Shown here: piece by piece, positions 1 to 52,368 of the stretch
Layout: every line of letters begins with the position of its first letter
Position numbering within the stretch: the stretch's first letter is position 1
Position numbers and translations under genes: made by a program
The notes under the pieces: model-generated
The model's input: the letters and a program-made list of their open reading frames with translations, nothing else
Databases searched by the model: none
What the model was told of the DNA's origin: nothing
IMG/VR virus record: IMGVR_UViG_3300045988_112980
Reading direction: 5' to 3' (one strand)
Length of the DNA: 52,368 bases
Source: a virus

Positions 1-99
1 ATCCGCGCCACCGCCGAACAGGACACCACGTAACACTTCGCCTGAACTTGGTATGTTGGTATAGTGGTAATCACAGAAATAAGTCGTAGAACCGCCCCC
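1..99. repeat. Terminal direct repeat; 1..99 is identical to 52270..52368 (circular-closure overlap, unit length 52269 bp)
   Basis: Both ends compared base by base, exact 99/99 match. Confidence 0.95.
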
Positions 100-1332
100 G
101 ACAACATCAGGGATGATTTCGCCTCCCTCTCCGAAAATGACTGACTTCACATAAGCCTCCGTGCGGGCTTCATTGCCGACATGGGAATAACCCGTATAAT
201 TGCTGTCATTGAACTTCTCGGGGTCATCAGTGACAAAAACTTTGCTCAACCCTCCTGCGGCGGCTGACTGTATTTGAATGTTGATACCGTCCGTCCACTG
301 CCAAATATGCCCAAACGGGTTTTCGATACCACGATAACGGCACACTTTGACTTTCTTTGAAGAAGTGTCATATTCAGTGGGCATGGTATATTCTTTTTCG
401 CCTGTTCCGTTGCCGAGTTCATCCGTATAGCCACAAGGGATAAAAGGATAATAACCGTTGAACGTGTTCCATTTGCCGCTGTCAAGTGTTGTAACCCCGT
501 CTCCGAGACCGCCTTGTGCATAGCCGTTGCTGTCTTTTGCGGCGTTGTACGCCTTTTGTGAGTTGAGTGTGGCGTATTCAACGGCAAACAGCCAATAAAT
601 GTCTTTCTGAATGTCGTATGTCATACAGTTCCATTCTTTTGTTGACGGCTTTCTTTTCCGGGCGTAGGCTCGGAAGTTGGTACGTGAAATAGACGTTGCG
701 GGTCTTCCAAGTACGGAACGGTATGTGTTGTCCCAATCTGACTGATTGCCACCGCCCCTGTAATCCGCACCGTCATTCACAACTGAACATAGTTTGGTTG
801 TTGAACGCTGTACGGAAGCCTCATAAGCCGAAACGTATTTCTTCTTCACTTGATGATAGCCGGGCAGAGGGTATTCAGAGAACTTCACACGGCGTTTGTT
901 ACCCTCTGTTTCAAACTTGCGATAATACATCGGCAGTTCAACCATGACTTGCCCACGTGAGCCGTCACGGGTCTGACCCGTCCAATCCGATGGGTTGAGA
1001 TATTCAACCACGTTCCCGTTGTCATCAAGAAGACAGCCTTTCATGCGGTTGTGTACGGGTAGGGATTTATGAAGTGACATATTACCGATACGGGTAACGT
1101 CAGGGGATGATACCGTGACATCATATTCAATGCCGTACATACAGTTTTCTTCCATGTAGGGCAACATGGCTGCGAGAGCCGCTTTCTTGCTTTCCCCGTC
1201 TTCCAATACTTCACATAACAGTTTGAACGGGTTGTCGCCTGAAACGTCAGGCAGGTCACTCAATCGTTTTCCGTTTGTGAACGCTTCAATGATTTCCCTT
1301 ACTTTGTTTTCTTCATCTGTTGATAGTGCCAT
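1..1332 (-). CDS. DGR variable (target) protein 1, first 444 codons. The ORF is open at position 1 and continues across the junction to the stop at 52165 (478 aa in total)
   Basis: ATG at 1332..1330, about 30 nt after the upstream stop. The minus-strand frame is uninterrupted to position 1 (MALSTDEENKVREIIEAF...YFCDYHYTNIPSSGEVLRGVLFGGGAD). It is in frame with 52165..52368 once the 99-bp overlap is removed. It is not in the ORF track because it crosses the window edge. Confidence 0.85.
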   Translation of the reverse strand, partial: MALSTDEENKVREIIEAFTNGKRLSDLPDVSGDNPFKLLCEVLEDGESKKAALAAMLPYMEENCMYGIEYDVTVSSPDVTRIGNMSLHKSLPVHNRMKGCLLDDNGNVVEYLNPSDWTGQTRDGSRGQVMVELPMYYRKFETEGNKRRVKFSEYPLPGYHQVKKKYVSAYEASVQRSTTKLCSVVNDGADYRGGGNQSDWDNTYRSVLGRPATSISRTNFRAYARKRKPSTKEWNCMTYDIQKDIYWLFAVEYATLNSQKAYNAAKDSNGYAQGGLGDGVTTLDSGKWNTFNGYYPFIPCGYTDELGNGTGEKEYTMPTEYDTSSKKVKVCRYRGIENPFGHIWQWTDGINIQIQSAAAGGLSKVFVTDDPEKFNDSNYTGYSHVGNEARTEAYVKSVIFGEGGEIIPDVVGGGSTTYFCDYHYTNIPSSGEVLRGVLFGGGAD

Positions 1333-1364
1333 AATTTAAAAGTTTTATTTGTTGAAAAATTATT

Positions 1365-2120
1365 TTAATTGAACCTGAATTTGCCATTTGCGGTCAGGCG
1401 CAAAGTTGATTTTGTACAAAGCCTGACAGACTGCGGAACGACTTCAATATCAATGGTTCGATAAATGCTTGTGTTTTCTGTCGGGATGACGTGTATTTTG
1501 CTTATGCCGACACTGTTCACGGTCAGAAAACCGTCAGGGGCAACGGAAACCGCTTTGTCATCGCCCAAGAAAAGGACATTGTTACCCGTTCCCGCCGGGG
1601 ATAGGGTAGCTGTTACTCTCAGAATGTCTTTGTTCCCTTTGGTTATTTTCTTAGGAAACTCTAATGTCATTCCCGTTGGCTGTTTACGGTCTTTAGCCGT
1701 GATTGTCTGCTCCAATTCTTCCAAACGGGCGAGGGCGGCGTTCATTTCAGCCACACTTTCCGTTGCTTCTGCCGCCGCTTCTCCTGCGGCTGACGCTTGT
1801 TGTTGAGCGTTTGTGGCAGCGGTATTGGCTTGCGTTATTGCAGCATTCACACGCCCTGCCGCCGTATCTGCCGCCATAGCTTTTTCGTTTGCCAATGCTG
1901 CCGCATCGTTGGCTTTTTTTGCGGCTTCTGTGGCTTTTGTGCCCCGTGCGAGGCATTTCCACCAAGCGGTTTCAGTGATGGCGTGTCCCTTGTTATTGTC
2001 TTGTAACGACAAATAGGAACTGTCTTCCGTGTCAACAAAGTCAAACCGCTTGTAAGTCTTTCCGGCGTTATAAGAACCTGCGTCCGTAAACGCCACTTTC
2101 CCTAAAGGTATCTTTGTCAT
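1365..2120 (-). CDS. Tail fibre-like protein with an Ala/Asn-rich helical segment and an Ig-like (Big_2-type) C-terminus
   Basis: 251-aa ORF with AAKKANDAAALANEKAMAADTAAG... followed by ILRVTATLSPAGTGNNVLFLGDDKAVSVAPDGFLTVNSVG. Located in the tail module. Confidence 0.5.
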   Translation of the reverse strand: MTKIPLGKVAFTDAGSYNAGKTYKRFDFVDTEDSSYLSLQDNNKGHAITETAWWKCLARGTKATEAAKKANDAAALANEKAMAADTAAGRVNAAITQANTAATNAQQQASAAGEAAAEATESVAEMNAALARLEELEQTITAKDRKQPTGMTLEFPKKITKGNKDILRVTATLSPAGTGNNVLFLGDDKAVSVAPDGFLTVNSVGISKIHVIPTENTSIYRTIDIEVVPQSVRLCTKSTLRLTANGKFRFN

Positions 2121-2137
2121 ATTCGTGTAACTTTAAG

Positions 2138-2911
2138 TTATCCAACATTCAAATAAAGTTCTCCCGTCTGTTCATCAAACTTGATAAGTTTGTCGCTTAC
2201 TTCATCTTCAAATTCCATGTATAGAATCATGTCATCATCGTCTATGCTGAATGTCGGGTACAGCACGCCGCCTTTTGCGAGCACACCTGTATCGACATAC
2301 TTTTTCTGAGCTTCATCCCATTTCCACCAATTTCCATTGTCTCCCATTTTGGGCGGGTTGTCAGCCTGTTCCTTTGCCCGGTCAGCTTGCGTGTCAGCGT
2401 TCCCCGCCGCCTTATTAGCTTTCGTTGCGGCATTGTTTGCAGAGGAAGCGGCACTGTTGGCTGAGTTGGTGGCGGTCACGGCGGCTTCCTTTATCTCTTC
2501 TAAATCTTCACGGGCTTTGTCCGCATTGGAAGCGGCGGTATTTGCCTTTGTTGCCGCATTGTTTGCGTTGGTTGTGGCGGTATTTGCTGCTGCGGTTGCC
2601 TTGTCAGCGTTTCCCGCCGCCGTGTTTGCTTTCGTAGCCGCACTGTTGGCAGAGGAAGCGGCACTGTTGGCTGAACCCGCTGCGGTGTTCGCACTATTGG
2701 CGGCTGTCTCGGCTTTTTTCGTTGCGGCTACGGCATTTTCATAGGCGGTCTGAATGTGTTCCAGACTGACCTTGACGCTCGTTTGAACCCCATTTATCAG
2801 CTTAACGCCGATAGTGTATAATCCTTTCAGATTGTCGGAAAGGGTTAATTCGCTGATTTTAATTCTTTTCAATCCCATAATGTCATATTCTTTTTCGTAA
2901 GTCAATCGCAA
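2138..2911 (-). CDS. Fibre-like protein with an Ala/Asn-rich repeat (alternative start at 2878)
   Basis: 257-aa ORF with SANSAASSANSAATKANTAAGNADKA repeated at a 70-codon period. The ATG at 2878 lies just after the upstream stop. Confidence 0.5.
   Translation of the reverse strand: MRLTYEKEYDIMGLKRIKISELTLSDNLKGLYTIGVKLINGVQTSVKVSLEHIQTAYENAVAATKKAETAANSANTAAGSANSAASSANSAATKANTAAGNADKATAAANTATTNANNAATKANTAASNADKAREDLEEIKEAAVTATNSANSAASSANNAATKANKAAGNADTQADRAKEQADNPPKMGDNGNWWKWDEAQKKYVDTGVLAKGGVLYPTFSIDDDDMILYMEFEDEVSDKLIKFDEQTGELYLNVG
2393..2674 (-). repeat. Internal 210-bp (70-codon) imperfect tandem duplication inside the fibre-like gene
   Basis: 2393..2464 aligns with 2603..2674, including the identical 26-mer gcagaggaagcggcactgttggctga at 2439 and 2649. 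Confidence 0.8.
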
Positions 2912-3809
2912 ACTCCCCGTCTTCTGTCACAACCAAATCCCGTGTTTCCGTGGCAAGCACAAATTCATCGTCTTCAAGCCTGAATGAAATGAAGCATACG
3001 GTAACGGTAAATTTGAGCCATATTTTATCAGAGGCGTAAAACTCGGACACGGAACAGCTTTTATAATGGCAGGGGTATTCATATCCCGTTTCATCAGAGT
3101 ATAACAGCCGTTGTTCAGGACGCACAAGGTCATACAACAGAGCGTTATAGTTGCGCCACAGTTCAGTCAGTGAGGCGGCTTTCATAAGGCAGTTTATCTT
3201 TACGTCCTTTGCCTTATAGGTCACTTTTTCCCCGTCATACAAAGCCCCGTTCAATTTGTTGATATTGCGCAGGAGGCTGGTCTTGACATTCGGCGATTTC
3301 TCTATTTCATTAAGCGTTCCCTCCAACACATGAACCCCATAAACTGAGAACGGTTTCCCGTCAAGTTCATAATAATCAGAGCCGGGAACAGTGCTTTCAG
3401 GTTCTTTGTAGGTGTACCCGTCCAAAGGGAAATCATCGGCAAGCTTTATCGTGATGAAACCGAGAAGCGTTGCCAAATCCGTGTTAGGGTTTGACACAAG
3501 ACGAAGGCGGTAAGTACGTCCTATCTCCCTGAAATCAAACGTATGATAGGCTTTGTCTGACAATCGTTCTATGAAGCCTCCCCAACGGTAATCCATGCCT
3601 GAGAGAACAATTTTTAAGGAAAATTCCTTCGTGTTCAAGGTAGGTTCTGACAAGTCAGGTTCTATGCCGTCTTCTTCCTGCCAGTCGTTGCTTGTGACCG
3701 CTTTCAGAGGCGGGAACGCCACAAGTTCGTTGTAGCCCCCCTCCTGAACATAGATGCCGTACTCTGTGAACGCATCCTTACCGTCTATGTAAAATCGTCC
3801 TGACATCAT
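2883..3809 (-). CDS. Distal tail (Dit-like) or baseplate protein
   Basis: 308-aa ORF, the second gene after the tape measure, overlapping its neighbours. Assigned by position only. Confidence 0.4.
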   Translation of the reverse strand: MMSGRFYIDGKDAFTEYGIYVQEGGYNELVAFPPLKAVTSNDWQEEDGIEPDLSEPTLNTKEFSLKIVLSGMDYRWGGFIERLSDKAYHTFDFREIGRTYRLRLVSNPNTDLATLLGFITIKLADDFPLDGYTYKEPESTVPGSDYYELDGKPFSVYGVHVLEGTLNEIEKSPNVKTSLLRNINKLNGALYDGEKVTYKAKDVKINCLMKAASLTELWRNYNALLYDLVRPEQRLLYSDETGYEYPCHYKSCSVSEFYASDKIWLKFTVTVCFISFRLEDDEFVLATETRDLVVTEDGEFAIDLRKRI

Positions 3810-4291
3810 AATATTACCGCATTTCCTGACACGTTACGAATTTGTTGGCAACCCGTTGACCCCTTGACGGAAACAACCGCCCAGCCCGAGGCGTTGATGA
3901 ACGCTTTAGCCCCGTGAAGAAGAAAAATTTCATGGCGTTCAAGCGTGTCACAGTTTATCGTTGCGTTTGTACGCCCGATAAGAACCGCTTTTTCCGGGTT
4001 TCTCAGCGTGATTATACCCGCATCAATGTAAACACCGTACTTCTCGGGGTTGAACGGCTTGAACAGCCTGAAAGTCGCTATATTCGGGAAACGGTGTTTG
4101 ATACAGAACTCCATACCTTGTGGGCTTGTGAACAGCCGTATAAGGCTCTGTAAATCTTCCGTGCCTTTGAACATATCACACATACGGTATTTCTCTGCCA
4201 TATTTGGCAGGGAACGGCTATCGCACTCCTGCCGGGCTTGCTCTTTGGCAACCCTCCATTGGGCGTAAACTTGTCTAATAATGTCTTCCAT
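3806..4291 (-). CDS. Hypothetical tail-associated protein
   Basis: 161-aa ORF immediately after the tape measure with a 4-nt overlap to the next gene. Confidence 0.4.
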   Translation of the reverse strand: MEDIIRQVYAQWRVAKEQARQECDSRSLPNMAEKYRMCDMFKGTEDLQSLIRLFTSPQGMEFCIKHRFPNIATFRLFKPFNPEKYGVYIDAGIITLRNPEKAVLIGRTNATINCDTLERHEIFLLHGAKAFINASGWAVVSVKGSTGCQQIRNVSGNAVIL

Positions 4292-4293
4292 AC

Positions 4294-7200
4294 TTATATC
4301 ATTTTTATGCCTTTCAAGGCGAAATCGTTAACTGTATCTTTTGTCTCTTTGACTGAGCTTTCAATGCGTTCAATGCGTCCTGCCATGTTTTCGGTGTGTT
4401 TCTCAATGTTCAATACTGACTGTAAAATCATGTTCACGACAGAAAGAATGATTTTCGTGTTCTCAGCGATTGAATACGTGTGCCCCTGAATGGCTGTCGC
4501 ACGTCCGTTCAATTCATCAACACTTTCTTGCGAAGCTGTGGCAATACCTTTTTGAGAGGCTTCACGGGTTGCATCTGCCGTGACTTCAAACATTGATTTA
4601 ACGCTTTCAGGGAGGGTTTCCCATATCTTGGCAAAATCAGCCCCAACAGCGTTCAGGTCAGAAGCGAAACCACTCATAGATTGAATAACAGCGTCAAGAC
4701 CGACAAACTGACCGTCCTTGAACCATTTAGCCTTGTACTTGTCGAATATCTCCCCAAGAGGTTCTTCAAGAAACTTGGAAACCAACATTCTTTTCATCAC
4801 GTCAGCCACGATGTCTTTGACCTTATCGCCCCATGCCTCGGCGTAATCTTCTCCCGCTTGAAACGCTTCAAAAAAAGCGTCTCCGAGTTCTTTGGCTATA
4901 TCTGAACTTGAACCACCGATAATGTCTTCTACCATGTCGTTGATGATGGCGACAGCTTGTGAACCGAGTTCTTCAATTTTTCTGTTCCATTCATCAATCT
5001 TGCCATGATCCGTGTCTTTCTTATCCTCTTCGTTTCTGATTTGTTCTTGAATAAGAAGTTGCTGCTGGGCGAGGTTTTTAAGCTGCTCTTGGGCGTTACT
5101 GTATTTTTCACCCCCGAGAGCCTTGTCAGCCGTGTAAGCGATATTTGCATACGCCGTGGCGAGTTTCTCAGCGGTCTTTTGAAGCAGTTCAGCGTTGTTT
5201 GAAACGTTGCTGAACAGAAGTCGCCAAGCCCCCGCTACGTCATTGACAGCGATTTTGTTTCTCAGGAGTTCTTTGTAAGTCTCGGATAAAGCCCGTTTCA
5301 CACGTTCAACCGCTTTCCCGCTGTTTTCTTGTAACCGCACAATATCTGCATTGTCAAGTTCCCATTGAAGTTGGTCTATTCTGTCCTGCAGGGCTTCAAT
5401 TTCTTCTTGCTTCTTGTCATCATTGTTGAATAGGTTTACAATCTGCATTGCTATTGACATTGCAGCCGATATGATAGTCAGGATGACAGAAGCCTTTTCT
5501 ACCGTTTGAATGGCTGTTGCCGCCGCTGTCGCTGTTCCCTTAATACCGGTTGCAGATATATTCACGAGCTGAACAATGCCGTTTATCATTGACAGAGAAG
5601 CGGTCATAATGCTGCCAGCCGTTGAAATGATTTCGCCTGCCACGCCGCCAACTGTGTCGCCGATACTCTCAAACTCCCGTTCACATTCTTGAAGCGTTTT
5701 ATACAAATCTTCCCACTCTTTGATTGAACGTTTATCGGGGCTGACATCGTTTTTCGCTTGCGCTTTTTCCACTCCTTTTTTAGCCGTTGATACCTTTGCA
5801 CGGGCAACGGACAACTTATCAGAAGAACCTCCGTTCTTTTCAAGTTCTTCAAGTTCCTTTTCCGCTTGCTCCAATACCTGCTTCAACTGTTCAAGGGTCA
5901 TGTCGGCTATCTTCTCACACCAAGCATTATATGTTTCTTCACGTTGGGCGAACTGTTCATCAATTTTCTGATACGCCTCTGTTTCGGCACGGTTCAGTTC
6001 ATCCACGTTCCCTTGTGTGACACCCTTGCGGAGTTTCTTATTCCCGTCTTTATCCGTTTCATATAGGCTTTCACGCTTCTTGGCGTATTCTTCGGCGATT
6101 TGCGCACGTTGCTGTTCATAGGTCAGAATGTCTTTCATCATATCGTCAAGGGCTTGTTTGTTACCTTTGACTTGAATCTGCCTTGCAACTTCGGCATAAG
6201 ACTTTAACATCGCTTGCTGCTCGGAAGAAAGGTCAGCGGTTGTCAGGTTCAAGGAAGCCCGGTATTCAAGCTGTTGTTCCTTTGTCGCTTTCGGGTTCTG
6301 ATTGAGCCATTCAAGCACTTTTTTATCTTTCAGGTCTTCAATCATTTTCTGCGCCCGTTTATCGTTCTCGGAGATAAGGCGGTCATAATTCAACTGCACC
6401 TGCGCAACGGTCTTTTCATAACCATCTTCAAGTTCGTTGATTTGAGCCTGACGGATGTCTATCTCGGCTTGTGAAACTGCTTCTGAAACCTTTGCTGAAT
6501 ACTCCTTGATTTTAGCCGTGCGTTGGGCTGTTTCATCGGCGATTTTCTGCTGTTCTTTAGCGAATCTCTTTTCCTCGTTCTTTTCCTGCGTTGTTTTCTG
6601 GCTTGTACCCGCTTGTTCAAACAGTTTTTGAAAGTCAGATGAAACAGAGGTCATTTTCTCGGCATACTTGTTTATACGGGCGTCTATTTCGTTCAGAACA
6701 GGGTCATTGGCGATTGTCTGTTTGAACGCTTCACGGGCTTTTCTCGCACCCGCCTCGGTGTAAACCCATGCTCCGCTGCGGTCAACGTATTCATAGCCTC
6801 CTTGTGTCGTGTGTGAATATCCCGGCACTTTGCTTCCCGCCTGAATCTTATCCATTTGGTCTTCAAGAGCCATTTGGCGTTCAACCCTCTTTGCGTAGGC
6901 TTCATCAAGACGGGATTGCCATGCGGCGGCTTCCGCACGTTTCTGAAAGGCTTTCATCATCAAGGAAGTGTTCTTGACAAAGATGTTTTCAGCATCATTG
7001 ACGCTGTTGACGGCAATTCCCAGTTCTTTGAACTTCGCCTGACTTTCTTTTATCCACTCACGCTTTTCATGGGCTGACTTGCATTTCTTGTATTCGTCTT
7101 GAAGACGTTTATACGTTGAAATGGCTTTGCCCGCTGATTCGCTAACCTGTTTGTTGAACGCCTCGGCTTCCTCACGTTCCTTTTTCAGAGCGTCAGCGGC

Positions 7201-8295
7201 TTCGTCCGTTGATTTTCTGAAAGCAAGGAAAGCTGTCACGGCGGCTGCAAGAACAGACAGAACCAAACCAAGCGGATTTGCTTTTACAGCCATGTTGAAA
7301 AGCAACATAGCGTCTTTGGCTGAACGTATAGAGGTTGTTAGAGACAGAAAAGCACTAACAGTTCCCCAAATGTTCATCAATTTATGTGCGGCTGCGACAG
7401 CGATAACGGCGGCTTTATATGCCCCGTATGTAGCGATGATTGTCAAAAGGATGTTACCGACTGTTTCCCAGTTCTCAATCAGGGTTGAGACAAGACCAAG
7501 AGAGGTGTTTATTACCCCCTCCTGCGACTGACCTATGGCATTGAACATTGTGTCGATTGCGTCCTCAATGTTTGAAATCTGCCCCGTGATTGTTTTTGAC
7601 TGAGCTTCCATAAGACCGCCGAATTTACTGCCCTCGTTGGTCAGGTTCTCAATGGCTTTCTGAACTTCGGGAAATCCTACTTTTCCGTCTTCAACAAGTT
7701 GTTTGACCTGATTTTCTGCTACGCCGAACTGTTTCGCAAGTTCTTCCATAAGAGGAATGCCACGCCCCAAAAATTGATTAAGGTCAGCCGTGTACAAACG
7801 TCCTTGAACCATTGTTGTTCCGTACAGATAGGCAAGGTCATTGATAGGGATTGAAAGCCCGGCGGCGATGTCCCCGAGGCGTATCAAAGTGCTGTTCACG
7901 TCATTTGCGGCGACACCGTAGGCAAGAAGCTGTTTTGCGGCTTGACCGATGTCTTTCAGACCGAACGGAGTTGTGGCGGCTGTCTTGACAAGCTGGGTCA
8001 TCAAAACATCTGCCTGACCCGCAGAGCCGAGCATGGTTTTGAAAGCGATTTCAAGCTGTTGGAATTCTCCACGGACAGTCGCAACGTGCGTGATGAAATC
8101 TTTTATCTGAGACACGGCAAACACACCAGCGACAGTTCTGCCGATTCTTTTGAATGAATCGTCAATCCTTGCACCTTCGTCAACCGCTGTTTGCCCTATA
8201 CCTTGGAGCAAACGCCGTGATTCGGCTGCGCCTACCCTTAACTGGGAGTTGTCAAGCCCGACACCGTAATTCAGTCTTCCTTTATCGTTGTTCAT
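4294..8295 (-). CDS. Tail tape measure protein
   Basis: 1333-aa ORF that follows the chaperone pair. It has long coiled-coil and TM-like segments typical of siphovirus tape measure proteins. Confidence 0.85.
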   Translation of the reverse strand: MNNDKGRLNYGVGLDNSQLRVGAAESRRLLQGIGQTAVDEGARIDDSFKRIGRTVAGVFAVSQIKDFITHVATVRGEFQQLEIAFKTMLGSAGQADVLMTQLVKTAATTPFGLKDIGQAAKQLLAYGVAANDVNSTLIRLGDIAAGLSIPINDLAYLYGTTMVQGRLYTADLNQFLGRGIPLMEELAKQFGVAENQVKQLVEDGKVGFPEVQKAIENLTNEGSKFGGLMEAQSKTITGQISNIEDAIDTMFNAIGQSQEGVINTSLGLVSTLIENWETVGNILLTIIATYGAYKAAVIAVAAAHKLMNIWGTVSAFLSLTTSIRSAKDAMLLFNMAVKANPLGLVLSVLAAAVTAFLAFRKSTDEAADALKKEREEAEAFNKQVSESAGKAISTYKRLQDEYKKCKSAHEKREWIKESQAKFKELGIAVNSVNDAENIFVKNTSLMMKAFQKRAEAAAWQSRLDEAYAKRVERQMALEDQMDKIQAGSKVPGYSHTTQGGYEYVDRSGAWVYTEAGARKAREAFKQTIANDPVLNEIDARINKYAEKMTSVSSDFQKLFEQAGTSQKTTQEKNEEKRFAKEQQKIADETAQRTAKIKEYSAKVSEAVSQAEIDIRQAQINELEDGYEKTVAQVQLNYDRLISENDKRAQKMIEDLKDKKVLEWLNQNPKATKEQQLEYRASLNLTTADLSSEQQAMLKSYAEVARQIQVKGNKQALDDMMKDILTYEQQRAQIAEEYAKKRESLYETDKDGNKKLRKGVTQGNVDELNRAETEAYQKIDEQFAQREETYNAWCEKIADMTLEQLKQVLEQAEKELEELEKNGGSSDKLSVARAKVSTAKKGVEKAQAKNDVSPDKRSIKEWEDLYKTLQECEREFESIGDTVGGVAGEIISTAGSIMTASLSMINGIVQLVNISATGIKGTATAAATAIQTVEKASVILTIISAAMSIAMQIVNLFNNDDKKQEEIEALQDRIDQLQWELDNADIVRLQENSGKAVERVKRALSETYKELLRNKIAVNDVAGAWRLLFSNVSNNAELLQKTAEKLATAYANIAYTADKALGGEKYSNAQEQLKNLAQQQLLIQEQIRNEEDKKDTDHGKIDEWNRKIEELGSQAVAIINDMVEDIIGGSSSDIAKELGDAFFEAFQAGEDYAEAWGDKVKDIVADVMKRMLVSKFLEEPLGEIFDKYKAKWFKDGQFVGLDAVIQSMSGFASDLNAVGADFAKIWETLPESVKSMFEVTADATREASQKGIATASQESVDELNGRATAIQGHTYSIAENTKIILSVVNMILQSVLNIEKHTENMAGRIERIESSVKETKDTVNDFALKGIKMI

Positions 8296-8306
8296 TGTTT
8301 CTGCCT

Positions 8307-8603
8307 TTAATCACAGGTTTCAAAAAATTTCCTTACTTCTTCCTTATTTCTCGGGTCATCTGCCTTGATAACTTTTTGTTCTTCATCCTTTTTCCCGTCA
8401 TTTTTCTTTTTGTCGTATGTCGGGAGAATAGCCCCGTACATTATCATGTTCGTATAGCTGATATTGTACAGAACATAGTCAAAGGTCAGATCGTAGCCTT
8501 TTGCAAAACCGCCTATGACAGCCCAAATGCTGTCATTCAGTTCTCCACTTTCCTCGGATGAAGAAGATTGAGTTCTGTCAGGAAAGTGGTAAGCCCGAAA
8601 AAA
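8307..8603 (-). CDS. -1 frameshift extension of the tail assembly chaperone (GT-like product 9052->8307)
   Basis: I translated the -1 frame from the slippery site. It gives 96 sense codons with no stop, ending at TAA 8309..8307, about 11 nt upstream of the tape measure ATG. Confidence 0.6.
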   Translation of the reverse strand, partial: FFRAYHFPDRTQSSSSEESGELNDSIWAVIGGFAKGYDLTFDYVLYNISYTNMIMYGAILPTYDKKKNDGKKDEEQKVIKADDPRNKEEVRKFFETCD

Positions 8604-9052
8604 TCGGCTATCTGCATTCTTGATAAGATTTGGCTTACAATCAGGTTAAGTTCTCTCGGGGAGACATCTTCAAGAAGTTCTTTTGCAAGCTCCGCTTTCT
8701 TGTCAATGGTAATTTCAACTTCAATCGTGTATGGGCGGCGAATAAGCCCGCACAGATACCGTTTCTCTTTGATTTGCGGAACTTTTTTCTTTTCTGTGAT
8801 GCTCTTTGCGCCAAGAATGAGAATAGCCGCTATATCGCCGAGAATGCGGCAGTCTTTCGCTATGGATAATGTTTCTTCAACGACCTTCTCCGTGTCAAGG
8901 GCAATATGTGGGAGTTGTGAAATCGCTTCTGAAACAAGTATGAGGGTTGCCGTACTTGCGGGGGCAACCTGATATGACTTTTCGCCTACCTTGACTTCAA
9001 AAGGCTGTTCAAGGATGGTTTCAGCAACCGTTTGTTCTATTGTCTTATTCAT
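8537..9052 (-). CDS. Tail assembly chaperone (G-like, zero-frame product)
   Basis: 171-aa ORF between the major tail gene and the tape measure. Confidence 0.6.
   Translation of the reverse strand: MNKTIEQTVAETILEQPFEVKVGEKSYQVAPASTATLILVSEAISQLPHIALDTEKVVEETLSIAKDCRILGDIAAILILGAKSITEKKKVPQIKEKRYLCGLIRRPYTIEVEITIDKKAELAKELLEDVSPRELNLIVSQILSRMQIADFFGLTTFLTELNLLHPRKVEN
8597..8603 (-). promoter_or_regulatory. Slippery heptamer T_TTT_TTC for a programmed -1 ribosomal frameshift
   Basis: The in-frame reading GAT TTT TTC matches X_XXY_YYZ, 20 codons before the zero-frame stop. Confidence 0.6.
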
Positions 9053-9080
9053 ATCTGACGAATTTCTAAGTTATGATTAG

Positions 9081-9164
9081 AGACGGGGGTCGGAATCGAA
9101 CCGACATGCAACCGGGAAAGGCGTTCAGGCTTCACGGCGGATAAACCAGTGTATCAACCCCGCT
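9081..9164 (-). ncRNA. tRNA-like element (acceptor, D-arm and T-arm are present; the anticodon arm is extended and non-canonical)
   Basis: The T-arm is GTCGG-TTCGATT-CCGAC. The acceptor AGCGGGG pairs with CCCCGTC (6 of 7). The D-arm is GATA-CACTGGTT-TATC. The region 27-54 folds as a roughly 9-bp stem with a 10-nt loop instead of a 5-bp stem with a 7-nt loop. Confidence 0.4.
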
Positions 9165-9183
9165 GAAAGTTTTCTTATTGCGC

Positions 9184-9642
9184 TTACCCTTTGGGCTTTG
9201 TATAAGGCTTCACGGTCTTGCCTGTCTTGGGTTTCAGGCAACGTGCAACGTAATGAAGCATTTTACCGTCAGCGGTTGAATAGCTTTCATCACAACGAAC
9301 CACGGAACGGTCAATCTGTGCGCCCTCGCATTCTTCGTCTTCGGGAGTTATGCGGAAAGCATGTTCTCCTGCGATTAACCCGTCATTGTCTTCAAACGGG
9401 CGTTCCCCGCCTTTCTTGACAAACAGGTCAAATTCAAGCGTATAAGTATTCTTCCCGTAACGGACATCAACAAGTTCGCCGCCCTCCTCTGTGGCGGTCT
9501 TCTCAGTTCCCGCCGTGGGGGTGATTTTTGTTGTGTCTTCTTTCGGCGTGTCAAGGGCTTCCCAAGATTCCGGGGTGGTGGGTGCGCCATTTGTTGACGG
9601 GGTTGTTTCAATCTTACATTTACCCCATGATAAAACTGCCAT
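9184..9642 (-). CDS. Major tail protein (by position)
   Basis: 152-aa ORF directly upstream of the chaperone pair. Confidence 0.5.
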   Translation of the reverse strand: MAVLSWGKCKIETTPSTNGAPTTPESWEALDTPKEDTTKITPTAGTEKTATEEGGELVDVRYGKNTYTLEFDLFVKKGGERPFEDNDGLIAGEHAFRITPEDEECEGAQIDRSVVRCDESYSTADGKMLHYVARCLKPKTGKTVKPYTKPKG

Positions 9643-9670
9643 AACTTATTCGTTTTTAATGTTCTACAAT

Positions 9671-10123
9671 TTATTTGATATTCAGAGGCGCATCATCGCT
9701 GCCGAAGAACTCGTAATGAAGTTTCACAACGATGAAATGCTGATTGATGTCAGGTTCAGCCTCCGTGTAAATGGTTTGTTGAAGCCTGAATTTATAACAG
9801 GACTTATCGGCGGTCAGGCTGTTGACCCAATCATTGGCGAGACGCTCTATTTCTTCTGCCCGCTGACCGTCTTCAACGAAGACCCCGTTATCGTAAGGGT
9901 CAACATCTGGAACATAGATATTCACGGTTACAACACCCGTTTGAATGTCACCCGAAAGACCCGATGTGAATATCACAACGGCATCCTCCTTGCGACTGTC
10001 TCTCGGGCGATTGCTGGTCTTACCGTCCCCTCTGTAAACGTCCCCTGAAATCATCGAGGAAAGGGTACTGTTTTTCAGCAGACGGTACACGTCCCCTTGA
10101 ATTTGTTTTGAAGTCTTAGCCAT
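9671..10123 (-). CDS. Tail terminator or tail completion protein (by position)
   Basis: 150-aa ORF between the gp10-like and major tail genes. Confidence 0.4.
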   Translation of the reverse strand: MAKTSKQIQGDVYRLLKNSTLSSMISGDVYRGDGKTSNRPRDSRKEDAVVIFTSGLSGDIQTGVVTVNIYVPDVDPYDNGVFVEDGQRAEEIERLANDWVNSLTADKSCYKFRLQQTIYTEAEPDINQHFIVVKLHYEFFGSDDAPLNIK

Positions 10124-10134
10124 ATAAGTTCTGT

Positions 10135-10575
10135 TTAATGAAATCCGAGTTGTTTCAACATTTGCGGTACAAGACGCTCGGCAAGAAGTTCTGAACTGTC
10201 AAGAACGTCAAGCCCTTTTGCGGACACATAAGAAGCGTAGTTCATACCAGCCACGACAATAAGGCAAATCCCCTGCGGGAATTTTCTTGCGAGGCTTTTC
10301 ACATACGCTGCCCCCTTTGAAGAACCGTCCTTGCCTTGTTTCACGGTTTGGAAACTGGATGAATGGATTATTCGCCCGTCAACCGTGATAACATAGCCGA
10401 TTGAACTTCTCAGGTTGCCCGTGCGGTCTTTGTAAGAATTGGTTGAACGTGCCCTGTTCAAGACTGTCTCCCCGATATACATCAGGTTTCGGATAAGAAC
10501 TTGTTTCAGCCTTTCAAGCTGCTGTTCCGTGTATCTGTCAATCTCCGACATCGGTGTTAGTTGTGTGATAGGCAT
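10135..10575 (-). CDS. HK97 gp10-like head-tail joining protein
   Basis: 146-aa ORF with a DRTGNLRSSIGY motif resembling the gp10 family. Confidence 0.5.
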   Translation of the reverse strand: MPITQLTPMSEIDRYTEQQLERLKQVLIRNLMYIGETVLNRARSTNSYKDRTGNLRSSIGYVITVDGRIIHSSSFQTVKQGKDGSSKGAAYVKSLARKFPQGICLIVVAGMNYASYVSAKGLDVLDSSELLAERLVPQMLKQLGFH

Positions 10576-10684
10576 ATTCTTCTCAGTTATTTTTTGCGAA
10601 ATCGGCGCATGTGGCGTTTACTTTTCTTATTGGTATGTTTGACCGGGTTGAAAAAGAAAAGCCGACATACAGCCGCACATCGCT

Positions 10685-11008
10685 TTAGACCAAAATTCTT
10701 ACTTCGCACACGGCTTCAAGCGGTTCTGCCTGAATGATTGAAAACGTGCCAATCTCTTTTCCTGACAAGTCTTTCAAGCGTAGCTGTTCCGATGGAACGG
10801 GCTGTTCTTCAATCAGGATTTCATAGGAAGCCACTGTGAAGTGTTCCCCCTTGATAATTCCGAGTTGGTTGAACTTCTTCGCCTTGAATTGACATGGAAC
10901 AGGTTCGCCCCATGCCACGGAAGACGGTTTGACGGGATAACCCGTTTCAGGGTCAATCCCGCCCGCTGTCTTTGTCTTGAATTCGATTGTTCCGTTTTGA
11001 ATAAGCAT
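10685..11008 (-). CDS. Head closure or head-tail adaptor protein (by position)
   Basis: 107-aa ORF in the connector block. Confidence 0.4.
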   Translation of the reverse strand: MLIQNGTIEFKTKTAGGIDPETGYPVKPSSVAWGEPVPCQFKAKKFNQLGIIKGEHFTVASYEILIEEQPVPSEQLRLKDLSGKEIGTFSIIQAEPLEAVCEVRILV

Positions 11009-11020
11009 ACATTTCCGTTT

Positions 11021-11353
11021 TTAAAGCCGAGAACCTTTATATCCGTAAATAGGTTTGTTTGCGCTGCCGCTGTCATCGTCAAATTCTTTGTACAAGGCTT
11101 TGGCATGATTGCGGAATTGCGTTCTCTGTTCGTCCGTGAATGAAAAGGACTGACCGCCCTGAGACACGTCAGGAGCGAAAGACAGCCACAGAAGTAAGTC
11201 TGCTTTGGCGAGGTTGTAGGCTTTCCCTTTCAGAACCTCTGCTGTCGCTTCCGTGTCAAGGTCAAGCCCCCGTTTGTCCGCTGTCTCAACAAGTGTTCGG
11301 AGCGGTATCGGGTAGGCGTTTATCCCTTTCAGGTTTTCGATAACTTTTGCCAT
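11021..11353 (-). CDS. Head-tail connector protein (by position)
   Basis: 110-aa ORF immediately after the capsid gene. Confidence 0.4.
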   Translation of the reverse strand: MAKVIENLKGINAYPIPLRTLVETADKRGLDLDTEATAEVLKGKAYNLAKADLLLWLSFAPDVSQGGQSFSFTDEQRTQFRNHAKALYKEFDDDSGSANKPIYGYKGSRL

Positions 11354-11368
11354 AATTCAAGACCGTCT

Positions 11369-12460
11369 TTAATCCCAATCTTGTGCGTCCGTTCTCACGT
11401 AGATGTTACGGTAAGCCGTATCAAATACGGGAATAGCGTCAGCCTGACCGATTGTAACCTCGCTCTTAGGCTCAATCGTGCCGTACTTCTTCACGACTGT
11501 ATGGGCACGCACGGCTCTCAGAATTGTTTCTTCATTTTCCTGAAGAATGTCATACTGCGTGGAACCGAGTATTTCACTTTCTGACAAAATCATACGGCTG
11601 TTCTCAAACGGGTTGCCAGAAGTCTGTGAACCGTCTGAAAATTCACGGGTGATGGTTTGGTCGATAACACGCAGTTGAATACCGTTCAGCCATGCTTGTT
11701 TTGCGAGCATGGTATTTACAGCAGCCAAGTCAGGTGTTTGAGAGATACCGAGGGCGTTGGCGGCGAAAGAAGCGCACTGTTTAATAATTTGTTCCGCAGA
11801 ACAGATTTTGTACAGTTCATCCAAATTGATGAAAGCGTACTTCAAGTTCAGGTTATGATCCTTACCCAACTTCACGAATTTAGCAAGGTCGCCGATAATG
11901 TCAGCAGTTGACTTGCTGTTCCAATCAACGGATGATTTGGTTTTCATCTCATCATCCACGTCATAGTCAAGGTCAAATTCATTGGCATAGGTTGCGTTCG
12001 TGGTGGTTGTGAATTTAAGCACGCCAGCGTTTGAAGCGAGTTTCCATGCAATGTATTCTTCCTCAGACTGAACGCCGTTGAAACAGAAATCAACATCATT
12101 TCCCCAATACTCAACAAGTTTGGTAGCATCTTCATCCTGAGCGAAAGCCAAAGCCGTTTGATAATCTTTGATTTCAGAGCGTGAAAGTTCACGGCTGATA
12201 GAGATAAACGGAATATCTCCACGTGCGCTCTCGAATATCGGGCGGCGTTTACGCATGATAGTTCCGTTGTCAGTATGCAGGTCGGCGGCGACATTCTTCT
12301 TTTCAAGCTGGTTCGTTAAGGTTTTCCAGTTGAAGCCGTTGACTTTCTTAACGGGGAAGTGCTTTCCGAAAAGGAAGCCCGAAGCGTCAGCCGAATTCAG
12401 ACGGGCTTGAACCATTTGTTCGGTCAAACCCTGAATCATTGTATTTACAATAGTTCCCAT
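11369..12460 (-). CDS. Major capsid protein
   Basis: 363-aa ORF that follows the scaffold and decoration genes. Its size and position are typical of an HK97-fold capsid protein. Confidence 0.65.
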   Translation of the reverse strand: MGTIVNTMIQGLTEQMVQARLNSADASGFLFGKHFPVKKVNGFNWKTLTNQLEKKNVAADLHTDNGTIMRKRRPIFESARGDIPFISISRELSRSEIKDYQTALAFAQDEDATKLVEYWGNDVDFCFNGVQSEEEYIAWKLASNAGVLKFTTTTNATYANEFDLDYDVDDEMKTKSSVDWNSKSTADIIGDLAKFVKLGKDHNLNLKYAFINLDELYKICSAEQIIKQCASFAANALGISQTPDLAAVNTMLAKQAWLNGIQLRVIDQTITREFSDGSQTSGNPFENSRMILSESEILGSTQYDILQENEETILRAVRAHTVVKKYGTIEPKSEVTIGQADAIPVFDTAYRNIYVRTDAQDWD

Positions 12461-12473
12461 AAATTACTTACGA

Positions 12474-13097
12474 TTAATAGTTTATGATACCTTTGAGGTG
12501 TTTCATCACGCATTCAGGAAGCGGGTTGCCCTTTGTCACGCCAATAAGCCAAGCGTCCGTGTCAAGGTTTGAGTTTTGCACGATGGGCTTGCCTGTTCCG
12601 ACAAGTGAAAGCGGGGTGTATTTCAGTTTTGAGGTTTCCGCTGCCGATTCCGCTGCCGATTCCGCTGCCGATTCCGCTGCGGCTTCAATGATAAATCCGC
12701 CTTTCTCAATCTTCACTCCAAGAGTGGTCTTGACCTTGATTGTGTCGTGGGTTTTCTCTGTGGTTGTGATAGATGTGATAGCGTAAGCCTTGCCACCTTC
12801 ATCAGCCATGATGAAATCGCCAACTTTGAAATTGTGACCTTTATTTACTTTGATGTCAGTTGCGGTATCTGTCGCTTCTGCCGACAGAACGGCAATCTTC
12901 ACAACGTGGCAAATGCCGTTGTCGGGTGCGCTCAATACTGCGCCCTCGTTCAGAAAATCGCCGCCGAGTTCAGAAACCTTGACCGAAACGCCGCCGCGAA
13001 TATCCGCTGTTTTGTGCATGAAGACACGAGGTGTGCGTGTGTCTTTCCTGCGTGTTACTGTCATTCCCATTTTTGAATGATTTTGGATGTTAAACAT
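12474..13097 (-). CDS. Capsid-associated or head decoration-like protein with an (AESA)n repeat
   Basis: 207-aa ORF whose start overlaps the scaffold stop (TAATG). Confidence 0.4.
   Translation of the reverse strand: MFNIQNHSKMGMTVTRRKDTRTPRVFMHKTADIRGGVSVKVSELGGDFLNEGAVLSAPDNGICHVVKIAVLSAEATDTATDIKVNKGHNFKVGDFIMADEGGKAYAITSITTTEKTHDTIKVKTTLGVKIEKGGFIIEAAAESAAESAAESAAETSKLKYTPLSLVGTGKPIVQNSNLDTDAWLIGVTKGNPLPECVMKHLKGIINY
12636..12680 (-). repeat. 12-bp tandem repeat, about 3.8 copies (ttccgctgccga), encoding AESAAESAAESAAE
   Basis: Read directly from the sequence. Confidence 0.9.
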
Positions 13098-13807
13098 TAG
13101 AACGGCTGACCGTCGGCGGGCTTGTTGTCACGGTGTGATATAGCCTCCAATTGCTCTTTTGTCAGTTCGTTCCCTTGACTTGATGAACCGCCGTTCTGTG
13201 CGGCAGGTCTTCCGAAAACAGCCCCTTTTGCCCGTGTGTCATTGACAATGCCGTCCACTTCGGTAGTGATTTCGCCGACAAGCGTGTTGAACTGTTCATC
13301 GGTTAGACCGTCAACAGGTGTGCGCTCGTAAGCCTTGCGTAGATTTTCAGGCAGTTTTTCAATGATTGTGGAAAGTTGTTGCTTGCGGGTTGCAGTTGTA
13401 CGGTCTCCATCCATTTTGTTCAAACGCTCGGTTATCGTCTTGTTGCTTTCGATAAGAGCCTGTGCCCAAGCCGGAACTTGCTCGCCCCCTGCGGATTGTG
13501 TCTGAACGGTTTGCGTTCCTCCTTGCTGACCGCCCTGAGAGCCGCCCCCGTTATCAATCTTTTGCCCGTCTTTCAGACCGTATTTGGTTTCATAGGTTTG
13601 TACGGCTGTCTGTTGGGCTTCTGTCGCACGGCTGTCGCCGTAGCTTTCAATGATTTCGATGAACTCTTTTGTTACCCCTGCAATAGCAGTTGTTATTTGT
13701 TCATCTGTGGTTACAGTCTTGGCGAGTTTATCGGCAATCCTGTTCAATACATTTGCGTTGACCCCCGGAAATTTGGCTTTCAACGCCTCTAAAATCTTTT
13801 GTTTCAT
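13097..13807 (-). CDS. Scaffolding protein (by position)
   Basis: 236-aa ORF with a Gly/Gln-rich linker (GGGSQGGQQGG). It is the first gene of the head operon. Confidence 0.5.
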   Translation of the reverse strand: MKQKILEALKAKFPGVNANVLNRIADKLAKTVTTDEQITTAIAGVTKEFIEIIESYGDSRATEAQQTAVQTYETKYGLKDGQKIDNGGGSQGGQQGGTQTVQTQSAGGEQVPAWAQALIESNKTITERLNKMDGDRTTATRKQQLSTIIEKLPENLRKAYERTPVDGLTDEQFNTLVGEITTEVDGIVNDTRAKGAVFGRPAAQNGGSSSQGNELTKEQLEAISHRDNKPADGQPF

Positions 13808-13842
13808 AATGAATGCTTTGTTTAACTGAAAAGTTTACGCAA

Positions 13843-13850
13843 CAAAGGTA
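13843..13850 (-). promoter_or_regulatory. Bacteroides-type -7 box TACCTTTG for the head operon
   Basis: Matches TAnnTTTG, about 36 nt upstream of the ATG at 13807. Confidence 0.4.
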
Positions 13851-13863
13851 TGCTTTATTTCTT

Positions 13864-13883
13864 AAAGTGATTACAATATACTC
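13864..13883. promoter_or_regulatory. Dispersed regulatory motif, copy 1 (AAAGTGATTA-CAATA-TACTC)
   Basis: A member of the GTGATTA-N5-TAATCAC/TACTC family, which occurs at 8 intergenic sites. Confidence 0.5.
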
Positions 13884-13969
13884 AGAAAAATAATGCTTTT
13901 TCTTGTTTGTCTCAGTTTTTATGCTATAAAATATGCTTTTAAGCTATTTTGAGGCTGTTTTTGAGATAA

Positions 13970-14009
13970 TGGAGTTAAATACTACGGAAGTGGAGTTAAG
14001 TGGGGTTAA
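13970..14009 (+). repeat. Three direct copies of TGGRGTTAA (13970, 13991, 14001) in the divergent control region
   Basis: Read directly from the sequence. Confidence 0.6.
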
Positions 14010-14069
14010 AAATAATCTGTTCAGTTAATTTTTATCCGAAAAAGTTGATTATTTCCAAAATACTTAACT

Positions 14070-14077
14070 TATATTTG
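14070..14077 (+). promoter_or_regulatory. Bacteroides-type -7 box TATATTTG for the plus-strand accessory island
   Basis: Matches TAnnTTTG, about 50 nt upstream of the ATG at 14126. Confidence 0.4.
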
Positions 14078-14081
14078 CAAC

Positions 14082-14100
14082 ATGATTAAGATGTAATCAC
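14082..14100. promoter_or_regulatory. Dispersed regulatory motif, copy 2 (ATGATTA-AGATG-TAATCAC), just downstream of the -7 box
   Basis: 7-5-7 inverted repeat followed by TTTT. Confidence 0.5.
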
Positions 14101-14125
14101 TTTTGAACCTCAAAAAAACAGAAAT

Positions 14126-14365
14126 ATGAAGACAGTGAGTTTAGCATACAGCACAAGAGAAATCAACCGTAATTTCAGAATTAAGGTTTCAGGCGTTGAT
14201 GGCGAGGGGAACAAGGTTCACAAGCTGGTTGGCGTTTCAGGGGCTATCGCTCTTATCGGTGTTGAAATGTTCAATAAACTTTTGAAGCGGGCTTTCAATA
14301 ACGTTGAAGACAAATGCGTATGCAAACTCCGCAGAGGTATTAAATTTTCATTTTATATCAAATAA
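14126..14365 (+). CDS. Hypothetical protein
   Basis: 79-aa ORF, first gene of the plus-strand island. Confidence 0.45.
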   Translation: MKTVSLAYSTREINRNFRIKVSGVDGEGNKVHKLVGVSGAIALIGVEMFNKLLKRAFNNVEDKCVCKLRRGIKFSFYIK

Positions 14366-14381
14366 TCAGGAGGAAAAGATT

Positions 14382-14588
14382 ATGGTAATCAATTTTAGAA
14401 AACTGAACCGTCAGGTTCTCCCTTTCAAGCCCGAAACGAAACAAGGATTTATCTTCATCGCCACAAACGAACAAAAGGAAAACGGTCTTTTCAGTATCGC
14501 AAAAGTTGGGAGCAAAAGAAGCCTTATGACTATTCTCGTTGATACTATCAATTCCGATGAAGACTTCAAACGCGAATTTTCAATCTGA
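14382..14588 (+). CDS. Hypothetical small protein
   Basis: ATG at 14382 preceded by AGGAGG (14368..14373). The ORF-track start at 14304 overlaps the previous gene. Confidence 0.45.
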   Translation: MVINFRKLNRQVLPFKPETKQGFIFIATNEQKENGLFSIAKVGSKRSLMTILVDTINSDEDFKREFSI

Positions 14589-14604
14589 ACAGGAGGACAG
14601 AATT

Positions 14605-14736
14605 ATGAAAGACAATATGAACAGTATTATCGAAGCGGCTTTTTGGGCGGGATTTGAACCAAGTTCAGATGACTTGACAGAAGCCGCCTTGTATGAGGAA
14701 GCAAAGGTATATTTAGAAAAATCAATTCAGTATTAA
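14605..14736 (+). CDS. Hypothetical small protein (43 aa)
   Basis: ATG at 14605 preceded by AGGAGG (14591..14596). Confidence 0.4.
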   Translation: MKDNMNSIIEAAFWAGFEPSSDDLTEAALYEEAKVYLEKSIQY

Positions 14737-14756
14737 CCCAAATAAAATTTTCAAGT

Positions 14757-15911
14757 ATGGAAACAATGACAGTGACAAACGAAAAGACCCTGCAACAGGG
14801 TTTGAATGATGTTGTAATCAACAAGGTTCAGAGAATGATAGACGGTAAATCCGTTGGGGTTCAAGCTACAATGGAGCGTCTTATCAGCGAGGGAAAGATA
14901 GCGCAGGATTATATCGCCCCGATAGGCGTTAACCTGAGACAGAAAGACCACAGCCCCGTGATAACATTCAACGGGGGAGAACGTCTGATGATGAATATGC
15001 CTGACGGTCAGTTCTCGCTCCATGATAACGCCATAGGGCAGCTTGCTGACAGAATGGGAGTTCCGCAGCGTTATCTCAGACAGCTTGCGCAGGGGGCTGA
15101 GTGGGCTAAGAACCTTGCCGCCGAAATTCTGAACGAGCATAGCGGTTGGACGGAAAGAAGCCGTGTTCTTGTCAGAACCGTAGGGGAGCAGGTTCGGGGT
15201 GTTCTCTCTGACAGCTACCGCCGTCTGAACAGCGTTGAAATCCTGACGGCTTTTGTTCAGGAAGCGAGCAAGCAAGGGGCGGTAATTTCGGACGCTTATA
15301 TGAACGACACAAAGGTTTGGGCAGAAACAATCCTGCCACAGCCAATCGTCATACCGACAGCGAAGAACGGCGATGTCATCATATTTGCGGGCGCACGGTT
15401 CTCAACCTCTGACTACGGGGACGGGGCGGTTGACATGCGGGCGTTTCTCTTGAACGGGGCTTGCCTTAATGGTATGGTTCGTGAAAGCGTGATGAAGCAG
15501 GTTCACTTGGGGTCTAAGCTGCCTGATAACCTGAAACTATCCAACAAAACGTATGAACTTGACACGAAGACCACCGTTTCAGCGGTCAAAGACCTGACGA
15601 AAGGGCTGTTCGGGAAAGATAACCTGATGAAGAAAGCCTACGAGATACAGGGGGCTTCCGAAATTGATGTTGACTTTGAGCATGAATTGAAGAACCTGAC
15701 AAAGAACGGAAGTCTTCTGAAACAGGAAAGTAAGGAAGTTGAAAAGATTTTGATGCGCAATGACCCCGAAGATGGTGTTCAGGGAGGTTCAACCCTTTGG
15801 AAGCTCACTCAGGCAATCACGGCTCACGCCCGAGAACTGACTCCCGAAAGAAGCCGGGAATTACATGAAATTTCAGGTTCGCTTCTCAACCGTGTGAAAT
15901 TACAAGCATAA
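14757..15911 (+). CDS. DUF932-like phage/plasmid protein
   Basis: 384-aa ORF. The segment IGQLADRMGVPQRYLRQL...VLVRTVGEQVRGVLSDSYRRLNSVEIL resembles the DUF932 pattern (from memory, not searched). Confidence 0.5.
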   Translation: METMTVTNEKTLQQGLNDVVINKVQRMIDGKSVGVQATMERLISEGKIAQDYIAPIGVNLRQKDHSPVITFNGGERLMMNMPDGQFSLHDNAIGQLADRMGVPQRYLRQLAQGAEWAKNLAAEILNEHSGWTERSRVLVRTVGEQVRGVLSDSYRRLNSVEILTAFVQEASKQGAVISDAYMNDTKVWAETILPQPIVIPTAKNGDVIIFAGARFSTSDYGDGAVDMRAFLLNGACLNGMVRESVMKQVHLGSKLPDNLKLSNKTYELDTKTTVSAVKDLTKGLFGKDNLMKKAYEIQGASEIDVDFEHELKNLTKNGSLLKQESKEVEKILMRNDPEDGVQGGSTLWKLTQAITAHARELTPERSRELHEISGSLLNRVKLQA

Positions 15912-15970
15912 ATTAACAATCTCCCGTGAACCCGTCAAAAGCGGGTTTGCGGGATTAAAAATAGACTGCA

Positions 15971-16162
15971 ATGAAAAAGACAGATTTGACATTTATCGGG
16001 ATTGACTGTTGGGACAGACCCGTTTACAGAGACACCAACGGCAAATTATGGAAAGACATTACGCTTGGGAGCGATACGCCTGAATTATATTCAGCTTGCA
16101 ATAATGACTTTGAGGGAGAGCCTGATATGCCTATTGAAATGACTTATCCCGATTTTGAATAG
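15971..16162 (+). CDS. Hypothetical protein
   Basis: 63-aa ORF. Confidence 0.4.
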   Translation: MKKTDLTFIGIDCWDRPVYRDTNGKLWKDITLGSDTPELYSACNNDFEGEPDMPIEMTYPDFE

Positions 16163-16237
16163 TTGACATGATGTTTAACCACGCCCGACAGAGAGCCGTA
16201 AAAGCCCTGTGTCGGGTTTAATAACTGAGAAACAACG

Positions 16238-16717
16238 ATGACAGACGAAAAGAAATTTGAGTTCAATGAAGATATTGAAAATGATTGTTTAATGACATGG
16301 AAGAACGCCCGGACTTTGGGACGTTATAAGGCTCTCTGTAATGAACGTGATTCGGTTGACGTGAAGAAATACGATTGCTTCTTCGCTTTCGGTAATGAAT
16401 CATTCGCAAGGGGTATGAAAGGAATACGCCCTTTGAATGACGGGGAGAAGATTTACAGTTTCGGCGCAGGGGGCTATGGTACAAAAGACGGTATAGAACG
16501 CCTGTTCAAGTTTTACGAAGACATGGAAGCCCGAATAAAGAATGAATGTGACCCGCAGGAGGTTTATTGCTATGAATACAATAACCATGAATGTTGCATT
16601 GCCTTTGACGGGGATATAGAAGCTATCAGGCTTGTTGCCGGGATATGGGGTGTCGAGACAGCGAAAACAATCAAACGGAGGTCGGCTTTTTATAGGGTTG
16701 AAGAGCTTTTCAATTGA
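16238..16717 (+). CDS. Hypothetical protein
   Basis: 159-aa ORF. Confidence 0.45.
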   Translation: MTDEKKFEFNEDIENDCLMTWKNARTLGRYKALCNERDSVDVKKYDCFFAFGNESFARGMKGIRPLNDGEKIYSFGAGGYGTKDGIERLFKFYEDMEARIKNECDPQEVYCYEYNNHECCIAFDGDIEAIRLVAGIWGVETAKTIKRRSAFYRVEELFN

Positions 16718-16726
16718 AAAAGCAAT

Positions 16727-16764
16727 GTTTTCTACGAGATAATATATGTTTTCTCGTAGAAAAC
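16727..16764 (+). terminator. 13-bp perfect stem-loop (GTTTTCTACGAGA...TCTCGTAGAAAAC), 10 nt after the stop codon
   Basis: The inverted repeat was read directly. There is no strong T-tract. Confidence 0.45.
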
Positions 16765-16940
16765 TCTGTTTAATTAGTGTTTTCTGCGCAAGAAACCCCT
16801 AAAGGAGAGGAAAGAAAAGAATATAGAAAAAAATACTACTAACGTAGTATAAAAAAAGACCCTGACGGGTCAGGCGCACACGCCGTTTTTTGGAGGGGTT
16901 CGCCTGACACAAGGTTTGGGGCGTTAAACAGAAAAAGACT

Positions 16941-17195
16941 ATGGCGAAAGAGCAAAAGACGATTTACCGGGTTCAGTTCAAAGAACCGCCATTGAACGAT
17001 GACGAAAGAACAGAGTTCTTCTTCACGTCACTTGCGGCGATTTATGATGTCTTCACGGCAGAACAAATCGGCTGTCGGGTCAACCGCTTGTACAACATCG
17101 GTCTACCTGACGGTACGCCGTATGACGGGAAACGTTGCCTGATAACTCAGGAGGCGGTTCACAGTAAGGCGCAAAAAAGCCCGTTCACAGGTTGA
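16941..17195 (+). CDS. Hypothetical protein
   Basis: 84-aa ORF. Confidence 0.45.
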   Translation: MAKEQKTIYRVQFKEPPLNDDERTEFFFTSLAAIYDVFTAEQIGCRVNRLYNIGLPDGTPYDGKRCLITQEAVHSKAQKSPFTG

Positions 17196-17316
17196 TGATG
17201 AAGACAAGCCCAAATAAGCCGATTTAAGACGTGATTTTAAGTAGGCTTATAACTTATACAAGATTGACTGTGAAAATTCAATAGCGGGGCTAAAAACGGG
17301 CAAATTGAGGGTGTTT

Positions 17317-17335
17317 GTGATTATGGTGTAATCAT
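17317..17335. promoter_or_regulatory. Dispersed regulatory motif, copy 3 (GTGATTA-TGGTG-TAATCAT)
   Basis: 7-5-7 inverted repeat flanked by AAACGGG (17295) and CCCGTTT (17350). Confidence 0.45.
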
Positions 17336-17409
17336 GTTATTCGGTTTACCCGTTTGAGGCTTTCAAAAAAAAATATTCGCTTTTTTTGCGAACTCTCAGA
17401 AAAAGAACT

Positions 17410-17417
17410 TATCTTTG
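17410..17417 (+). promoter_or_regulatory. Bacteroides-type -7 box TATCTTTG for higBA
   Basis: Matches TAnnTTTG, 21 nt upstream of the ATG at 17438. Confidence 0.45.
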
Positions 17418-17437
17418 CTGCAGAAAAAGAACTGAAT

Positions 17438-17752
17438 ATGGAAATAATCTTCAATGAAGAATATCTTCGGGAAATGTATAATACCGGGCGAACGGATAAG
17501 AAACACCGTTTTCAGCCTCAAATTATACGGAAATATATTCGTGTGATAGATTTGATGAGGGACACTTCAAATGTCTTGGGGTTGATGCGATACAACGCAT
17601 TGAATTACGAGAAATTGAAAGACGATAAAGCGGGTCTTTCTTCTGTGAGAGTGAATGACCAATATCGCATTGAATTCGAGGAACATACCAAAGACGGGGA
17701 AACCGTTGCCACGATATGTAATATTACAGATTTGTCAAACCATTATAAATGA
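17438..17752 (+). CDS. higB: HigB-type toxin (plasmid maintenance killer protein, RelE superfamily)
   Basis: The sequence MEIIFNEEYLREMY...LSSVRVNDQYRIEFEE...ITDLSNHY fits the HigB pattern. It lies directly upstream of an HTH antitoxin. Confidence 0.7.
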   Translation: MEIIFNEEYLREMYNTGRTDKKHRFQPQIIRKYIRVIDLMRDTSNVLGLMRYNALNYEKLKDDKAGLSSVRVNDQYRIEFEEHTKDGETVATICNITDLSNHYK

Positions 17753-18103
17753 TTGATTATGATAACAATACCGGGAGTTGACCCTAAAATGATTGCTAAC
17801 AATCTTGAACCTGCGTTTCCCACGCATCCGGGGGAAATCTTGAAAGAAGAAATCGAATACAGGGGGATTTCTCAACGCAAGTTGGCAGAACGGATGGGCA
17901 TAGGCTATTCTGTTCTGAATGAGATATTGAACGCCCGCCGACCTGTCACTGAAAAAACAGCGATGATGTTTGAGGCTGCGCTGGGGGTTGAAGCTGAACC
18001 GTTGATGCGTCTTCAAATGAGATACAATGTGCGTATCGCTCAAAAAGACAAATCTTTCATGCAGCGTTTGGATAATATCCGCAAAATTGCCGCCGTTCTT
18101 TAG
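17753..18103 (+). CDS. higA: HigA-type antitoxin (XRE-family HTH); the likely ATG is at 17759
   Basis: The sequence THPGEILKEEIEYRGISQRKLAERMGIGYSVLNEILNARRPVT is a typical HigA N-terminus. Confidence 0.7.
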   Translation: MIMITIPGVDPKMIANNLEPAFPTHPGEILKEEIEYRGISQRKLAERMGIGYSVLNEILNARRPVTEKTAMMFEAALGVEAEPLMRLQMRYNVRIAQKDKSFMQRLDNIRKIAAVL

Positions 18104-18222
18104 TGGCGTTGCGATTGCGCCCGAATGCCGGGCGATAATTCAGAACGTGAAGACTTACACCAATTTGGAAAGTAAAGCGTTTATACGTCAAATTCGGAGA
18201 AAATAACTTAACCAATCAGAGT

Positions 18223-18444
18223 ATGGAAACAGTTTTTGATTATAACATAACAGACAAAGAGCGTGAAGACATCGGAATATCTGACAAGGAGCGTTATTTG
18301 GCTATTGTGGGGGAAGATACTGCAAATTTAGACCTTGCCACCCTTTTTCATACCCGAGGGGATAATGACAGGATGGCAAGGTACGCTGATAAACTTCCGC
18401 TTGATATGAAGTTGGATTTTTATCGGACGGTTACGCACCCTTGA
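18223..18444 (+). CDS. Hypothetical protein
   Basis: 73-aa ORF, convergent with the MuF gene. Confidence 0.4.
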   Translation: METVFDYNITDKEREDIGISDKERYLAIVGEDTANLDLATLFHTRGDNDRMARYADKLPLDMKLDFYRTVTHP

Positions 18445-20338
18445 TTCCTCTTAGTGTTTCTGCAAATTCACTTGAAGACATTCTGAGATTTTTAACAAGT
18501 TCTTTTGCTGTTTTCAAGTCATATTTACTTTTCGCTTGAACAAACTTCACGATTTCCTCGTGGATTTCTTCATACGGGGTTTTCAGAATGATGTCTTTGA
18601 AATGGGCGTGCGCTTCTGCTTGTGTGACGTTTATATGCTTCAATAGGTTTTGAAAATTAGAAACGAAACGCCCATAACCATAACCCCGTTCAATGATTTC
18701 TTTAGTGTTGACCGCCTTCCCTCCAAGGCTTTTCACAAAGTCACGGTATGAATGACGTGCGCAGAACTGATTGATAGTTTCCATTGAACGGCTTCTTAAA
18801 TCAGTTTTATTTCTCAAATTTTTCCAACCGATAGCTTGCGCATGGCGTATTTCATGCCATAGGCTTTCAAGGGCGTATTCTTGTTTGAATGTCATATCAA
18901 TACCCGTGGATATGGCTTTTAAAGCCCCCTTGACTTCTTCAAGCGGGTTGAATATCTCGCCGCTGACAAGCTTAAATTCCCGGTTGGCAATCTTGATTGT
19001 GTTCCCCGCCATGTTATAAGCCCCTGTGGAGTTCAGATAAGACCGGGAGTTTGCCATAAAGAAACTTACGCCTTTAGCCCGTGTTATCACGACATCAGTC
19101 AACCCACCGAGGAATAAATCGGGGTTGTTCTGGGCAAAGGTCTTAATCGTGTTCTGAACCTCTTTGCCCGTGATATAGTTCGGGTCTTTGAGTTTCAGAA
19201 AGGCTTCTTTCAGGTTCTCAATAAGCCCCGCATCTTGACCGCCTTTCAGTGTTCCCATGTTCTGAATGAACCTTTCAGGAATAAACTTCACGTTATCACG
19301 AATGAAGTACGGAACAGATGACATACGTTTTGCCCGGTCTTCATTATCAGCAAGCCATTGTTTGAAATTATCGGGTACATCTTTGACCTCGTTCTTGCTC
19401 CCTTGAACGGGTTCTTCTCCCGCCATAATACGGCGGTTGTCCTCTGCCATTTCTTCCTCAGTCTTCAAGACTGTTTCAGCATGACAGCGGCAATGTGGAT
19501 GCCATCCCGTGAACTTGAACGTTTTCGGGTAAAGCCCTTTCAGTTCATCGCAAATGTCCCTGAACGCAACGCCGTTCAAAGTGTGGTTATTACTCAGCTT
19601 GATTTCAATTCCGACAACGAAATCAAGGTCTTGCCAGCGGGTATAGTCTGCCGTTCGATAAGCGATGTTCGTTTCTGTGGCGGCGAGGCGGCGAGTGTTC
19701 TTGAATGAAGAACGGTAAACGCCTTGACCGGGATGAAAAGCCGCCGCCCGCTTGGATAACTGCAAAACCCCGTGTTCATCCTTGACACGTCTGAACAGTT
19801 TGTCGGGAAATTTCAGGTATTGACGCAGTTCTTTTGTCATGTCCTCGGCAGATACGCCGTTTCTCAAACTGACATCAAGCCCGAGTTCTATTTCCTCCTT
19901 GAACTGGTTCGTATAGTTCCATACACGGTCTGATAGCTTCAGCCCGTTTGTCTTTCTCTGAATGAACGCTTCACGGGCTTCATCGTTCGTGGAGAAATAA
20001 CGGCGGTATTGAGCCTGAGAGAGTTTTCCCACGTTATCCCCGAAGACCCGACGGGCGAGTTCGTTGTTCTTGTTGTTTGATAGAGACCAAGCGGAGTTTA
20101 TGCCGTTGACTATCGCCGCCGACAACCCGCTTTTTAGCCCCGACAACAGCTTTTCTATTCTTTTGCGTGTAATTGGATAGTCGCTGAAAGAAAAAAGCCT
20201 GTCGGGGTTAAAATCGCTTATGGTCGCACCGATACGTGCGGCTTCCTTGACAGCAGCCTCGTAAATCTGTTCTATGCGCTTGTCAAGGGCTGACAGGTCT
20301 TTCAAGTGTTGACGTTCCCATTTATTCAGCCTTGCCAT
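18431..20338 (-). CDS. MuF/SPP1 gp7-like head morphogenesis protein with a roughly 300-aa C-terminal extension carrying HExxH
   Basis: The sequence TETNIAYRTADY...GWHPHCRCHAETV is the MuF signature. The C-terminal region contains LWHEIRHAQA. Confidence 0.7.
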   Translation of the reverse strand: MARLNKWERQHLKDLSALDKRIEQIYEAAVKEAARIGATISDFNPDRLFSFSDYPITRKRIEKLLSGLKSGLSAAIVNGINSAWSLSNNKNNELARRVFGDNVGKLSQAQYRRYFSTNDEAREAFIQRKTNGLKLSDRVWNYTNQFKEEIELGLDVSLRNGVSAEDMTKELRQYLKFPDKLFRRVKDEHGVLQLSKRAAAFHPGQGVYRSSFKNTRRLAATETNIAYRTADYTRWQDLDFVVGIEIKLSNNHTLNGVAFRDICDELKGLYPKTFKFTGWHPHCRCHAETVLKTEEEMAEDNRRIMAGEEPVQGSKNEVKDVPDNFKQWLADNEDRAKRMSSVPYFIRDNVKFIPERFIQNMGTLKGGQDAGLIENLKEAFLKLKDPNYITGKEVQNTIKTFAQNNPDLFLGGLTDVVITRAKGVSFFMANSRSYLNSTGAYNMAGNTIKIANREFKLVSGEIFNPLEEVKGALKAISTGIDMTFKQEYALESLWHEIRHAQAIGWKNLRNKTDLRSRSMETINQFCARHSYRDFVKSLGGKAVNTKEIIERGYGYGRFVSNFQNLLKHINVTQAEAHAHFKDIILKTPYEEIHEEIVKFVQAKSKYDLKTAKELVKNLRMSSSEFAETLRGIKGA

Positions 20339-20546
20339 TGTTTACCTCCCGTTTGATGAAGTGTTCGCACTGAGGGTCTGAAAGAAAGCGACAGAACTTT
20401 CCGTCCGTGTAGAACGGGCAACGGCACATGAATGGTTTCCCGTTTGCGCCTATCTCATGCCAATCATAGCTGTGCCCGCAGTCACGGCATTGAAATTTCG
20501 GTTGTTCTTTGGTCTTTGGCGGTTGTCTTCTTCTTGATATAGCCAT
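20322..20546 (-). CDS. Small Cys-rich (zinc-ribbon-like) protein
   Basis: 74-aa ORF with CRDCGH...CRCPFY...CRF...CEH. Confidence 0.45.
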   Translation of the reverse strand: MAISRRRQPPKTKEQPKFQCRDCGHSYDWHEIGANGKPFMCRCPFYTDGKFCRFLSDPQCEHFIKREVNNGKAE

Positions 20547-20563
20547 AATTTCCCCCTTTCTTG

Positions 20564-21952
20564 TTATTCAGTCATTTCAAGGCTGTCATACATTTCTTCT
20601 TCCTTGATTTCTTTCAGCGTCTTGTCAACGTCATCAGATTGCCCGTAACGCTCAATGGATTCACGCTGAGACATAAGAGGCTTGCCACCGTTGGCTGTCA
20701 TCAAGTTGTTGATGTCATCCTTTTCATCCGATATTGTGAACGGGGTAATGATGATTTCAGCTTTCAGAGCGTCAATGTCGGCGGCGTAGCTTTCCCCGAA
20801 GACAATCTTTGCGTAAGCCTTGATAACGTTTATTTCACGGTCGAAGAACTCAATCAGCGGTCCTTTTTCATCGTTGACTTTCAGTTGTGCGTCAATGAAC
20901 AGTTGTTTCCGGCTCTCTCCTGACAAGGCGACTTGCGACATCTTCTCGTAAGACCAATCAGGGAGTTGAAGCATTGTGAAATAGAGGTTTCTCAACTCTG
21001 AGACGTGGAATTTCAGGTTCTCAACGGCTTGTTGCCAAGTGACATACTGCGCTGTTGAGCCTTTCGGGTATTGCATGACGGCACGGGCTTCCTTATCAGG
21101 GCTTTTTTCATCGCCGTAGCTTATCGCTTCATCAGCGAAGACACAGAACAGTGGCTTTGAGTTCTCACGGATGTAATTACCGTTACGGCTCAAAGACCAT
21201 TCAATTTCGTAAACTGTATCTGACGTGAATTCCCAAATCGGGAAAGGACGGCAGGCGTAAATTGCGGGGATTTTCAAAAGCGTTATATCTTCATTCTCAA
21301 TCTCCTGCCATGAACCGCTTTCAGAAGACCATTTGATGTGCTTGTTTGCCGTGTATGCGTCAAAGAACTTCACGGTCTTTCTCCCTTTCTTCCTTTGATA
21401 GCCGACTGACATTGCTATCATGTCGCCGTATTCATCGAAAAGGGGGTATAGGTCATCGCCGAGCATGGGGGAGAACGTGCGACAACGGATTTTCAGGGGG
21501 CTTTTTCTTCCGTAAAGCGTGTTGTTCTGTTCAAGGGCGTACCATAACGTCATAATCTCGCAGCCGGCAAAGAACCTGTTCACACGGTCTATGTCAACGC
21601 TGTCGATGCGGTTCTTGTCGAGGACGCTTGTGATGAATGTCGCCACTTCTTTCTGTTTGTCGTTCTCAGGCTTGAACACACGTTTGACAGGTATAGCCGT
21701 AACCAGTTCTGTCATTCTCTTTGATGCGAGTTTCTGAAAGCCGAGCGCAATGCGGGTCACGGGCTGAATCCCGTCTTCGTTCACGATGTCGGGGTATTTC
21801 TGTCTATCCATAACGGGATGAAACTTCGGGTTATACTCCATTTCAAGCCCTTTTCTGCCGCCCCAAACAGGGACGTTCACGGTCTTTTCACTCAGGGCGG
21901 CAATCTTCTGTTCTGCCGTCATGTCTGAATTTAAAATTTCTTCGATTGTCAT
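20564..21952 (-). CDS. Portal protein
   Basis: 462-aa ORF between TerL and MuF. Confidence 0.7.
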   Translation of the reverse strand: MTIEEILNSDMTAEQKIAALSEKTVNVPVWGGRKGLEMEYNPKFHPVMDRQKYPDIVNEDGIQPVTRIALGFQKLASKRMTELVTAIPVKRVFKPENDKQKEVATFITSVLDKNRIDSVDIDRVNRFFAGCEIMTLWYALEQNNTLYGRKSPLKIRCRTFSPMLGDDLYPLFDEYGDMIAMSVGYQRKKGRKTVKFFDAYTANKHIKWSSESGSWQEIENEDITLLKIPAIYACRPFPIWEFTSDTVYEIEWSLSRNGNYIRENSKPLFCVFADEAISYGDEKSPDKEARAVMQYPKGSTAQYVTWQQAVENLKFHVSELRNLYFTMLQLPDWSYEKMSQVALSGESRKQLFIDAQLKVNDEKGPLIEFFDREINVIKAYAKIVFGESYAADIDALKAEIIITPFTISDEKDDINNLMTANGGKPLMSQRESIERYGQSDDVDKTLKEIKEEEMYDSLEMTE

Positions 21953-21986
21953 TGTTTGATATTTTTTGAATTGAACATTCTGTTTG

Positions 21987-23573
21987 TTATCTCCGTATCA
22001 TTTTCGCAATTCTGTTCACGTTGATAGGTTTCGCATACCGAACGGGATAGAACGTGTTAGCCAAAGCGTCAAACTTATCAGGGCTTCGCCCGAGGCGTTC
22101 TTTGATGTCTTCTTTCGGTTCAATATAAAGTTTGCCGTTTGACTTTACCGAGAACTTTATTTCCGTGGCTTCTTCGTCAAACTTGTCATCCGGCGGCAGC
22201 ATGGCTCCCGTGTTGTTTCTTGGGTTCAGCCAATCACGGACAGCCCAAAACAGATAAGCACGCATATTGAAGAACTTGTTTTGCCCCGTGATGTCACTCA
22301 GTTCACGCCCGTTAGGGGTCTTTGCGCTCTCTGAATACTTGCAACTCAGGATATAATGGGGTTCGTCTTCAAGTTCAACGCAGCGGCTATAAACGCCCGC
22401 ACCTTCGCCGATTGTGTCAATACTGACGTAAAGACCGATGTTCTGTCGGCGGGCAACCATGATTTTCCCAGCTACTTTCATGTGGTCTGCCACACCGCCT
22501 GAATTGTGTGTGTCAAAGGAAGCCACCCAGTTGTCACGGCGAAGAACATAACACGTTGCGTCACGCCCCATGCCCGCCACGTCAACACCGAGAATATTGA
22601 GGTCAGCCCGAAGCGGTTCACGCCCTTTTGCTTGTTTCCAACGTTCGTGCGCTTCTTCAAGCCATTGACGGGGAATAAGCGTGTCTTCATCGACTTTCGG
22701 GAACAGACCGAGGACTTTCTTTCTGAACAGGTCTTCCGGGCGATACCATTGCCCCTCGAACTCAAAGTCATCCATTTCTGATATGATTTCATCGGGGGAT
22801 ATTTTCTCACACCAATTTTCAAGTTTATCCAACACCCAATCGTAGTCAACCTGACCGGGAATAATAATCTTCTTGCTTGCGATATTCGGGGCTGTCAGGC
22901 TGTTCAGACGGTATTTGTGCCAACGGTCGCCTTTCTGAGATTTGGCTGCGTATCCTACTGTCGTATTGGGGTTGAAGACAATCAGAATACGGCTATCGCC
23001 CTGCAGGTTTCCCTCAATGGCGGCAAATGTGTCATCCCCTATACCTGTTGCCTCTGTGATGACGAACATTGTATGAACGGCGTGGAAACCTGACCACGCT
23101 TCATGGTTGTGTTCATCAGCCTTGAAACCCGTCAGGAACCATTCATCATTGTTTGTTCTTATGTCGTAAGCGTTCAGTTTGCCGATAAGTTCAACGCCAC
23201 GGGCTTTTGCCCTGTTGAAAAGGCGGCTTATCTCAGGCATCATGATGTTCTTCACTTGTCGGTCTGTCGGGGCTGTCAAAGCGACCTTGGTGTTTTCAAC
23301 AAGTTCTATTTCCCCCAAACTGTTCTTTCTCCAACGAGGTGTGAGATACAAGAAACAGATAGCGGCACAAGCCGCAACGAAATCTTTTCCTCGGGCTGTC
23401 CCCGATGCAACCGATGTTCGCCTGTTGTGTTGAACGCTTGACAGTATTTCTTGCTGTTCTTTGTCAAGGGTCACTCCGAGGGCTTCACGGACAAACCTGT
23501 TCCAGTCTGCCCGCCATAGGTTCATCAGTTCAAGACCTTTCTTGCGGAGAATATCTTTATTCTGTTTCTTCAT
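21987..23573 (-). CDS. terL: Terminase large subunit (the ORF-track start at 23669 is TTG; the first ATG is at 23573)
   Basis: About 528-aa ORF that follows TerS and precedes the portal gene. Confidence 0.75.
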   Translation of the reverse strand: MKKQNKDILRKKGLELMNLWRADWNRFVREALGVTLDKEQQEILSSVQHNRRTSVASGTARGKDFVAACAAICFLYLTPRWRKNSLGEIELVENTKVALTAPTDRQVKNIMMPEISRLFNRAKARGVELIGKLNAYDIRTNNDEWFLTGFKADEHNHEAWSGFHAVHTMFVITEATGIGDDTFAAIEGNLQGDSRILIVFNPNTTVGYAAKSQKGDRWHKYRLNSLTAPNIASKKIIIPGQVDYDWVLDKLENWCEKISPDEIISEMDDFEFEGQWYRPEDLFRKKVLGLFPKVDEDTLIPRQWLEEAHERWKQAKGREPLRADLNILGVDVAGMGRDATCYVLRRDNWVASFDTHNSGGVADHMKVAGKIMVARRQNIGLYVSIDTIGEGAGVYSRCVELEDEPHYILSCKYSESAKTPNGRELSDITGQNKFFNMRAYLFWAVRDWLNPRNNTGAMLPPDDKFDEEATEIKFSVKSNGKLYIEPKEDIKERLGRSPDKFDALANTFYPVRYAKPINVNRIAKMIRR

Positions 23574-23675
23574 TGAGTTATTTTTTGCTGATTCGCCCTG
23601 TGCCGGGCTTTCGTTTTCAAATGGTAATTTTATACGAGTGAATGATTTCAGAGCCACATTCGGGCGCAATCGGTG

Positions 23676-24254
23676 TTATTCTGCTTCGTCCTGCGTTTCG
23701 GGTTCATCCAACAAGCCGCTTTCAATCAGCAGAGAGGCGAAAGATACATTTCCGTTGATGTCTTTCTTTTCGGGAGCGTAAAGACCAAGCAGCTTACGCC
23801 GTTCTTCAAGTTGTTTCCTGATTTCGGCGATATATGACGGGTCTCCGAGCATGATAACCTCTGTTTCCGTCCTTTCTGTCTGATACGTCCTGATTGAAGT
23901 CTGCCCCGTCTCGTTGTCACGGGCGGGAGAGCCTTTCTGCTTGCGTTGTGTCTTGTTGTAATCAGTCTTTGACTTTTCCCACTGTTCCCATAGTTCCCGG
24001 CAGGTTTCGTCAATACGTTCAAGTTCAAGTGTCAGAGCAGCGTCCATGTCTTCAATTCTGTTTTCCCGCCATTCGTCAAGAAGCGTCTGCACGTCTTTGT
24101 GAACCGTGGCGAGGGAATAAGAAGACAGTTCAAGCCGCTTCACGACTTCTGATTGAATTTTTCTGAGGCTGTAACCCCGCTTGTACATTCCCGCCACGAT
24201 TTCGAGACGGGCTTGTTTCAGTTGGTTTCTTTTCTTTTCCTGTGCCTTGCTCAT
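23676..24254 (-). CDS. terS: Terminase small subunit
   Basis: 192-aa ORF with an N-terminal HTH-like segment (GMYKRGYSLRKIQSEV), directly upstream of TerL. Confidence 0.6.
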   Translation of the reverse strand: MSKAQEKKRNQLKQARLEIVAGMYKRGYSLRKIQSEVVKRLELSSYSLATVHKDVQTLLDEWRENRIEDMDAALTLELERIDETCRELWEQWEKSKTDYNKTQRKQKGSPARDNETGQTSIRTYQTERTETEVIMLGDPSYIAEIRKQLEERRKLLGLYAPEKKDINGNVSFASLLIESGLLDEPETQDEAE

Positions 24255-24541
24255 AGTTCTTTTGTCATTGAAAGAAAGTTCAGATAAAAGTCAAGGTTGC
24301 AGCTTGACAGTTCGATGTATGTTCGCCCGAACTCAGGAAACGTATGAACGGCAAAGTGGCTCTCGGAAAGCAGCCATAAAGCCGTGTAACCTTGTGGGCT
24401 GAAATGATGTTCCGTGCAACTCAGAACATTGAAACCCGCTTTACGGAGAAGTTCGTCAAACATTCCCCGCAGTGCTTTCGGGTCGGTCTCTTTGACCCAT
24501 TGGGCGTGATTCCAGATTTTTGCTTGCATGGTCTTATTCAT
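24251..24541 (-). CDS. S-adenosylmethionine decarboxylase-like pyruvoyl enzyme (short class-1 AdoMetDC/SpeH-like)
   Basis: The segment HHFSPQGYTALWLLSESHFAVHTFPEFGRTYIELSSC parallels the AdoMetDC self-cleavage core (ESH...HTWPE). The ATG at 24541 overlaps the methyltransferase stop. Confidence 0.6.
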   Translation of the reverse strand: MNKTMQAKIWNHAQWVKETDPKALRGMFDELLRKAGFNVLSCTEHHFSPQGYTALWLLSESHFAVHTFPEFGRTYIELSSCNLDFYLNFLSMTKEL

Positions 24542-26090
24542 TTTCAGTTGTTTCACTCTCAGAAGAAGTTTCAGTGGCTTCAAACTGAACCATGTCTTCT
24601 TCTGTGTACTCAATTTTCGGGTATTCTTTCTTTATGTCTTTCGGGTTGCCTTTGAAGAACACGAGAATGTGCTGGTGCGTCTTTGCGACCTTTCTTGTCT
24701 CCATATACCGGGCGGCTCTCAGGGCTGTTGAAGCGGTTTGTTCAACAAGGATGATTTCATTATACAGAAGAACGCCCGCTTCTTTGAATATCCGCTTGAT
24801 GTCGCCGCAGAAGTCATAATAAAAGCCCGTCTTCCGGTCACGGACATCGCCCACACAGATAACGGCGAAACGGTTATTTCTCAGACAGCCGACAGCCGCC
24901 GTGAAAGCGTTCTTCAATATCTGAATGAAGTCTTCATAGCTGTCCTGATTGCTTGCGTCATTCGGGAGGTCTGAATACTTTTCAAGGTCAAAATATGGAG
25001 GACAACTGAACAGCAGGTCTTGGCTCTCGGGGTTGATGTGCTTCGCCACGTTCTGACCGTCATCGCAAATGTAGCGGGCTGTCATATCAGCCACACGCTC
25101 GTTGTTCAGGCTCGCTTGCTGTTCTCTCAGTTCAATGCCCGTGAAGCTATTGCCAAGGTAAGCTGAAACAAAGCCAAAGACGCTATCGCCAGCGAAGCAG
25201 TCAAACGTCTGACAGTTCTTGAACCCGAACCAACGGCAGACGATTTCAGCCATAACGGGGTCAAGGATAGAAACGCCCTGAGCAACGATTTTCGACTGTT
25301 CCCGTTCAAGGTCTTCTTTTGGAACGTACTTTTCGATGTATTCTTTGAATGAAATACCAAGTTCTTTCCTGTGTTCACGGGTTCTTTGATACAGGTCTTT
25401 GTACTTGATTTCAAGGCTTGTCACAAGCGTATCATTACGGCTTTCTCCCATATCCCCGATGATGTCGTACCACTTCTTCTTGCGGTCTTGCCAATAGCCT
25501 TTACGGGTGTCAAGGATAGAGAACGGGGGTACGACAAAGCGGTCAAACAATGATGATTCGGGTGCGCTGTTCGGCAGGGAAGAAGAACCGTTCCTGCTTT
25601 CGCCCTCTGACTTGTCTTCCCACAGGTCTAAGCCCCAATCAACAAGTTCTTCCGTGTCCCATTCATTAGCGAGAGCGTCCATGTCCCACTCTCCATAACC
25701 CACGTTGTCTTTGATGATGAACTCCCGCTGTTCTGCTTCTGTCAGTTCAGAAGCCTTGATAACATGGGCTGTCGGTCTGTCAAGCCACTTTTCCCAATGA
25801 CTGCGTAAAAGGTCTCGTTCTGCTTCTGTCTTCTGTGCGTATCCTGAACATTCCCCAAGCCGGGTATTTATTTCAGCGGGAGACATTTCAGCGATAGCGG
25901 ACAAAGCCCGAAGACGCATATTCCCGCCAAGAACCGTGAACGTGTTGTCAACGACTATCGGGCGAAGTTCAAGCATCTTCGGGAGAATTAGAATAGACCT
26001 AATCAACTTCTCAAACTTGTCATTCTTGATTGTACGGGGATTCGCCCCGTTAACCTGAATTTGTGAAAGATGAATAGTTTCTGTTTTCAT
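24534..26090 (-). CDS. ParB-like nuclease domain fused to a DNA methyltransferase
   Basis: 518-aa ORF with an N-terminal ParB-like segment (IHLSQIQVNGANPRTI) and a catalytic FSCPPYFDLEKY (xPPY) motif. Confidence 0.7.
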   Translation of the reverse strand: MKTETIHLSQIQVNGANPRTIKNDKFEKLIRSILILPKMLELRPIVVDNTFTVLGGNMRLRALSAIAEMSPAEINTRLGECSGYAQKTEAERDLLRSHWEKWLDRPTAHVIKASELTEAEQREFIIKDNVGYGEWDMDALANEWDTEELVDWGLDLWEDKSEGESRNGSSSLPNSAPESSLFDRFVVPPFSILDTRKGYWQDRKKKWYDIIGDMGESRNDTLVTSLEIKYKDLYQRTREHRKELGISFKEYIEKYVPKEDLEREQSKIVAQGVSILDPVMAEIVCRWFGFKNCQTFDCFAGDSVFGFVSAYLGNSFTGIELREQQASLNNERVADMTARYICDDGQNVAKHINPESQDLLFSCPPYFDLEKYSDLPNDASNQDSYEDFIQILKNAFTAAVGCLRNNRFAVICVGDVRDRKTGFYYDFCGDIKRIFKEAGVLLYNEIILVEQTASTALRAARYMETRKVAKTHQHILVFFKGNPKDIKKEYPKIEYTEEDMVQFEATETSSESETTENE

Positions 26091-26105
26091 ACTCTTTTTT
26101 GATTA

Positions 26106-26122
26106 GTGATTACATTGTACGC
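26106..26122. promoter_or_regulatory. Dispersed regulatory motif, copy 4 (GTGATTA-CATTG-TACGC)
   Basis: Lies between the -7 box at 26131..26124 and the ATG at 26090. Confidence 0.5.
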
Positions 26123-26123
26123 A

Positions 26124-26131
26124 CAAAAGTA
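26124..26131 (-). promoter_or_regulatory. Bacteroides-type -7 box TACTTTTG upstream of the methyltransferase gene
   Basis: Matches TAnnTTTG on the minus strand. Confidence 0.4.
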
Positions 26132-26140
26132 TGAAAAAGC

Positions 26141-26157
26141 GAGTATAATATAATCAC
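26141..26157. promoter_or_regulatory. Dispersed regulatory motif, copy 5 (GAGTA-TAATA-TAATCAC), inverted relative to copy 4
   Basis: Copies 4 and 5 bracket the -7 box. Confidence 0.5.
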
Positions 26158-26179
26158 TTTTAGGCAAAAAAGGGGCTTT

Positions 26180-26557
26180 TTAAGGGGTAAAATCATTCAA
26201 AATGGCTGATTTCATCAAATCAAGGGTCTTTTTCTTGTACAAGTCATCAGGCGTTGTTCTGAACACACGCCAGCCCATGAGCGTAGCCGTATTATACTTC
26301 TCAATGTCTCCAAGAAAACCTTTTGGGGAAGTATGCCGTCCTCCCGTCCATACACCGCCCTCAACTTCAAGGGCGATTTTGTGTTCAGGCACGGCGTAAT
26401 CAAACCGCCACTTCCTGACGGGGTGAAATTTGAACTCTTTTACACAATCTACTTTCAAATCGGTTTTGCAAATAACCGTGAAAACGTCACGCAGGGGCGG
26501 TTTTGCCGCTGTCTGTCGGCTTTTCTTTGTTTTTGCGATACTTTTATCAGCTTTCAT
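26180..26557 (-). CDS. Vsr/DUF559-like PD-(D/E)xK endonuclease
   Basis: The sequence WRFDYAVPEHKIALEVEGGVWTGGRH...GWRVFR fits the pattern. Confidence 0.45.
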   Translation of the reverse strand: MKADKSIAKTKKSRQTAAKPPLRDVFTVICKTDLKVDCVKEFKFHPVRKWRFDYAVPEHKIALEVEGGVWTGGRHTSPKGFLGDIEKYNTATLMGWRVFRTTPDDLYKKKTLDLMKSAILNDFTP

Positions 26558-26602
26558 GTTTTAACGTGATTTTTGGGGCTTGTTTAAAGGCGAGGAAAAC
26601 AG

Positions 26603-26622
26603 AAAGGGGATTGCTCCCCTTT
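26603..26622. terminator. GC-containing hairpin AAAGGGGA-TTGC-TCCCCTTT between two early genes
   Basis: 8-bp stem with T-rich flanks on both strands. Confidence 0.45.
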
Positions 26623-26644
26623 GTTTGTGTTTATTCTCATTTTA

Positions 26645-27019
26645 TCAGAATGGCAGGTCATCCGTATTTTCCACAGCTTGCGCCCCGTCAAAGGTTGAAC
26701 CGACATTCATCTGTGGGGCGGCTTTCTTCACAAGCGGTCTCATGCCGCCGATAATCGGGAGGGCTTGCCTCTGTTCTTCAGATAAGGCTTCGTATATCTC
26801 CTTGTCAAGTGACTGTTTGATACAGTGTGTTTCTTTATACTGCGGGTTCTCCATTTCTATGGCTGTCAGGTTCAGATAAACGCCTTTTTCCCCGACATAA
26901 AGCCCGCTGTCATCAACCGGGATGACAAGACAGCGTTTTGTTTCCGTGCGCCCTTTGAAGTTTGTTATGAACGCCCCTTTCAGTTTCAGGAGGTCTTCTT
27001 TGATTGAAAAATTACCCAT
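26645..27019 (-). CDS. Putative ssDNA-binding protein with an acidic C-terminal tip DDLPF
   Basis: 124-aa ORF that ends ...AVENTDDLPF, like the SSB C-terminal protein-interaction tip. Confidence 0.4.
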   Translation of the reverse strand: MGNFSIKEDLLKLKGAFITNFKGRTETKRCLVIPVDDSGLYVGEKGVYLNLTAIEMENPQYKETHCIKQSLDKEIYEALSEEQRQALPIIGGMRPLVKKAAPQMNVGSTFDGAQAVENTDDLPF

Positions 27020-27095
27020 AATTTCTTGTTTTTTATTCGATTAAATATCCGTTTTCTGTAATAAGTTCACTTCATTTGCGTTCAGCCTCTCAGAC

Positions 27096-27470
27096 TTAAT
27101 GATAGCCCTTTTTCTTCGGGTTGCTCCGGGTTCTGAGCCAATATGGTTTCCGTTGCCAGTGCTTCCGGGGATGCAGCCGTTCCCTATATGGAGGGTAGGG
27201 GTTACGCTCTGCTGGTTCAGAACAGATTTCATAATCTTCAAGGCTTATTTTTTTCAGTTCATATTCCAAGCTGCGTTCAATAACTTGCGCCATCAGACAT
27301 TCAGCCCCGAGCCTTGATATTTGTTCGATAGCCCGTTCAAACTCAGCGATAGACATTCCTAAAGATTCCTGAGCGTTTATCAAAGCCTCTTTTAACTCTT
27401 TTACCGCTTCATCAAGGAGACCCAACTTTTCTTGAAGACGGTCACAAACGTCATTCAGGCTGTTTCCCAT
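27096..27470 (-). CDS. Hypothetical protein
   Basis: 124-aa ORF. Confidence 0.45.
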   Translation of the reverse strand: MGNSLNDVCDRLQEKLGLLDEAVKELKEALINAQESLGMSIAEFERAIEQISRLGAECLMAQVIERSLEYELKKISLEDYEICSEPAERNPYPPYRERLHPRKHWQRKPYWLRTRSNPKKKGYH

Positions 27471-27473
27471 AAG

Positions 27474-27731
27474 TCAGCCCTCCTTTTCGTAAGCCCATCC
27501 GAGAAGACGGTCAAAGGGAAGCCCTATGCGATGATGCGTGTCTTTTCTTGAAAGGCAGAAATCCCCGTCATCGTCAACCTCTCCGTCCGTGCATCCTCTG
27601 TAAATTTGCCCGTTATTGAAAACGAATAATGCCGTGCGGTTGCTGTCAATGCTGCCGATGTCTTCCGGGTCTCTCAATGTATAACGCTGACCGTTTGAAA
27701 GCGTTATTTTACACCGTGTCACGTTTTTCAT
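27474..27731 (-). CDS. Hypothetical protein
   Basis: 85-aa ORF. Confidence 0.45.
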   Translation of the reverse strand: MKNVTRCKITLSNGQRYTLRDPEDIGSIDSNRTALFVFNNGQIYRGCTDGEVDDDGDFCLSRKDTHHRIGLPFDRLLGWAYEKEG

Positions 27732-27925
27732 ACTTGTTTCTCCTTTCTTGTTTCTTGTGTGTCAGATGTTGTTCTGTCCTCGTATGAAAGCGTGATACCT
27801 GTCAGAACCCCGTTATCGTCACGCTTGAACAGAGCACGTTCAAGGTATATTCCTCCCTGCTCAAACTGTTTGTTGGAGGCTTCAAGAAAACCCCTGACTT
27901 CTTCAATGTTTATTTTCCTGTCCAT
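27728..27925 (-). CDS. Hypothetical small protein (start taken at MDRKINIEEV)
   Basis: The longer ORF-track version overlaps the lipoprotein gene in another frame. Confidence 0.35.
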   Translation of the reverse strand: MDRKINIEEVRGFLEASNKQFEQGGIYLERALFKRDDNGVLTGITLSYEDRTTSDTQETRKEKQV

Positions 27926-28187
27926 TGTTACACATAGTTTGAACCTTGACATTCTCTGTTGCTTTTCCAACCCGCTTTTGATAACTGTATTGAACATCGC
28001 CCGTTCTGTTTGTGAAGTAAACGTAACGGTCACTGTCACGGAAACGATAAACCGTGATACCGTCAACCGTGAACAGTTTTTCAACGGGGTATGATTGGTT
28101 AGAACTCGCCTTGACTTCTTCAACTTGTTTTGATTCGCACGCTGTCAGGGCTAAGAGTGCGATTGAAATAATGATAATCTTTTTCAT
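27903..28187 (-). CDS. Small lipoprotein encoded in the early operon
   Basis: MKKIIIISIALLALTAC is a signal peptide with a lipobox Cys. Confidence 0.55.
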   Translation of the reverse strand: MKKIIIISIALLALTACESKQVEEVKASSNQSYPVEKLFTVDGITVYRFRDSDRYVYFTNRTGDVQYSYQKRVGKATENVKVQTMCNNGQENKH

Positions 28188-28339
28188 TTTGTTGGTATTT
28201 TAGTGTTAAACACGTCTTTGAGCCATTGTTTGTACGGTAGGATTGGTTTACCGTATAAAGTCATATTGGCTTTGTAGCTTTCGTACATCTGTTTGCGAAA
28301 ATCTACGGGAATTTGTTTTTTCTGATTTCTCAATTTCAT
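28184..28339 (-). CDS. Hypothetical small protein (51 aa, below the ORF-track cutoff)
   Basis: I translated MKLRNQKKQIPVDFRKQMYESYKANMTLYGKPILPYKQWLKDVFNTKIPTK. Its stop overlaps the next ATG (ATGA). Confidence 0.35.
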   Translation of the reverse strand: MKLRNQKKQIPVDFRKQMYESYKANMTLYGKPILPYKQWLKDVFNTKIPTK

Positions 28340-28350
28340 CTTTGTATATT

Positions 28351-28596
28351 TTAAGTGAATAAACTCAGTTGTACGGGTCTGTCTTTGACCGTTCTTTCAT
28401 ATATCGGGCAGCGGTCTTTGTAAGAGCAACAACCGTTTTTTGCGGCTGAGAACCTTTCATCCCAAAGCCGCTTGTATTCATCTGTTCCCATTTCGGCTTC
28501 TGTGTTCAGAAACTGAACCAGCTTTATACAGAAGAAGCCCCGTTCTTCTTGCTTCTCATCGTGAAGCGGTATCAAGCCGTTTCCTTTCGGTCTCAT
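28351..28596 (-). CDS. Hypothetical protein
   Basis: 81-aa ORF, overlapped by its upstream neighbour. Confidence 0.45.
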   Translation of the reverse strand: MRPKGNGLIPLHDEKQEERGFFCIKLVQFLNTEAEMGTDEYKRLWDERFSAAKNGCCSYKDRCPIYERTVKDRPVQLSLFT

Positions 28597-28826
28597 GGTC
28601 TCAACTGTTTAAGAAGTCTTTCAAGACCCCGCCCGTCCTTTATGCTTTTTCCTGTTGCCCATCCACTGTACGGGAAGAACGTCACTGTTTGCCCTTTGTG
28701 AATGAACTGTATCTGAGTGTTGTCACGCTGAACAATCTCAAAGCCGATTTCCTGAATGCGGCTGACAGCATATTCAATGCGTGTCGGTTCAAGCCGTTTT
28801 TGCCTTTCAATGTCTAATCTTGCCAT
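28593..28826 (-). CDS. Hypothetical protein
   Basis: 77-aa ORF with 4-nt overlaps. Confidence 0.45.
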   Translation of the reverse strand: MARLDIERQKRLEPTRIEYAVSRIQEIGFEIVQRDNTQIQFIHKGQTVTFFPYSGWATGKSIKDGRGLERLLKQLRP

Positions 28827-28999
28827 AACTTCGGGTTCTGTTTTTCGTGAATAATTCTTTGAACTCTCTCTATTTCGTCATCAATGATCCGTTCAAGCCT
28901 CTTGCTTTCTGTCAGGGCTGAATTTGTCTTGGTCTTGAAATATTCCCGCTGTTTTTCTCTCATTCGGACAACAGCGTCAAAAAATTCTTTCGGCTTCAT
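28814..28999 (-). CDS. Hypothetical protein
   Basis: 61-aa ORF. Confidence 0.4.
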   Translation of the reverse strand: MKPKEFFDAVVRMREKQREYFKTKTNSALTESKRLERIIDDEIERVQRIIHEKQNPKLWQD

Positions 29000-29238
29000 C
29001 TTCTGTTGTTTTTAGTCAGTTTTTTTATAATTCTGTTCAGGTACGCATTTTCGCTTTCAAGGTCTTTTATTTCTTGTTTCAGAACCTTTATGGTTTCATT
29101 GTATTGTTCACGCTCAAATTGAGCGGGAGATTTTTCAAAGCGGCAGGTACAATGTTCGATACCCATAGCTGCCGTACCCATACAGCCGGGTATCAAAACC
29201 TTTTCGCCTGTTTCCGTGTAGATATAATGGCACTTCAT
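28996..29238 (-). CDS. Hypothetical protein
   Basis: 80-aa ORF. Confidence 0.4.
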   Translation of the reverse strand: MKCHYIYTETGEKVLIPGCMGTAAMGIEHCTCRFEKSPAQFEREQYNETIKVLKQEIKDLESENAYLNRIIKKLTKNNRR

Positions 29239-29249
29239 AACTCAAATGA

Positions 29250-31106
29250 TTAAAACGGGCATTCTTCATCGGATGGCTGAAAGTCATCCCAGTTGAATTG
29301 AGAGGCTTCAAAGGCTTCCTGCTCACGCCGTTTGATTTCTTCCTGTAAATGGTTGCTGTTATCCCAAACGGGTTCTGTGCCGTTGACAAAGGGGCTGTAA
29401 CGCCCGTTGTTCAGGTTATATTTGAACAGAGCCATTCCGCACTCTCCGAGGTGTCTGAACTTCACTTTCTTCACGTAGATTTCAACCGTGTTTTCAAGTC
29501 GGTTTCTGTGAACGACAATACCGAAATCAGCCTTGTTGTAGAAGTTCGCTGAGCCGCTGATGTCATAAAGTGTCGGTATCTCAGGCTCACCGTCTTTGTT
29601 CTTCTGCATCTTTGTTGGGTGCGCCATAAGGATAACCAACACATCATGCAGCTGTGCGAAGTTTGTCAGTTTGTCAAGCAGCCTTGATATGTATTTCGTC
29701 TCGTTCTTGCCCTCGCTTTCATCTTCAAGCCTGTTATACGGGTCAATAACGAGAACTTTAATACCCTTGCGTCTGACAAGGAATTTCGCCCTTTCGAGAA
29801 TAGCGTCAACCCTGAAATCGCTTTTCGGGGATATGAAAAAGAAATTTGTTTCAAGGTGTTGTTTCACTTGTTTGTACTCCCCGTATGTCAGGTGTTCTTT
29901 GTCAAACTGTTTGCCCGTGAACTTCTCAATCAGTTTTGAAGCGTGATATTCCAGCGGGGCGTTCTCCGGGCTGAAATAAGCGAAACGCCAGCCATAACGA
30001 ATATTCAATCGTTCTGCAATCTCGTCAATAAATTCAGACTTACCCGAACTCGGAACGCCCGTGATGATACACAGACGCTTTGTTTCAAAAGAGCACAATC
30101 GGTCGAAGTTGTCATGCCCGATTGTTACCCCTTTCTGCAAGCCATGCTCAAACAGAGCGTCAAGGGATTGTTCAAAGTCTGACAGCGTGAAAACGCCCTC
30201 AATCTTTATCTCGGGAGCGTCAGCGATACATTTCAGAAGACTTTCACGCCCGTACTTCTGCAGGTGTTCGTTAGCGTCTTTGCACCCGTCCCCGTATTCA
30301 ATTATCCGGCAGCGTTCAGCCCCGAAACGCCTTATCAGTTCTTCTTTCAGAACAACGCCTTTCGTGTCCGTGTCAGATGCGATGTATATTGTCTCTTTGT
30401 CATCAAAGTATTCTTCGAGATAGTCATCGAGGTAGTCAAGGTTTGAGTTCGCCCCGTTCGGAACGCTGACAACATCTGTCCGTCCGCATTCAAAGAATGA
30501 CAGGGCGTCCATTTCGCCCTCTGTGATGATACATTCTTTCGTACCTTTGATGTTGTCAATCCCGTACGGGAGAAGTTCTGCGCCTGAACAGAGTTTGAAA
30601 CATTTGTCTCCCGTTCTGAATTTCGTGTTGACAAGTTCCCCGTTATGGTAGTAGTTAAACTGAACCGTGTTCGCTTTGCCGTTCTTCTGCGGCATCCATT
30701 CAAGCCCCTCGGTTACTTTCATCGCCGTCAGGGTCTTTTCGCTGATGCCACGCCCCTTGAACCATTCAAGGGCTTTCCCAGAGATTGAAAAACAGTCCTG
30801 ACGTGGGGCGGGTTTCTTGTAAACGGGTTTCTCGCGGCGTATGGGGGCGGCGTTGCGCCACGGGCGGTCTTCTTTTTCCCAAGGCTCTTTTTCCGCTGCA
30901 CAGCCCGAGAAACCGCAGTAATGACAGTTGAACTCGCCTGTTTCAAGGTTGATAGAGAGACTTTTGTCACGTTTGTCGTGACGCTGGTCATGGCACTGTG
31001 GGCAGAAAACCTTTCTGTTCCCTGAACGCCCGTATGGGGCTTTTATCCCGTATTTTCCCCAATTTATGCTCATAATAAAATCCAAGTGTTTGATGATGAA
31101 TCCCAA
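29250..31106 (-). CDS. Bifunctional primase-helicase (zinc finger, TOPRIM, P-loop helicase); alternative start at 31073
   Basis: CPQCHDQRHD...CHYCGF is a zinc finger, ECIITEGEMDALS is TOPRIM-like, and GVPSSGKSEF is a Walker A motif. Confidence 0.75.
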   Translation of the reverse strand: MGFIIKHLDFIMSINWGKYGIKAPYGRSGNRKVFCPQCHDQRHDKRDKSLSINLETGEFNCHYCGFSGCAAEKEPWEKEDRPWRNAAPIRREKPVYKKPAPRQDCFSISGKALEWFKGRGISEKTLTAMKVTEGLEWMPQKNGKANTVQFNYYHNGELVNTKFRTGDKCFKLCSGAELLPYGIDNIKGTKECIITEGEMDALSFFECGRTDVVSVPNGANSNLDYLDDYLEEYFDDKETIYIASDTDTKGVVLKEELIRRFGAERCRIIEYGDGCKDANEHLQKYGRESLLKCIADAPEIKIEGVFTLSDFEQSLDALFEHGLQKGVTIGHDNFDRLCSFETKRLCIITGVPSSGKSEFIDEIAERLNIRYGWRFAYFSPENAPLEYHASKLIEKFTGKQFDKEHLTYGEYKQVKQHLETNFFFISPKSDFRVDAILERAKFLVRRKGIKVLVIDPYNRLEDESEGKNETKYISRLLDKLTNFAQLHDVLVILMAHPTKMQKNKDGEPEIPTLYDISGSANFYNKADFGIVVHRNRLENTVEIYVKKVKFRHLGECGMALFKYNLNNGRYSPFVNGTEPVWDNSNHLQEEIKRREQEAFEASQFNWDDFQPSDEECPF

Positions 31107-32038
31107 GCGTGTCTGTCAGACGGACGGGGTGGGGCTGTAGGAGGTATTATCGCCTTGCCTGAACCGTATGTTCTGTGCCCTGAGTTGTCATAGAACTCGC
31201 CGACACCGAGTTGAACCTTTGTGACTTTTGAACCGTTCTGAACGCCGCTGCCTTTATCGTTGTCGTAGTTGCCCTCCTGAACCTTTATCCAGTTTGAACC
31301 GTTCTCAAAAATCCAATCGAATGTCGCCGTCCACGCCCTTTTGTTGGATTGCCGCCCGGTCAGGAAGTCGGATGCTTGAACACGCTTGAAGATGTCTTCT
31401 GCGGTCTGTAGCCAAGTCTCACGGCTTTTGCCCCATTCGTCACAGCGGCATTTTATTTTTGCTCGCCTGTTGTCATTGAGTTTTTGAACTTTCGGCAGAG
31501 ATACACAGATTGAGTTCCACAAGGCGCATATATCCTGATAAGGATATTTTTCTTTGCTCTCCTTTTCTTTGCTTTCCTCTCCTTTAGGGGTTTCTTGCGC
31601 AGAAAACCGTTCTTCATCCTGTGTTTTCTCGGAAGAAACTTTCTGTTCAGGCTGTTTCTTGTCTTCAAAACTGGGTTTTGACGGGAGGTTGGTGTTACGG
31701 GTTCTGTAAACATCTGAAAGGTTTCTGACAAAATTCGCAATCCATAAAACACGATGTTCGTTCCATAGCTCAATGTCAATTTTGTTTAGATTTATCAAGA
31801 CGTTGATAATGTCTTTCGCCTTTTCCTCTGTGACACGTGTTTTGGCAAGAAGATACTCCCAATTTGAAGCGTTTGAACAATCATAGAAATGCCCCTCACT
31901 TTCCCCGAGAATTTCAAGGAGTTTGAACCAAAACGCATATCCGTCATTCCCGAACTTATTTTCAAGGATGAAAATCGTGCGCCCGCCCTTGACGAAGTGC
32001 GGGAAATAATCAACGGTTTGTTTTTTCGGTCTTGCCAT
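31070..32038 (-). CDS. DUF4373-type replication-associated protein
   Basis: The N-terminus KKQTVDYFPHFVKGGRTIFILENKFGNDGYAFWFKLLEIL fits the Lin1244/DUF4373 pattern. Confidence 0.55.
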   Translation of the reverse strand: MARPKKQTVDYFPHFVKGGRTIFILENKFGNDGYAFWFKLLEILGESEGHFYDCSNASNWEYLLAKTRVTEEKAKDIINVLINLNKIDIELWNEHRVLWIANFVRNLSDVYRTRNTNLPSKPSFEDKKQPEQKVSSEKTQDEERFSAQETPKGEESKEKESKEKYPYQDICALWNSICVSLPKVQKLNDNRRAKIKCRCDEWGKSRETWLQTAEDIFKRVQASDFLTGRQSNKRAWTATFDWIFENGSNWIKVQEGNYDNDKGSGVQNGSKVTKVQLGVGEFYDNSGHRTYGSGKAIIPPTAPPRPSDRHAWDSSSNTWILL

Positions 32039-32050
32039 AGCCTGATGGAT

Positions 32051-33427
32051 TTATAGGGTTGTAAGAATTGATTTGCGGAGTTTCTCGTTCCTTGCGTTCC
32101 ATTCAAAGGAGCGTATCATCCATTGACGGTAATCAAGGGGAATGTCCGCTATTCTGTTCCCCTTATATTTGCCGAAAGGCATGATTTCAATCGGGGCTTC
32201 TGCCCGAGCGTCTATCGCCCGTGTGTCTTCACGGGTGTAATGACCGATGTCCGAAATGGGTATGCCTGACAGAAGCCGCCCGCCCGTTCCGAACATTCGC
32301 CACATTTTACCCTGCTCAAACGTGATGTCTTCAACACGCCCGAAACGTTCAACATTGCCGCCGAGGTCAACAATCAAAGCGTCCGTTTTCTCGGGGTCAA
32401 TACGTGTCGCACGTCCGATAATCTGATAATACAAGGCGATAGAAGCCGTAGAAACGCCTAAAACGATGCAGTCGATACCTGTATAGTCAAAGCCTGTCGA
32501 AAGCACTCTGACGTTAAATATGACCCGTATTTCGCCCGCCCTGAAACGTGCGATGACCTGAGAACGTTCCGTCTTATCCATTTCCCCGTAAATCACGGCT
32601 GAGTTTGGGTATTTCTTTGAAAGCGTTATGGCGTCCTCAACAGAGGGAACGAAGACAAGAATATGGCGGCGGTCTGAATGTCTGTCAAGGGCTTGAACAA
32701 TCTGTTCAGATCCTCCGTTCGCATCATACGCCCGCTGAACGCTTTCTTCCGTGTATTCAGATTTTGAACTGTTGAAGACAAGAAGACTGCTGTCGAATCC
32801 CGCTGTCTCATATTGAAGCGGAGACCAAAAGCCGAGGCGAACCATTTCAGCCACCTGCCCGACATGAATGATGTCTTTGAAGGAGTTGCCTTTCTTTGAA
32901 CGGGAGGTCAGCATGACAAGTTTTGAGAAGTTCTGCCCGTCCTTATCCCGGTTCGTTTGCAGCTTCACGGGGGTAGCCGTGATTCCGAGAACGTGGGTTA
33001 TGCCGCTTTCTTTCAGGAAACGTCCGAGCATACTGTTAGCCTCACGGGGATAAAGGTGCGCTTCATCAATCAACATTTTTGTAAACCCGAGAGACTTGAA
33101 TTTAGCCCCGAGGCTCTTTATTGAGCCTATCGTGGCGTAAGTTATATGGGCGATGTCCTTTCGCCCGAAACTTGCGCTGTAAATCCCCGCATTCAAGGCG
33201 AAATCCCCGCATAGCGAGCAATATTTCAAATAGTTTTGTTCGAGCAACTCTTTCGAGGGTTGAAGAACAATCATTTTATCGTTGCTGTTCTTTGCGACAA
33301 AAGCCGTCAGTATTGATTTCCCCCAAGCGGTCGGGAGAACAATCAAACTCGGCTTCGGTTTCTTTTCCGTGAAGAACTGAATAGCCTTGTTTATCGGCTC
33401 TGTTTGGTTTTCTCTGAGTGTTATCAT
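32051..33427 (-). CDS. SF2 DEAD/DEAH-box helicase with a C-terminal DUF3820-like tail
   Basis: PTAWGKS is a Walker A motif, MLIDEAHLY is motif II, and the C-terminus carries MPFGKYKGNRIADIPLDYRQWM. Confidence 0.7.
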   Translation of the reverse strand: MITLRENQTEPINKAIQFFTEKKPKPSLIVLPTAWGKSILTAFVAKNSNDKMIVLQPSKELLEQNYLKYCSLCGDFALNAGIYSASFGRKDIAHITYATIGSIKSLGAKFKSLGFTKMLIDEAHLYPREANSMLGRFLKESGITHVLGITATPVKLQTNRDKDGQNFSKLVMLTSRSKKGNSFKDIIHVGQVAEMVRLGFWSPLQYETAGFDSSLLVFNSSKSEYTEESVQRAYDANGGSEQIVQALDRHSDRRHILVFVPSVEDAITLSKKYPNSAVIYGEMDKTERSQVIARFRAGEIRVIFNVRVLSTGFDYTGIDCIVLGVSTASIALYYQIIGRATRIDPEKTDALIVDLGGNVERFGRVEDITFEQGKMWRMFGTGGRLLSGIPISDIGHYTREDTRAIDARAEAPIEIMPFGKYKGNRIADIPLDYRQWMIRSFEWNARNEKLRKSILTTL

Positions 33428-33440
33428 ATTTGAGAGAATA

Positions 33441-33520
33441 AAACTCCGTATTTAGGGCTAACCACGCATAACAGCAAGCGTTTGAAAACCTTTCGGATGT
33501 TCAACCCATGTACGGAGTTT
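33441..33520 (-). other. Structured 5' leader with a 10-bp perfect long-range stem (AAACTCCGTA / TACGGAGTTT) enclosing 60 nt
   Basis: The inverted repeat was read directly. It lies between the predicted promoter and the helicase ATG. Confidence 0.4.
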
Positions 33521-33557
33521 ATATCGTTGTTTAACTGTCTTTTCATTTCGGTTATTG

Positions 33558-33565
33558 CAAAGATA
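33558..33565 (-). promoter_or_regulatory. Bacteroides-type -7 box TATCTTTG for the helicase/replication operon
   Basis: Matches TAnnTTTG, 1 nt downstream of motif copy 6. Confidence 0.45.
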
Positions 33566-33566
33566 A

Positions 33567-33583
33567 GTGATTACATTGTACTC
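33567..33583. promoter_or_regulatory. Dispersed regulatory motif, copy 6 (GTGATTA-CATTG-TACTC)
   Basis: Same family as the other copies. Confidence 0.5.
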
Positions 33584-33791
33584 ACTTCAAATCACGAAGA
33601 TTTTTTTTAAGGCTCTCAGAAAGTTCAGGCTTTGAAAGCGGCTGTTTCGCTTTCAGTTTCTTCACAAGGATATTTGCGAGGCGAACCTTGTTATAAGTCC
33701 GGGTGTCCTTTTCTTCAACCTGAACCCCGTCTTTCCATGCTTCGATATAGCTGATTATATCTTCCATTTGCTTATTTGAAATGATATACAT
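33582..33791 (-). CDS. Hypothetical protein
   Basis: 69-aa ORF. Confidence 0.4.
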   Translation of the reverse strand: MYIISNKQMEDIISYIEAWKDGVQVEEKDTRTYNKVRLANILVKKLKAKQPLSKPELSESLKKNLRDLK

Positions 33792-33822
33792 AACCGTCTG
33801 ACCTTTCTTTGTTGATTGAACC

Positions 33823-34764
33823 TTATTTTAACAGGAAGCGGCGTGCCCCCTGAACCTCCCTTGAGAACTCGGAAACCATTTCAGGGTGTGCGGCTTTGAA
33901 AGCCTTGTCATCAAACTTCATTGACGGCTTGGGGGCTTTCCATGTGGCGAGCGTCTGACCTCCGTAGCTGATAGCCTCTGCGTCTCCGAAGCCGAGTTTA
34001 ATGCGTTCTTCCAACTCTGTCTTGATTTCATCAAGTTTATCCATCTCTTTCTTGACTTCTTTCAACTTTTGATAGTCTGAGAAAATAGCGTCATTCACTT
34101 CAACGATTTTCCCGTCCGTGTGACGGTTGAATTTCAGCAGAATGTCTTGAACCGATGTCGCTTCGGGTTCTTTCTTCCCCTGAATGTTGTCACGCCAAAA
34201 CTTTTCAACTTCTTCAACTATCCATGCGTAGAAGTCAGGAACAAAAGACAGGTCTTTATAGCCGAACTCACGTCCTGAACAGAGCCAAGCCAAACTGCCC
34301 TCTTTCAATTCTGCAACCCCGAGTTGATATTGAACCTGACAGAACCAATGCTTCGGCAGATCGTCAGAGGAAATTTTCATTTGGGTGGTCTTACATTCCA
34401 AAACACCTTTGTTTGAAGCGTTCTTCTTTTCTCCTGCGAGCCAATATGTACGGTCAGGGCTGACCTGTAGATAGGGGCGTTCATTATTTCTTATCAGCCA
34501 GTCCCCGGCTGATGACTTGATTATTTCACGTCCCGTATCGTCATGCCAAAACTGCGCAACAGCGTCTTCGAGATAATGACCCGCTTTCATAGCAAAGGTC
34601 TCTGTTTTAGGTTCATCAAGACCAACCTTGCGTCTCCAAAGCTGATAAGGGGTTTCCCACGGGTTCAACCCGAGAATGGTTGCAACCTCACTGCTCCCGA
34701 TACCTGACTTTCTGTGTTCAAGCCATTCGTTACGGTCTTTCGGTCTGATAATCGTGTAGCTCAT
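33823..34764 (-). CDS. YqaJ-type (lambda Exo-like) recombination exonuclease
   Basis: The sequence RNEWLEHRKSGIGSSEVATILGLNPWETPYQLW is a typical YqaJ N-terminus. Confidence 0.7.
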   Translation of the reverse strand: MSYTIIRPKDRNEWLEHRKSGIGSSEVATILGLNPWETPYQLWRRKVGLDEPKTETFAMKAGHYLEDAVAQFWHDDTGREIIKSSAGDWLIRNNERPYLQVSPDRTYWLAGEKKNASNKGVLECKTTQMKISSDDLPKHWFCQVQYQLGVAELKEGSLAWLCSGREFGYKDLSFVPDFYAWIVEEVEKFWRDNIQGKKEPEATSVQDILLKFNRHTDGKIVEVNDAIFSDYQKLKEVKKEMDKLDEIKTELEERIKLGFGDAEAISYGGQTLATWKAPKPSMKFDDKAFKAAHPEMVSEFSREVQGARRFLLK

Positions 34765-35072
34765 TTTCTTTCCTCCTGCTCTTTTGCGTTCAATATTGAT
34801 TTCATTAAAGACTCAGCCATGCTTAAAGCAGCAGCCCGTTTTAACAACTCACGTCCTTGCGGTTGTCTCATGAATCCGGCTAAGGCGTAAACGGCTTCTT
34901 CTTCATTTCCCATGATAGACCCGGTTTGACGTGAGCCTTCCCCGTTTTCGTCAGGCTCAGAGGCGATGACAATTACGGCGTGTCTCTTATCAGACTTTTC
35001 GATAAACTCTTGCGCTTCATTCTGAAAAGCGTTTACTTTCGATAAAAATTCGCTGTTATTTTTCGTTTCCAT
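34761..35072 (-). CDS. Hypothetical protein (start at METKNN; the ORF-track N-terminal extension is rejected)
   Basis: The extension to 35195 overlaps the VR2 gene in another frame. Confidence 0.45.
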   Translation of the reverse strand: METKNNSEFLSKVNAFQNEAQEFIEKSDKRHAVIVIASEPDENGEGSRQTGSIMGNEEEAVYALAGFMRQPQGRELLKRAAALSMAESLMKSILNAKEQEERK

Positions 35073-35110
35073 AAATTGTTGATATTTGAATGTTAAACAT
35101 TTGTTGTTAC

Positions 35111-35713
35111 TCACTTGCGGATAAGACAGAAGTCTGCCCAGATGTTGATGAACTGTTTCCCGCAGTAAACGGCGAGCGTGTCGCTCTTTAAGCAAAGGCG
35201 AGAACCGAGGTACGCAACCGCAGGCGAGGGGGTGTTACTCGAGAGCGCACAGGCGAGACCCGCATAACCTGTTTGATAGTCGCCTGTTGACATTAAGCGG
35301 CGGTCTGTTTTTTCGTCTTCATCCATGTCTTTGATTTCTTTCTGAGTATAGAGCCAATACCAAGGATAATAACGCCATTCGTCCTCTGTGAATTGAGGCT
35401 CCCAGCCCTCGTTCAAGGCGGCGCAGATGATACGGAGTTTCATATAAGCGAGAATGTCTTCTTGGTCGTCAAACTCTTCATGCTTTATCCATGCGGTGTA
35501 TGCGCTTACAAACGGGTGTTCTTCTCCAAGTTCACGGCAAGCGTCTTCAAAGGTTTTCACACGTTCTGTGATGTCTTTGGGCTTGAATGTATCTTCCCCG
35601 AAAACTTTGTGCATTTCGTTCTGAACCTGTTCTTTTGAAATAGCCGGGTAATTGGTTAATACCTGATAAAGTTCCCGCAAATCGTCTCTTTTGACTTCAA
35701 TTACTTCTTTCAT
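35111..35713 (-). CDS. DGR variable (target) protein 2: a 200-aa early-region protein carrying VR2
   Basis: The C-terminal segment YAGLACALSSNTPSPAVAYLGSRLC is encoded by a 77-nt copy of TR that differs only at TR adenines. Confidence 0.75.
   Translation of the reverse strand: MKEVIEVKRDDLRELYQVLTNYPAISKEQVQNEMHKVFGEDTFKPKDITERVKTFEDACRELGEEHPFVSAYTAWIKHEEFDDQEDILAYMKLRIICAALNEGWEPQFTEDEWRYYPWYWLYTQKEIKDMDEDEKTDRRLMSTGDYQTGYAGLACALSSNTPSPAVAYLGSRLCLKSDTLAVYCGKQFINIWADFCLIRK
35174..35186 (-). other. Short hairpin GAGCG-ACA-CGCTC, 3 nt downstream of VR2
   Basis: It shares the AGCG...CGCT core with the hairpin downstream of VR1. TR has no counterpart. Confidence 0.5.
35190..35266 (-). repeat. 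DGR variable repeat 2 (VR2), homologous to TR 51571..51647
   Basis: Ungapped 77-nt alignment with 15 mismatches, all at TR adenines (15 of 21 A positions changed, 0 of 56 non-A positions). Confidence 0.8.
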
Positions 35714-35719
35714 AATGTT

Positions 35720-36628
35720 TTACTTTTTAGATGTTGATGTTTTCTTTGACTTTTCTTCTTTGATTTCCCCCGTTTCAGGGTCAACGTTGGCGGGTATCTC
35801 TCCCGTTGCTTGTGCGATAGCCGCTGCCGCCTTGTCAGCCGCCGAAGCGGTCTTTTTATTGGCTTCTTCTTGTGCTTTGGCTTCAAGTTGTGGTTTGACA
35901 AAGGTTTCCTGAACGGTTGTCGTTCCCTCTTTGATAGCGTTCCAAGTGGCTCTAAGTTCAAACAGCTTTTCTTTGTCGATTTCTGCGATAGCCTTAATAC
36001 CGAGATATTGGCAAATCATGGCTTCCGTCACACCCGCTTTTGCGAAGTTCGCCAAACAGTTCTTGCGTGATGTCTCAACGTCAATCGCCTGACCGAGCGC
36101 AACCTTTTTAACTTCATTGATGACACGTTTTGTAACGGCTTTCGGTATGACCGCCAAGACTGCGTTTCTGAAAGCGATTGAGGCGGCTGCGTTGCCTGTC
36201 ACAACCTGCATGTCGTCACTGTATGTCTTACCCGTTTTCGTTGTTATCCGGCGGTCAACGGTCTTGCAAACGGCGAAGTTTGTTTCAAGGTCATGGCAGA
36301 CAGCCTGAGCCGTGATTTTACGCCCGTCATTTCCGATGATGCGGGTCTGAACTCTCAGGTTTCCCCAAGCCCCTGCGATGATTTCTGCCATACGGATCGA
36401 AAGCCCTTCAATGGTGTTGTCATTACCGTTTGCGTCCTTTCTTCTGAGAACATAGAAGCAGTCTTCTGCCGTTTCCCTATCCATTGTGGCATAGGTGGCG
36501 ATTTTGTTCAAGACTGTGTTCAGGTCACGGGGATATTGCTTCGCCGTGGCAATCTGAATGTCAATTTCTGACCGGGTAATTCCCGCAAGCATTTCAGCTT
36601 GTTTGATTTCAATAATGTCATTTTCCAT
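35720..36628 (-). CDS. Putative single-strand annealing or recombination protein (by synteny with the YqaJ exonuclease)
   Basis: 302-aa ORF with a Lys/Glu-rich tail. I recognised no family motif. Confidence 0.3.
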   Translation of the reverse strand: MENDIIEIKQAEMLAGITRSEIDIQIATAKQYPRDLNTVLNKIATYATMDRETAEDCFYVLRRKDANGNDNTIEGLSIRMAEIIAGAWGNLRVQTRIIGNDGRKITAQAVCHDLETNFAVCKTVDRRITTKTGKTYSDDMQVVTGNAAASIAFRNAVLAVIPKAVTKRVINEVKKVALGQAIDVETSRKNCLANFAKAGVTEAMICQYLGIKAIAEIDKEKLFELRATWNAIKEGTTTVQETFVKPQLEAKAQEEANKKTASAADKAAAAIAQATGEIPANVDPETGEIKEEKSKKTSTSKK

Positions 36629-36659
36629 AATGATGAAATTTGAAATGTGAATAATTTAT

Positions 36660-37085
36660 TTAGTTAACTCTCAATGGCTTTGATAATACGATTTTGAACC
36701 ATTCTTTGCCGTCAATCATAACGGGTTTCTCACTGACAAGAAAAGAGGCTGACTGTTGGGCTTTTGAAGCGTCAAGAATTTTGTTCGCGATGAACTTGTT
36801 GCTGAAATAAATCGTGCGTTCACAGTCTTTCGCATAGCCGCTGTTCTTTTTCTCTCTGAGGGCTAACCCGTTTTCTCCGGCGTTGAAGCATATATACCAA
36901 TCTCCCGTCTTGCTGTCTTCGTCCTTTGCAAAATAGACGGTCTGTTCAACTGTGATTCCTTTCCCTTTTTTCAAGGTGTTTGAGAATGAAATATTCCCGG
37001 TTTTTCTGTTGATATAAACCGAGCGAACGCCTGTTCTTGCTGATGTCGTTCCGCTGTTGTTCTTGTCAAAAATTGTGAGTTTCAT
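36660..37085 (-). CDS. Hypothetical protein
   Basis: 141-aa ORF. Confidence 0.45.
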   Translation of the reverse strand: MKLTIFDKNNSGTTSARTGVRSVYINRKTGNISFSNTLKKGKGITVEQTVYFAKDEDSKTGDWYICFNAGENGLALREKKNSGYAKDCERTIYFSNKFIANKILDASKAQQSASFLVSEKPVMIDGKEWFKIVLSKPLRVN

Positions 37086-37128
37086 ATTGCTGTTATTTTA
37101 GTTATGTTATTTTTATATTGATAAAACG

Positions 37129-37653
37129 TTAAGATATGTTATAAATGGGGGGGGTAAAACGTTGCTTTACAGCGTGTTTCATGTTATTCAGTCTTTTTGC
37201 TATTGTGGCTGAGCTTTGCCCCGTGTAGTCTATCAAGCCTTGCCAAGTCATAGCCTGAAAGAATTTCAAATGAAATATCAGGTAGTCACTGGGCTTGAAA
37301 TTGTATCTCACATATTCATCAACTTGTTTCGCCTGAATGTTCTCTGCCGGGGTTTGCCCAATTTCTTCTGGGTTTTCTTCATCAGAACGGAGAAGAACAA
37401 AGAACAAGGGGTCGGGGTGGGAATATCTGAACTCTGTGCTTAACTCACGTGCTAACATACGTCTGTATAGCTTGATGAACACGGGTTCAAAATCGAGTTC
37501 AATATCCTTTATCGTCAGGGCTTCCCGCATGGTCAGGTATGTTTCCTGAAAAGCGTCATCATCGAACATGGTTGAAGAAGCGATTCTTTCTTTCAACCTG
37601 TTGTGTTGGTTGATAATCCATGCGTCAAATATGTTTGCTGTTCGGTTATTCAT
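37129..37653 (-). CDS. ECF-sigma-like transcription regulator (start at MNNRTAN)
   Basis: The C-terminal segment MTWQGLIDYTGQSSATIAKRLNNMKHAVKQ looks like a sigma region-4 HTH. Confidence 0.4.
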   Translation of the reverse strand: MNNRTANIFDAWIINQHNRLKERIASSTMFDDDAFQETYLTMREALTIKDIELDFEPVFIKLYRRMLARELSTEFRYSHPDPLFFVLLRSDEENPEEIGQTPAENIQAKQVDEYVRYNFKPSDYLIFHLKFFQAMTWQGLIDYTGQSSATIAKRLNNMKHAVKQRFTPPIYNIS

Positions 37654-37660
37654 GGCGGTG

Positions 37661-37948
37661 TCATTTATGGGTTGCCAAATAAGTTGTCGCCTGACTTTGA
37701 ATTTCATTTTTTGTCGGAATGCGCTGGTCAAGCATCCATTCTTCCAATTCAGATTTTTTGAAATATAGCTTACGGTTCTTTTTGAAATACGGTATCTCCC
37801 GGTTGCTTGTCAGGCGGTAAAGGTGTCCTTTGCTCAATCCCGTGAACAAAATCGTTTCTTCAAAGTCAAGAACCGTTTTTGAACTGATAAGCGTCAACCG
37901 TGAAAGGTTGTCTATCTTTTCATTGAGTTGTTCCAAAGTGATTTCCAT
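37661..37948 (-). CDS. Excisionase-family (MerR-like) HTH DNA-binding protein
   Basis: The sequence ETILFTGLSKGHLYRLTSNREIPYFKKNRKLYFKKSELEEWM fits the family. The ATG is preceded by GGAGGA. Confidence 0.55.
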   Translation of the reverse strand: MEITLEQLNEKIDNLSRLTLISSKTVLDFEETILFTGLSKGHLYRLTSNREIPYFKKNRKLYFKKSELEEWMLDQRIPTKNEIQSQATTYLATHK

Positions 37949-37950
37949 AT

Positions 37951-38178
37951 TCAATCCTCCTGTATGCTTATTTCCGGTAAAAGACCCTTTTTTGAGAGCC
38001 ATTTCCCGCATAGAATGCAACCTGAAAAACTTGTTATCGCAAGGGCTTTAATCAGAAAGAAATCGCCCAATGTCATACATACCTCGGGGGCTTCTTCTCC
38101 TGCGAGAACCATGAATGAAACCATTCCCCAAAGACCGAGAACGGTCATCAGCCCCCATTGAATAATTTTCTTTTTCAT
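37951..38178 (-). CDS. Small membrane protein
   Basis: 75-aa ORF with two hydrophobic segments. Confidence 0.45.
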   Translation of the reverse strand: MKKKIIQWGLMTVLGLWGMVSFMVLAGEEAPEVCMTLGDFFLIKALAITSFSGCILCGKWLSKKGLLPEISIQED

Positions 38179-38579
38179 AATGACTTACAGTTTTCGATGT
38201 CAAACATTATCGCTTTCAATCCCGTTCTTACGATGTCTTGATATTTAATCAAGAGTTTTTGAAGACGGGCGTTTTCCGTGTTTATGGTCTTGTTAGCCGT
38301 TTCAAGAGCTTTGATATACTGTGCGTCAGACTGTCCGTTCCGGGAGACTGTAACCTCCGTGACGTGCGGTTCGGGAAAAAGCCATTCAAAAAGTTCTGTT
38401 TCTTTGACTGTAACGGTGCTCACAGTCTTTGTCGTTCTTTTTGTTGTCACAGTCTTTGTCTTTTCTGCCGCCGCTTTGGTCTCGTTTTTTCTCTTTTCAG
38501 CTTTGCGCTCCCAATACCTTTCCATGTACTTTTTATTGTACTCGGTCTTGATTTTTTGCGCCTCTTTACTTAGTGCCAT
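38175..38579 (-). CDS. Hypothetical protein
   Basis: 134-aa ORF. Confidence 0.45.
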   Translation of the reverse strand: MALSKEAQKIKTEYNKKYMERYWERKAEKRKNETKAAAEKTKTVTTKRTTKTVSTVTVKETELFEWLFPEPHVTEVTVSRNGQSDAQYIKALETANKTINTENARLQKLLIKYQDIVRTGLKAIMFDIENCKSL

Positions 38580-38799
38580 TTATACCCCCTTTCTGCGCTT
38601 CCAATTTCTTCTCCACACGGCGGCGAATCAAGTAAATAGTTCCTGCGCTGTGTATGTTATATTTCTTCATCAGGTGTTCTGTTACGAGCGTTTTGCTCTG
38701 TCCTTCAACGGCAATCAGGGCGTTATACTCGTTATAAATAGCCAAGTCACGGGCTTCCCGTTCTGTTTGGCAAGGTGTCTTAAAAATCATTGTTTCCAT
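38566..38799 (-). CDS. Mor-like transcriptional activator
   Basis: The sequence RDLAIYNEYN...LMKKYNIHSAGTIYLIRRR resembles the Mor family C-terminal HTH. Confidence 0.45.
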   Translation of the reverse strand: METMIFKTPCQTEREARDLAIYNEYNALIAVEGQSKTLVTEHLMKKYNIHSAGTIYLIRRRVEKKLEAQKGGINGTK

Positions 38800-38803
38800 A
38801 TCG

Positions 38804-39343
38804 TCATTTGTTTGAAATTGCTTTTCTGTATGTCACGTCTTCCATACCATTTGATAGGGATAAAATGCGCATGAGTTCTTCAAGGTCTATTTCCTTGTTG
38901 CTTGCCTCGTCATCATCATTAGGGGTGCAGTCAAAGATGTTGTGTTTTTTGACGAAGGCATAGAGAATGTCTTTCATCAGGCGTTTTTTCTCTTTGTTGA
39001 ACTGAGACTTGAAGAACGCAACCATGTCGGATATTTCGGCATATTCCAAATCTGTCAGGTCTATGTAGATTGTCTTCTTTGAAGCATTGTAAGTTGCCCC
39101 CTTAAATGCTTCACTCTTACTGCCGAGAACCGATAAAAAGACTTGAATGATAATCGTGCGTTCTTCTTTGTTCCTATACTTGAATGTCCTGCGTGAAGTC
39201 TTGTTTTCGCAGATGTCTTCAAGCGTCATACCGTATTTTCTCAGGTGTTCTTCAAGAAGACGGCGGGCGTTCTCTGCCTCCCCACCGCATCCCCGTTCTG
39301 CGAGAGCGAGAAGTTTTTTGAGTTTGTCCGTAATTCTTTCCAT
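38804..39343 (-). CDS. DUF2786-like protein, first gene of the leftward early operon
   Basis: The N-terminus ITDKLKKLLALAERGCGGEAENARRLLEEHLRKYG fits the pattern. Confidence 0.5.
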   Translation of the reverse strand: MERITDKLKKLLALAERGCGGEAENARRLLEEHLRKYGMTLEDICENKTSRRTFKYRNKEERTIIIQVFLSVLGSKSEAFKGATYNASKKTIYIDLTDLEYAEISDMVAFFKSQFNKEKKRLMKDILYAFVKKHNIFDCTPNDDDEASNKEIDLEELMRILSLSNGMEDVTYRKAISNK

Positions 39344-39390
39344 ATCAAAAATTTACTTATCAGTTTATTCCGATTTTATTTATTATTTCG

Positions 39391-39398
39391 TATATTTG
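39391..39398 (+). promoter_or_regulatory. Bacteroides-type -7 box TATATTTG for the immunity genes
   Basis: Matches TAnnTTTG on the plus strand. Confidence 0.4.
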
Positions 39399-39402
39399 TC
39401 CG

Positions 39403-39418
39403 CATACAAAATTGTATG
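39403..39418. promoter_or_regulatory. Operator-like palindrome CATACAA-AA-TTGTATG
   Basis: 7-2-7 perfect inverted repeat, 4 nt after the -7 box in the divergent immunity region. Confidence 0.5.
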
Positions 39419-39501
39419 ACGGTGCAAATATAAACAAAGTAATTATTTTGAAAGAATAAATCGAAATTAAATTTATAATTTAACAATAATTATATTTACT
39501 A

Positions 39502-39930
39502 ATGGAACATCTTAGACGATTGAAAAAAGTTATAAACTGGCTTATTTTCAAGGGAATAGCGGAAAATGAAAGGGCTTTGGCTGAAACTCTGGGATATACA
39601 AAGTCTTCTTTCTCTCAGATTGTTACGGGTAAAGTGCCTCTTTCCGAGAAGTTTATGAAGCGAATTTGTTCCCTTGATGAAAATATAAACTTTGTTTGGC
39701 TTCAATCAGGCGAGGGAGAAATGTTCCTTTCTAATAATCTGAACAGTGAAGACAGCGGGGTGGCTGTTCCTAAAGATGTTTGGGAAATTATCAAGCAGCA
39801 AGCGGAAAGCCTTTCAGCCCGTGACAAACAAATAGATGAATTAATGGAAATGCTGAAAGAACAGATTCAGGAGAACAAAAAAATCAATGCCCGCCGGGAA
39901 GGGAATGCAAGCTCTGCCGTTGCCGTATAG
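39502..39930 (+). CDS. CI-type HTH repressor paralog 1
   Basis: LAETLGYTKSSFSQIVTGKVPLS is an HTH and the protein carries WLQSGEGEMF. Confidence 0.6.
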   Translation: MEHLRRLKKVINWLIFKGIAENERALAETLGYTKSSFSQIVTGKVPLSEKFMKRICSLDENINFVWLQSGEGEMFLSNNLNSEDSGVAVPKDVWEIIKQQAESLSARDKQIDELMEMLKEQIQENKKINARREGNASSAVAV

Positions 39931-39966
39931 CGGTTGTCGGGAAAAGTGTTTTCAAAATACCTAAAT

Positions 39967-40449
39967 ATGGATATGAATAGAAGACTTCAAGATATTATAA
40001 AGTATAAGACTGGCGGGAGACAGACCGCCTTTGCAGCCCTTTTGAATTGGTCGCCGCAATATCTGTCTAAACTTCTGAAAGGCGTTGATTTCGGGTTGCA
40101 ACCCGTAGTCTCAATCATTGAGGCTTTGCCCGAGATAAACGCCCGTTGGTTCTTGACGGGGCAGGGGGAAATGCTGAGTGATGAGAAACAAGCGGACTTG
40201 CGCCGTGAAGCCCTTGAACACGTTTATCAAGTCATGGAACTTGAACGCTTCATTCCCGTTATGACCCCCGATGAACTTCGCATGTTTGAACGTCAGGTCA
40301 GAGAGGGGGAGAAAGCCGATTTCAGCCCCGACACGATTCAATCATGGAGGGAACGCCTTAATGTCCGGGAGAGAGAAATTAACGTCAAATTTGCAACCGC
40401 AGCCGCAAAATCAGATGAATTATGCAGACAGAAGACAGCCAAAAGATAG
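39967..40449 (+). CDS. CI-type HTH protein paralog 2 (the ORF-track start at 39934 is TTG)
   Basis: FAALLNWSPQYLSKLLKG is an HTH and the protein carries WFLTGQGEML. Confidence 0.55.
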   Translation: MDMNRRLQDIIKYKTGGRQTAFAALLNWSPQYLSKLLKGVDFGLQPVVSIIEALPEINARWFLTGQGEMLSDEKQADLRREALEHVYQVMELERFIPVMTPDELRMFERQVREGEKADFSPDTIQSWRERLNVREREINVKFATAAAKSDELCRQKTAKR

Positions 40450-40694
40450 TACGCCGTTTTTTTGAGGCTCTTTACCGCTTGAAAGATGACGGGAAAATAA
40501 GAGGTAAGCAGACTTTTACCCGTGAGTTTGATATAAATCGCTGGAATTTGAACAAACTTGAAAAGAACTTGGCAAGTGACATTTTTCAACCCGCTTGGTT
40601 GACTTATATAGTGAAAGAATACAAGGTTTCCGCACGCTGGCTTCTGACGGGCGAGGGAGACTTCTATGAAACGAGGACAGGGGCAAAGCCATGA
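40422..40694 (+). CDS. CI-type HTH protein paralog 3
   Basis: The protein carries WLLTGEGDFY. Confidence 0.5.
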   Translation: MQTEDSQKIVRRFFEALYRLKDDGKIRGKQTFTREFDINRWNLNKLEKNLASDIFQPAWLTYIVKEYKVSARWLLTGEGDFYETRTGAKP

Positions 40695-40709
40695 GGCTGC
40701 CCCCGTCTC

Positions 40710-41876
40710 TTATTCCTTGTTGTCATCAGCCCCGAAAATATCGGGTATCATCGCAACCGCCTCCTGCTTTTTCTTATCAAGGATTTTCGCATAAATCTGT
40801 GTTGTAGAAAGCTCCTTGTGCCCGAGAAGTTTCTGAACCGTGTAAATGTCTGCGCCGAGGTCAAGCATGAGGACAGCGAATGTGTGCCGCCCTGAATGGA
40901 ACGTGATGTCTTTTGTTATTCCCGCCCTGTTTGCCCACATCCTTAACTCAGCTATCATATAGGCACTGTATTTGAAACCGACAAAAACCCGGTCATCAGG
41001 TTCACGGCGAACCCCCATGTATTGAACCGCTTGTTTATTGATGTCAAGGTATTCTTGCCCGCCCGTCTTCTTCTGTTTGAAGATTATCCGGGTAAAGTCT
41101 CCTTGCTGCTGAACTTCACGCCAACGGAGTTTCTCAATGTCTGATTTGCGAAGACCTGTCAGGCATGAGAACATGAACGCATTTTTCAAGGCTGGGTATT
41201 TGCAATGGGCAGCAGCCATCGCCTTGACTTCTTCCAAAGTCAGATAACTTCTTTCTGTTTCAGCTTGTTTGAAACCCTCAATGCCACGAAGTGGGTTATG
41301 CGGTATTATCCTGTCTTCAAATGCTTGGTTGATGCAGGCACGGAGTTTGTTGAAGTAACTGACCTTGCTGTTTTGTGAAAGCGGCTTTGTCACTTCTTCC
41401 GTTGTGATAATCTTCCGTTTGTCTCTGCAACGGGCGTTCTTGTCAAGGTGTTCACGAAAACCGATTATCCATTCAGGTGTTATGTCCTTGAATGTGGTGT
41501 TAGGCTTGCAATACCGTTCAAGGTGTTTGAGGCAGCTATACCAATTACCCCAGTTTCCCCGGCTCTCGGGGTTGCCGTGACGTTTCTCACACATAGCCCG
41601 GTAATAGTCAAGAAAGTTCGTTTCAAGTTTGTAGGCGGCGTTAAAACCGTATTCTCCGTTTTGAAGTTCAACAACCCGCTTGGCTTTTATCGCCTCGGCG
41701 AGTTGAAGCGTCTGACGGTTCTTCTCCTTATCCTTTCTGTTCGTTTCAGGGATAAGATAGAGTTTCAAGTATTCATAAGACCTTTTCCCGTTCAGGTAGA
41801 TGTCGAGGTATAACGTGATATTCCCCGAAGCGGTCTTTCTCTGTCTGAGCCTTATCGGTTCTTTCGATTTTCCCAT
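40710..41876 (-). CDS. int: Tyrosine recombinase/integrase (Bacteroidota arm-binding type)
   Basis: The sequence contains [25 protein letters not shown] and [10 protein letters not shown]...[14 protein letters not shown]. The ATG at 41876 was chosen over the extended ORF. Confidence 0.8.
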
Positions 41877-41881
41877 AATTT

Positions 41882-42227
41882 TTGTTGCTTTTGTTGCTGT
41901 TTTCGATACGAGCAACAAAATAACAACAAAAAAATAATAAAACGGGTATAATCAGAGAAAAATTTCATATCGGTTTATATGGTATGTAAAACATTGATTG
42001 ATTAACTGTTATCTATCATTGATTACACCCGTTTTGTATGCCTTTTGCTTTCCGTTTTACTTACTTCACTTTCCGATGCAAAATGTTCTTTATTTGATGT
42101 AATCTATTGATTTGTAGGGTTTTTGATGTTTTATGCGTGAGTGAGAGCAACAAAGTAGCAACAAATTTGTAAAAGCACATTTTTTTTGTGTTGTTCTCAG
42201 GTCTCAAAGATATGGATTTTGTTGCTC
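41882..42227. other. Putative attP region with clustered TTGTTGC/GCAACAA repeats and a 15-bp inverted repeat
   Basis: TTGTTGC occurs at 41882, 41892 and 42219. GCAACAA occurs at 41912, 42148 and 42158. AAACGGGTATAATCA (41940) is inverted relative to TGATTACACCCGTTT (42020). Confidence 0.4.
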
Positions 42228-42319
42228 TCCGCAAAATCATTAATCAAGGTTGGTTTATTCCCAATGACGTGTGTCATAAAGTCGCCCGTTATCTCTGCAA
42301 GGAAGAAGATGACTTCACG

Positions 42320-42351
42320 AAAACAGGGTGTCCGTAACCGTGAACACCCTG
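42320..42351 (-). terminator. Intrinsic terminator after the moron genes (CAGGGTGT-N12-ACACCCTG plus TTTT)
   Basis: 8-bp GC-rich stem followed by a T-run on the minus strand. Confidence 0.6.
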
Positions 42352-42472
42352 CCTGCTTATCTGAAAGTTATTTTCATCGAATTTTCTGTATGTGCCGCCT
42401 AAATCTTTTATCGGTGTAAATTATCATTGCCGGAATCATCGGGGCACATAGAACGCCATTCGGCTTTGCCTT

Positions 42473-42955
42473 TTATTGTCTTGAATAGTTTATCCAATTA
42501 TCGTCTGTAAGCCCGTAATCTTTGAACTTGATTATATCATGGCTTTCAATTTTATAGCTAAGTGTTTCTTTCTTCTCGTTCAACTCTTTGTTATCACTGT
42601 TGTAACCATACAGAACTATGGCTGTTCTTAACGGTTCAACACAAAAGAAATAATCGTCAATGACTTCCCCGCCGACAGCTTTGTTCTGAACTCTGTGAAC
42701 CGTTCCATGTACTTCAACTGTGCCGTCCTTGAATGTTGTCTTTTCAACGGGAGCAGCAAAGGGGAAGAATGTCAGCTTGTCTGTGCGAAACCATTGTCCC
42801 AAGAAATATTCTTCTCCCGAGAATGTCCCTTGAATTGATGTCAGTACATTTTCAACGTCAGGAGAAAACTTCTTTACTTCGGGTTCGTCATCATTTGAAC
42901 AGCCGATAAATAAAATAACACTTAACAAACAGAATAGATAAAATAGTTTCTTCAT
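42473..42955 (-). CDS. Lipoprotein (moron)
   Basis: MKKLFYLFCLLSVILFIGCSNDDE is a signal peptide with a lipobox. Confidence 0.6.
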   Translation of the reverse strand: MKKLFYLFCLLSVILFIGCSNDDEPEVKKFSPDVENVLTSIQGTFSGEEYFLGQWFRTDKLTFFPFAAPVEKTTFKDGTVEVHGTVHRVQNKAVGGEVIDDYFFCVEPLRTAIVLYGYNSDNKELNEKKETLSYKIESHDIIKFKDYGLTDDNWINYSRQ

Positions 42956-42957
42956 GG

Positions 42958-44028
42958 TTATAAATATTTGTTTGCCGCCTCAATCAAAGTGTCAGCATAG
43001 TTATAAATGTCATTGATTGAATTTAACTTGTACATCTTCTCGCTTTTGTTTTCATCAATGATTGCAAGCCGTTTTCTTGTAGGAGGGTCAAAATAAAAGC
43101 GGCAGACGGTCTTCCGAACATTATTGTCTATGGAAACCCCGAAATAGGAACGTGTGTCTTTATAAGTGATTCGTTCAACCGGGAAAACGTTTCTCAGAAG
43201 TGATTTCACGATATAGAACGCTTCCAGTTCTTCCGCTGTGGTTACAATGCCGTTGTCGGGTTGTTCTTCATCTGTCGGCTGTTGAACTGTTGTGATGTTC
43301 TGTTCTGCTGGTTGTTCTTCGTCTTTTATGGCGGCTTTCAATCGGTCTGATATTATATCGCTAACATAGTTGTTGATTGTGCGTTTTACAAGCGTTGAGA
43401 ACTGTTCAAGCACTTTAGGGGTAAATACCCCATCATACACTTGTTTCCCGAAGAACCGAACAAAATCAGGGGATGGGTTCGTGAACTCTTTCCCGATGAC
43501 GGTTCTCAGTTCCCCCATATATTTAAGTTCACTCGCTGAACTCAAAATCATATCAACATCAAAATACGATTTGTGGAACTTTTTCAACTCTTCTATTTGC
43601 GTGTCTTTCAGGTCAAGCATATTGATTTCCAAAAACGGCTTTTCATCCATAATATTAGGTTCTGAAAGGTCTGTGTAGAACCTATATGTTATACCGTTTG
43701 TCAGGACACCGAATTTAGCCTTTGAGACGTTGAAGTAACGCAACAGTTGATTGTCATGCAGGTTTAGGTCTTGCTCCCAATGTTTACATTCAATAAGTAT
43801 TATCGGCTCGCCGTCTCTCATTATGGCATAGTCGATTTTCTCGCCTTTCTTTGTGCCGATGTCACAACACATTTCAGGCAACACCTCCAAAGGGTTGAAG
43901 ACATCATAACCCAATGCGTTTATAAAAGGCATAATCAAAGCCGTCTTTGTCGCTTCTTCTGTCGGAAGATTGGCTTTGAGGGTATCAATGCGCTCCGAGA
44001 TTTGTTTAATTGAATCTTTGAAATCCAT
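42958..44028 (-). CDS. HsdR-N-terminal-like (PD-(D/E)xK) nuclease-domain protein (moron); the ORF-track start at 44127 is rejected
   Basis: The sequence KIDYAIMRDGEPIILIECKHW...GVLTNGITYRFY is typical of the type I restriction HsdR N-terminal-like domain. Confidence 0.55.
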   Translation of the reverse strand: MDFKDSIKQISERIDTLKANLPTEEATKTALIMPFINALGYDVFNPLEVLPEMCCDIGTKKGEKIDYAIMRDGEPIILIECKHWEQDLNLHDNQLLRYFNVSKAKFGVLTNGITYRFYTDLSEPNIMDEKPFLEINMLDLKDTQIEELKKFHKSYFDVDMILSSASELKYMGELRTVIGKEFTNPSPDFVRFFGKQVYDGVFTPKVLEQFSTLVKRTINNYVSDIISDRLKAAIKDEEQPAEQNITTVQQPTDEEQPDNGIVTTAEELEAFYIVKSLLRNVFPVERITYKDTRSYFGVSIDNNVRKTVCRFYFDPPTRKRLAIIDENKSEKMYKLNSINDIYNYADTLIEAANKYL

Positions 44029-44091
44029 ATATCTGTTATTTAACGGGTTCTCTTTATAGTGATTGCCGTTGTTCACAGATACACACAAAAA

Positions 44092-44177
44092 ACGTGGGCA
44101 TTCCTTGTCGGTAAGAGGCATCGCCAAACGCCCAGTAACTCTACAAAGGAAATGCCCACGTATATGACGTGGGCATT
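44092..44177 (-). promoter_or_regulatory. Leader with three copies of an 11-mer (AATGCCCACGT / ACGTGGGCATT / AATGCCCACGT plus T6): an attenuator-like or operator element
   Basis: Arms 1 and 2 form an 11-bp hairpin with a 5-nt loop. Arm 2 can alternatively pair with arm 3, which is followed by TTTTTT. Confidence 0.45.
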
Positions 44178-44265
44178 CACCATTGCTTTTGAGTTACTTA
44201 GAAATTTTGGCGATTTTCTTACCTCAAAACAATAGCAAACGCTATACTTTTCAAATATGTCGGTT

Positions 44266-44273
44266 CAAAGATA
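44266..44273 (-). promoter_or_regulatory. Bacteroides-type -7 box TATCTTTG for the moron operon
   Basis: Matches TAnnTTTG in the 200-bp gap after the lysis genes. Confidence 0.45.
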
Positions 44274-44328
44274 GCGATAATTGCCAAAATTCCGATATAA
44301 TTTCCGATTTTATTTCTTTATAAGATAA

Positions 44329-44820
44329 TCAGATAAGCCATTTTACAAGGGATAAAATCTTTTTCCTATAAACAATCACAAGAATGAAAAGGATGACCCA
44401 AAAGCCGTAAATCTGTGTTTTCTGCCACCAAGTAAGGTCACGGGGAACTTTTTCGATTTTCGTTTTTGTTACGGTCTTTGTCTTATAAATAACGCTGTCT
44501 TTGCGTTCAACGGGCTTTTCAAACTCTACTGGCTTTTTCTGCGGCTTAGTCTTCAAGTTATGGTATAAAGTTCCGTCAGGGTTTATCCGTGCGTCAGACG
44601 TTGCGTAATCGTTTTCAAGATGCGATGTACTATCGGCTGTTTCACGTTCTGACGTTTGTGCCGGTATTTCAATAAAGACAGTATCGGGTACGTATTCAAT
44701 ACGGGTTTCAACCCTAACGTCCACGCTGTCTTGTTGATGAACGTTTTCAGAAAGACGGCGGCTTGAAGCGCAGCCGCCTATAATGAATGTCAATAGTAAG
44801 AGCAGGGGAAGATGTTTCAT
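44329..44820 (-). CDS. Unimolecular spanin-like protein (N-terminal lipoprotein signal plus C-terminal TM helix)
   Basis: LLLLTFIIGGCASS is a lipobox and IYGFWVILFILVIVY is a C-terminal TM segment. It lies directly after the endolysin. Confidence 0.55.
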   Translation of the reverse strand: MKHLPLLLLLTFIIGGCASSRRLSENVHQQDSVDVRVETRIEYVPDTVFIEIPAQTSERETADSTSHLENDYATSDARINPDGTLYHNLKTKPQKKPVEFEKPVERKDSVIYKTKTVTKTKIEKVPRDLTWWQKTQIYGFWVILFILVIVYRKKILSLVKWLI

Positions 44821-44823
44821 TTT

Positions 44824-45411
44824 TCAGATTGTCTTTAAGTAGTTGATAATACCTTTGACATGAAGACAGACAATCGTTTCTTTTCCCGCTTCTGACAGAA
44901 GAAACGCCACGTCTTCTTTATTGTCTTGAAAAAGGTTCTCAGTCAGAACGGCGGGGCATTTTGTGTGTTTCAAGATATACAAATGCCCCTCTTTGTCGGG
45001 GTCTCCGTCCGTTGTGTCCTTTCTAATTTTGAAGTCTGTTTCCTCTGCCGCTTTATACAGACAGTCTGCCATTTTATCGGCGGCTGTCTGACCGACAGAA
45101 GTCCACGCTTCCCATCCACGTGCGTTCATCCATTGAGAACCGTTTCCCGCTGCATTACAATGAATAGAAACGAGAATGACGTTCTTCGTTCCTATTCTGT
45201 CACAAATGGAATTTACACGCCGACACCGTTCGGATAGGCTGATGTCGTTTTCTTCTTTGACGATACGTTCAGCGTCAAAGCCTCGTTTCTTCAACTCTGA
45301 TACAACTTTTTCGGCGATTTCTCTTGCGTATTTGTACTCTCTCAAAGAGCCGTCAGGGGAACGCTTGCCCGCCGTGTCAACCCCGTGACCGTTGTCAATT
45401 AGAATTTTCAT
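44824..45411 (-). CDS. N-acetylmuramoyl-L-alanine amidase (endolysin, Amidase_3-like)
   Basis: The sequence contains MKILIDNGHGVDTAGKRSP...ILVSIHCNAAGNG...LTENLFQDN. Confidence 0.75.
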   Translation of the reverse strand: MKILIDNGHGVDTAGKRSPDGSLREYKYAREIAEKVVSELKKRGFDAERIVKEENDISLSERCRRVNSICDRIGTKNVILVSIHCNAAGNGSQWMNARGWEAWTSVGQTAADKMADCLYKAAEETDFKIRKDTTDGDPDKEGHLYILKHTKCPAVLTENLFQDNKEDVAFLLSEAGKETIVCLHVKGIINYLKTI

Positions 45412-45419
45412 ACTCGTTT

Positions 45420-46022
45420 TTATTTATATTCGGGTAATAGGTATTGAATATTCATCGCACATCGGTGCATAATCTCTCTCGCTTCATCTTCTGATACATG
45501 AATCGGGCGTGTAAACTCACAGAAAATAGAACCGACCCAATCATGCTTGTTATCATTTAAACGCTTTACCACAGCCGCCTCGCATCCGTAACTTGATAGG
45601 ATTGATTTTGCGTATTTGTCTTGAACCTGTGTGTTTATATCCGTGATATACATAAACAGGTTTTTAACCATATCAGAACTGAATTTAGCCACGTCTGCGA
45701 TACGAAGATTTTGTACATGTGGTTTCATTGGCTCAACACCTTTACGCTTTACTTCATAATAGATTGATAACAGACTTTCATTGCCCAACGGGTGGGGCTG
45801 AACAATATAAACTCTGTCAGCGTCAAGTTCGTGAAGAATGTTCCATAATTCCCCGTAAACGATAGAAGAATTATCGGCTCGGCGAATGCTTTTGATTTCT
45901 TCATCCTTTCTGAACTTCTCAATTTTTAAGTCCGTGAGTTTGTTTTTCGTGTACTGATTATAAGCAAACCATGCGGCGATGATTGTGCCTATTGCGCTGA
46001 TAATAGCTGGTAAATATTCCAT
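45420..46022 (-). CDS. N-terminally anchored membrane protein in the holin position (200 aa, start at MEYLPAI)
   Basis: It has a single TM segment, LPAIISAIGTIIAAWFAY. The -7 box at 46050..46043 excludes the longer ORF. Confidence 0.45.
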   Translation of the reverse strand: MEYLPAIISAIGTIIAAWFAYNQYTKNKLTDLKIEKFRKDEEIKSIRRADNSSIVYGELWNILHELDADRVYIVQPHPLGNESLLSIYYEVKRKGVEPMKPHVQNLRIADVAKFSSDMVKNLFMYITDINTQVQDKYAKSILSSYGCEAAVVKRLNDNKHDWVGSIFCEFTRPIHVSEDEAREIMHRCAMNIQYLLPEYK

Positions 46023-46042
46023 AAGTCTTTGATTTTTATTTG

Positions 46043-46050
46043 CAAATATA
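46043..46050 (-). promoter_or_regulatory. Bacteroides-type -7 box TATATTTG for the lysis cassette
   Basis: Matches TAnnTTTG, 6 nt downstream of motif copy 7. Confidence 0.45.
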
Positions 46051-46056
46051 CACAAA

Positions 46057-46075
46057 CTGATTATAATGTAATCAC
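46057..46075. promoter_or_regulatory. Dispersed regulatory motif, copy 7 (CTGATTA-TAATG-TAATCAC)
   Basis: 7-5-7 inverted repeat. Confidence 0.5.
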
Positions 46076-46103
46076 TTTTAAAGTTGTTTAATTATAATCT
46101 CTT

Positions 46104-49100
46104 TTAATTCTGTCTATTGATTATTCTCGCTGTATAGGTCAGGGGATAACCGCCTTTGCTGCCACCTTTACTTGAATCATATATAAGTAACACCGTGAGA
46201 CTGTCACCTGCTCCCATTGCCAAACTATCCCAATGATCGTTGTCCCAATGTACCAGATTGGGATATTCAGACGTGTTCCACGGATAGGTGTTATCACTAC
46301 TTTTCTTGCTGTTTCTTCCGTATATATCAAAATCCCTTGAATCAAGGTCTGCGATAATTGTGAATTCCACACAGAACTTAGTGCTGCTTCCTATACTAAG
46401 AGCGTCCCTTACCTCTGAAAGTTTAGGCAGAGTGATGCCTGAATTATCCACGCTGCTATAAATTACCCATCGGTTATTATCTTTAAGATTTGAATAACCA
46501 CTATAAATAGTATTGGCACTTGTCAGATTATATTTGCTGTATTTGTAACCTCCTATCCATCCGTCCAAATTCCCGTTTCCGCTTCCTAAAAAAGCATGGT
46601 TATAACGCCCGTTTTTTGCGGAGAACAAAGTTGCTATGTTCCTGTTCAATCCCCACCAATCGGACGTGTCCTCATTCTCAAATCTTGCTACGGCTCTCAA
46701 TCCTGATGATGTCGGCAGCACGTTTCCTCCGATACCCGCAAAACATTTATGTGCGTCATTACGGAATATCACATACGCATCATTGTTAAACGGGGTATTT
46801 GTAAGCCCGTTTCCGCTGACACTGAACCCGGCTATCTTTGAACTCCCGGTAACTGTCAGGTGTTCCGCAACAAGTTCGGTCACTTTGACCAATTTGGCAA
46901 GCAAAGCCGCCGTGACAATAAGTTCAGCATTAATCAATGTCGTGTTGATTTTACCTCCTACAATGATGGTTTCATTAGCGGCGGCTTTCTTTTCCAAGTC
47001 AGCGAAATTTGTATATCCCAAGTCTTTCGCTATGGCGTTCTTTGCGCTCTCAACGGCGGCGTTGGCGGTGTTGAGAACCGAATCTGAATACCCCTTCAGC
47101 GTGTCTTGAATAGCTTTATTGGCGGCTTCTACGGCTGTGTTAAAGTCGGCATACGCACTGTTGAAAGTGGCATATTTGTTATCAACATTGTTTTTTTCGG
47201 TTACAGTGGTTCTACCATCGGCGATAGCGGAATTGATTGCGCTGATAAGGTTTTCAATACTGCCCATAAGCGTAACCTTGGCATTCAGAAGCCCGGTTTT
47301 TGCCGTTCCCGTAAGATAGGCGTTTGTGTACAGTTTGTTATACGCAGCTTCCACGGCGGCTTTCGTGTTGTTCACTGTGTTGATGTACTTCTCAATCGCT
47401 TTCGCTTCCGCTTCCGTAATAATGCCGTCAGCGAACGCACCGTCCACATAGTCGTTTAAATCTCCAACGGCGGTATTGGCGTTCTTTGCGCTCTCAACGG
47501 CGGCGTTGGCGGTGTTCTGAGCCTGAGTTATCAAACCGTTCACGGCTTCCCATTCATCAAGTTCATATAAGCCCGATGAACCTGATTTGAACTTTATTTG
47601 CCCGGATATGATACCTTTCAATAAATCAAAATAAGTGTTCCCGTCTGTGGAAACAATCCTGTCTGTCGTGATACGTCCCGGAAGGATTTCTGTAAAACCG
47701 TACAGAGTGACAAAACTCCGTTCTTCATTATATTCAGAGTTCAGGACACCGACAAGAAGATGATAGAAGCCTGAAACACCCTCTAATTTGATTGCATTTT
47801 CAGACAGGGTGAAAACACCTGTTTGTGCCGTCTTTGAGACTTTTGCATACAAATAATACTTCTTCTTACCGTCATCAAGCACTGCGCTTGTGTAGGCTGT
47901 CATATCCCAAAATTTATATTCCGAAACCTTGTGCGATGCACTGACCGTATTGATACCGAGGGTCATGTGTTGTATGATACCCGCTGCCGCTGTCAGTTGT
48001 TTCGTCTCATTGTCATAGACAATTCTGTGCGTAACCGGGACGGGGTTTGTCTTTGAGTTCACAAAACGGAATTGAAGACTTTCATCGCCTACAAGCATTG
48101 ACATCGTTTGAACGGCAATCGGGTTGATTGAGTTCGTGAAATTGTCGAGCAATGCTTCTTCCAACATGCTGATTGTTTCCTTTGCGTCCCTAAACCGTCT
48201 TTTAGTGAATTGAATAGCGTCACGATGTAGGTCATCAACGATGACTTCCTCACTTTTCAGGTCATTCAATGTTGATGAAACACTGCCGCTTACCGTTGTG
48301 TTTGAAAGTTCAATCACGGGGCTGTGCGGTTTATTGATATAATCTTTTATACCCGTTATACGCACGAGAACGCCGTCTTTCTGAAACTGATCGTCAGAGA
48401 AACGGATATATCCCCCGAGTTTGATGCGCCCCCCGATGTTTACCCAATCTTTTTTCGACCATATCCCGTCAAGTTCTCCCGTAAAAGTGAATTTCAGGTC
48501 TTCATTATCAAACAAGCATTTTACAGCCGCCCGGAACATATCCCATGATGCGCCTGTTTTCGTGGCATTATCACAAATGTAAGCAGTGGGAAGCATACAT
48601 TTGAATACGGCATACTTATCGCCCGATTTAGGGGCGAATGTGGTATTTGGCATAGTTTGCCCGTCTATGTCTGCGGGAACAATCTCAAAACGGCGTGCCG
48701 CCTTTCCTTTAACGGCATTATGGTAATATTTAACCTCAAACTCCCGTCCGGCAAGCATACCCGTCTGAAAAACAACGGTCATAGTTTCCCCCTCTATCAA
48801 GCATTCTTCATAATTCAGTGAAGATGGGATTGACGTGTCAACAATGTCATAAAAGTTGTTTTTCTCATCAACAACTACAACCGTGTTGACCGTACCGACA
48901 CGTTTCGGGTAAATCTCAGAACAGTCAAGACTATCTTCGGCGAGTGATGACAGTTGTTTGTCATCACGGCGTATTGAAAGCCCTGCTTCATCAACGACAT
49001 AACGGCGGGCGTTCTTGGCTATGAAGCCGTCTTCATCTTCAAAATGTTCGCCGTCATAAGCGAGTGTTTGGTTCTTGGGAAGAAGAAGCTCGGAAGAACC

Positions 49101-49766
49101 GTATTTTGACGGGTCTATATTGTCCGTACCGCCTTGAACGAACAAAATTTCCGTTGGCGGGTTGTCTCCCGTATTTGAACGTCCGACACCCGGCTTGAAC
49201 CCGTTGCCACATCCATAAGACAGCGGGAGGGGGTTACTTTTGTTGTATTCAATCTTACGTAATGACACACGTTTTCCCGTAAACTCGTATTCTGTCTTGA
49301 ACGTTGAAGCCATGCGGGTTAGAGCGTCAATACAAAAATCATGGTCATAGGCAATCAGGGTTTCAACACCGTCAATACATTCGCCAACCATCCATCCTTT
49401 GTCACGGCGGTTCATATTGTCAACAAACATTTGAAGATGTTCATGTGGCTTTGCAGTCAACGAAAATTTCAAACGTCCGTCAACCGGGTTTCTGAATTTC
49501 CAAACTTTTGCGTTTGCTTCGGGCGGGTCAAAAAGCACCGTGTATTCAAACAATCTTTTATGTTTCATCTTGAAATTCTCCGGGCGTTTGAGCGTGAACG
49601 TTTCGCCTTGAAACTCACAGTAAGAGCCTACTGGGATTTCAACGTGTTCAGGGAGCGAATAATACAACGTTAAACTATGGTCTCCCATGACAGCCCTATT
49701 GCGGTAACTGTTATCGTCAACCTCGATTTCAAGAACCTTGCTTCCGGCATTATTGTAAATTATCAT
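46104..49766 (-). CDS. Tail-associated (Tal-like) host-specificity/fibre protein
   Basis: 1220-aa ORF. The central region carries Ala/Asn-rich helical modules shared with the 1365 and 2138 genes. Confidence 0.6.
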   Translation of the reverse strand: MIIYNNAGSKVLEIEVDDNSYRNRAVMGDHSLTLYYSLPEHVEIPVGSYCEFQGETFTLKRPENFKMKHKRLFEYTVLFDPPEANAKVWKFRNPVDGRLKFSLTAKPHEHLQMFVDNMNRRDKGWMVGECIDGVETLIAYDHDFCIDALTRMASTFKTEYEFTGKRVSLRKIEYNKSNPLPLSYGCGNGFKPGVGRSNTGDNPPTEILFVQGGTDNIDPSKYGSSELLLPKNQTLAYDGEHFEDEDGFIAKNARRYVVDEAGLSIRRDDKQLSSLAEDSLDCSEIYPKRVGTVNTVVVVDEKNNFYDIVDTSIPSSLNYEECLIEGETMTVVFQTGMLAGREFEVKYYHNAVKGKAARRFEIVPADIDGQTMPNTTFAPKSGDKYAVFKCMLPTAYICDNATKTGASWDMFRAAVKCLFDNEDLKFTFTGELDGIWSKKDWVNIGGRIKLGGYIRFSDDQFQKDGVLVRITGIKDYINKPHSPVIELSNTTVSGSVSSTLNDLKSEEVIVDDLHRDAIQFTKRRFRDAKETISMLEEALLDNFTNSINPIAVQTMSMLVGDESLQFRFVNSKTNPVPVTHRIVYDNETKQLTAAAGIIQHMTLGINTVSASHKVSEYKFWDMTAYTSAVLDDGKKKYYLYAKVSKTAQTGVFTLSENAIKLEGVSGFYHLLVGVLNSEYNEERSFVTLYGFTEILPGRITTDRIVSTDGNTYFDLLKGIISGQIKFKSGSSGLYELDEWEAVNGLITQAQNTANAAVESAKNANTAVGDLNDYVDGAFADGIITEAEAKAIEKYINTVNNTKAAVEAAYNKLYTNAYLTGTAKTGLLNAKVTLMGSIENLISAINSAIADGRTTVTEKNNVDNKYATFNSAYADFNTAVEAANKAIQDTLKGYSDSVLNTANAAVESAKNAIAKDLGYTNFADLEKKAAANETIIVGGKINTTLINAELIVTAALLAKLVKVTELVAEHLTVTGSSKIAGFSVSGNGLTNTPFNNDAYVIFRNDAHKCFAGIGGNVLPTSSGLRAVARFENEDTSDWWGLNRNIATLFSAKNGRYNHAFLGSGNGNLDGWIGGYKYSKYNLTSANTIYSGYSNLKDNNRWVIYSSVDNSGITLPKLSEVRDALSIGSSTKFCVEFTIIADLDSRDFDIYGRNSKKSSDNTYPWNTSEYPNLVHWDNDHWDSLAMGAGDSLTVLLIYDSSKGGSKGGYPLTYTARIINRQN
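47034..47072 (-). repeat. 39-bp perfect direct repeat, copy A
   Basis: Identical to 47478..47516. Confidence 0.9.
47478..47516 (-). repeat. 39-bp perfect direct repeat, copy B (444 bp from copy A, in frame)
   Basis: Identical to 47034..47072; it encodes NTANAAVESAKNA. Confidence 0.9.
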
Positions 49767-49832
49767 ACTACTAAAAACTTTGAGTTATTTTTCCCGAATT
49801 TCCCCGTGGTTGAACTTTCTTTTTAAAATGGT

Positions 49833-49851
49833 GTGATTATATTGTAATCAC
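49833..49851. promoter_or_regulatory. Dispersed regulatory motif, copy 8 (GTGATTA-TATTG-TAATCAC, perfect palindromic arms)
   Basis: Lies upstream of the 1220-aa gene and is followed by TTTTT. Confidence 0.5.
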
Positions 49852-49901
49852 TTTTTGAGCGTTCTACGGGGCTAAAAAAGGCTTTTTCAAGAATAACCAT
49901 T

Positions 49902-49941
49902 CTTCCCGTCACATTTTATGTTTGAATAACGTGACGGGAAG
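49902..49941 (-). terminator. 11-bp stem hairpin (CTTCCCGTCAC-N18-GTGACGGGAAG) at the end of the DGR operon
   Basis: Read directly. It starts 14 nt after the stop at 49955 and has no strong T-tract. Confidence 0.4.
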
Positions 49942-49954
49942 CGGTTTTTACAAG

Positions 49955-50368
49955 TTACAGAATACCGTATTCAAGGCAGTCTGCATCCACTTGCGCTTTC
50001 AGGGTAGCACGTTCGGATAGATAGGCTTTGTATGCCTCAATCTTTGCCTTGGCTTCCTCGCTTGACTTCGCCCCTCCAATCATACCGAGGTTCGCTGCGT
50101 TGAACTCATTCACAAGTTTTTGTTCCCGGTTGTTGTCCCATTTCTCCGTGATAACTGTTTCAGTTATCTTGTTTGAAGAAAGCGGAGCCCACACGGTAAC
50201 TTCTTCACATTTCCATTGTTCCTGAACCGGGGCTTCATCGTCAGAAGCGAGTTCGCTTGGTTCAACGGTGGCGGGTTTTTCAACTTTCTGAATGTTGAAG
50301 CGGTAAACGTAACTTCCGTTTCCGACAGCCTCCAATTTGGTCGGCTGATTGTCATAAAATGCTATCAT
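49955..50368 (-). CDS. Hypothetical protein overlapping the RT stop by 17 nt
   Basis: 137-aa ORF, the last gene of the DGR transcription unit. Confidence 0.5.
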   Translation of the reverse strand: MIAFYDNQPTKLEAVGNGSYVYRFNIQKVEKPATVEPSELASDDEAPVQEQWKCEEVTVWAPLSSNKITETVITEKWDNNREQKLVNEFNAANLGMIGGAKSSEEAKAKIEAYKAYLSERATLKAQVDADCLEYGIL

Positions 50369-51419
50369 AATAACACGGTTTAATGATTGTTTTTAATAAA
50401 TGTTTACTATCACTATGTTTCGCCCAACCGAGCCACGGGGCGACAGCCTGCTTATAAGCCTTTGCGTCAAGCGGAGGTTTGCGGCGGTTTAGCCGTGAGA
50501 CGGTATGGCAGAAATTCTTCTTAATGCTCTTGCGGATAAGTTTCTGTTTCCGAAAGAACAAATAACCGACATAATCAAGCGCACGCCCATGTTTGTCATA
50601 ACGGTTCTTTGCGATAGGGAATATCTGATAATTGCCTTTAATACTTAGTTCAAGTTCTTCCTCGATATATTCTTTTATGAACTTGAAAACCTGATGAAGA
50701 ACGTCCTTGCTTTCAGCCAAGAACGGTATATCGTCAGCGTATTCAATCGCTTTGATATATGGCTTTTCTTTCAGGTTCAAAGCCTTTCTGACAAGTTCCG
50801 GCAAACACTCGTTTACCCAATGCATGAAATAGCATAAATACAGGTTTGCGAGATATTGTGAGAGATAGTTCCCGATTGGAAGACCTTGTGCGCTGTCTAT
50901 GATTTCGTCAAGAAGCCACAACAGGTCAGCGTCCTTGATTTTACGGCGTATCAGTCTTTTCATCACATTGTGACTGATTGAGGGATAATACTTCTTGATG
51001 TCAATTTTCAGGCAATATAAGGGCTTTCCCTCAAACTCCTTTATTATCTTGTCAACTTGATGGGCGCACCCCTCTATACCACGTTTCTTGACACAAGAAT
51101 AAGTATTGTGCGTGAATGTTTTGACCCATATCGGTTCAAGAACATTCATAATTGCGTGATGTACTATTCTGTCGGGATAGTACGGAAGACGGAAAATAAG
51201 CCTTTCCTTTGGTTCAAAAATCGTGAAGACATCATAAGGAGAGGTTTTGAACGTCTTTGTCAGCAAGGCTTCATGTAAGGCAAGAATATTCGCTTCACGG
51301 TTCTTGTCGTGAACCCTGACCCCGTATGTGTGCGTTTTACCCTTGCGAGCCTTTCTGTCAGCTTCCCGCAAGTTCTCAACGGAGATTATGGTCTTATATA
51401 AGTTTCCTATTCTTTTCAT
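50352..51419 (-). CDS. DGR reverse transcriptase
   Basis: 355-aa ORF with the catalytic IEYADDIPF (YADD) motif and the DGR-typical LPIGNYLSQYLANLYL (IGxxxSQ) motif. TR lies 149 nt upstream. Confidence 0.9.
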   Translation of the reverse strand: MKRIGNLYKTIISVENLREADRKARKGKTHTYGVRVHDKNREANILALHEALLTKTFKTSPYDVFTIFEPKERLIFRLPYYPDRIVHHAIMNVLEPIWVKTFTHNTYSCVKKRGIEGCAHQVDKIIKEFEGKPLYCLKIDIKKYYPSISHNVMKRLIRRKIKDADLLWLLDEIIDSAQGLPIGNYLSQYLANLYLCYFMHWVNECLPELVRKALNLKEKPYIKAIEYADDIPFLAESKDVLHQVFKFIKEYIEEELELSIKGNYQIFPIAKNRYDKHGRALDYVGYLFFRKQKLIRKSIKKNFCHTVSRLNRRKPPLDAKAYKQAVAPWLGWAKHSDSKHLLKTIIKPCYYDSIL

Positions 51420-51568
51420 ACTTCTGCTTTGCTTTTCTTAGTCAGAGTTTTCGGTAGCCCATACAACAGGCGTTCCTACCAACACTTTTAGGAGGTTTGC
51501 TTGAAATCTTTTGCCAAGTGGCAAGGCTGTCATTCTTTTATTTTGTTTCATATTGTCAAAACCAATTT
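51420..51568 (-). ncRNA. TR-RT spacer (part of the DGR template RNA)
   Basis: 149-nt non-coding gap in the position of the priming spacer of characterised DGRs. Confidence 0.5.
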
Positions 51569-51685
51569 TAAAGCATAGGTGAGAACCGATGTTCGCATTC
51601 GTATTCGAGGGGGTGTTATTCGAGTTCGCATAGGCGAGACCTGCATTCGCACTGTTATTCGCGTTACCGCTGAACAGGACACCAC
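51569..51685 (-). repeat. DGR template repeat (TR)
   Basis: 117 nt, AAC/AAT-rich on the minus strand, homologous to VR1 and VR2. The 86-aa ORF-track entry here is not a gene. Confidence 0.9.
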
Positions 51686-51725
51686 AAGAATGACCCACCT
51701 TTTATTTTGTTATCTCATTGTGTTC

Positions 51726-52094
51726 TCATTCAAAATAATACCTGTTTCCGTTCCCTCTCAAAGTAACCTTTCGGGGAAACTTATTCATTTCTTTGATTTT
51801 CTTCAAGACATAAAGAATATCGGATGAACCCGTGAAAAATTTCTTGGCATCTGATTCCAAACTGTCTTTGGATGGCTTGATTTTTACAAGCGTCTGACCC
51901 TTGACACCCTTAGCCTTGCTGAACCTTGTAGGAACTTCTTCAATGAAATCAACCACCCAAAACGTGGTGTTTACGAGTTTTGATTGTATCGTTTCATCAC
52001 AATTGAAACTCCTGCTGTTTTCATCTCTCGGGATATTAAGGAAAGCGAGGCTTCCGTCATCTTCTTTTGGTATGTTGTTCATTTCTTCAATCAT
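51726..52094 (-). CDS. DGR accessory ORF in the Avd position (not recognisably Avd-like)
   Basis: 122-aa ORF between VR1 and TR with mixed charge and beta-rich-looking segments. Confidence 0.55.
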   Translation of the reverse strand: MIEEMNNIPKEDDGSLAFLNIPRDENSRSFNCDETIQSKLVNTTFWVVDFIEEVPTRFSKAKGVKGQTLVKIKPSKDSLESDAKKFFTGSSDILYVLKKIKEMNKFPRKVTLRGNGNRYYFE

Positions 52095-52118
52095 TGTTTT
52101 ATACTGTTATTATTTGAA

Positions 52119-52141
52119 CCCTGCCCCACAAAGAGGCAGGG
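52119..52141 (-). other. GC-rich hairpin CCCTGCC-N9-GGCAGGG downstream of VR1
   Basis: 7-bp GC stem, 24 nt after the target stop, with no T-tract. Confidence 0.5.
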
Positions 52142-52158
52142 AAAAGGTTATCACTCAA

Positions 52159-52171
52159 AGCGTGTTACGCT
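52159..52171 (-). other. Short hairpin AGCG-TAACA-CGCT, 10 nt downstream of VR1 (the stop codon is in the loop)
   Basis: It shares its core with the VR2-flanking hairpin at 35174..35186. Confidence 0.5.
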
Positions 52172-52368
52172 GGCGTGGGGATAAAGCAAAGGCGAGAACC
52201 GAAGTTCGCACCCGTATTCGAGGGGGCGTGATGCGAGCGCGCACAGGCGAGACCCGCATGCGCACCGTAATCCGCGCCACCGCCGAACAGGACACCACGT
52301 AACACTTCGCCTGAACTTGGTATGTTGGTATAGTGGTAATCACAGAAATAAGTCGTAGAACCGCCCCC
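52165..52368 (-). CDS. DGR variable protein 1, C-terminal part (52270..52368 duplicates 1..99)
   Basis: The frame GEVLRGVLFGGGADYGAHAGLACARSHHAPSNTGANFGSRLCFIPTPA ends at TAA 52167..52165. Confidence 0.85.
   Translation of the reverse strand, partial: GGGSTTYFCDYHYTNIPSSGEVLRGVLFGGGADYGAHAGLACARSHHAPSNTGANFGSRLCFIPTPA
52182..52298 (-). repeat. DGR variable repeat 1 (VR1)
   Basis: Ungapped 117-nt alignment to TR with 19 mismatches, all at TR adenines (19 of 30 A positions changed, 0 of 87 non-A positions). Confidence 0.9.
52270..52368. repeat. Terminal direct repeat, second copy (identical to 1..99)
   Basis: Exact match. Confidence 0.95.

Follow-up and report, generated by a model that had tools for sequence, protein, structure and literature searches.

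Why should a small gene lying among the early genes of a phage, 16.4 kb from the DGR cassette, contain a stretch that resembles the template repeat (TR) of that cassette, and is this stretch still being rewritten? The 52,368-nt stretch of DNA analysed here (referred to as the window) is a circular contig and corresponds to a complete 52.3-kb temperate phage of gut Bacteroidales; its ends overlap by 99 bp, so that the true genome measures 52,269 bp and the gene bearing the first variable region (VR1) wraps around the contig ends. No relatives were found in INPHARED by megablast (47 kb of the window), and the sole nucleotide similarity to INPHARED records is one 153-nt match to the phage Versailles. 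A sequence-only reading had claimed that the genome contains a second, remote variable region (VR2), located on the same strand as TR within a gene for a 200-aa protein. This region is genuine and the claim is supported by the comparison of related genomes; the best explanation, to which we assign a probability of roughly 85%, is that VR2 is a second, active target of the single DGR of this phage.

The template repeat and its two variable regions

On re-alignment, the ungapped match that had been reported between VR2 (minus strand, 35266..35190) and TR (minus strand, 51647..51571) was confirmed over its 77 nt, and the adenine-only pattern was reproduced: the 15 mismatches are all at TR adenines, with 15 of the 21 adenine sites and none of the 56 other sites changed (P=1.5e-11 for 15 mismatches placed at random among 77 positions). 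The translations of VR2, VR1 and TR also agree with the three peptides quoted earlier. The extent of TR, as defined by VR1 (52298..52184), is 115-117 nt, and VR2 covers its 3' 77 nt, with 25 codons of the target gene downstream, as had been described. Since a blastn search of TR against the whole window returns VR1 and VR2 alone, there is no third variable region in this genome. The cassette itself (Table 1) has TR approximately 150 nt upstream of the reverse transcriptase (RT) gene.

Table 1. Position and description of the DGR components and of the two targets in the window
Feature	Coordinates	Strand	Description
Target gene 2	35111..35713	-	200-aa ORF, phrog_11581; VR2 near C-terminus
VR2	35190..35266	-	77-nt variable region homologous to 3' two-thirds of TR; 15/15 mismatches at TR adenines
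VR2 5' homology block	35251..35266	-	TATGCGGGTCTCGCCT; 16 nt, indices 0-15 nearly fixed in relatives
VR2 diversified core	35209..35250	-	16 TR-adenine sites in 10 codons, all at codon position 1 or 2
IMH-like (initiation of mutagenic homing) 3' end of VR2	35190..35208	-	TCGGTTCTCGCCTTTGCTT; same in VR1; TR has CACCTATGC
Downstream flank	35171..35189	-	AAAGAGCGACACGCTCGCC; invariant 19 nt directly 3' of VR2; candidate cis element for target recognition
DGR reverse transcriptase	50352..51419	-	355 aa; IGNYLSQ and YADD motifs; Pfam RVT_1, phrog_1423
RT-17 structured RNA (Rfam RF03020)	51425..51528	-	Spacer between TR and RT gene; 42.4 bits (gathering score 40.4)
TR	51571..51687	-	Template repeat; VR2 draws on 51571..51647
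122-aa ORF	51726..52094	-	Between VR1 and TR, position of DGR accessory protein; phrog_19665
VR1	52184..52298	-	C-terminus of tail-module target protein; blastn match; in-repeat mismatches to TR all at adenines
Target gene 1, 3' part	52165..52368	-	478 aa, phrog_5302 'tail protein'; continues at 1..1335 over circular junction
Target gene 1, 5' part	1..1335	-	Positions 1..99 duplicate 52270..52368

VR2 can be divided into a diversified core bounded by two nearly constant ends. In the core, the adenine columns display three to four nucleotide states among 26-28 relatives and the other columns are near-invariant. The diversified codons are six AAY codons together with TAT, ACC, ACG and ATC, and these 10 codons give a calculated repertoire of about 3e9 peptides, without creation of stop codons. 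The homology with TR ends upstream of the 5' block, which, by reference to the BPP-1 model, is the presumed integration zone of the 3' end of the cDNA. At the opposite end, two adenine differences from TR never vary, all 28 VR2 copies and all 13 VR1 copies having G at index 67 and T at index 71; every VR1 and VR2 copy reads CGCCTTTGCTT, where the TR counterpart is CACCTATGCTT. The same configuration, in which VR1 and VR2 agree with each other and differ from TR at their 3' end, is found in the phages Versailles, LoVEphage and BT-TP2, and this shared end probably acts as the IMH. The flank that follows includes an inverted repeat (GAGCG-ACA-CGCTC at 35174..35186), and the block 35200-35171 has the lowest entropy in the gene (0.01, and 0.02 at third codon positions). 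The candidate hairpin 3' of VR2 has a fold energy equal to that of shuffled sequence (z = -0.04), and no downstream hairpin or cruciform of the BPP-1 type common to the other lineages was seen.

By analogy with BPP-1, an RNA containing TR and the RT-17 spacer would be reverse-transcribed by the RT of the cassette, with random misincorporation opposite the TR adenines during cDNA synthesis, and the cDNA would then replace VR1, beside the cassette, as well as VR2, which is encoded by the same strand at a distance of 16.4 kb. Homing would presumably be steered by the IMH-like 3' end common to VR1 and VR2, possibly together with the invariant 19 nt, and could be resolved in the 16-nt 5' homology block, in which case only the 3' 77 nt of TR would be used at VR2. 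The expected outcome of such an event at VR2 is the rewriting of 10 codons.

Variation of VR2 among related genomes

The sequence-only reading had proposed the comparison of related phages as a check, and the result was strongly positive, variation being concentrated at the TR-adenine columns and the other columns being nearly fixed. Among 26 relatives, mean entropy reaches 1.29 bits in the 21 TR-adenine columns, as compared with 0.097 in the 56 other columns and 0.42 in the flanks. With respect to the three closest relatives, 11-12 of the 21 adenine sites differ, none of the 56 non-adenine sites, and 14-15 of the 526 nt outside VR2. Five relatives have an identical TR, whereas no VR1 or VR2 copy is like another. 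At the scale of the protein family, two clusters defined at 90% identity comprise 3,672 and 8,164 distinct members (more than 11,000 together), and the VR peptide was different in 15/15 sampled members of each cluster.

These data contradict a rival view in which the diversification of VR2 has ceased, the region being a relic left by an old duplication or homing event and its adenine-only pattern a fossil. The partial representation of TR at VR2 and the position of VR2 short of the extreme C-terminus would be compatible with such an origin. However, the adenine sites differ in every one of the 26-28 relatives and in all 30 cluster members sampled, within flanks that are about 97% identical, and VR2 in the window genome exhibits no decay at non-adenine sites. 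Moreover, VR2 tracks the non-adenine changes of its template: in a sister lineage, TR has undergone C->T changes at two sites as well as an AACATC->AATATC change, and the VR1 and VR2 of that lineage have the same changes (the variants GCTT, TTCG and AATATC are found in both VRs, for example in contig 3300045988_153563), which shows that information flows from TR to both variable regions. We therefore regard a fossil VR2 as highly improbable.

An even smaller probability is attached to the idea that retrohoming from TR is not what keeps the repeats alike, and that their similarity is due to DNA recombination or gene conversion between VR1 and VR2 or to a chimeric assembly of repeated sequence. 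VR-like tracts are indeed present in some TR-context copies from metagenomic relatives, and in one case the tract is identical to the neighbouring VR1, which shows that these repeats do undergo conversion or form chimeras. But conversion would homogenise the two regions, whereas VR1 and VR2 of the window genome differ at 12 adenine sites and at no other site, from which it follows that they are diversified independently. Recombination does not explain differences that are exclusive to TR adenines, and the same architecture exists in isolated, completely sequenced phages. This reading was rejected on these grounds.

The target protein and its probable role

The 200-aa protein belongs to phrog_11581 (E 1.1e-77, residues 3-200 on profile positions 2-195 of 200), and its homologues number in thousands; the family includes thousands of sequence clusters, with 270 representatives at 50% identity (E<=1e-30), and an alignment of three subfamilies has 29 invariant columns. 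Two AlphaFold2 runs, with alignments of 35 and 79 sequences, gave a mean pLDDT of 63 and 68 for the protein as a whole; they were confident only for the N-terminal helical domain, and pLDDT was 35-43 over the VR region (residues 140-171). In the predicted layout, the N-terminal half is helical and the C-terminal part has a variable loop region followed by a last helix. Searches of Pfam gave only a sub-threshold match to DUF5008 (E 0.002), and a scan of 79 family members revealed no consistent Pfam family; a PDB profile search had no match at E<=10, and Foldseek returned nothing significant against PDB (twice) and only uncharacterised homologues against BFVD. DGR targets are expected to have a C-type lectin (CLec) fold. 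CLec domains have been reported for Quimbyvirus targets by HHpred (Benler et al. 2021, PMC8008677). For the window protein, no Pfam, PDB or Foldseek match supports a CLec fold, and the VR region is the low-pLDDT segment mentioned above. PADLOC and NCBIfam gave no match, and no defence-related family was matched in Pfam either.

The gene is situated outside the virion module, in an early replication/recombination operon beside the lysogeny switch, and this part of the earlier description is borne out by the gene neighbourhood and by prophage synteny, in which mnmE, the integrase and the repressors precede the early genes. Its neighbours encode a YqaJ exonuclease, a helicase, a replication initiator and a primase. 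The immediate flanks had been given as a putative annealing protein and the YqaJ exonuclease. The latter is indeed nearby, but a 103-aa ORF intervenes; the former label finds no support in the libraries searched, as the only match of the upstream 302-aa ORF (35720..36628) is to phrog_3657, whose function is not known, while Pfam, NCBIfam and PDB gave no match. Scans of the early region for promoters and terminators performed no better than on shuffled sequences, the sigma-70 consensus used being inapplicable to Bacteroidota, and an all-against-all BLASTP of neighbouring genes identified no partner gene conserved across the four phage lineages.

In temperate Bacteroidales phages, phrog_11581 recurs as the second target of the DGR, and its gene is always found among early or DNA-metabolism genes and not in the virion module. 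Its homologues in Versailles, LoVEphage and BT-TP2 likewise contain remote variable regions, whose 14, 9 and 11 mismatches, respectively, are all at adenines; in these phages too the gene lies in an early/DNA-metabolism region, remote from the RT, and VR1 is in a tail-module gene. The favoured reading is that the protein is a soluble, cytoplasmic, hypervariable binder, made early in the lytic cycle, that would act in a phage-host conflict, for instance by neutralising or engaging a polymorphic host factor or a defence component. This intracellular role is suggested by the position of the gene, by analogy and by an N-terminus that has no hydrophobic segment. The template common to the 200-aa protein and the tail protein could equally suggest an extracellular ligand.

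Such a ligand would fit a protein that is virion-associated or extracellular (a decoration protein, an accessory receptor-binding factor or a lectin freed at lysis), encoded away from the structural module and diversified for host or surface recognition like VR1; we consider this unlikely. Both TR and the reading frame are shared with the tail-module target, the VR segment of the 200-aa protein matches the C-terminus of the phrog_5302 'tail protein', the Versailles homologue is annotated as a 'tail protein' and, to our knowledge, the phage DGR targets that are understood experimentally are all receptor-binding proteins (such as Mtd of BPP-1). Nevertheless, the similarity to tail proteins is confined to the VR stretch of about 40 aa and is imposed by TR itself, and the Versailles label comes from HHpred against PHROGs, i.e. 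it is derived from the VR. The early/DNA-metabolism location recurs in four unrelated phage lineages. Moreover, neither a signal peptide nor a fibre or anchoring domain can be recognised, and a helical bundle is predicted for the N-terminal half.

Returning to the cytoplasmic binder, a more specific proposal, which we put forward tentatively, is that phrog_11581 may constitute a phage-encoded, DGR-programmed intracellular 'antibody-like' system, in which an early cytoplasmic scaffold would have its binding loop continuously re-randomised. Variants that can bind a polymorphic host component, and thereby neutralise it or turn it to the phage's advantage, would then be present in the phage population at all times. 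The partners of such a system may be variable restriction or defence specificity subunits, or other phase-variable factors of Bacteroidales. If true, this would be the first module for counter-defence or host takeover that is hypervariable, and it would be common to many of the most prevalent temperate phages of the human gut.

Comparison with other DGRs and significance

The novelty implied by the sequence-only reading was overstated, since the phenomenon has already been published. A second, non-structural DGR target among defence and counter-defence genes was described in Quimbyviridae (Benler et al. 2021, PMC8008677), and a distal second VR in four prophage species (Dahlman et al. 2025, PMC12629997); the same kind of functional suggestion has also been made (PMC8008677, PMC12629997). 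The LoVEphage homologue of the 200-aa protein is among the cases of Dahlman et al., its record AUSP0022 having 2 variable regions in their Table S3 (PMC12629997). LoVEphage is probably the Quimbyvirus of Benler et al., whose description matches (four methyltransferases, a tRNA ligase and a split RT). In the LoVEphage/Quimbyviridae system, the homologous protein has the same length and conserved motifs, with about 40% identity over residues 50-200; a single TR feeds both a remote VR and the tail-module VR1, and the second target lies among DNA-metabolism and counter-defence genes, not virion genes. The two systems differ in several respects: the LoVEphage genome is larger (71 kb, versus 52 kb for the window phage), its RT is in split ORFs instead of forming one intact ORF, VR2 and TR are on opposite strands instead of the same strand, and the neighbouring genes encode methyltransferases and a tRNA ligase instead of recombination and replication proteins. 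LoVEphage, Versailles and BT-TP2 use the full TR at VR2, whereas the window phage uses 77 of about 115 nt.

The likeness to BPP-1 (Brt/Avd/TR/Mtd) concerns the adenine-specific transfer from TR to VR, the AAY-codon design, the IGxxxSQ and YADD motifs of the RT and VR 3' ends that are distinct from TR, in a manner analogous to IMH and IMH*. However, the window RT is only 29% identical to Brt over 96% of its length, no Avd match was found for the 122-aa ORF, and the GC-rich IMH and 8-bp hairpin of BPP-1 are not evident. BPP-1 has one target, the tail-fibre tip Mtd, adjoining the cassette, whereas the window phage has an additional, non-virion target 16 kb away. The Bacuni phages of Bacteroides uniformis (Hedzet et al. 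2021, PMC8143477) are closer in layout, being siphoviruses that have a single DGR cassette and a pair of VRs, of which one lies far away in the genome, but both targets are putative adhesins of the DUF1566/fimbrial-tip-like type, unlike the small target 2 of the window phage, which is of another family and has no Pfam match. Cellular DGRs offer a different parallel, their diversified ligand-binding domains possibly acting inside the cell in signalling or conflict. Regulatory and signalling proteins of cyanobacteria are reportedly cellular DGR targets, putatively intracellular, and STAND-NTPase 'antigen sensor' targets have been proposed in multicellular bacteria. These are bacterial, multidomain and chromosomal proteins, whereas the window target is a phage-encoded, stand-alone protein of 200 aa in an early operon.

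In gut phages, the genomic feature that correlates most strongly with a broad host range and a high prevalence is the DGR (PMC12636319). Many temperate Bacteroidales phages apply the same mutagenic machinery to a second, apparently non-virion protein. The link between DGRs and host range is usually credited entirely to the diversification of tail proteins; if the 200-aa protein acts inside the cell, DGR-based host-range adaptation gains a post-entry component, and the protein itself would represent a natural, compact and evolvable binding scaffold. The window adds a clean and complete example in a new phage lineage, as well as evidence that the second target has repeatedly come from one protein family, in four lineages or more, and defines a minimal target made up of the 77 nt of VR2, the 3' end that it shares with VR1 and the 19 invariant nt of the flank. 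Three of the phages with this family, LoVEphage, Versailles and BT-TP2, are relatives already in culture.

A second variable region matched to the single template

In the window, blastn of the template repeat (TR) of the diversity-generating retroelement (DGR) against the whole sequence matched two regions only, VR1 in the tail-module target gene and the remote VR2. The latter (minus 35266..35190) aligns without gaps to TR minus 51647..51571, and all of its 15 mismatches (15/15) fall on the 21 TR adenines and none on the 56 other positions, an outcome with P = 1.5e-11 if mismatches were placed randomly over the 77 sites. The sequence-only reading had described this adenine-only match, a 200-aa host ORF at 35111..35713(-) and the peptides of VR1, VR2 and TR; the match is exact, and the ORF and the three translations agree. 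It had also set the gene between a YqaJ exonuclease and a putative annealing protein. The exonuclease is indeed in the same operon, but a 103-aa ORF intervenes, and the label "annealing protein" for 35720..36628 was supported by none of the libraries searched.

The two ends of the window are an identical 99-bp direct repeat (1..99 = 52270..52368), which indicates that the contig is circular, at 52,269 bp; the window is thus probably a complete, circularly assembled phage genome, in which the VR1 target gene crosses the junction and the virion module includes a tape-measure protein. The reverse transcriptase (RT) shares 29% identity with Brt of Bordetella phage BPP-1. No Avd match was found for the 122-aa ORF in the accessory position. 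The RT-17 motif may be the structured portion of the DGR RNA, and the 137-aa ORF may be an additional cassette component; similar-sized ORFs also lie downstream of RT in phages Versailles and BT-TP2.

Features of the window and remote variable regions of related phages
Feature	Position	Strand	Match or detail
Target gene 1, 478 aa	52165..52368 plus 1..1335	-	phrog_5302 "tail protein"
VR1 in target gene 1	52298..52184	-	
Accessory-position ORF, 122 aa	51726..52094	-	phrog_19665
TR	51687..51571	-	
RT-17 RNA motif, spacer between TR and RT start	51425..51528	-	Rfam RF03020, 42.4 bits, just over gathering score
Reverse transcriptase	50352..51419	-	IGNYLSQ and YADD motifs
137-aa ORF, overlaps RT stop codon	49955..50368	-	phrog_11557 (function unknown)
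Integrase	40710..41918		
Two repressor-like proteins	39502..40449	+	
Leftward operon	about 39343 down to 29250		YqaJ/RecE-type exonuclease, helicase, replication initiator, primase/helicase
c4-2 RNA	33439..33520	-	Rfam RF02944, 62.7 bits, gathering score 41
ParB-like nuclease domain fused to DNA methyltransferase, 518 aa	24534..26090	-	phrog_498/phrog_620
Versailles remote VR			14 mismatches over 107 nt
LoVEphage remote VR			9 mismatches over 107 nt
BT-TP2 (PQ571279.1) remote VR			11 adenine-only mismatches over 113 nt; TR 40632..40749

Diversification of VR2 and anatomy of its target site

An IMG/VR scan with a TR pattern in which N stood for each adenine yielded 14 loci; TR is identical across five relatives, and every copy of VR1 and VR2 has changes at adenine positions. 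As such a scan is biased by its own pattern, the test was redone via the protein, with 26 related loci (60-96% amino-acid identity). Their VR2 peptides follow AGLAxAxSxxAPSxxxAxxGSRLC between conserved flanks. The sequence-only reading had proposed a search of related genomes for substitutions at template adenines, and variation among the 26 genes is concentrated there: mean column entropy is 1.29 bits at the 21 TR-A columns, 0.097 at the 56 non-A columns and 0.42 in the flanks, and nearly all of the 16 adenine sites at indices 16 to 57 of the 77-nt alignment show three or four states. Compared with its three nearest relatives, VR2 differs at 11-12 of 21 A sites and 0 of 56 non-A sites, and the rest of the gene at 14-15 of 526 nt. 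Two 90%-identity protein clusters of the subfamily comprise 3,672 and 8,164 distinct sequences, and the members sampled from each of these two all differ in VR peptide (15/15). These data from relatives contradict the reading of VR2 as a relic variable region.

What little non-adenine polymorphism VR2 shows consists of lineage-specific C/T changes. A further scan, using the sister-lineage pattern, found matching changes in the sister TR (GCTT and TTCG, with AATATC in a subset of contigs); the sister VR1 and VR2 have them as well, in one case together on an 84.7-kb contig. Information passes from TR to the VRs. Within the window, VR1 and VR2 differ at 12 positions, all adenine sites, which argues for independent diversification from one template and not for mutual copying; gene conversion or assembly artefact as the source of VR2 is contradicted by the sequence data. 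With the sequence-level hallmarks of such a site present, VR2 is very probably an active DGR target (probability about 0.9 or higher), and the earlier DGR interpretation is borne out and strengthened. At four relatives' loci (L005, L054, L059 and L062), some copies with TR flanks and a TR-type 3' end have VR-like adenine-site substitutions, and in L062 the altered tract equals that of VR1 on the same contig; these tracts point to assembly chimeras or VR1-to-TR gene conversion.

Every one of the 16 variable adenines is at codon position 1 or 2 (six AAY codons plus TAT, ACC, ACG and ATC), so that by our calculation about 3e9 peptides are possible with zero stop codons. VR2 indels also occur: 16 of the 120 closest protein clusters (including P0056, P0064 and P0079) are 316-318 aa long, through a frameshift in VR2 and an open alternative frame read on into the downstream 103-aa gene, and locus L032 (8345..8936) has a 2-nt deletion within VR2. 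The long forms could be DGR-generated indels or assembly errors in a hypervariable region. TR adenines in C-A-G or C-A-C context (window 35261, VR2 index 5; TR positions 14, 32, 43, 71 and 105 of 51685..51571) read G in almost every VR copy. Among them, the sole third-codon-position adenine is G in 27/28 VR2 and 13/13 VR1; as this GCA to GCG change is synonymous, protein-level selection cannot account for it.

At the two final TR adenines (indices 67 and 71), 28/28 VR2 and 13/13 VR1 copies have G and T, respectively, and the 3' end reads CGCCTTTGCTT in both VRs versus CACCTATGCTT in TR. The same pattern, VR1 equal to VR2 and unlike TR, recurs in Versailles, LoVEphage and BT-TP2. By analogy with BPP-1, it would correspond to the IMH/IMH* (initiation of mutagenic homing) distinction, by which homing becomes unidirectional. 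Conservation within the gene peaks at the 30-nt block 35200..35171, comprising the VR2 end and the next 19 nt beyond TR homology; its entropy (0.01 overall, 0.02 at third codon positions) suggests nucleotide-level constraint. It contains the inverted repeat GAGCG-ACA-CGCTC, whose folding energy is no better than that of shuffled sequence, so a hairpin requirement is a candidate only. Upstream, TR homology stops at a nearly invariant 16-nt block, TATGCGGGTCTCGCCT, where the cDNA is presumably joined; this would account for the use of 77 of about 115 TR nt. VR2 spans the full TR (107-113 nt) in Versailles, LoVEphage and BT-TP2, and the truncation is therefore specific to the window lineage.

A recurrent small-protein target in the early region

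The 200-aa protein has a full-length match to phrog_11581 (function unknown; E 1.1e-77), and tblastn found homologues in LoVEphage, BI-TP1, PV4-TP1, BT-TP2 and Versailles. In the three phages checked in full (Versailles, LoVEphage and BT-TP2), the homologue carries a remote VR whose mismatches to the only TR of the phage are all at adenines, and a tail-module gene adjoining RT contains VR1. The BT-TP2 gene is unannotated, being split by the ends of the linear record (1..306 plus record end). The RTs of the window and Versailles share only about 39% identity. No neighbour gene conserved across the four lineages was found, which argues that the 200-aa gene travels as a stand-alone unit. Three subfamily queries returned 4,152, 279 and 3,509 90%-identity clusters, and a profile search of 50%-identity representatives gave 270 matches at E<=1e-30 and 1,672 at E<=1e-10. 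At least 7 of the 11 gene-bearing contigs of 45 kb or more also rank in the top 80 RT-bearing contigs of an RT scan.

Family members are found in Parabacteroides, Phocaeicola and Bacteroides genomes. One relative (86% identity in the 200-aa protein) is an integrated prophage adjoining bacterial mnmE, with the order integrase, divergent repressors, early operon and the 200-aa gene 3.6 kb into the latter, placing this gene among the early, DNA-metabolism genes of a temperate Bacteroidales phage.

Pfam gave one sub-threshold DUF5008 match for the protein, and NCBIfam, PADLOC and PDB profile searches gave none. In AlphaFold2 runs with 35 and 79 homologues, the N-terminal half (residues 1-100) is predicted to be helical at pLDDT about 70-93 and a further helix lies near the C-terminus (178-196); the stretch 140-171, including the VR, reaches pLDDT 35-43 in both runs. 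Foldseek with these models found no significant match in PDB and solely uncharacterised gut-phage homologues in BFVD. Quimbyvirus targets were assigned a C-type lectin fold by HHpred (Benler et al. 2021, PMC8008677). A hydrophobic N-terminal segment is absent, as judged by eye. We tentatively favour a functional reading, plausible but given less than even odds, in which the protein would be soluble and cytoplasmic, expressed early, and would act as a hypervariable binder in phage-host conflict; the grounds are where the gene lies in four lineages and the lack of virion-type or export features. The main rival, a virion-associated or released adhesin encoded apart from the structural genes, is favoured by the template common to this protein and the tail protein; gene position and protein architecture speak against it, and we consider it unlikely. 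Similarity to tail proteins is confined to the ~40 residues dictated by TR.

Relation to published systems

The novelty that the sequence-only reading implied for a remote, non-structural target was overrated, since such targets have already been published (Benler et al. 2021; Dahlman et al. 2025, PMC12629997). Some "Quimbyviridae" DGRs have two variable repeats, one near tail fibres and the other in a non-structural target that lies among defence/counter-defence genes, and a role in phage-host conflict was suggested (Benler et al. 2021). The LoVEphage locus agrees with that description, including an RT split into several ORFs; no statement that LoVEphage is the Benler phage was found in searchable papers. 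In four Bacteroidota prophage species a further VR lies away from the cassette and close to counter-defence genes, and Table S3 of that study lists the LoVEphage assembly used here, AUSP0022, with two variable regions (Dahlman et al. 2025). Bacuni phages have remote second VRs in a different protein type (Hedzet et al. 2021, PMC8143477). Large surveys missed remote targets because of short contigs, and the only target reported in the BT-TP2 paper is the large tail-like gp44. The window system is thus a new phage lineage's example of a published kind of system. What appears to be added is that a single family of homologous small proteins recurs as second target in four or more unrelated lineages, together with the size of the phrog_11581 family, population and concerted-evolution evidence at the VR2 locus, and the delimitation of a minimal target site that is partly truncated. 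With three relatives in culture, the biology of phrog_11581 is directly testable.

Elsewhere in the same genome, the 518-aa ParB-like/methyltransferase fusion, located between the replication and packaging regions, likely has an anti-restriction function. The c4-2 RNA, of the P1/P7-type c4 antisense-RNA family, lies within the early operon, flanked by a 69-aa ORF and the helicase gene.

What the first reader, a model, noticed from the sequence alone, without database searches (positions are those of the whole stretch)
50352..52368. Complete diversity-generating retroelement: target-VR1, accessory ORF, TR, spacer, RT
All elements lie on the minus strand.
- The RT (50352..51419) carries YADD and the DGR-typical LPIGNYLSQ motif.
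- TR (51569..51685) and VR1 (52182..52298) align without gaps over 117 nt. There are 19 differences and every one falls at a TR adenine (19 of 30 A positions changed, 0 of 87 other positions). Three more A-to-N differences extend the alignment to 51566.
- TR is rich in AAC and AAT codons. The changes recode N, S, Y, T, I and H residues.
- VR1 encodes the last roughly 40 aa of the 478-aa protein, ending ...GANFGSRLCFIPTPA. This is the usual position and flavour of C-type-lectin-fold DGR variable proteins.
- The gene order copies the Bordetella phage BPP-1 mtd-avd-TR-brt layout.
- The cassette sits inside the tail module, between fibre-like genes and the 1220-aa Tal-like gene.
Basis: partly seen in the sequence, partly recalled or inferred. 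Interest (0 to 1): 0.8.

Follow-up and report, generated by a model that had tools for sequence, protein, structure and literature searches.

The report
Active phage DGR with non-Avd accessory
This gut Bacteroidales phage carries a working diversity-generating retroelement that rewrites the tip of a tail protein, and also a second, distant gene; in the slot where the textbook helper protein Avd would sit, it has an unrelated small protein found only inside such cassettes.

Summary
TR (51569-51685) and VR1 (52182-52298) align over 117 nt with 19 mismatches, all at TR adenines (chance about 1.6e-14). The RT is 29% identical to Bordetella phage Brt. The 478-aa target is real once the 99-bp terminal overlap is circularised.

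The element looks active in nature:
- Twenty related genomes carry 18 different VR1 sequences, with 382 TR-versus-own-VR mismatches at adenines and 3 elsewhere.
- One contig is identical to the window over about 3.1 kb of cassette except for 12 TR-adenine positions in VR1.
- Three TR C/T polymorphisms are mirrored by the VR of the same genome.

Corrections and additions:
- The 122-aa "accessory ORF" is not Avd. It is a confidently modelled beta-rich protein with no known family. Every homologue whose context was read (down to about 30% identity) lies between VR and TR, next to different target genes.
- A second target, VR2 (35190-35266), lies in a 200-aa protein in the recombination module and is equally hypervariable.
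- The TR-RT spacer matches Rfam RT-17.
- The last two "A" differences and the three-base extension are fixed IMH/IMH* differences, not mutagenesis.
- The C-type-lectin fold could not be tested because the model was poor.

Verdict: a known kind of element, in a variant architecture.

The parts
52165..52368 (-). 3' part of the target gene 1 (478-aa tail protein), stop codon included. The gene starts at window 1332 and crosses the circular junction.
   Evidence: ORF reconstruction after removing the 99-bp terminal overlap. phrog_5302 'tail protein', E 1.7e-150. 27-51% identical to crAss-like and Bacteroides phage tail proteins.
100..1332 (-). 5' part of the target gene 1 (ATG at 1332). Bases 1-99 duplicate 52270-52368.
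52182..52298 (-). VR1, the variable repeat. It encodes the C-terminal residues GVLFGGGADYGAHAGLACARSHHAPSNTGANFGSRLCF of the target.
   Evidence: 19 of 19 mismatches to TR at adenines. 18 distinct VR1 sequences in 20 related genomes, with 25 of 30 A columns variable against 5 of 87 non-A columns.
52182..52201 (-). Candidate IMH at the 3' end of VR1: CGGTTCTCGCCTTTGCTTTA. TR has CGGTTCTCACCTATGCTTTA at the same place.
   Evidence: The G and T that differ from TR are invariant in all 28 VR1 sequences and are also present in VR2.
52159..52171 (-). Small hairpin AGCGT-AAC-ACGCT overlapping the target stop codon; a candidate target-recognition element.
   Evidence: DNA fold. Stem conserved in relatives. 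A similar hairpin follows VR2 and none follows TR.
52119..52141 (-). Larger GC-rich hairpin CCCTGCCTC-TTTGT-GGGGCAGGG between the target and the accessory gene. It could be a terminator or a cruciform; its role is unknown.
   Evidence: It is not conserved in divergent cassettes.
51726..52094 (-). Accessory gene: a 122-aa non-Avd protein (phrog_19665, function unknown).
   Evidence: No Pfam, NCBIfam or PDB sequence hit. AF2 model pLDDT 92, with a beta1-beta2-beta3-helix-beta4-beta5 order. No similarity to Avd. All 21 divergent homologues whose context was read lie between VR and TR.
51569..51685 (-). TR, the template repeat, with 30 adenines. The 86-aa ORF across it (51438-51698) is probably spurious.
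   Evidence: Five TR alleles among 20 genomes against 18 VR1 alleles.
51420..51568 (-). TR-RT spacer, containing the RT-17 RNA motif (RF03020) at 51425-51528.
   Evidence: 42.4 bits against a gathering score of 40.4. The same motif sits in the same position in related and divergent cassettes, up to 54.5 bits.
50352..51419 (-). DGR reverse transcriptase, 355 aa, with motifs IGNYLSQ and YADD.
35190..35266 (-). VR2, a second remote variable repeat matching the 3' 77 nt of TR.
   Evidence: 15 mismatches, all at TR adenines. 25 distinct sequences in 27 genomes. 17 of 19 A columns variable against 9 of 57 non-A columns.
35111..35713 (-). Target gene 2: a 200-aa protein of unknown function (phrog_11581), lying between the 302-aa protein at the RecT position and the RecE/YqaJ-like exonuclease.
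   Evidence: Its 90%-identity clusters hold up to 8164 member sequences.
35174..35186 (-). Hairpin GAGCG-ACA-CGCTC immediately 3' of VR2.

Best explanation
This is a complete diversity-generating retroelement of a temperate Bacteroidales phage, and it appears to be currently active.

**Proposed mechanism**
1. The TR and its downstream spacer (which holds the RT-17 RNA motif) are transcribed.
2. The Brt-like reverse transcriptase copies TR into cDNA and misincorporates opposite template adenines. It is probably helped by the 122-aa beta-rich protein that sits in the Avd slot.
3. The cDNA replaces VR1 at the 3' end of a 478-aa tail protein gene.
4. The 3' 77 nt of the cDNA also replace VR2 in a 200-aa protein encoded about 16 kb away.
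5. Direction is set by fixed 3'-end differences (VR CGCCTTTGCTT, TR CACCTATGCTT), possibly together with small hairpins that follow both VRs but not TR.

**Shown here:** the adenine-only pattern, the diversity in natural populations, TR-to-VR transfer of non-A polymorphisms, RT homology, the RNA motif, and the strict placement of the accessory gene.

**Inferred by analogy with BPP-1:** priming within the spacer, the role of the accessory protein, the function of IMH and the hairpins, and receptor binding by the variable tail protein.
For: - **TR/VR1.** 19 of 19 mismatches fall at adenines, p about 1.6e-14.
- **Unbiased sample of relatives.** These were fetched through the accessory protein, not through VR. 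In 20 genomes there are 382 A mismatches against 3 non-A, 18 distinct VR1 sequences and 5 TR alleles. TR C/T polymorphisms at index 52, 61 and 94 are matched by the VR of the same genome.
- **Near-identical pair.** L020 equals the window at 0 of about 3,100 cassette positions outside VR1, but differs at 12 of 117 positions in VR1, all TR adenines.
- **Second sublineage.** 10 of 10 VR1 sequences are distinct, with A-only differences.
- **Genome-contig relatives.** All 12 loci show the same VR, accessory gene, TR arrangement.
- **VR2.**
- **RT.** 29% identity to Brt with E 8e-40. The best solved-structure hit is the 328-aa 8ub7 chain at 3e-32, against 6e-12 for group II intron RTs.
- **Spacer RNA.** RT-17 lies in the spacer here and in divergent cassettes. 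Weinberg et al. placed the analogous RT-10 motif in the BPP-1 spacer (PMC5737381).
- **Accessory protein.**
- **Hypervariability in protein clusters.** Target clusters at 90% identity hold 3,892 to 15,553 member sequences.
Against: - No read-level data were available, so within-population variation was not shown directly.
- The accessory protein's role is by association only. Bacteroides phage Versailles, which has a related target, runs target, TR, RT without it, and the published crAssphage LMMB cassette has no accessory gene either (PMC7290462).
- The C-type-lectin fold of either target was not demonstrated.
- TR adenine index 43 is a synonymous site (GCA to GCG) but is G in 28 of 28 VR1 and 26 of 27 VR2 sequences. 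Random adenine mutagenesis with protein-level selection does not predict this.
Confidence: 0.9

Rival explanations
1. The DGR is real, but the 122-aa ORF is only a passenger phage gene lodged between target and TR. Wu et al. call such genes nested 'X' ORFs. Retrohoming would then need only the RT and the RNA, as assumed for Avd-less lineage-3 DGRs.
For: Bacteroides phage Versailles, with a homologous target protein, has target, TR, RT and no such ORF, and crAssphage LMMB is published as accessory-free (PMC7290462). The accessory has no homologue in 50,697 deposited phage genomes. No biochemical evidence exists.
Against: Family members down to about 30% identity always sit between a VR and a TR. 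This holds next to unrelated target proteins, such as the 1281-aa Fn3_assoc/CHB_HEX_C protein in L025 and the 1128-aa protein in L027. The block from the end of VR1 through the accessory gene, TR and spacer is the most conserved part of the cassette (5% divergence or less in all but one relative), while target and RT alleles differ by 16-24%. The top BFVD structural matches are RT-annotated proteins.
Confidence: 0.3
2. The cassette is a fossil. VR diversity would reflect past DGR activity in the lineage, and the element in this genome no longer works.
For: Activity was not measured. One non-A change occurs in VR1 of L014 and one in L017/L021. Some relatives carry a 341-aa RT instead of 355 aa.
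Against: The RT ORF is intact with its catalytic motifs. L020 is identical to the window over about 3.1 kb apart from 12 A-site changes in VR1. Nearly every sampled genome has its own VR1 and VR2. TR alleles are mirrored in the VRs.
Confidence: 0.07
3. VR2 is a decayed or incidental partial copy of the repeat, for example from an old duplication, and not a maintained DGR target.
For: Only the 3' 77 nt of TR are matched. VR2 is not at the very C-terminus of its protein. Frameshifted alleles occur.
Against: 25 of 27 genomes carry distinct VR2 sequences, with variation concentrated at TR adenines (17 of 19 A columns against 9 of 57 non-A columns). The common non-A variants sit at index 52, 61 and 94, where TR itself is polymorphic in other genomes. 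VR2 has the VR-type 3' end and a downstream hairpin. Protein clusters hold thousands of members.
Confidence: 0.08

Closest known systems
Bordetella phage BPP-1 DGR (mtd-avd-TR-brt)
   Same: The order is the same: target with a 3' VR, a small gene, TR, a structured spacer, RT, all on one strand. TR-to-VR differences are adenine-specific. The RT is 29% identical to Brt over its full length. Fixed 3'-end differences between VR and TR look like IMH and IMH*, and a hairpin follows the VR. The VR peptide aligns with the Mtd VR over 35 residues.
   Different: The small gene is not avd. There is no sequence similarity, and the model is beta-rich rather than a helical bundle (the Avd fold is from prior knowledge). 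The spacer matches Rfam RT-17, whereas BPP-1 has RT-10 (PMC5737381). The target has no detectable Mtd homology outside the VR. There is a second, remote target.
Avd-less 'Lineage 3 / CLec3' DGRs of Bacteroides and crAss-like phages (Wu et al. 2018, PMC5758913; crAssphage LMMB, PMC7290462)
   Same: The host is Bacteroidales and there is no avd. The VR ends in ...GSRLC, the SRLC/A ending reported for CLec3 VRs. The target is homologous to the crAss-like tail-collar fibre proteins that are published DGR targets (27% identity to the LMMB target).
   Different: The published architecture is target, TR, RT with no accessory gene. Here a conserved 122-aa gene sits between VR and TR. RT phylogenetic placement in Lineage 3 was not tested. 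The protein is not CH1 either: CH1 proteins are 160-169 aa with pI 4.7, whereas this one is 122 aa with pI 9.0.
[quoted passage not shown]
   Same: One TR serves an adjacent tail-protein VR and a second VR elsewhere. The second VR matches a shorter part of TR.
   Different: Those cassettes carry Avd. The second target here is a 200-aa protein of unknown function in the recombination/early module, not a tentaclin or a DUF1566/Fib_succ_major protein.

Membership tests
Diversity-generating retroelement (DGR) | Reverse transcriptase of the DGR clade, with motif 4 [I/L]GxxxSQ and YxDD | tested here: met
   IGNYLSQ and YADD are present. 29% identity and E 8e-40 to BPP-1 Brt over the full length. The best PDB sequence hit is 8ub7 at 3e-32, against 6e-12 for group II intron RTs. 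phrog_1423, E 1e-105.
Diversity-generating retroelement (DGR) | TR/VR repeat pair whose differences are confined to TR adenines | tested here: met
   19 of 19 at A, p 1.6e-14. VR2 has 15 of 15 at A. Pooled over 20 genomes: 382 A against 3 non-A.
Diversity-generating retroelement (DGR) | VR inside the coding sequence of a target gene; TR adenines placed in codon positions 1-2 (AAY codons) | tested here: met
   VR1 encodes residues 436-473 of the 478-aa protein. 28 of 30 TR adenines are in positions 1-2, and there are 11 AAY codons.
Diversity-generating retroelement (DGR) | IMH at the 3' end of VR, with a non-identical IMH* at the 3' end of TR | tested here: inconclusive
   The fixed difference CGCCTTTGCTT (VR1 and VR2) against CACCTATGCTT (TR) holds in all genomes. 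Its function in directionality was not tested.
Diversity-generating retroelement (DGR) | Evidence of ongoing diversification in populations | tested here: met
   Between-genome evidence: L020 against the window; 18 of 20, 10 of 10 and 25 of 27 sequences distinct. Read-level data were not available.
BPP-1-type architecture (avd-TR-RT, Wu architecture B1) | Accessory gene homologous to Avd (basic, about 128 aa) | tested here: not met
   No Pfam hit, which includes the Avd family. hhalign of family alignment A2 against BPP-1 Avd gives probability 0.2%. The AF2 model (pLDDT 92) has five strands and one main helix.
C-type-lectin-fold DGR variable proteins (Mtd/TvpA/CLec classes) | VR lies within a CLec or FGE-sulfatase-like fold | tested here: inconclusive
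   No Pfam hit and no PDB profile hit. The AF2 model has pLDDT 50, with the C-terminus at 23-30, so its fold search is meaningless. Only a 35-residue VR-level alignment to Mtd was found, at E 0.018. Indirect support: homology to published crAss-like targets assigned to CLec3 (PMC7290462).
Wu et al. Lineage 3 / CLec3 DGRs | No avd; VR of class CLec3 (ends SRLC/A); Bacteroides-type hosts; RT in the Lineage 3 clade | tested here: inconclusive
   No avd. The VR ends GSRLCF. Hosts are Phocaeicola, Mediterranea and Prevotella. RT tree placement and the CLec3 alignment could not be run because the reference sets are not held.
Rfam RT-17 RNA (RF03020) | Covariance-model score at or above the gathering threshold, next to an RT gene | tested here: met
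   42.4 bits against 40.4 at 51425-51528, 6 nt upstream of the RT start. 43-54 bits in relatives and 35 bits in L025.
CH1 accessory genes (Wu et al. architecture E) | 160-169 aa, acidic (pI 4.7), flanking Avd-less Bacteroides DGRs | tested here: not met
   The accessory is 122 aa with pI 8.97. ORF137 downstream of the RT is acidic (pI 4.64), but its homologue follows the tail protein in the DGR-less crAss phage cr111_1, so it belongs with the target gene rather than the DGR. No CH1 sequences were available for direct comparison.

The most novel reading that the evidence does not exclude
Two linked readings remain open.
1. The 122-aa beta-rich protein (phrog_19665 family) may be a previously unrecognised class of DGR accessory factor that takes the place of Avd in a very abundant lineage of Bacteroidales phage DGRs. 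It would work with the RT and the RT-17 spacer RNA. That would supply a candidate for the missing component of 'Avd-independent' mutagenic retrohoming noted by Wu et al.
2. The same element also hypermutates a small protein with no evident signal peptide, encoded in the early/recombination module (VR2). This suggests a DGR-diversified intracellular binder, for example one directed against variable host factors, rather than a receptor-binding protein.
Probability: 0.45. Interest if true: 0.7.

Novelty: new variant of a known kind. Interest (0 to 1): 0.55.

Why it matters
DGRs are the only known natural system of targeted protein hypermutation in prokaryotes. Their mechanism has been worked out almost entirely with the Avd-dependent BPP-1 element.

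About a quarter to a third of DGRs lack Avd, including the Bacteroides and crAss-like lineage that dominates the human gut. How those work is an open question (PMC5758913).

This phage family is present in thousands of public gut assemblies and in cultured Phocaeicola and Mediterranea genomes. It offers a concrete candidate replacement factor, a defined spacer RNA (RT-17), two natural targets with clear 3' boundary sequences, and host strains in which deletion tests could be done.

The second target also widens what phage DGRs are thought to diversify beyond tail fibres.

Tried and rejected
- **Target structure.** The AF2 model, built on 42 homologues of 70% identity or more, was too poor to use (pLDDT 50), and its fold search gave nothing. 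This used one of the two structure jobs, so neither target's C-type-lectin fold could be tested.
- **PDB profile searches.** Searches with the target and accessory alignments found nothing.
- **OB-fold reading of the accessory.** The strand-helix order suggests an OB-like barrel. Foldseek against PDB gave no significant match (best E 0.37, TM about 0.3, with only weak OB-fold proteins among the hits). I therefore do not claim an OB fold.
- **Accessory fused to RT.** The best BFVD matches are RT-annotated viral proteins, but I could not retrieve them. The fused sequences I could read (P0284, P0286) look like deletion derivatives. This stays a lead.
- **CH1 identity.** Rejected for the 122-aa protein and for ORF137.
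- **Alignment-based locus search.** The search for related loci with accessory alignment A2 failed because there was no conserved stretch.
- **DNA-level searches.** Megablast of the cassette against deposited phages found no match. The exact-pattern scan of genome contigs found none, and the metagenome scan found one locus.
- **First VR search.** The full-length TR pattern missed VR2. A partial-match scan found it.
- **Large hairpin as a conserved cruciform.** The hairpin at 52119-52141 is not conserved in divergent cassettes.
- **Wu et al. supplementary sequences.** The PAG1-4 and CH1 sequences are not held.
Full report
**1. Observation**

- TR (51569-51685) and VR1 (52182-52298) form the top direct repeat of the region. 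They align without gaps over 117 nt.
- There are 19 mismatches, every one at a TR adenine: 19 of 30 A positions and 0 of 87 others.
- If 19 mismatches fell at random on 117 positions, the chance that all hit adenines is 1.6e-14.
- The window begins and ends with the same 99 bases, so it is a circularly permuted assembly of 52,269 unique bases.
- After joining the ends, the target ORF runs from the ATG at 1332 across the junction to the stop at 52165-52167. It encodes 478 aa ending ...GANFGSRLCFIPTPA.
- TR read in the VR frame gives RGVLFSGNANNSANAGLAYANSNNTPSNTNANIGSHLCF. It has 11 AAC/AAT codons, and 28 of its 30 adenines are in codon positions 1-2.

**2. The reverse transcriptase**

- The 355-aa ORF (50352-51419) carries GLPIGNYLSQ and YADD.
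- It matches Pfam RVT_1 and phrog_1423.
- It is 29% identical to BPP-1 Brt over the whole length, E 8e-40.
- Among solved structures, the best hit is a 328-aa reverse transcriptase (8ub7 and eight related entries) at 3e-32. Group II intron RTs score 6e-12 or worse. The printed 8ub7 alignment reads the same as the Brt alignment.

**3. Is it active?**

To avoid circularity, I fetched relatives through the exact sequence of the neighbouring 122-aa protein and a 98%-identical variant, not through VR. I added five viral contigs found with a TR pattern and one metagenome contig found with a pattern from just downstream of VR1.

Twenty genomes have both repeats.
- They carry 18 different VR1 sequences but only five TR alleles.
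- Comparing each TR with its own VR gives 382 mismatches at adenines and 3 elsewhere.
- 25 of 30 A columns vary among the VRs, against 5 of 87 non-A columns.
- Three of those five non-A columns (index 52, 61, 94; C or T) are TR polymorphisms that the VR of the same genome copies exactly. That is what TR-to-VR transfer predicts.

The clearest case is contig L020. It is identical to the window at every aligned position of the target 5' part, the accessory gene, TR, the spacer and the RT, about 3,100 nt in all. It differs at 12 of 117 VR1 positions, all TR adenines.

L018 is identical to the window including VR1, so it is probably the same genome.

Further support:
- A second sublineage (accessory 86% identical; its index lists it in 1,105 blocks of the collection) shows 10 of 10 distinct VR1 sequences, with A-only differences.
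- Twelve loci from bacterial genome assemblies show the same VR, accessory gene, TR arrangement.
- At the protein level, the 90%-identity clusters of the target hold 3,892 to 15,553 member sequences.

This is between-genome evidence. Read-level data were not available.

**4. Boundaries**

Five TR adenines behave differently from the rest among the 28 VR1 sequences examined.
- Index 14, 43 and 105 are always G in VR1, and index 109 is always T. Index 116 is A in TR and in every VR1, so it is never a difference.
- Index 105 and 109 lie in the last 12 nt. The three "extension" differences are equally invariant.
- VR2 carries the same G and T at index 105 and 109.

I read CGGTTCTCGCCTTTGCTT (VR) against CGGTTCTCACCTATGCTT (TR) as the IMH/IMH* pair. 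The mutagenised tract then ends near index 95. Divergent cassettes show the same design: the VR keeps ...GSR-L-C while TR has adenines there.

Short hairpins follow both VRs and share ACACGC: AGCGT-AAC-ACGCT at 52159-52171 and GAGCG-ACA-CGCTC at 35174-35186. Nothing comparable follows TR. By analogy with the BPP-1 cruciform (prior knowledge), they are candidate target-recognition elements. This is inference only.

**5. The accessory ORF is not Avd**

What the protein is:
- The 122-aa protein (51726-52094) has no Pfam or NCBIfam hit and no PDB sequence hit. It matches only phrog_19665, a family of unknown function.
- An exhaustive search of 1.84 billion cluster representatives found a small family of 108 representatives.
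- A 35-sequence alignment (A2, 29-62% identity) gave a confident AF2 model, pLDDT 92. The order is strand 43-53, strand 66-72, strand 83-87, helix 90-101, strand 107-114, strand 117-120. This is not the helical Avd fold.
- hhalign of A2 against BPP-1 Avd gives a probability of 0.2%.
- It is not CH1 either: CH1 is 160-169 aa with pI 4.7 (PMC5758913), while this protein has pI 8.97 and the family mean is 7.45.

Fold searches:
- Foldseek against PDB found nothing significant.
- Against BFVD, the three matches with E at or below 0.001 are all viral proteins annotated as reverse transcriptases. The best has E 2.7e-6 and TM 0.67 over 117 columns. Phage SSB-annotated proteins appear at E about 0.02-0.03. 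I could not retrieve these entries, so this is a lead and not a result.

Context is the strongest evidence.
- Six divergent members (29-34% identical in alignment A2), found on nine contigs, all lie between a VR at the end of the upstream gene and a TR just downstream. An RT follows wherever the contig extends that far.
- Each locus has an A-only TR/VR run of 54-150 nt with 11-25 adenine mismatches.
- The upstream targets differ: a 1281-aa Fn3_assoc/CHB_HEX_C protein, a 1128-aa protein, a 467-aa protein and others.
- Within the close family, the stretch from the end of VR1 through the accessory gene, TR and spacer is the most conserved part of the cassette, at 5% divergence or less in all but one relative. 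The target 5' part and the RT occur as alleles that differ by 16-24% and are reassorted.

Against a required role:
- Bacteroides phage Versailles, with a homologous target, has target, TR, RT without this gene. crAssphage LMMB is published as target, TR, RT with no avd (PMC7290462).
- The family has no tblastn hit in 50,697 deposited phage genomes, even at E of 10 or less.

The papers I could search list avd, HRDC, MSL and CH1 as accessory classes. They state that Lineage 3 (Bacteroides and relatives) lacks avd and must use a variant mechanism (PMC5758913). I found no description of this family.

**6. Spacer RNA**

The 149-nt TR-RT spacer contains a match to Rfam RT-17 (RF03020) at 51425-51528. 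It scores 42.4 bits against a gathering score of 40.4.
- The motif recurs at the same place in relatives at 42-44 bits. It also recurs in divergent cassettes: L029 and L030 at 54.5 bits, and L025 at 35 bits.
- It is absent from Versailles.
- Weinberg et al. described RT-1 to RT-19 as motifs near RT genes. They placed RT-10 in the BPP-1 spacer and guessed that others serve other DGRs (PMC5737381).
- The present data assign RT-17 to this DGR lineage.

**7. A second target**

A partial-match scan of the whole window with TR found a 77-nt match at 35190-35266(-). All 15 of its mismatches are at TR adenines.
- It lies in a 200-aa ORF (35111-35713, phrog_11581, unknown function). Its neighbours are a 302-aa protein at the RecT position (phrog_3657, unknown function) and a RecE/YqaJ-like exonuclease. 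It is about 16 kb from TR.
- Among 27 related genomes, fetched through the neighbouring 302-aa protein or a downstream constant sequence, 25 have distinct VR2 sequences.
- 17 of 19 A columns vary, against 9 of 57 non-A columns. The common non-A variants are at index 52, 61 and 94, the positions where TR itself is polymorphic in other genomes.
- One viral contig supplies both an intact TR (L005) and a diversified VR2 (L070).
- The protein has no evident signal peptide on inspection of the sequence, has no Pfam family, and is annotated only as hypothetical.
- Three genomes have indels in VR2 at or next to TR-adenine positions. Two carry +1 and one carries -2. The +1 alleles fuse the ORF to the downstream frame, giving a 317-aa product. 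Many 316-319-aa clusters exist.

**8. Surroundings**

- On the minus strand the order is: tape-measure protein (1333 aa), a 161-aa ORF, a Dit-like protein (308 aa), two Ala-rich fibre-like proteins, target 1, the DGR core, ORF137, then a 1220-aa tail protein with a weak Prophage_tail match.
- ORF137 overlaps the RT stop and is acidic. Its homologues follow the RT in L026, L024 and Versailles. A homologue also follows the tail protein in crAss phage cr111_1, where I found neither a TR/VR pair nor an annotated RT.
- ORF137 therefore belongs with the target gene, and the DGR core looks like an insertion between the two.
- Hosts are Bacteroidales: Phocaeicola coprocola DSM 17136 (accessory 99% identical), Mediterranea massiliensis, and Prevotella and Alloprevotella MAGs. 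Many copies lie in contigs of 0.2-1.1 Mb, which suggests prophages.

**9. What could not be settled**

- The C-type-lectin fold of the targets is untested. The AF2 model of target 1 was poor. The PDB profile search and the fold search were empty. The only link to Mtd is a 35-residue VR alignment at 34% identity and E 0.018.
- Indirect support comes from homology to crAss-like tail-collar fibre proteins that are published DGR targets of class CLec3, whose VRs end in SRLC/A (PMC7290462).
- One observation is unexplained. TR adenine index 43 is a synonymous third-position site (GCA to GCG). It is G in 28 of 28 VR1 and 26 of 27 VR2 sequences, although neighbouring adenines take all four bases.

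**10. Verdict**

The finding is correct. This is a complete DGR that appears to be active. It is a member of a known kind and lies in a phage family that is very common in public gut data, so the element as such is not new.

Three things go beyond the textbook layout:
- a conserved non-Avd protein in the Avd slot, which is DGR-specific by context;
- the assignment of the RT-17 RNA to the spacer of this lineage;
- a second, remote, non-structural target.

On that basis I rate it a new variant of a known kind, of moderate interest.

Noticed in passing
window 35111-35713 (-), VR2 at 35190-35266: A second DGR target lies far from the cassette: a 200-aa protein of unknown function (phrog_11581) in the recombination module. 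It is hypervariable at TR-adenine positions in 25 of 27 related genomes.
   Followed up: yes
L050:3416-4369, L056, L060 (VR2 region); window 34761-35195 (-) is the downstream frame: Some relatives have +1 or -2 indels in VR2 at or next to TR-adenine positions. The +1 alleles fuse the 200-aa ORF to the overlapping downstream ORF, giving a 317-aa product. Many 316-319-aa clusters exist in public data. This could be RT slippage, decay, or a phase-variation-like switch.
   Followed up: partly
window 51642 (TR index 43); VR1 52255; VR2 about 35261: A synonymous third-position TR adenine (GCA) is G in 28 of 28 VR1 and 26 of 27 VR2 sequences, while neighbouring adenines take all four bases. Random adenine mutagenesis plus protein-level selection does not explain this.
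   Followed up: partly
window 33439-33520 (-): A strong match to the Rfam c4-2 RNA (RF02944, 62.7 bits against a gathering score of 41), which belongs to the c4 antisense RNA clan (CL00128). It lies just downstream of the RecE-like exonuclease gene.
   Followed up: no
window 1-99 and 52270-52368: An exact 99-bp terminal direct repeat, consistent with a circular assembly overlap. The DGR target gene spans the junction, so ORF lists of the linear window miss it.
   Followed up: yes
window 49955-50368 (-), ORF137: An acidic 137-aa ORF overlaps the RT stop. Homologues follow the RT in other cassettes, but one also follows the tail protein in the DGR-less crAss phage cr111_1 (gp096). It is therefore a partner of the target gene, and the DGR core looks like an insertion between the two.
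   Followed up: yes
cassette alignment of window with L002-L023 (window 50352-52368 and 100-1332): Mosaic pattern: the stretch from the end of VR1 through the accessory gene, TR and spacer differs by 5% or less in all but one relative, while the target 5' part and the RT occur as alleles 16-24% apart in different combinations. This suggests recombination around a conserved core.
   Followed up: partly
window about 28194-28346: The only megablast hit of a 24-kb stretch of the window to deposited phages is a 153-bp segment, 86.5% identical to a hypothetical/ParB-like partition gene region of Bacteroides phage Versailles. The phage may have a plasmid-like or partition function.
   Followed up: no
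proteins P0284 (257 aa) and P0286 (229 aa): Public proteins join the N-terminal part of an accessory homologue directly to RT fragments. They are probably deletion derivatives that lost TR. The BFVD fold hits to RT-annotated proteins may be similar, or may be true fusions.
   Followed up: partly
window 52119-52141 (-): A GC-rich 9-bp hairpin lies between the target stop and the accessory start and has no T-run after it. It is not found in divergent cassettes.
   Followed up: partly
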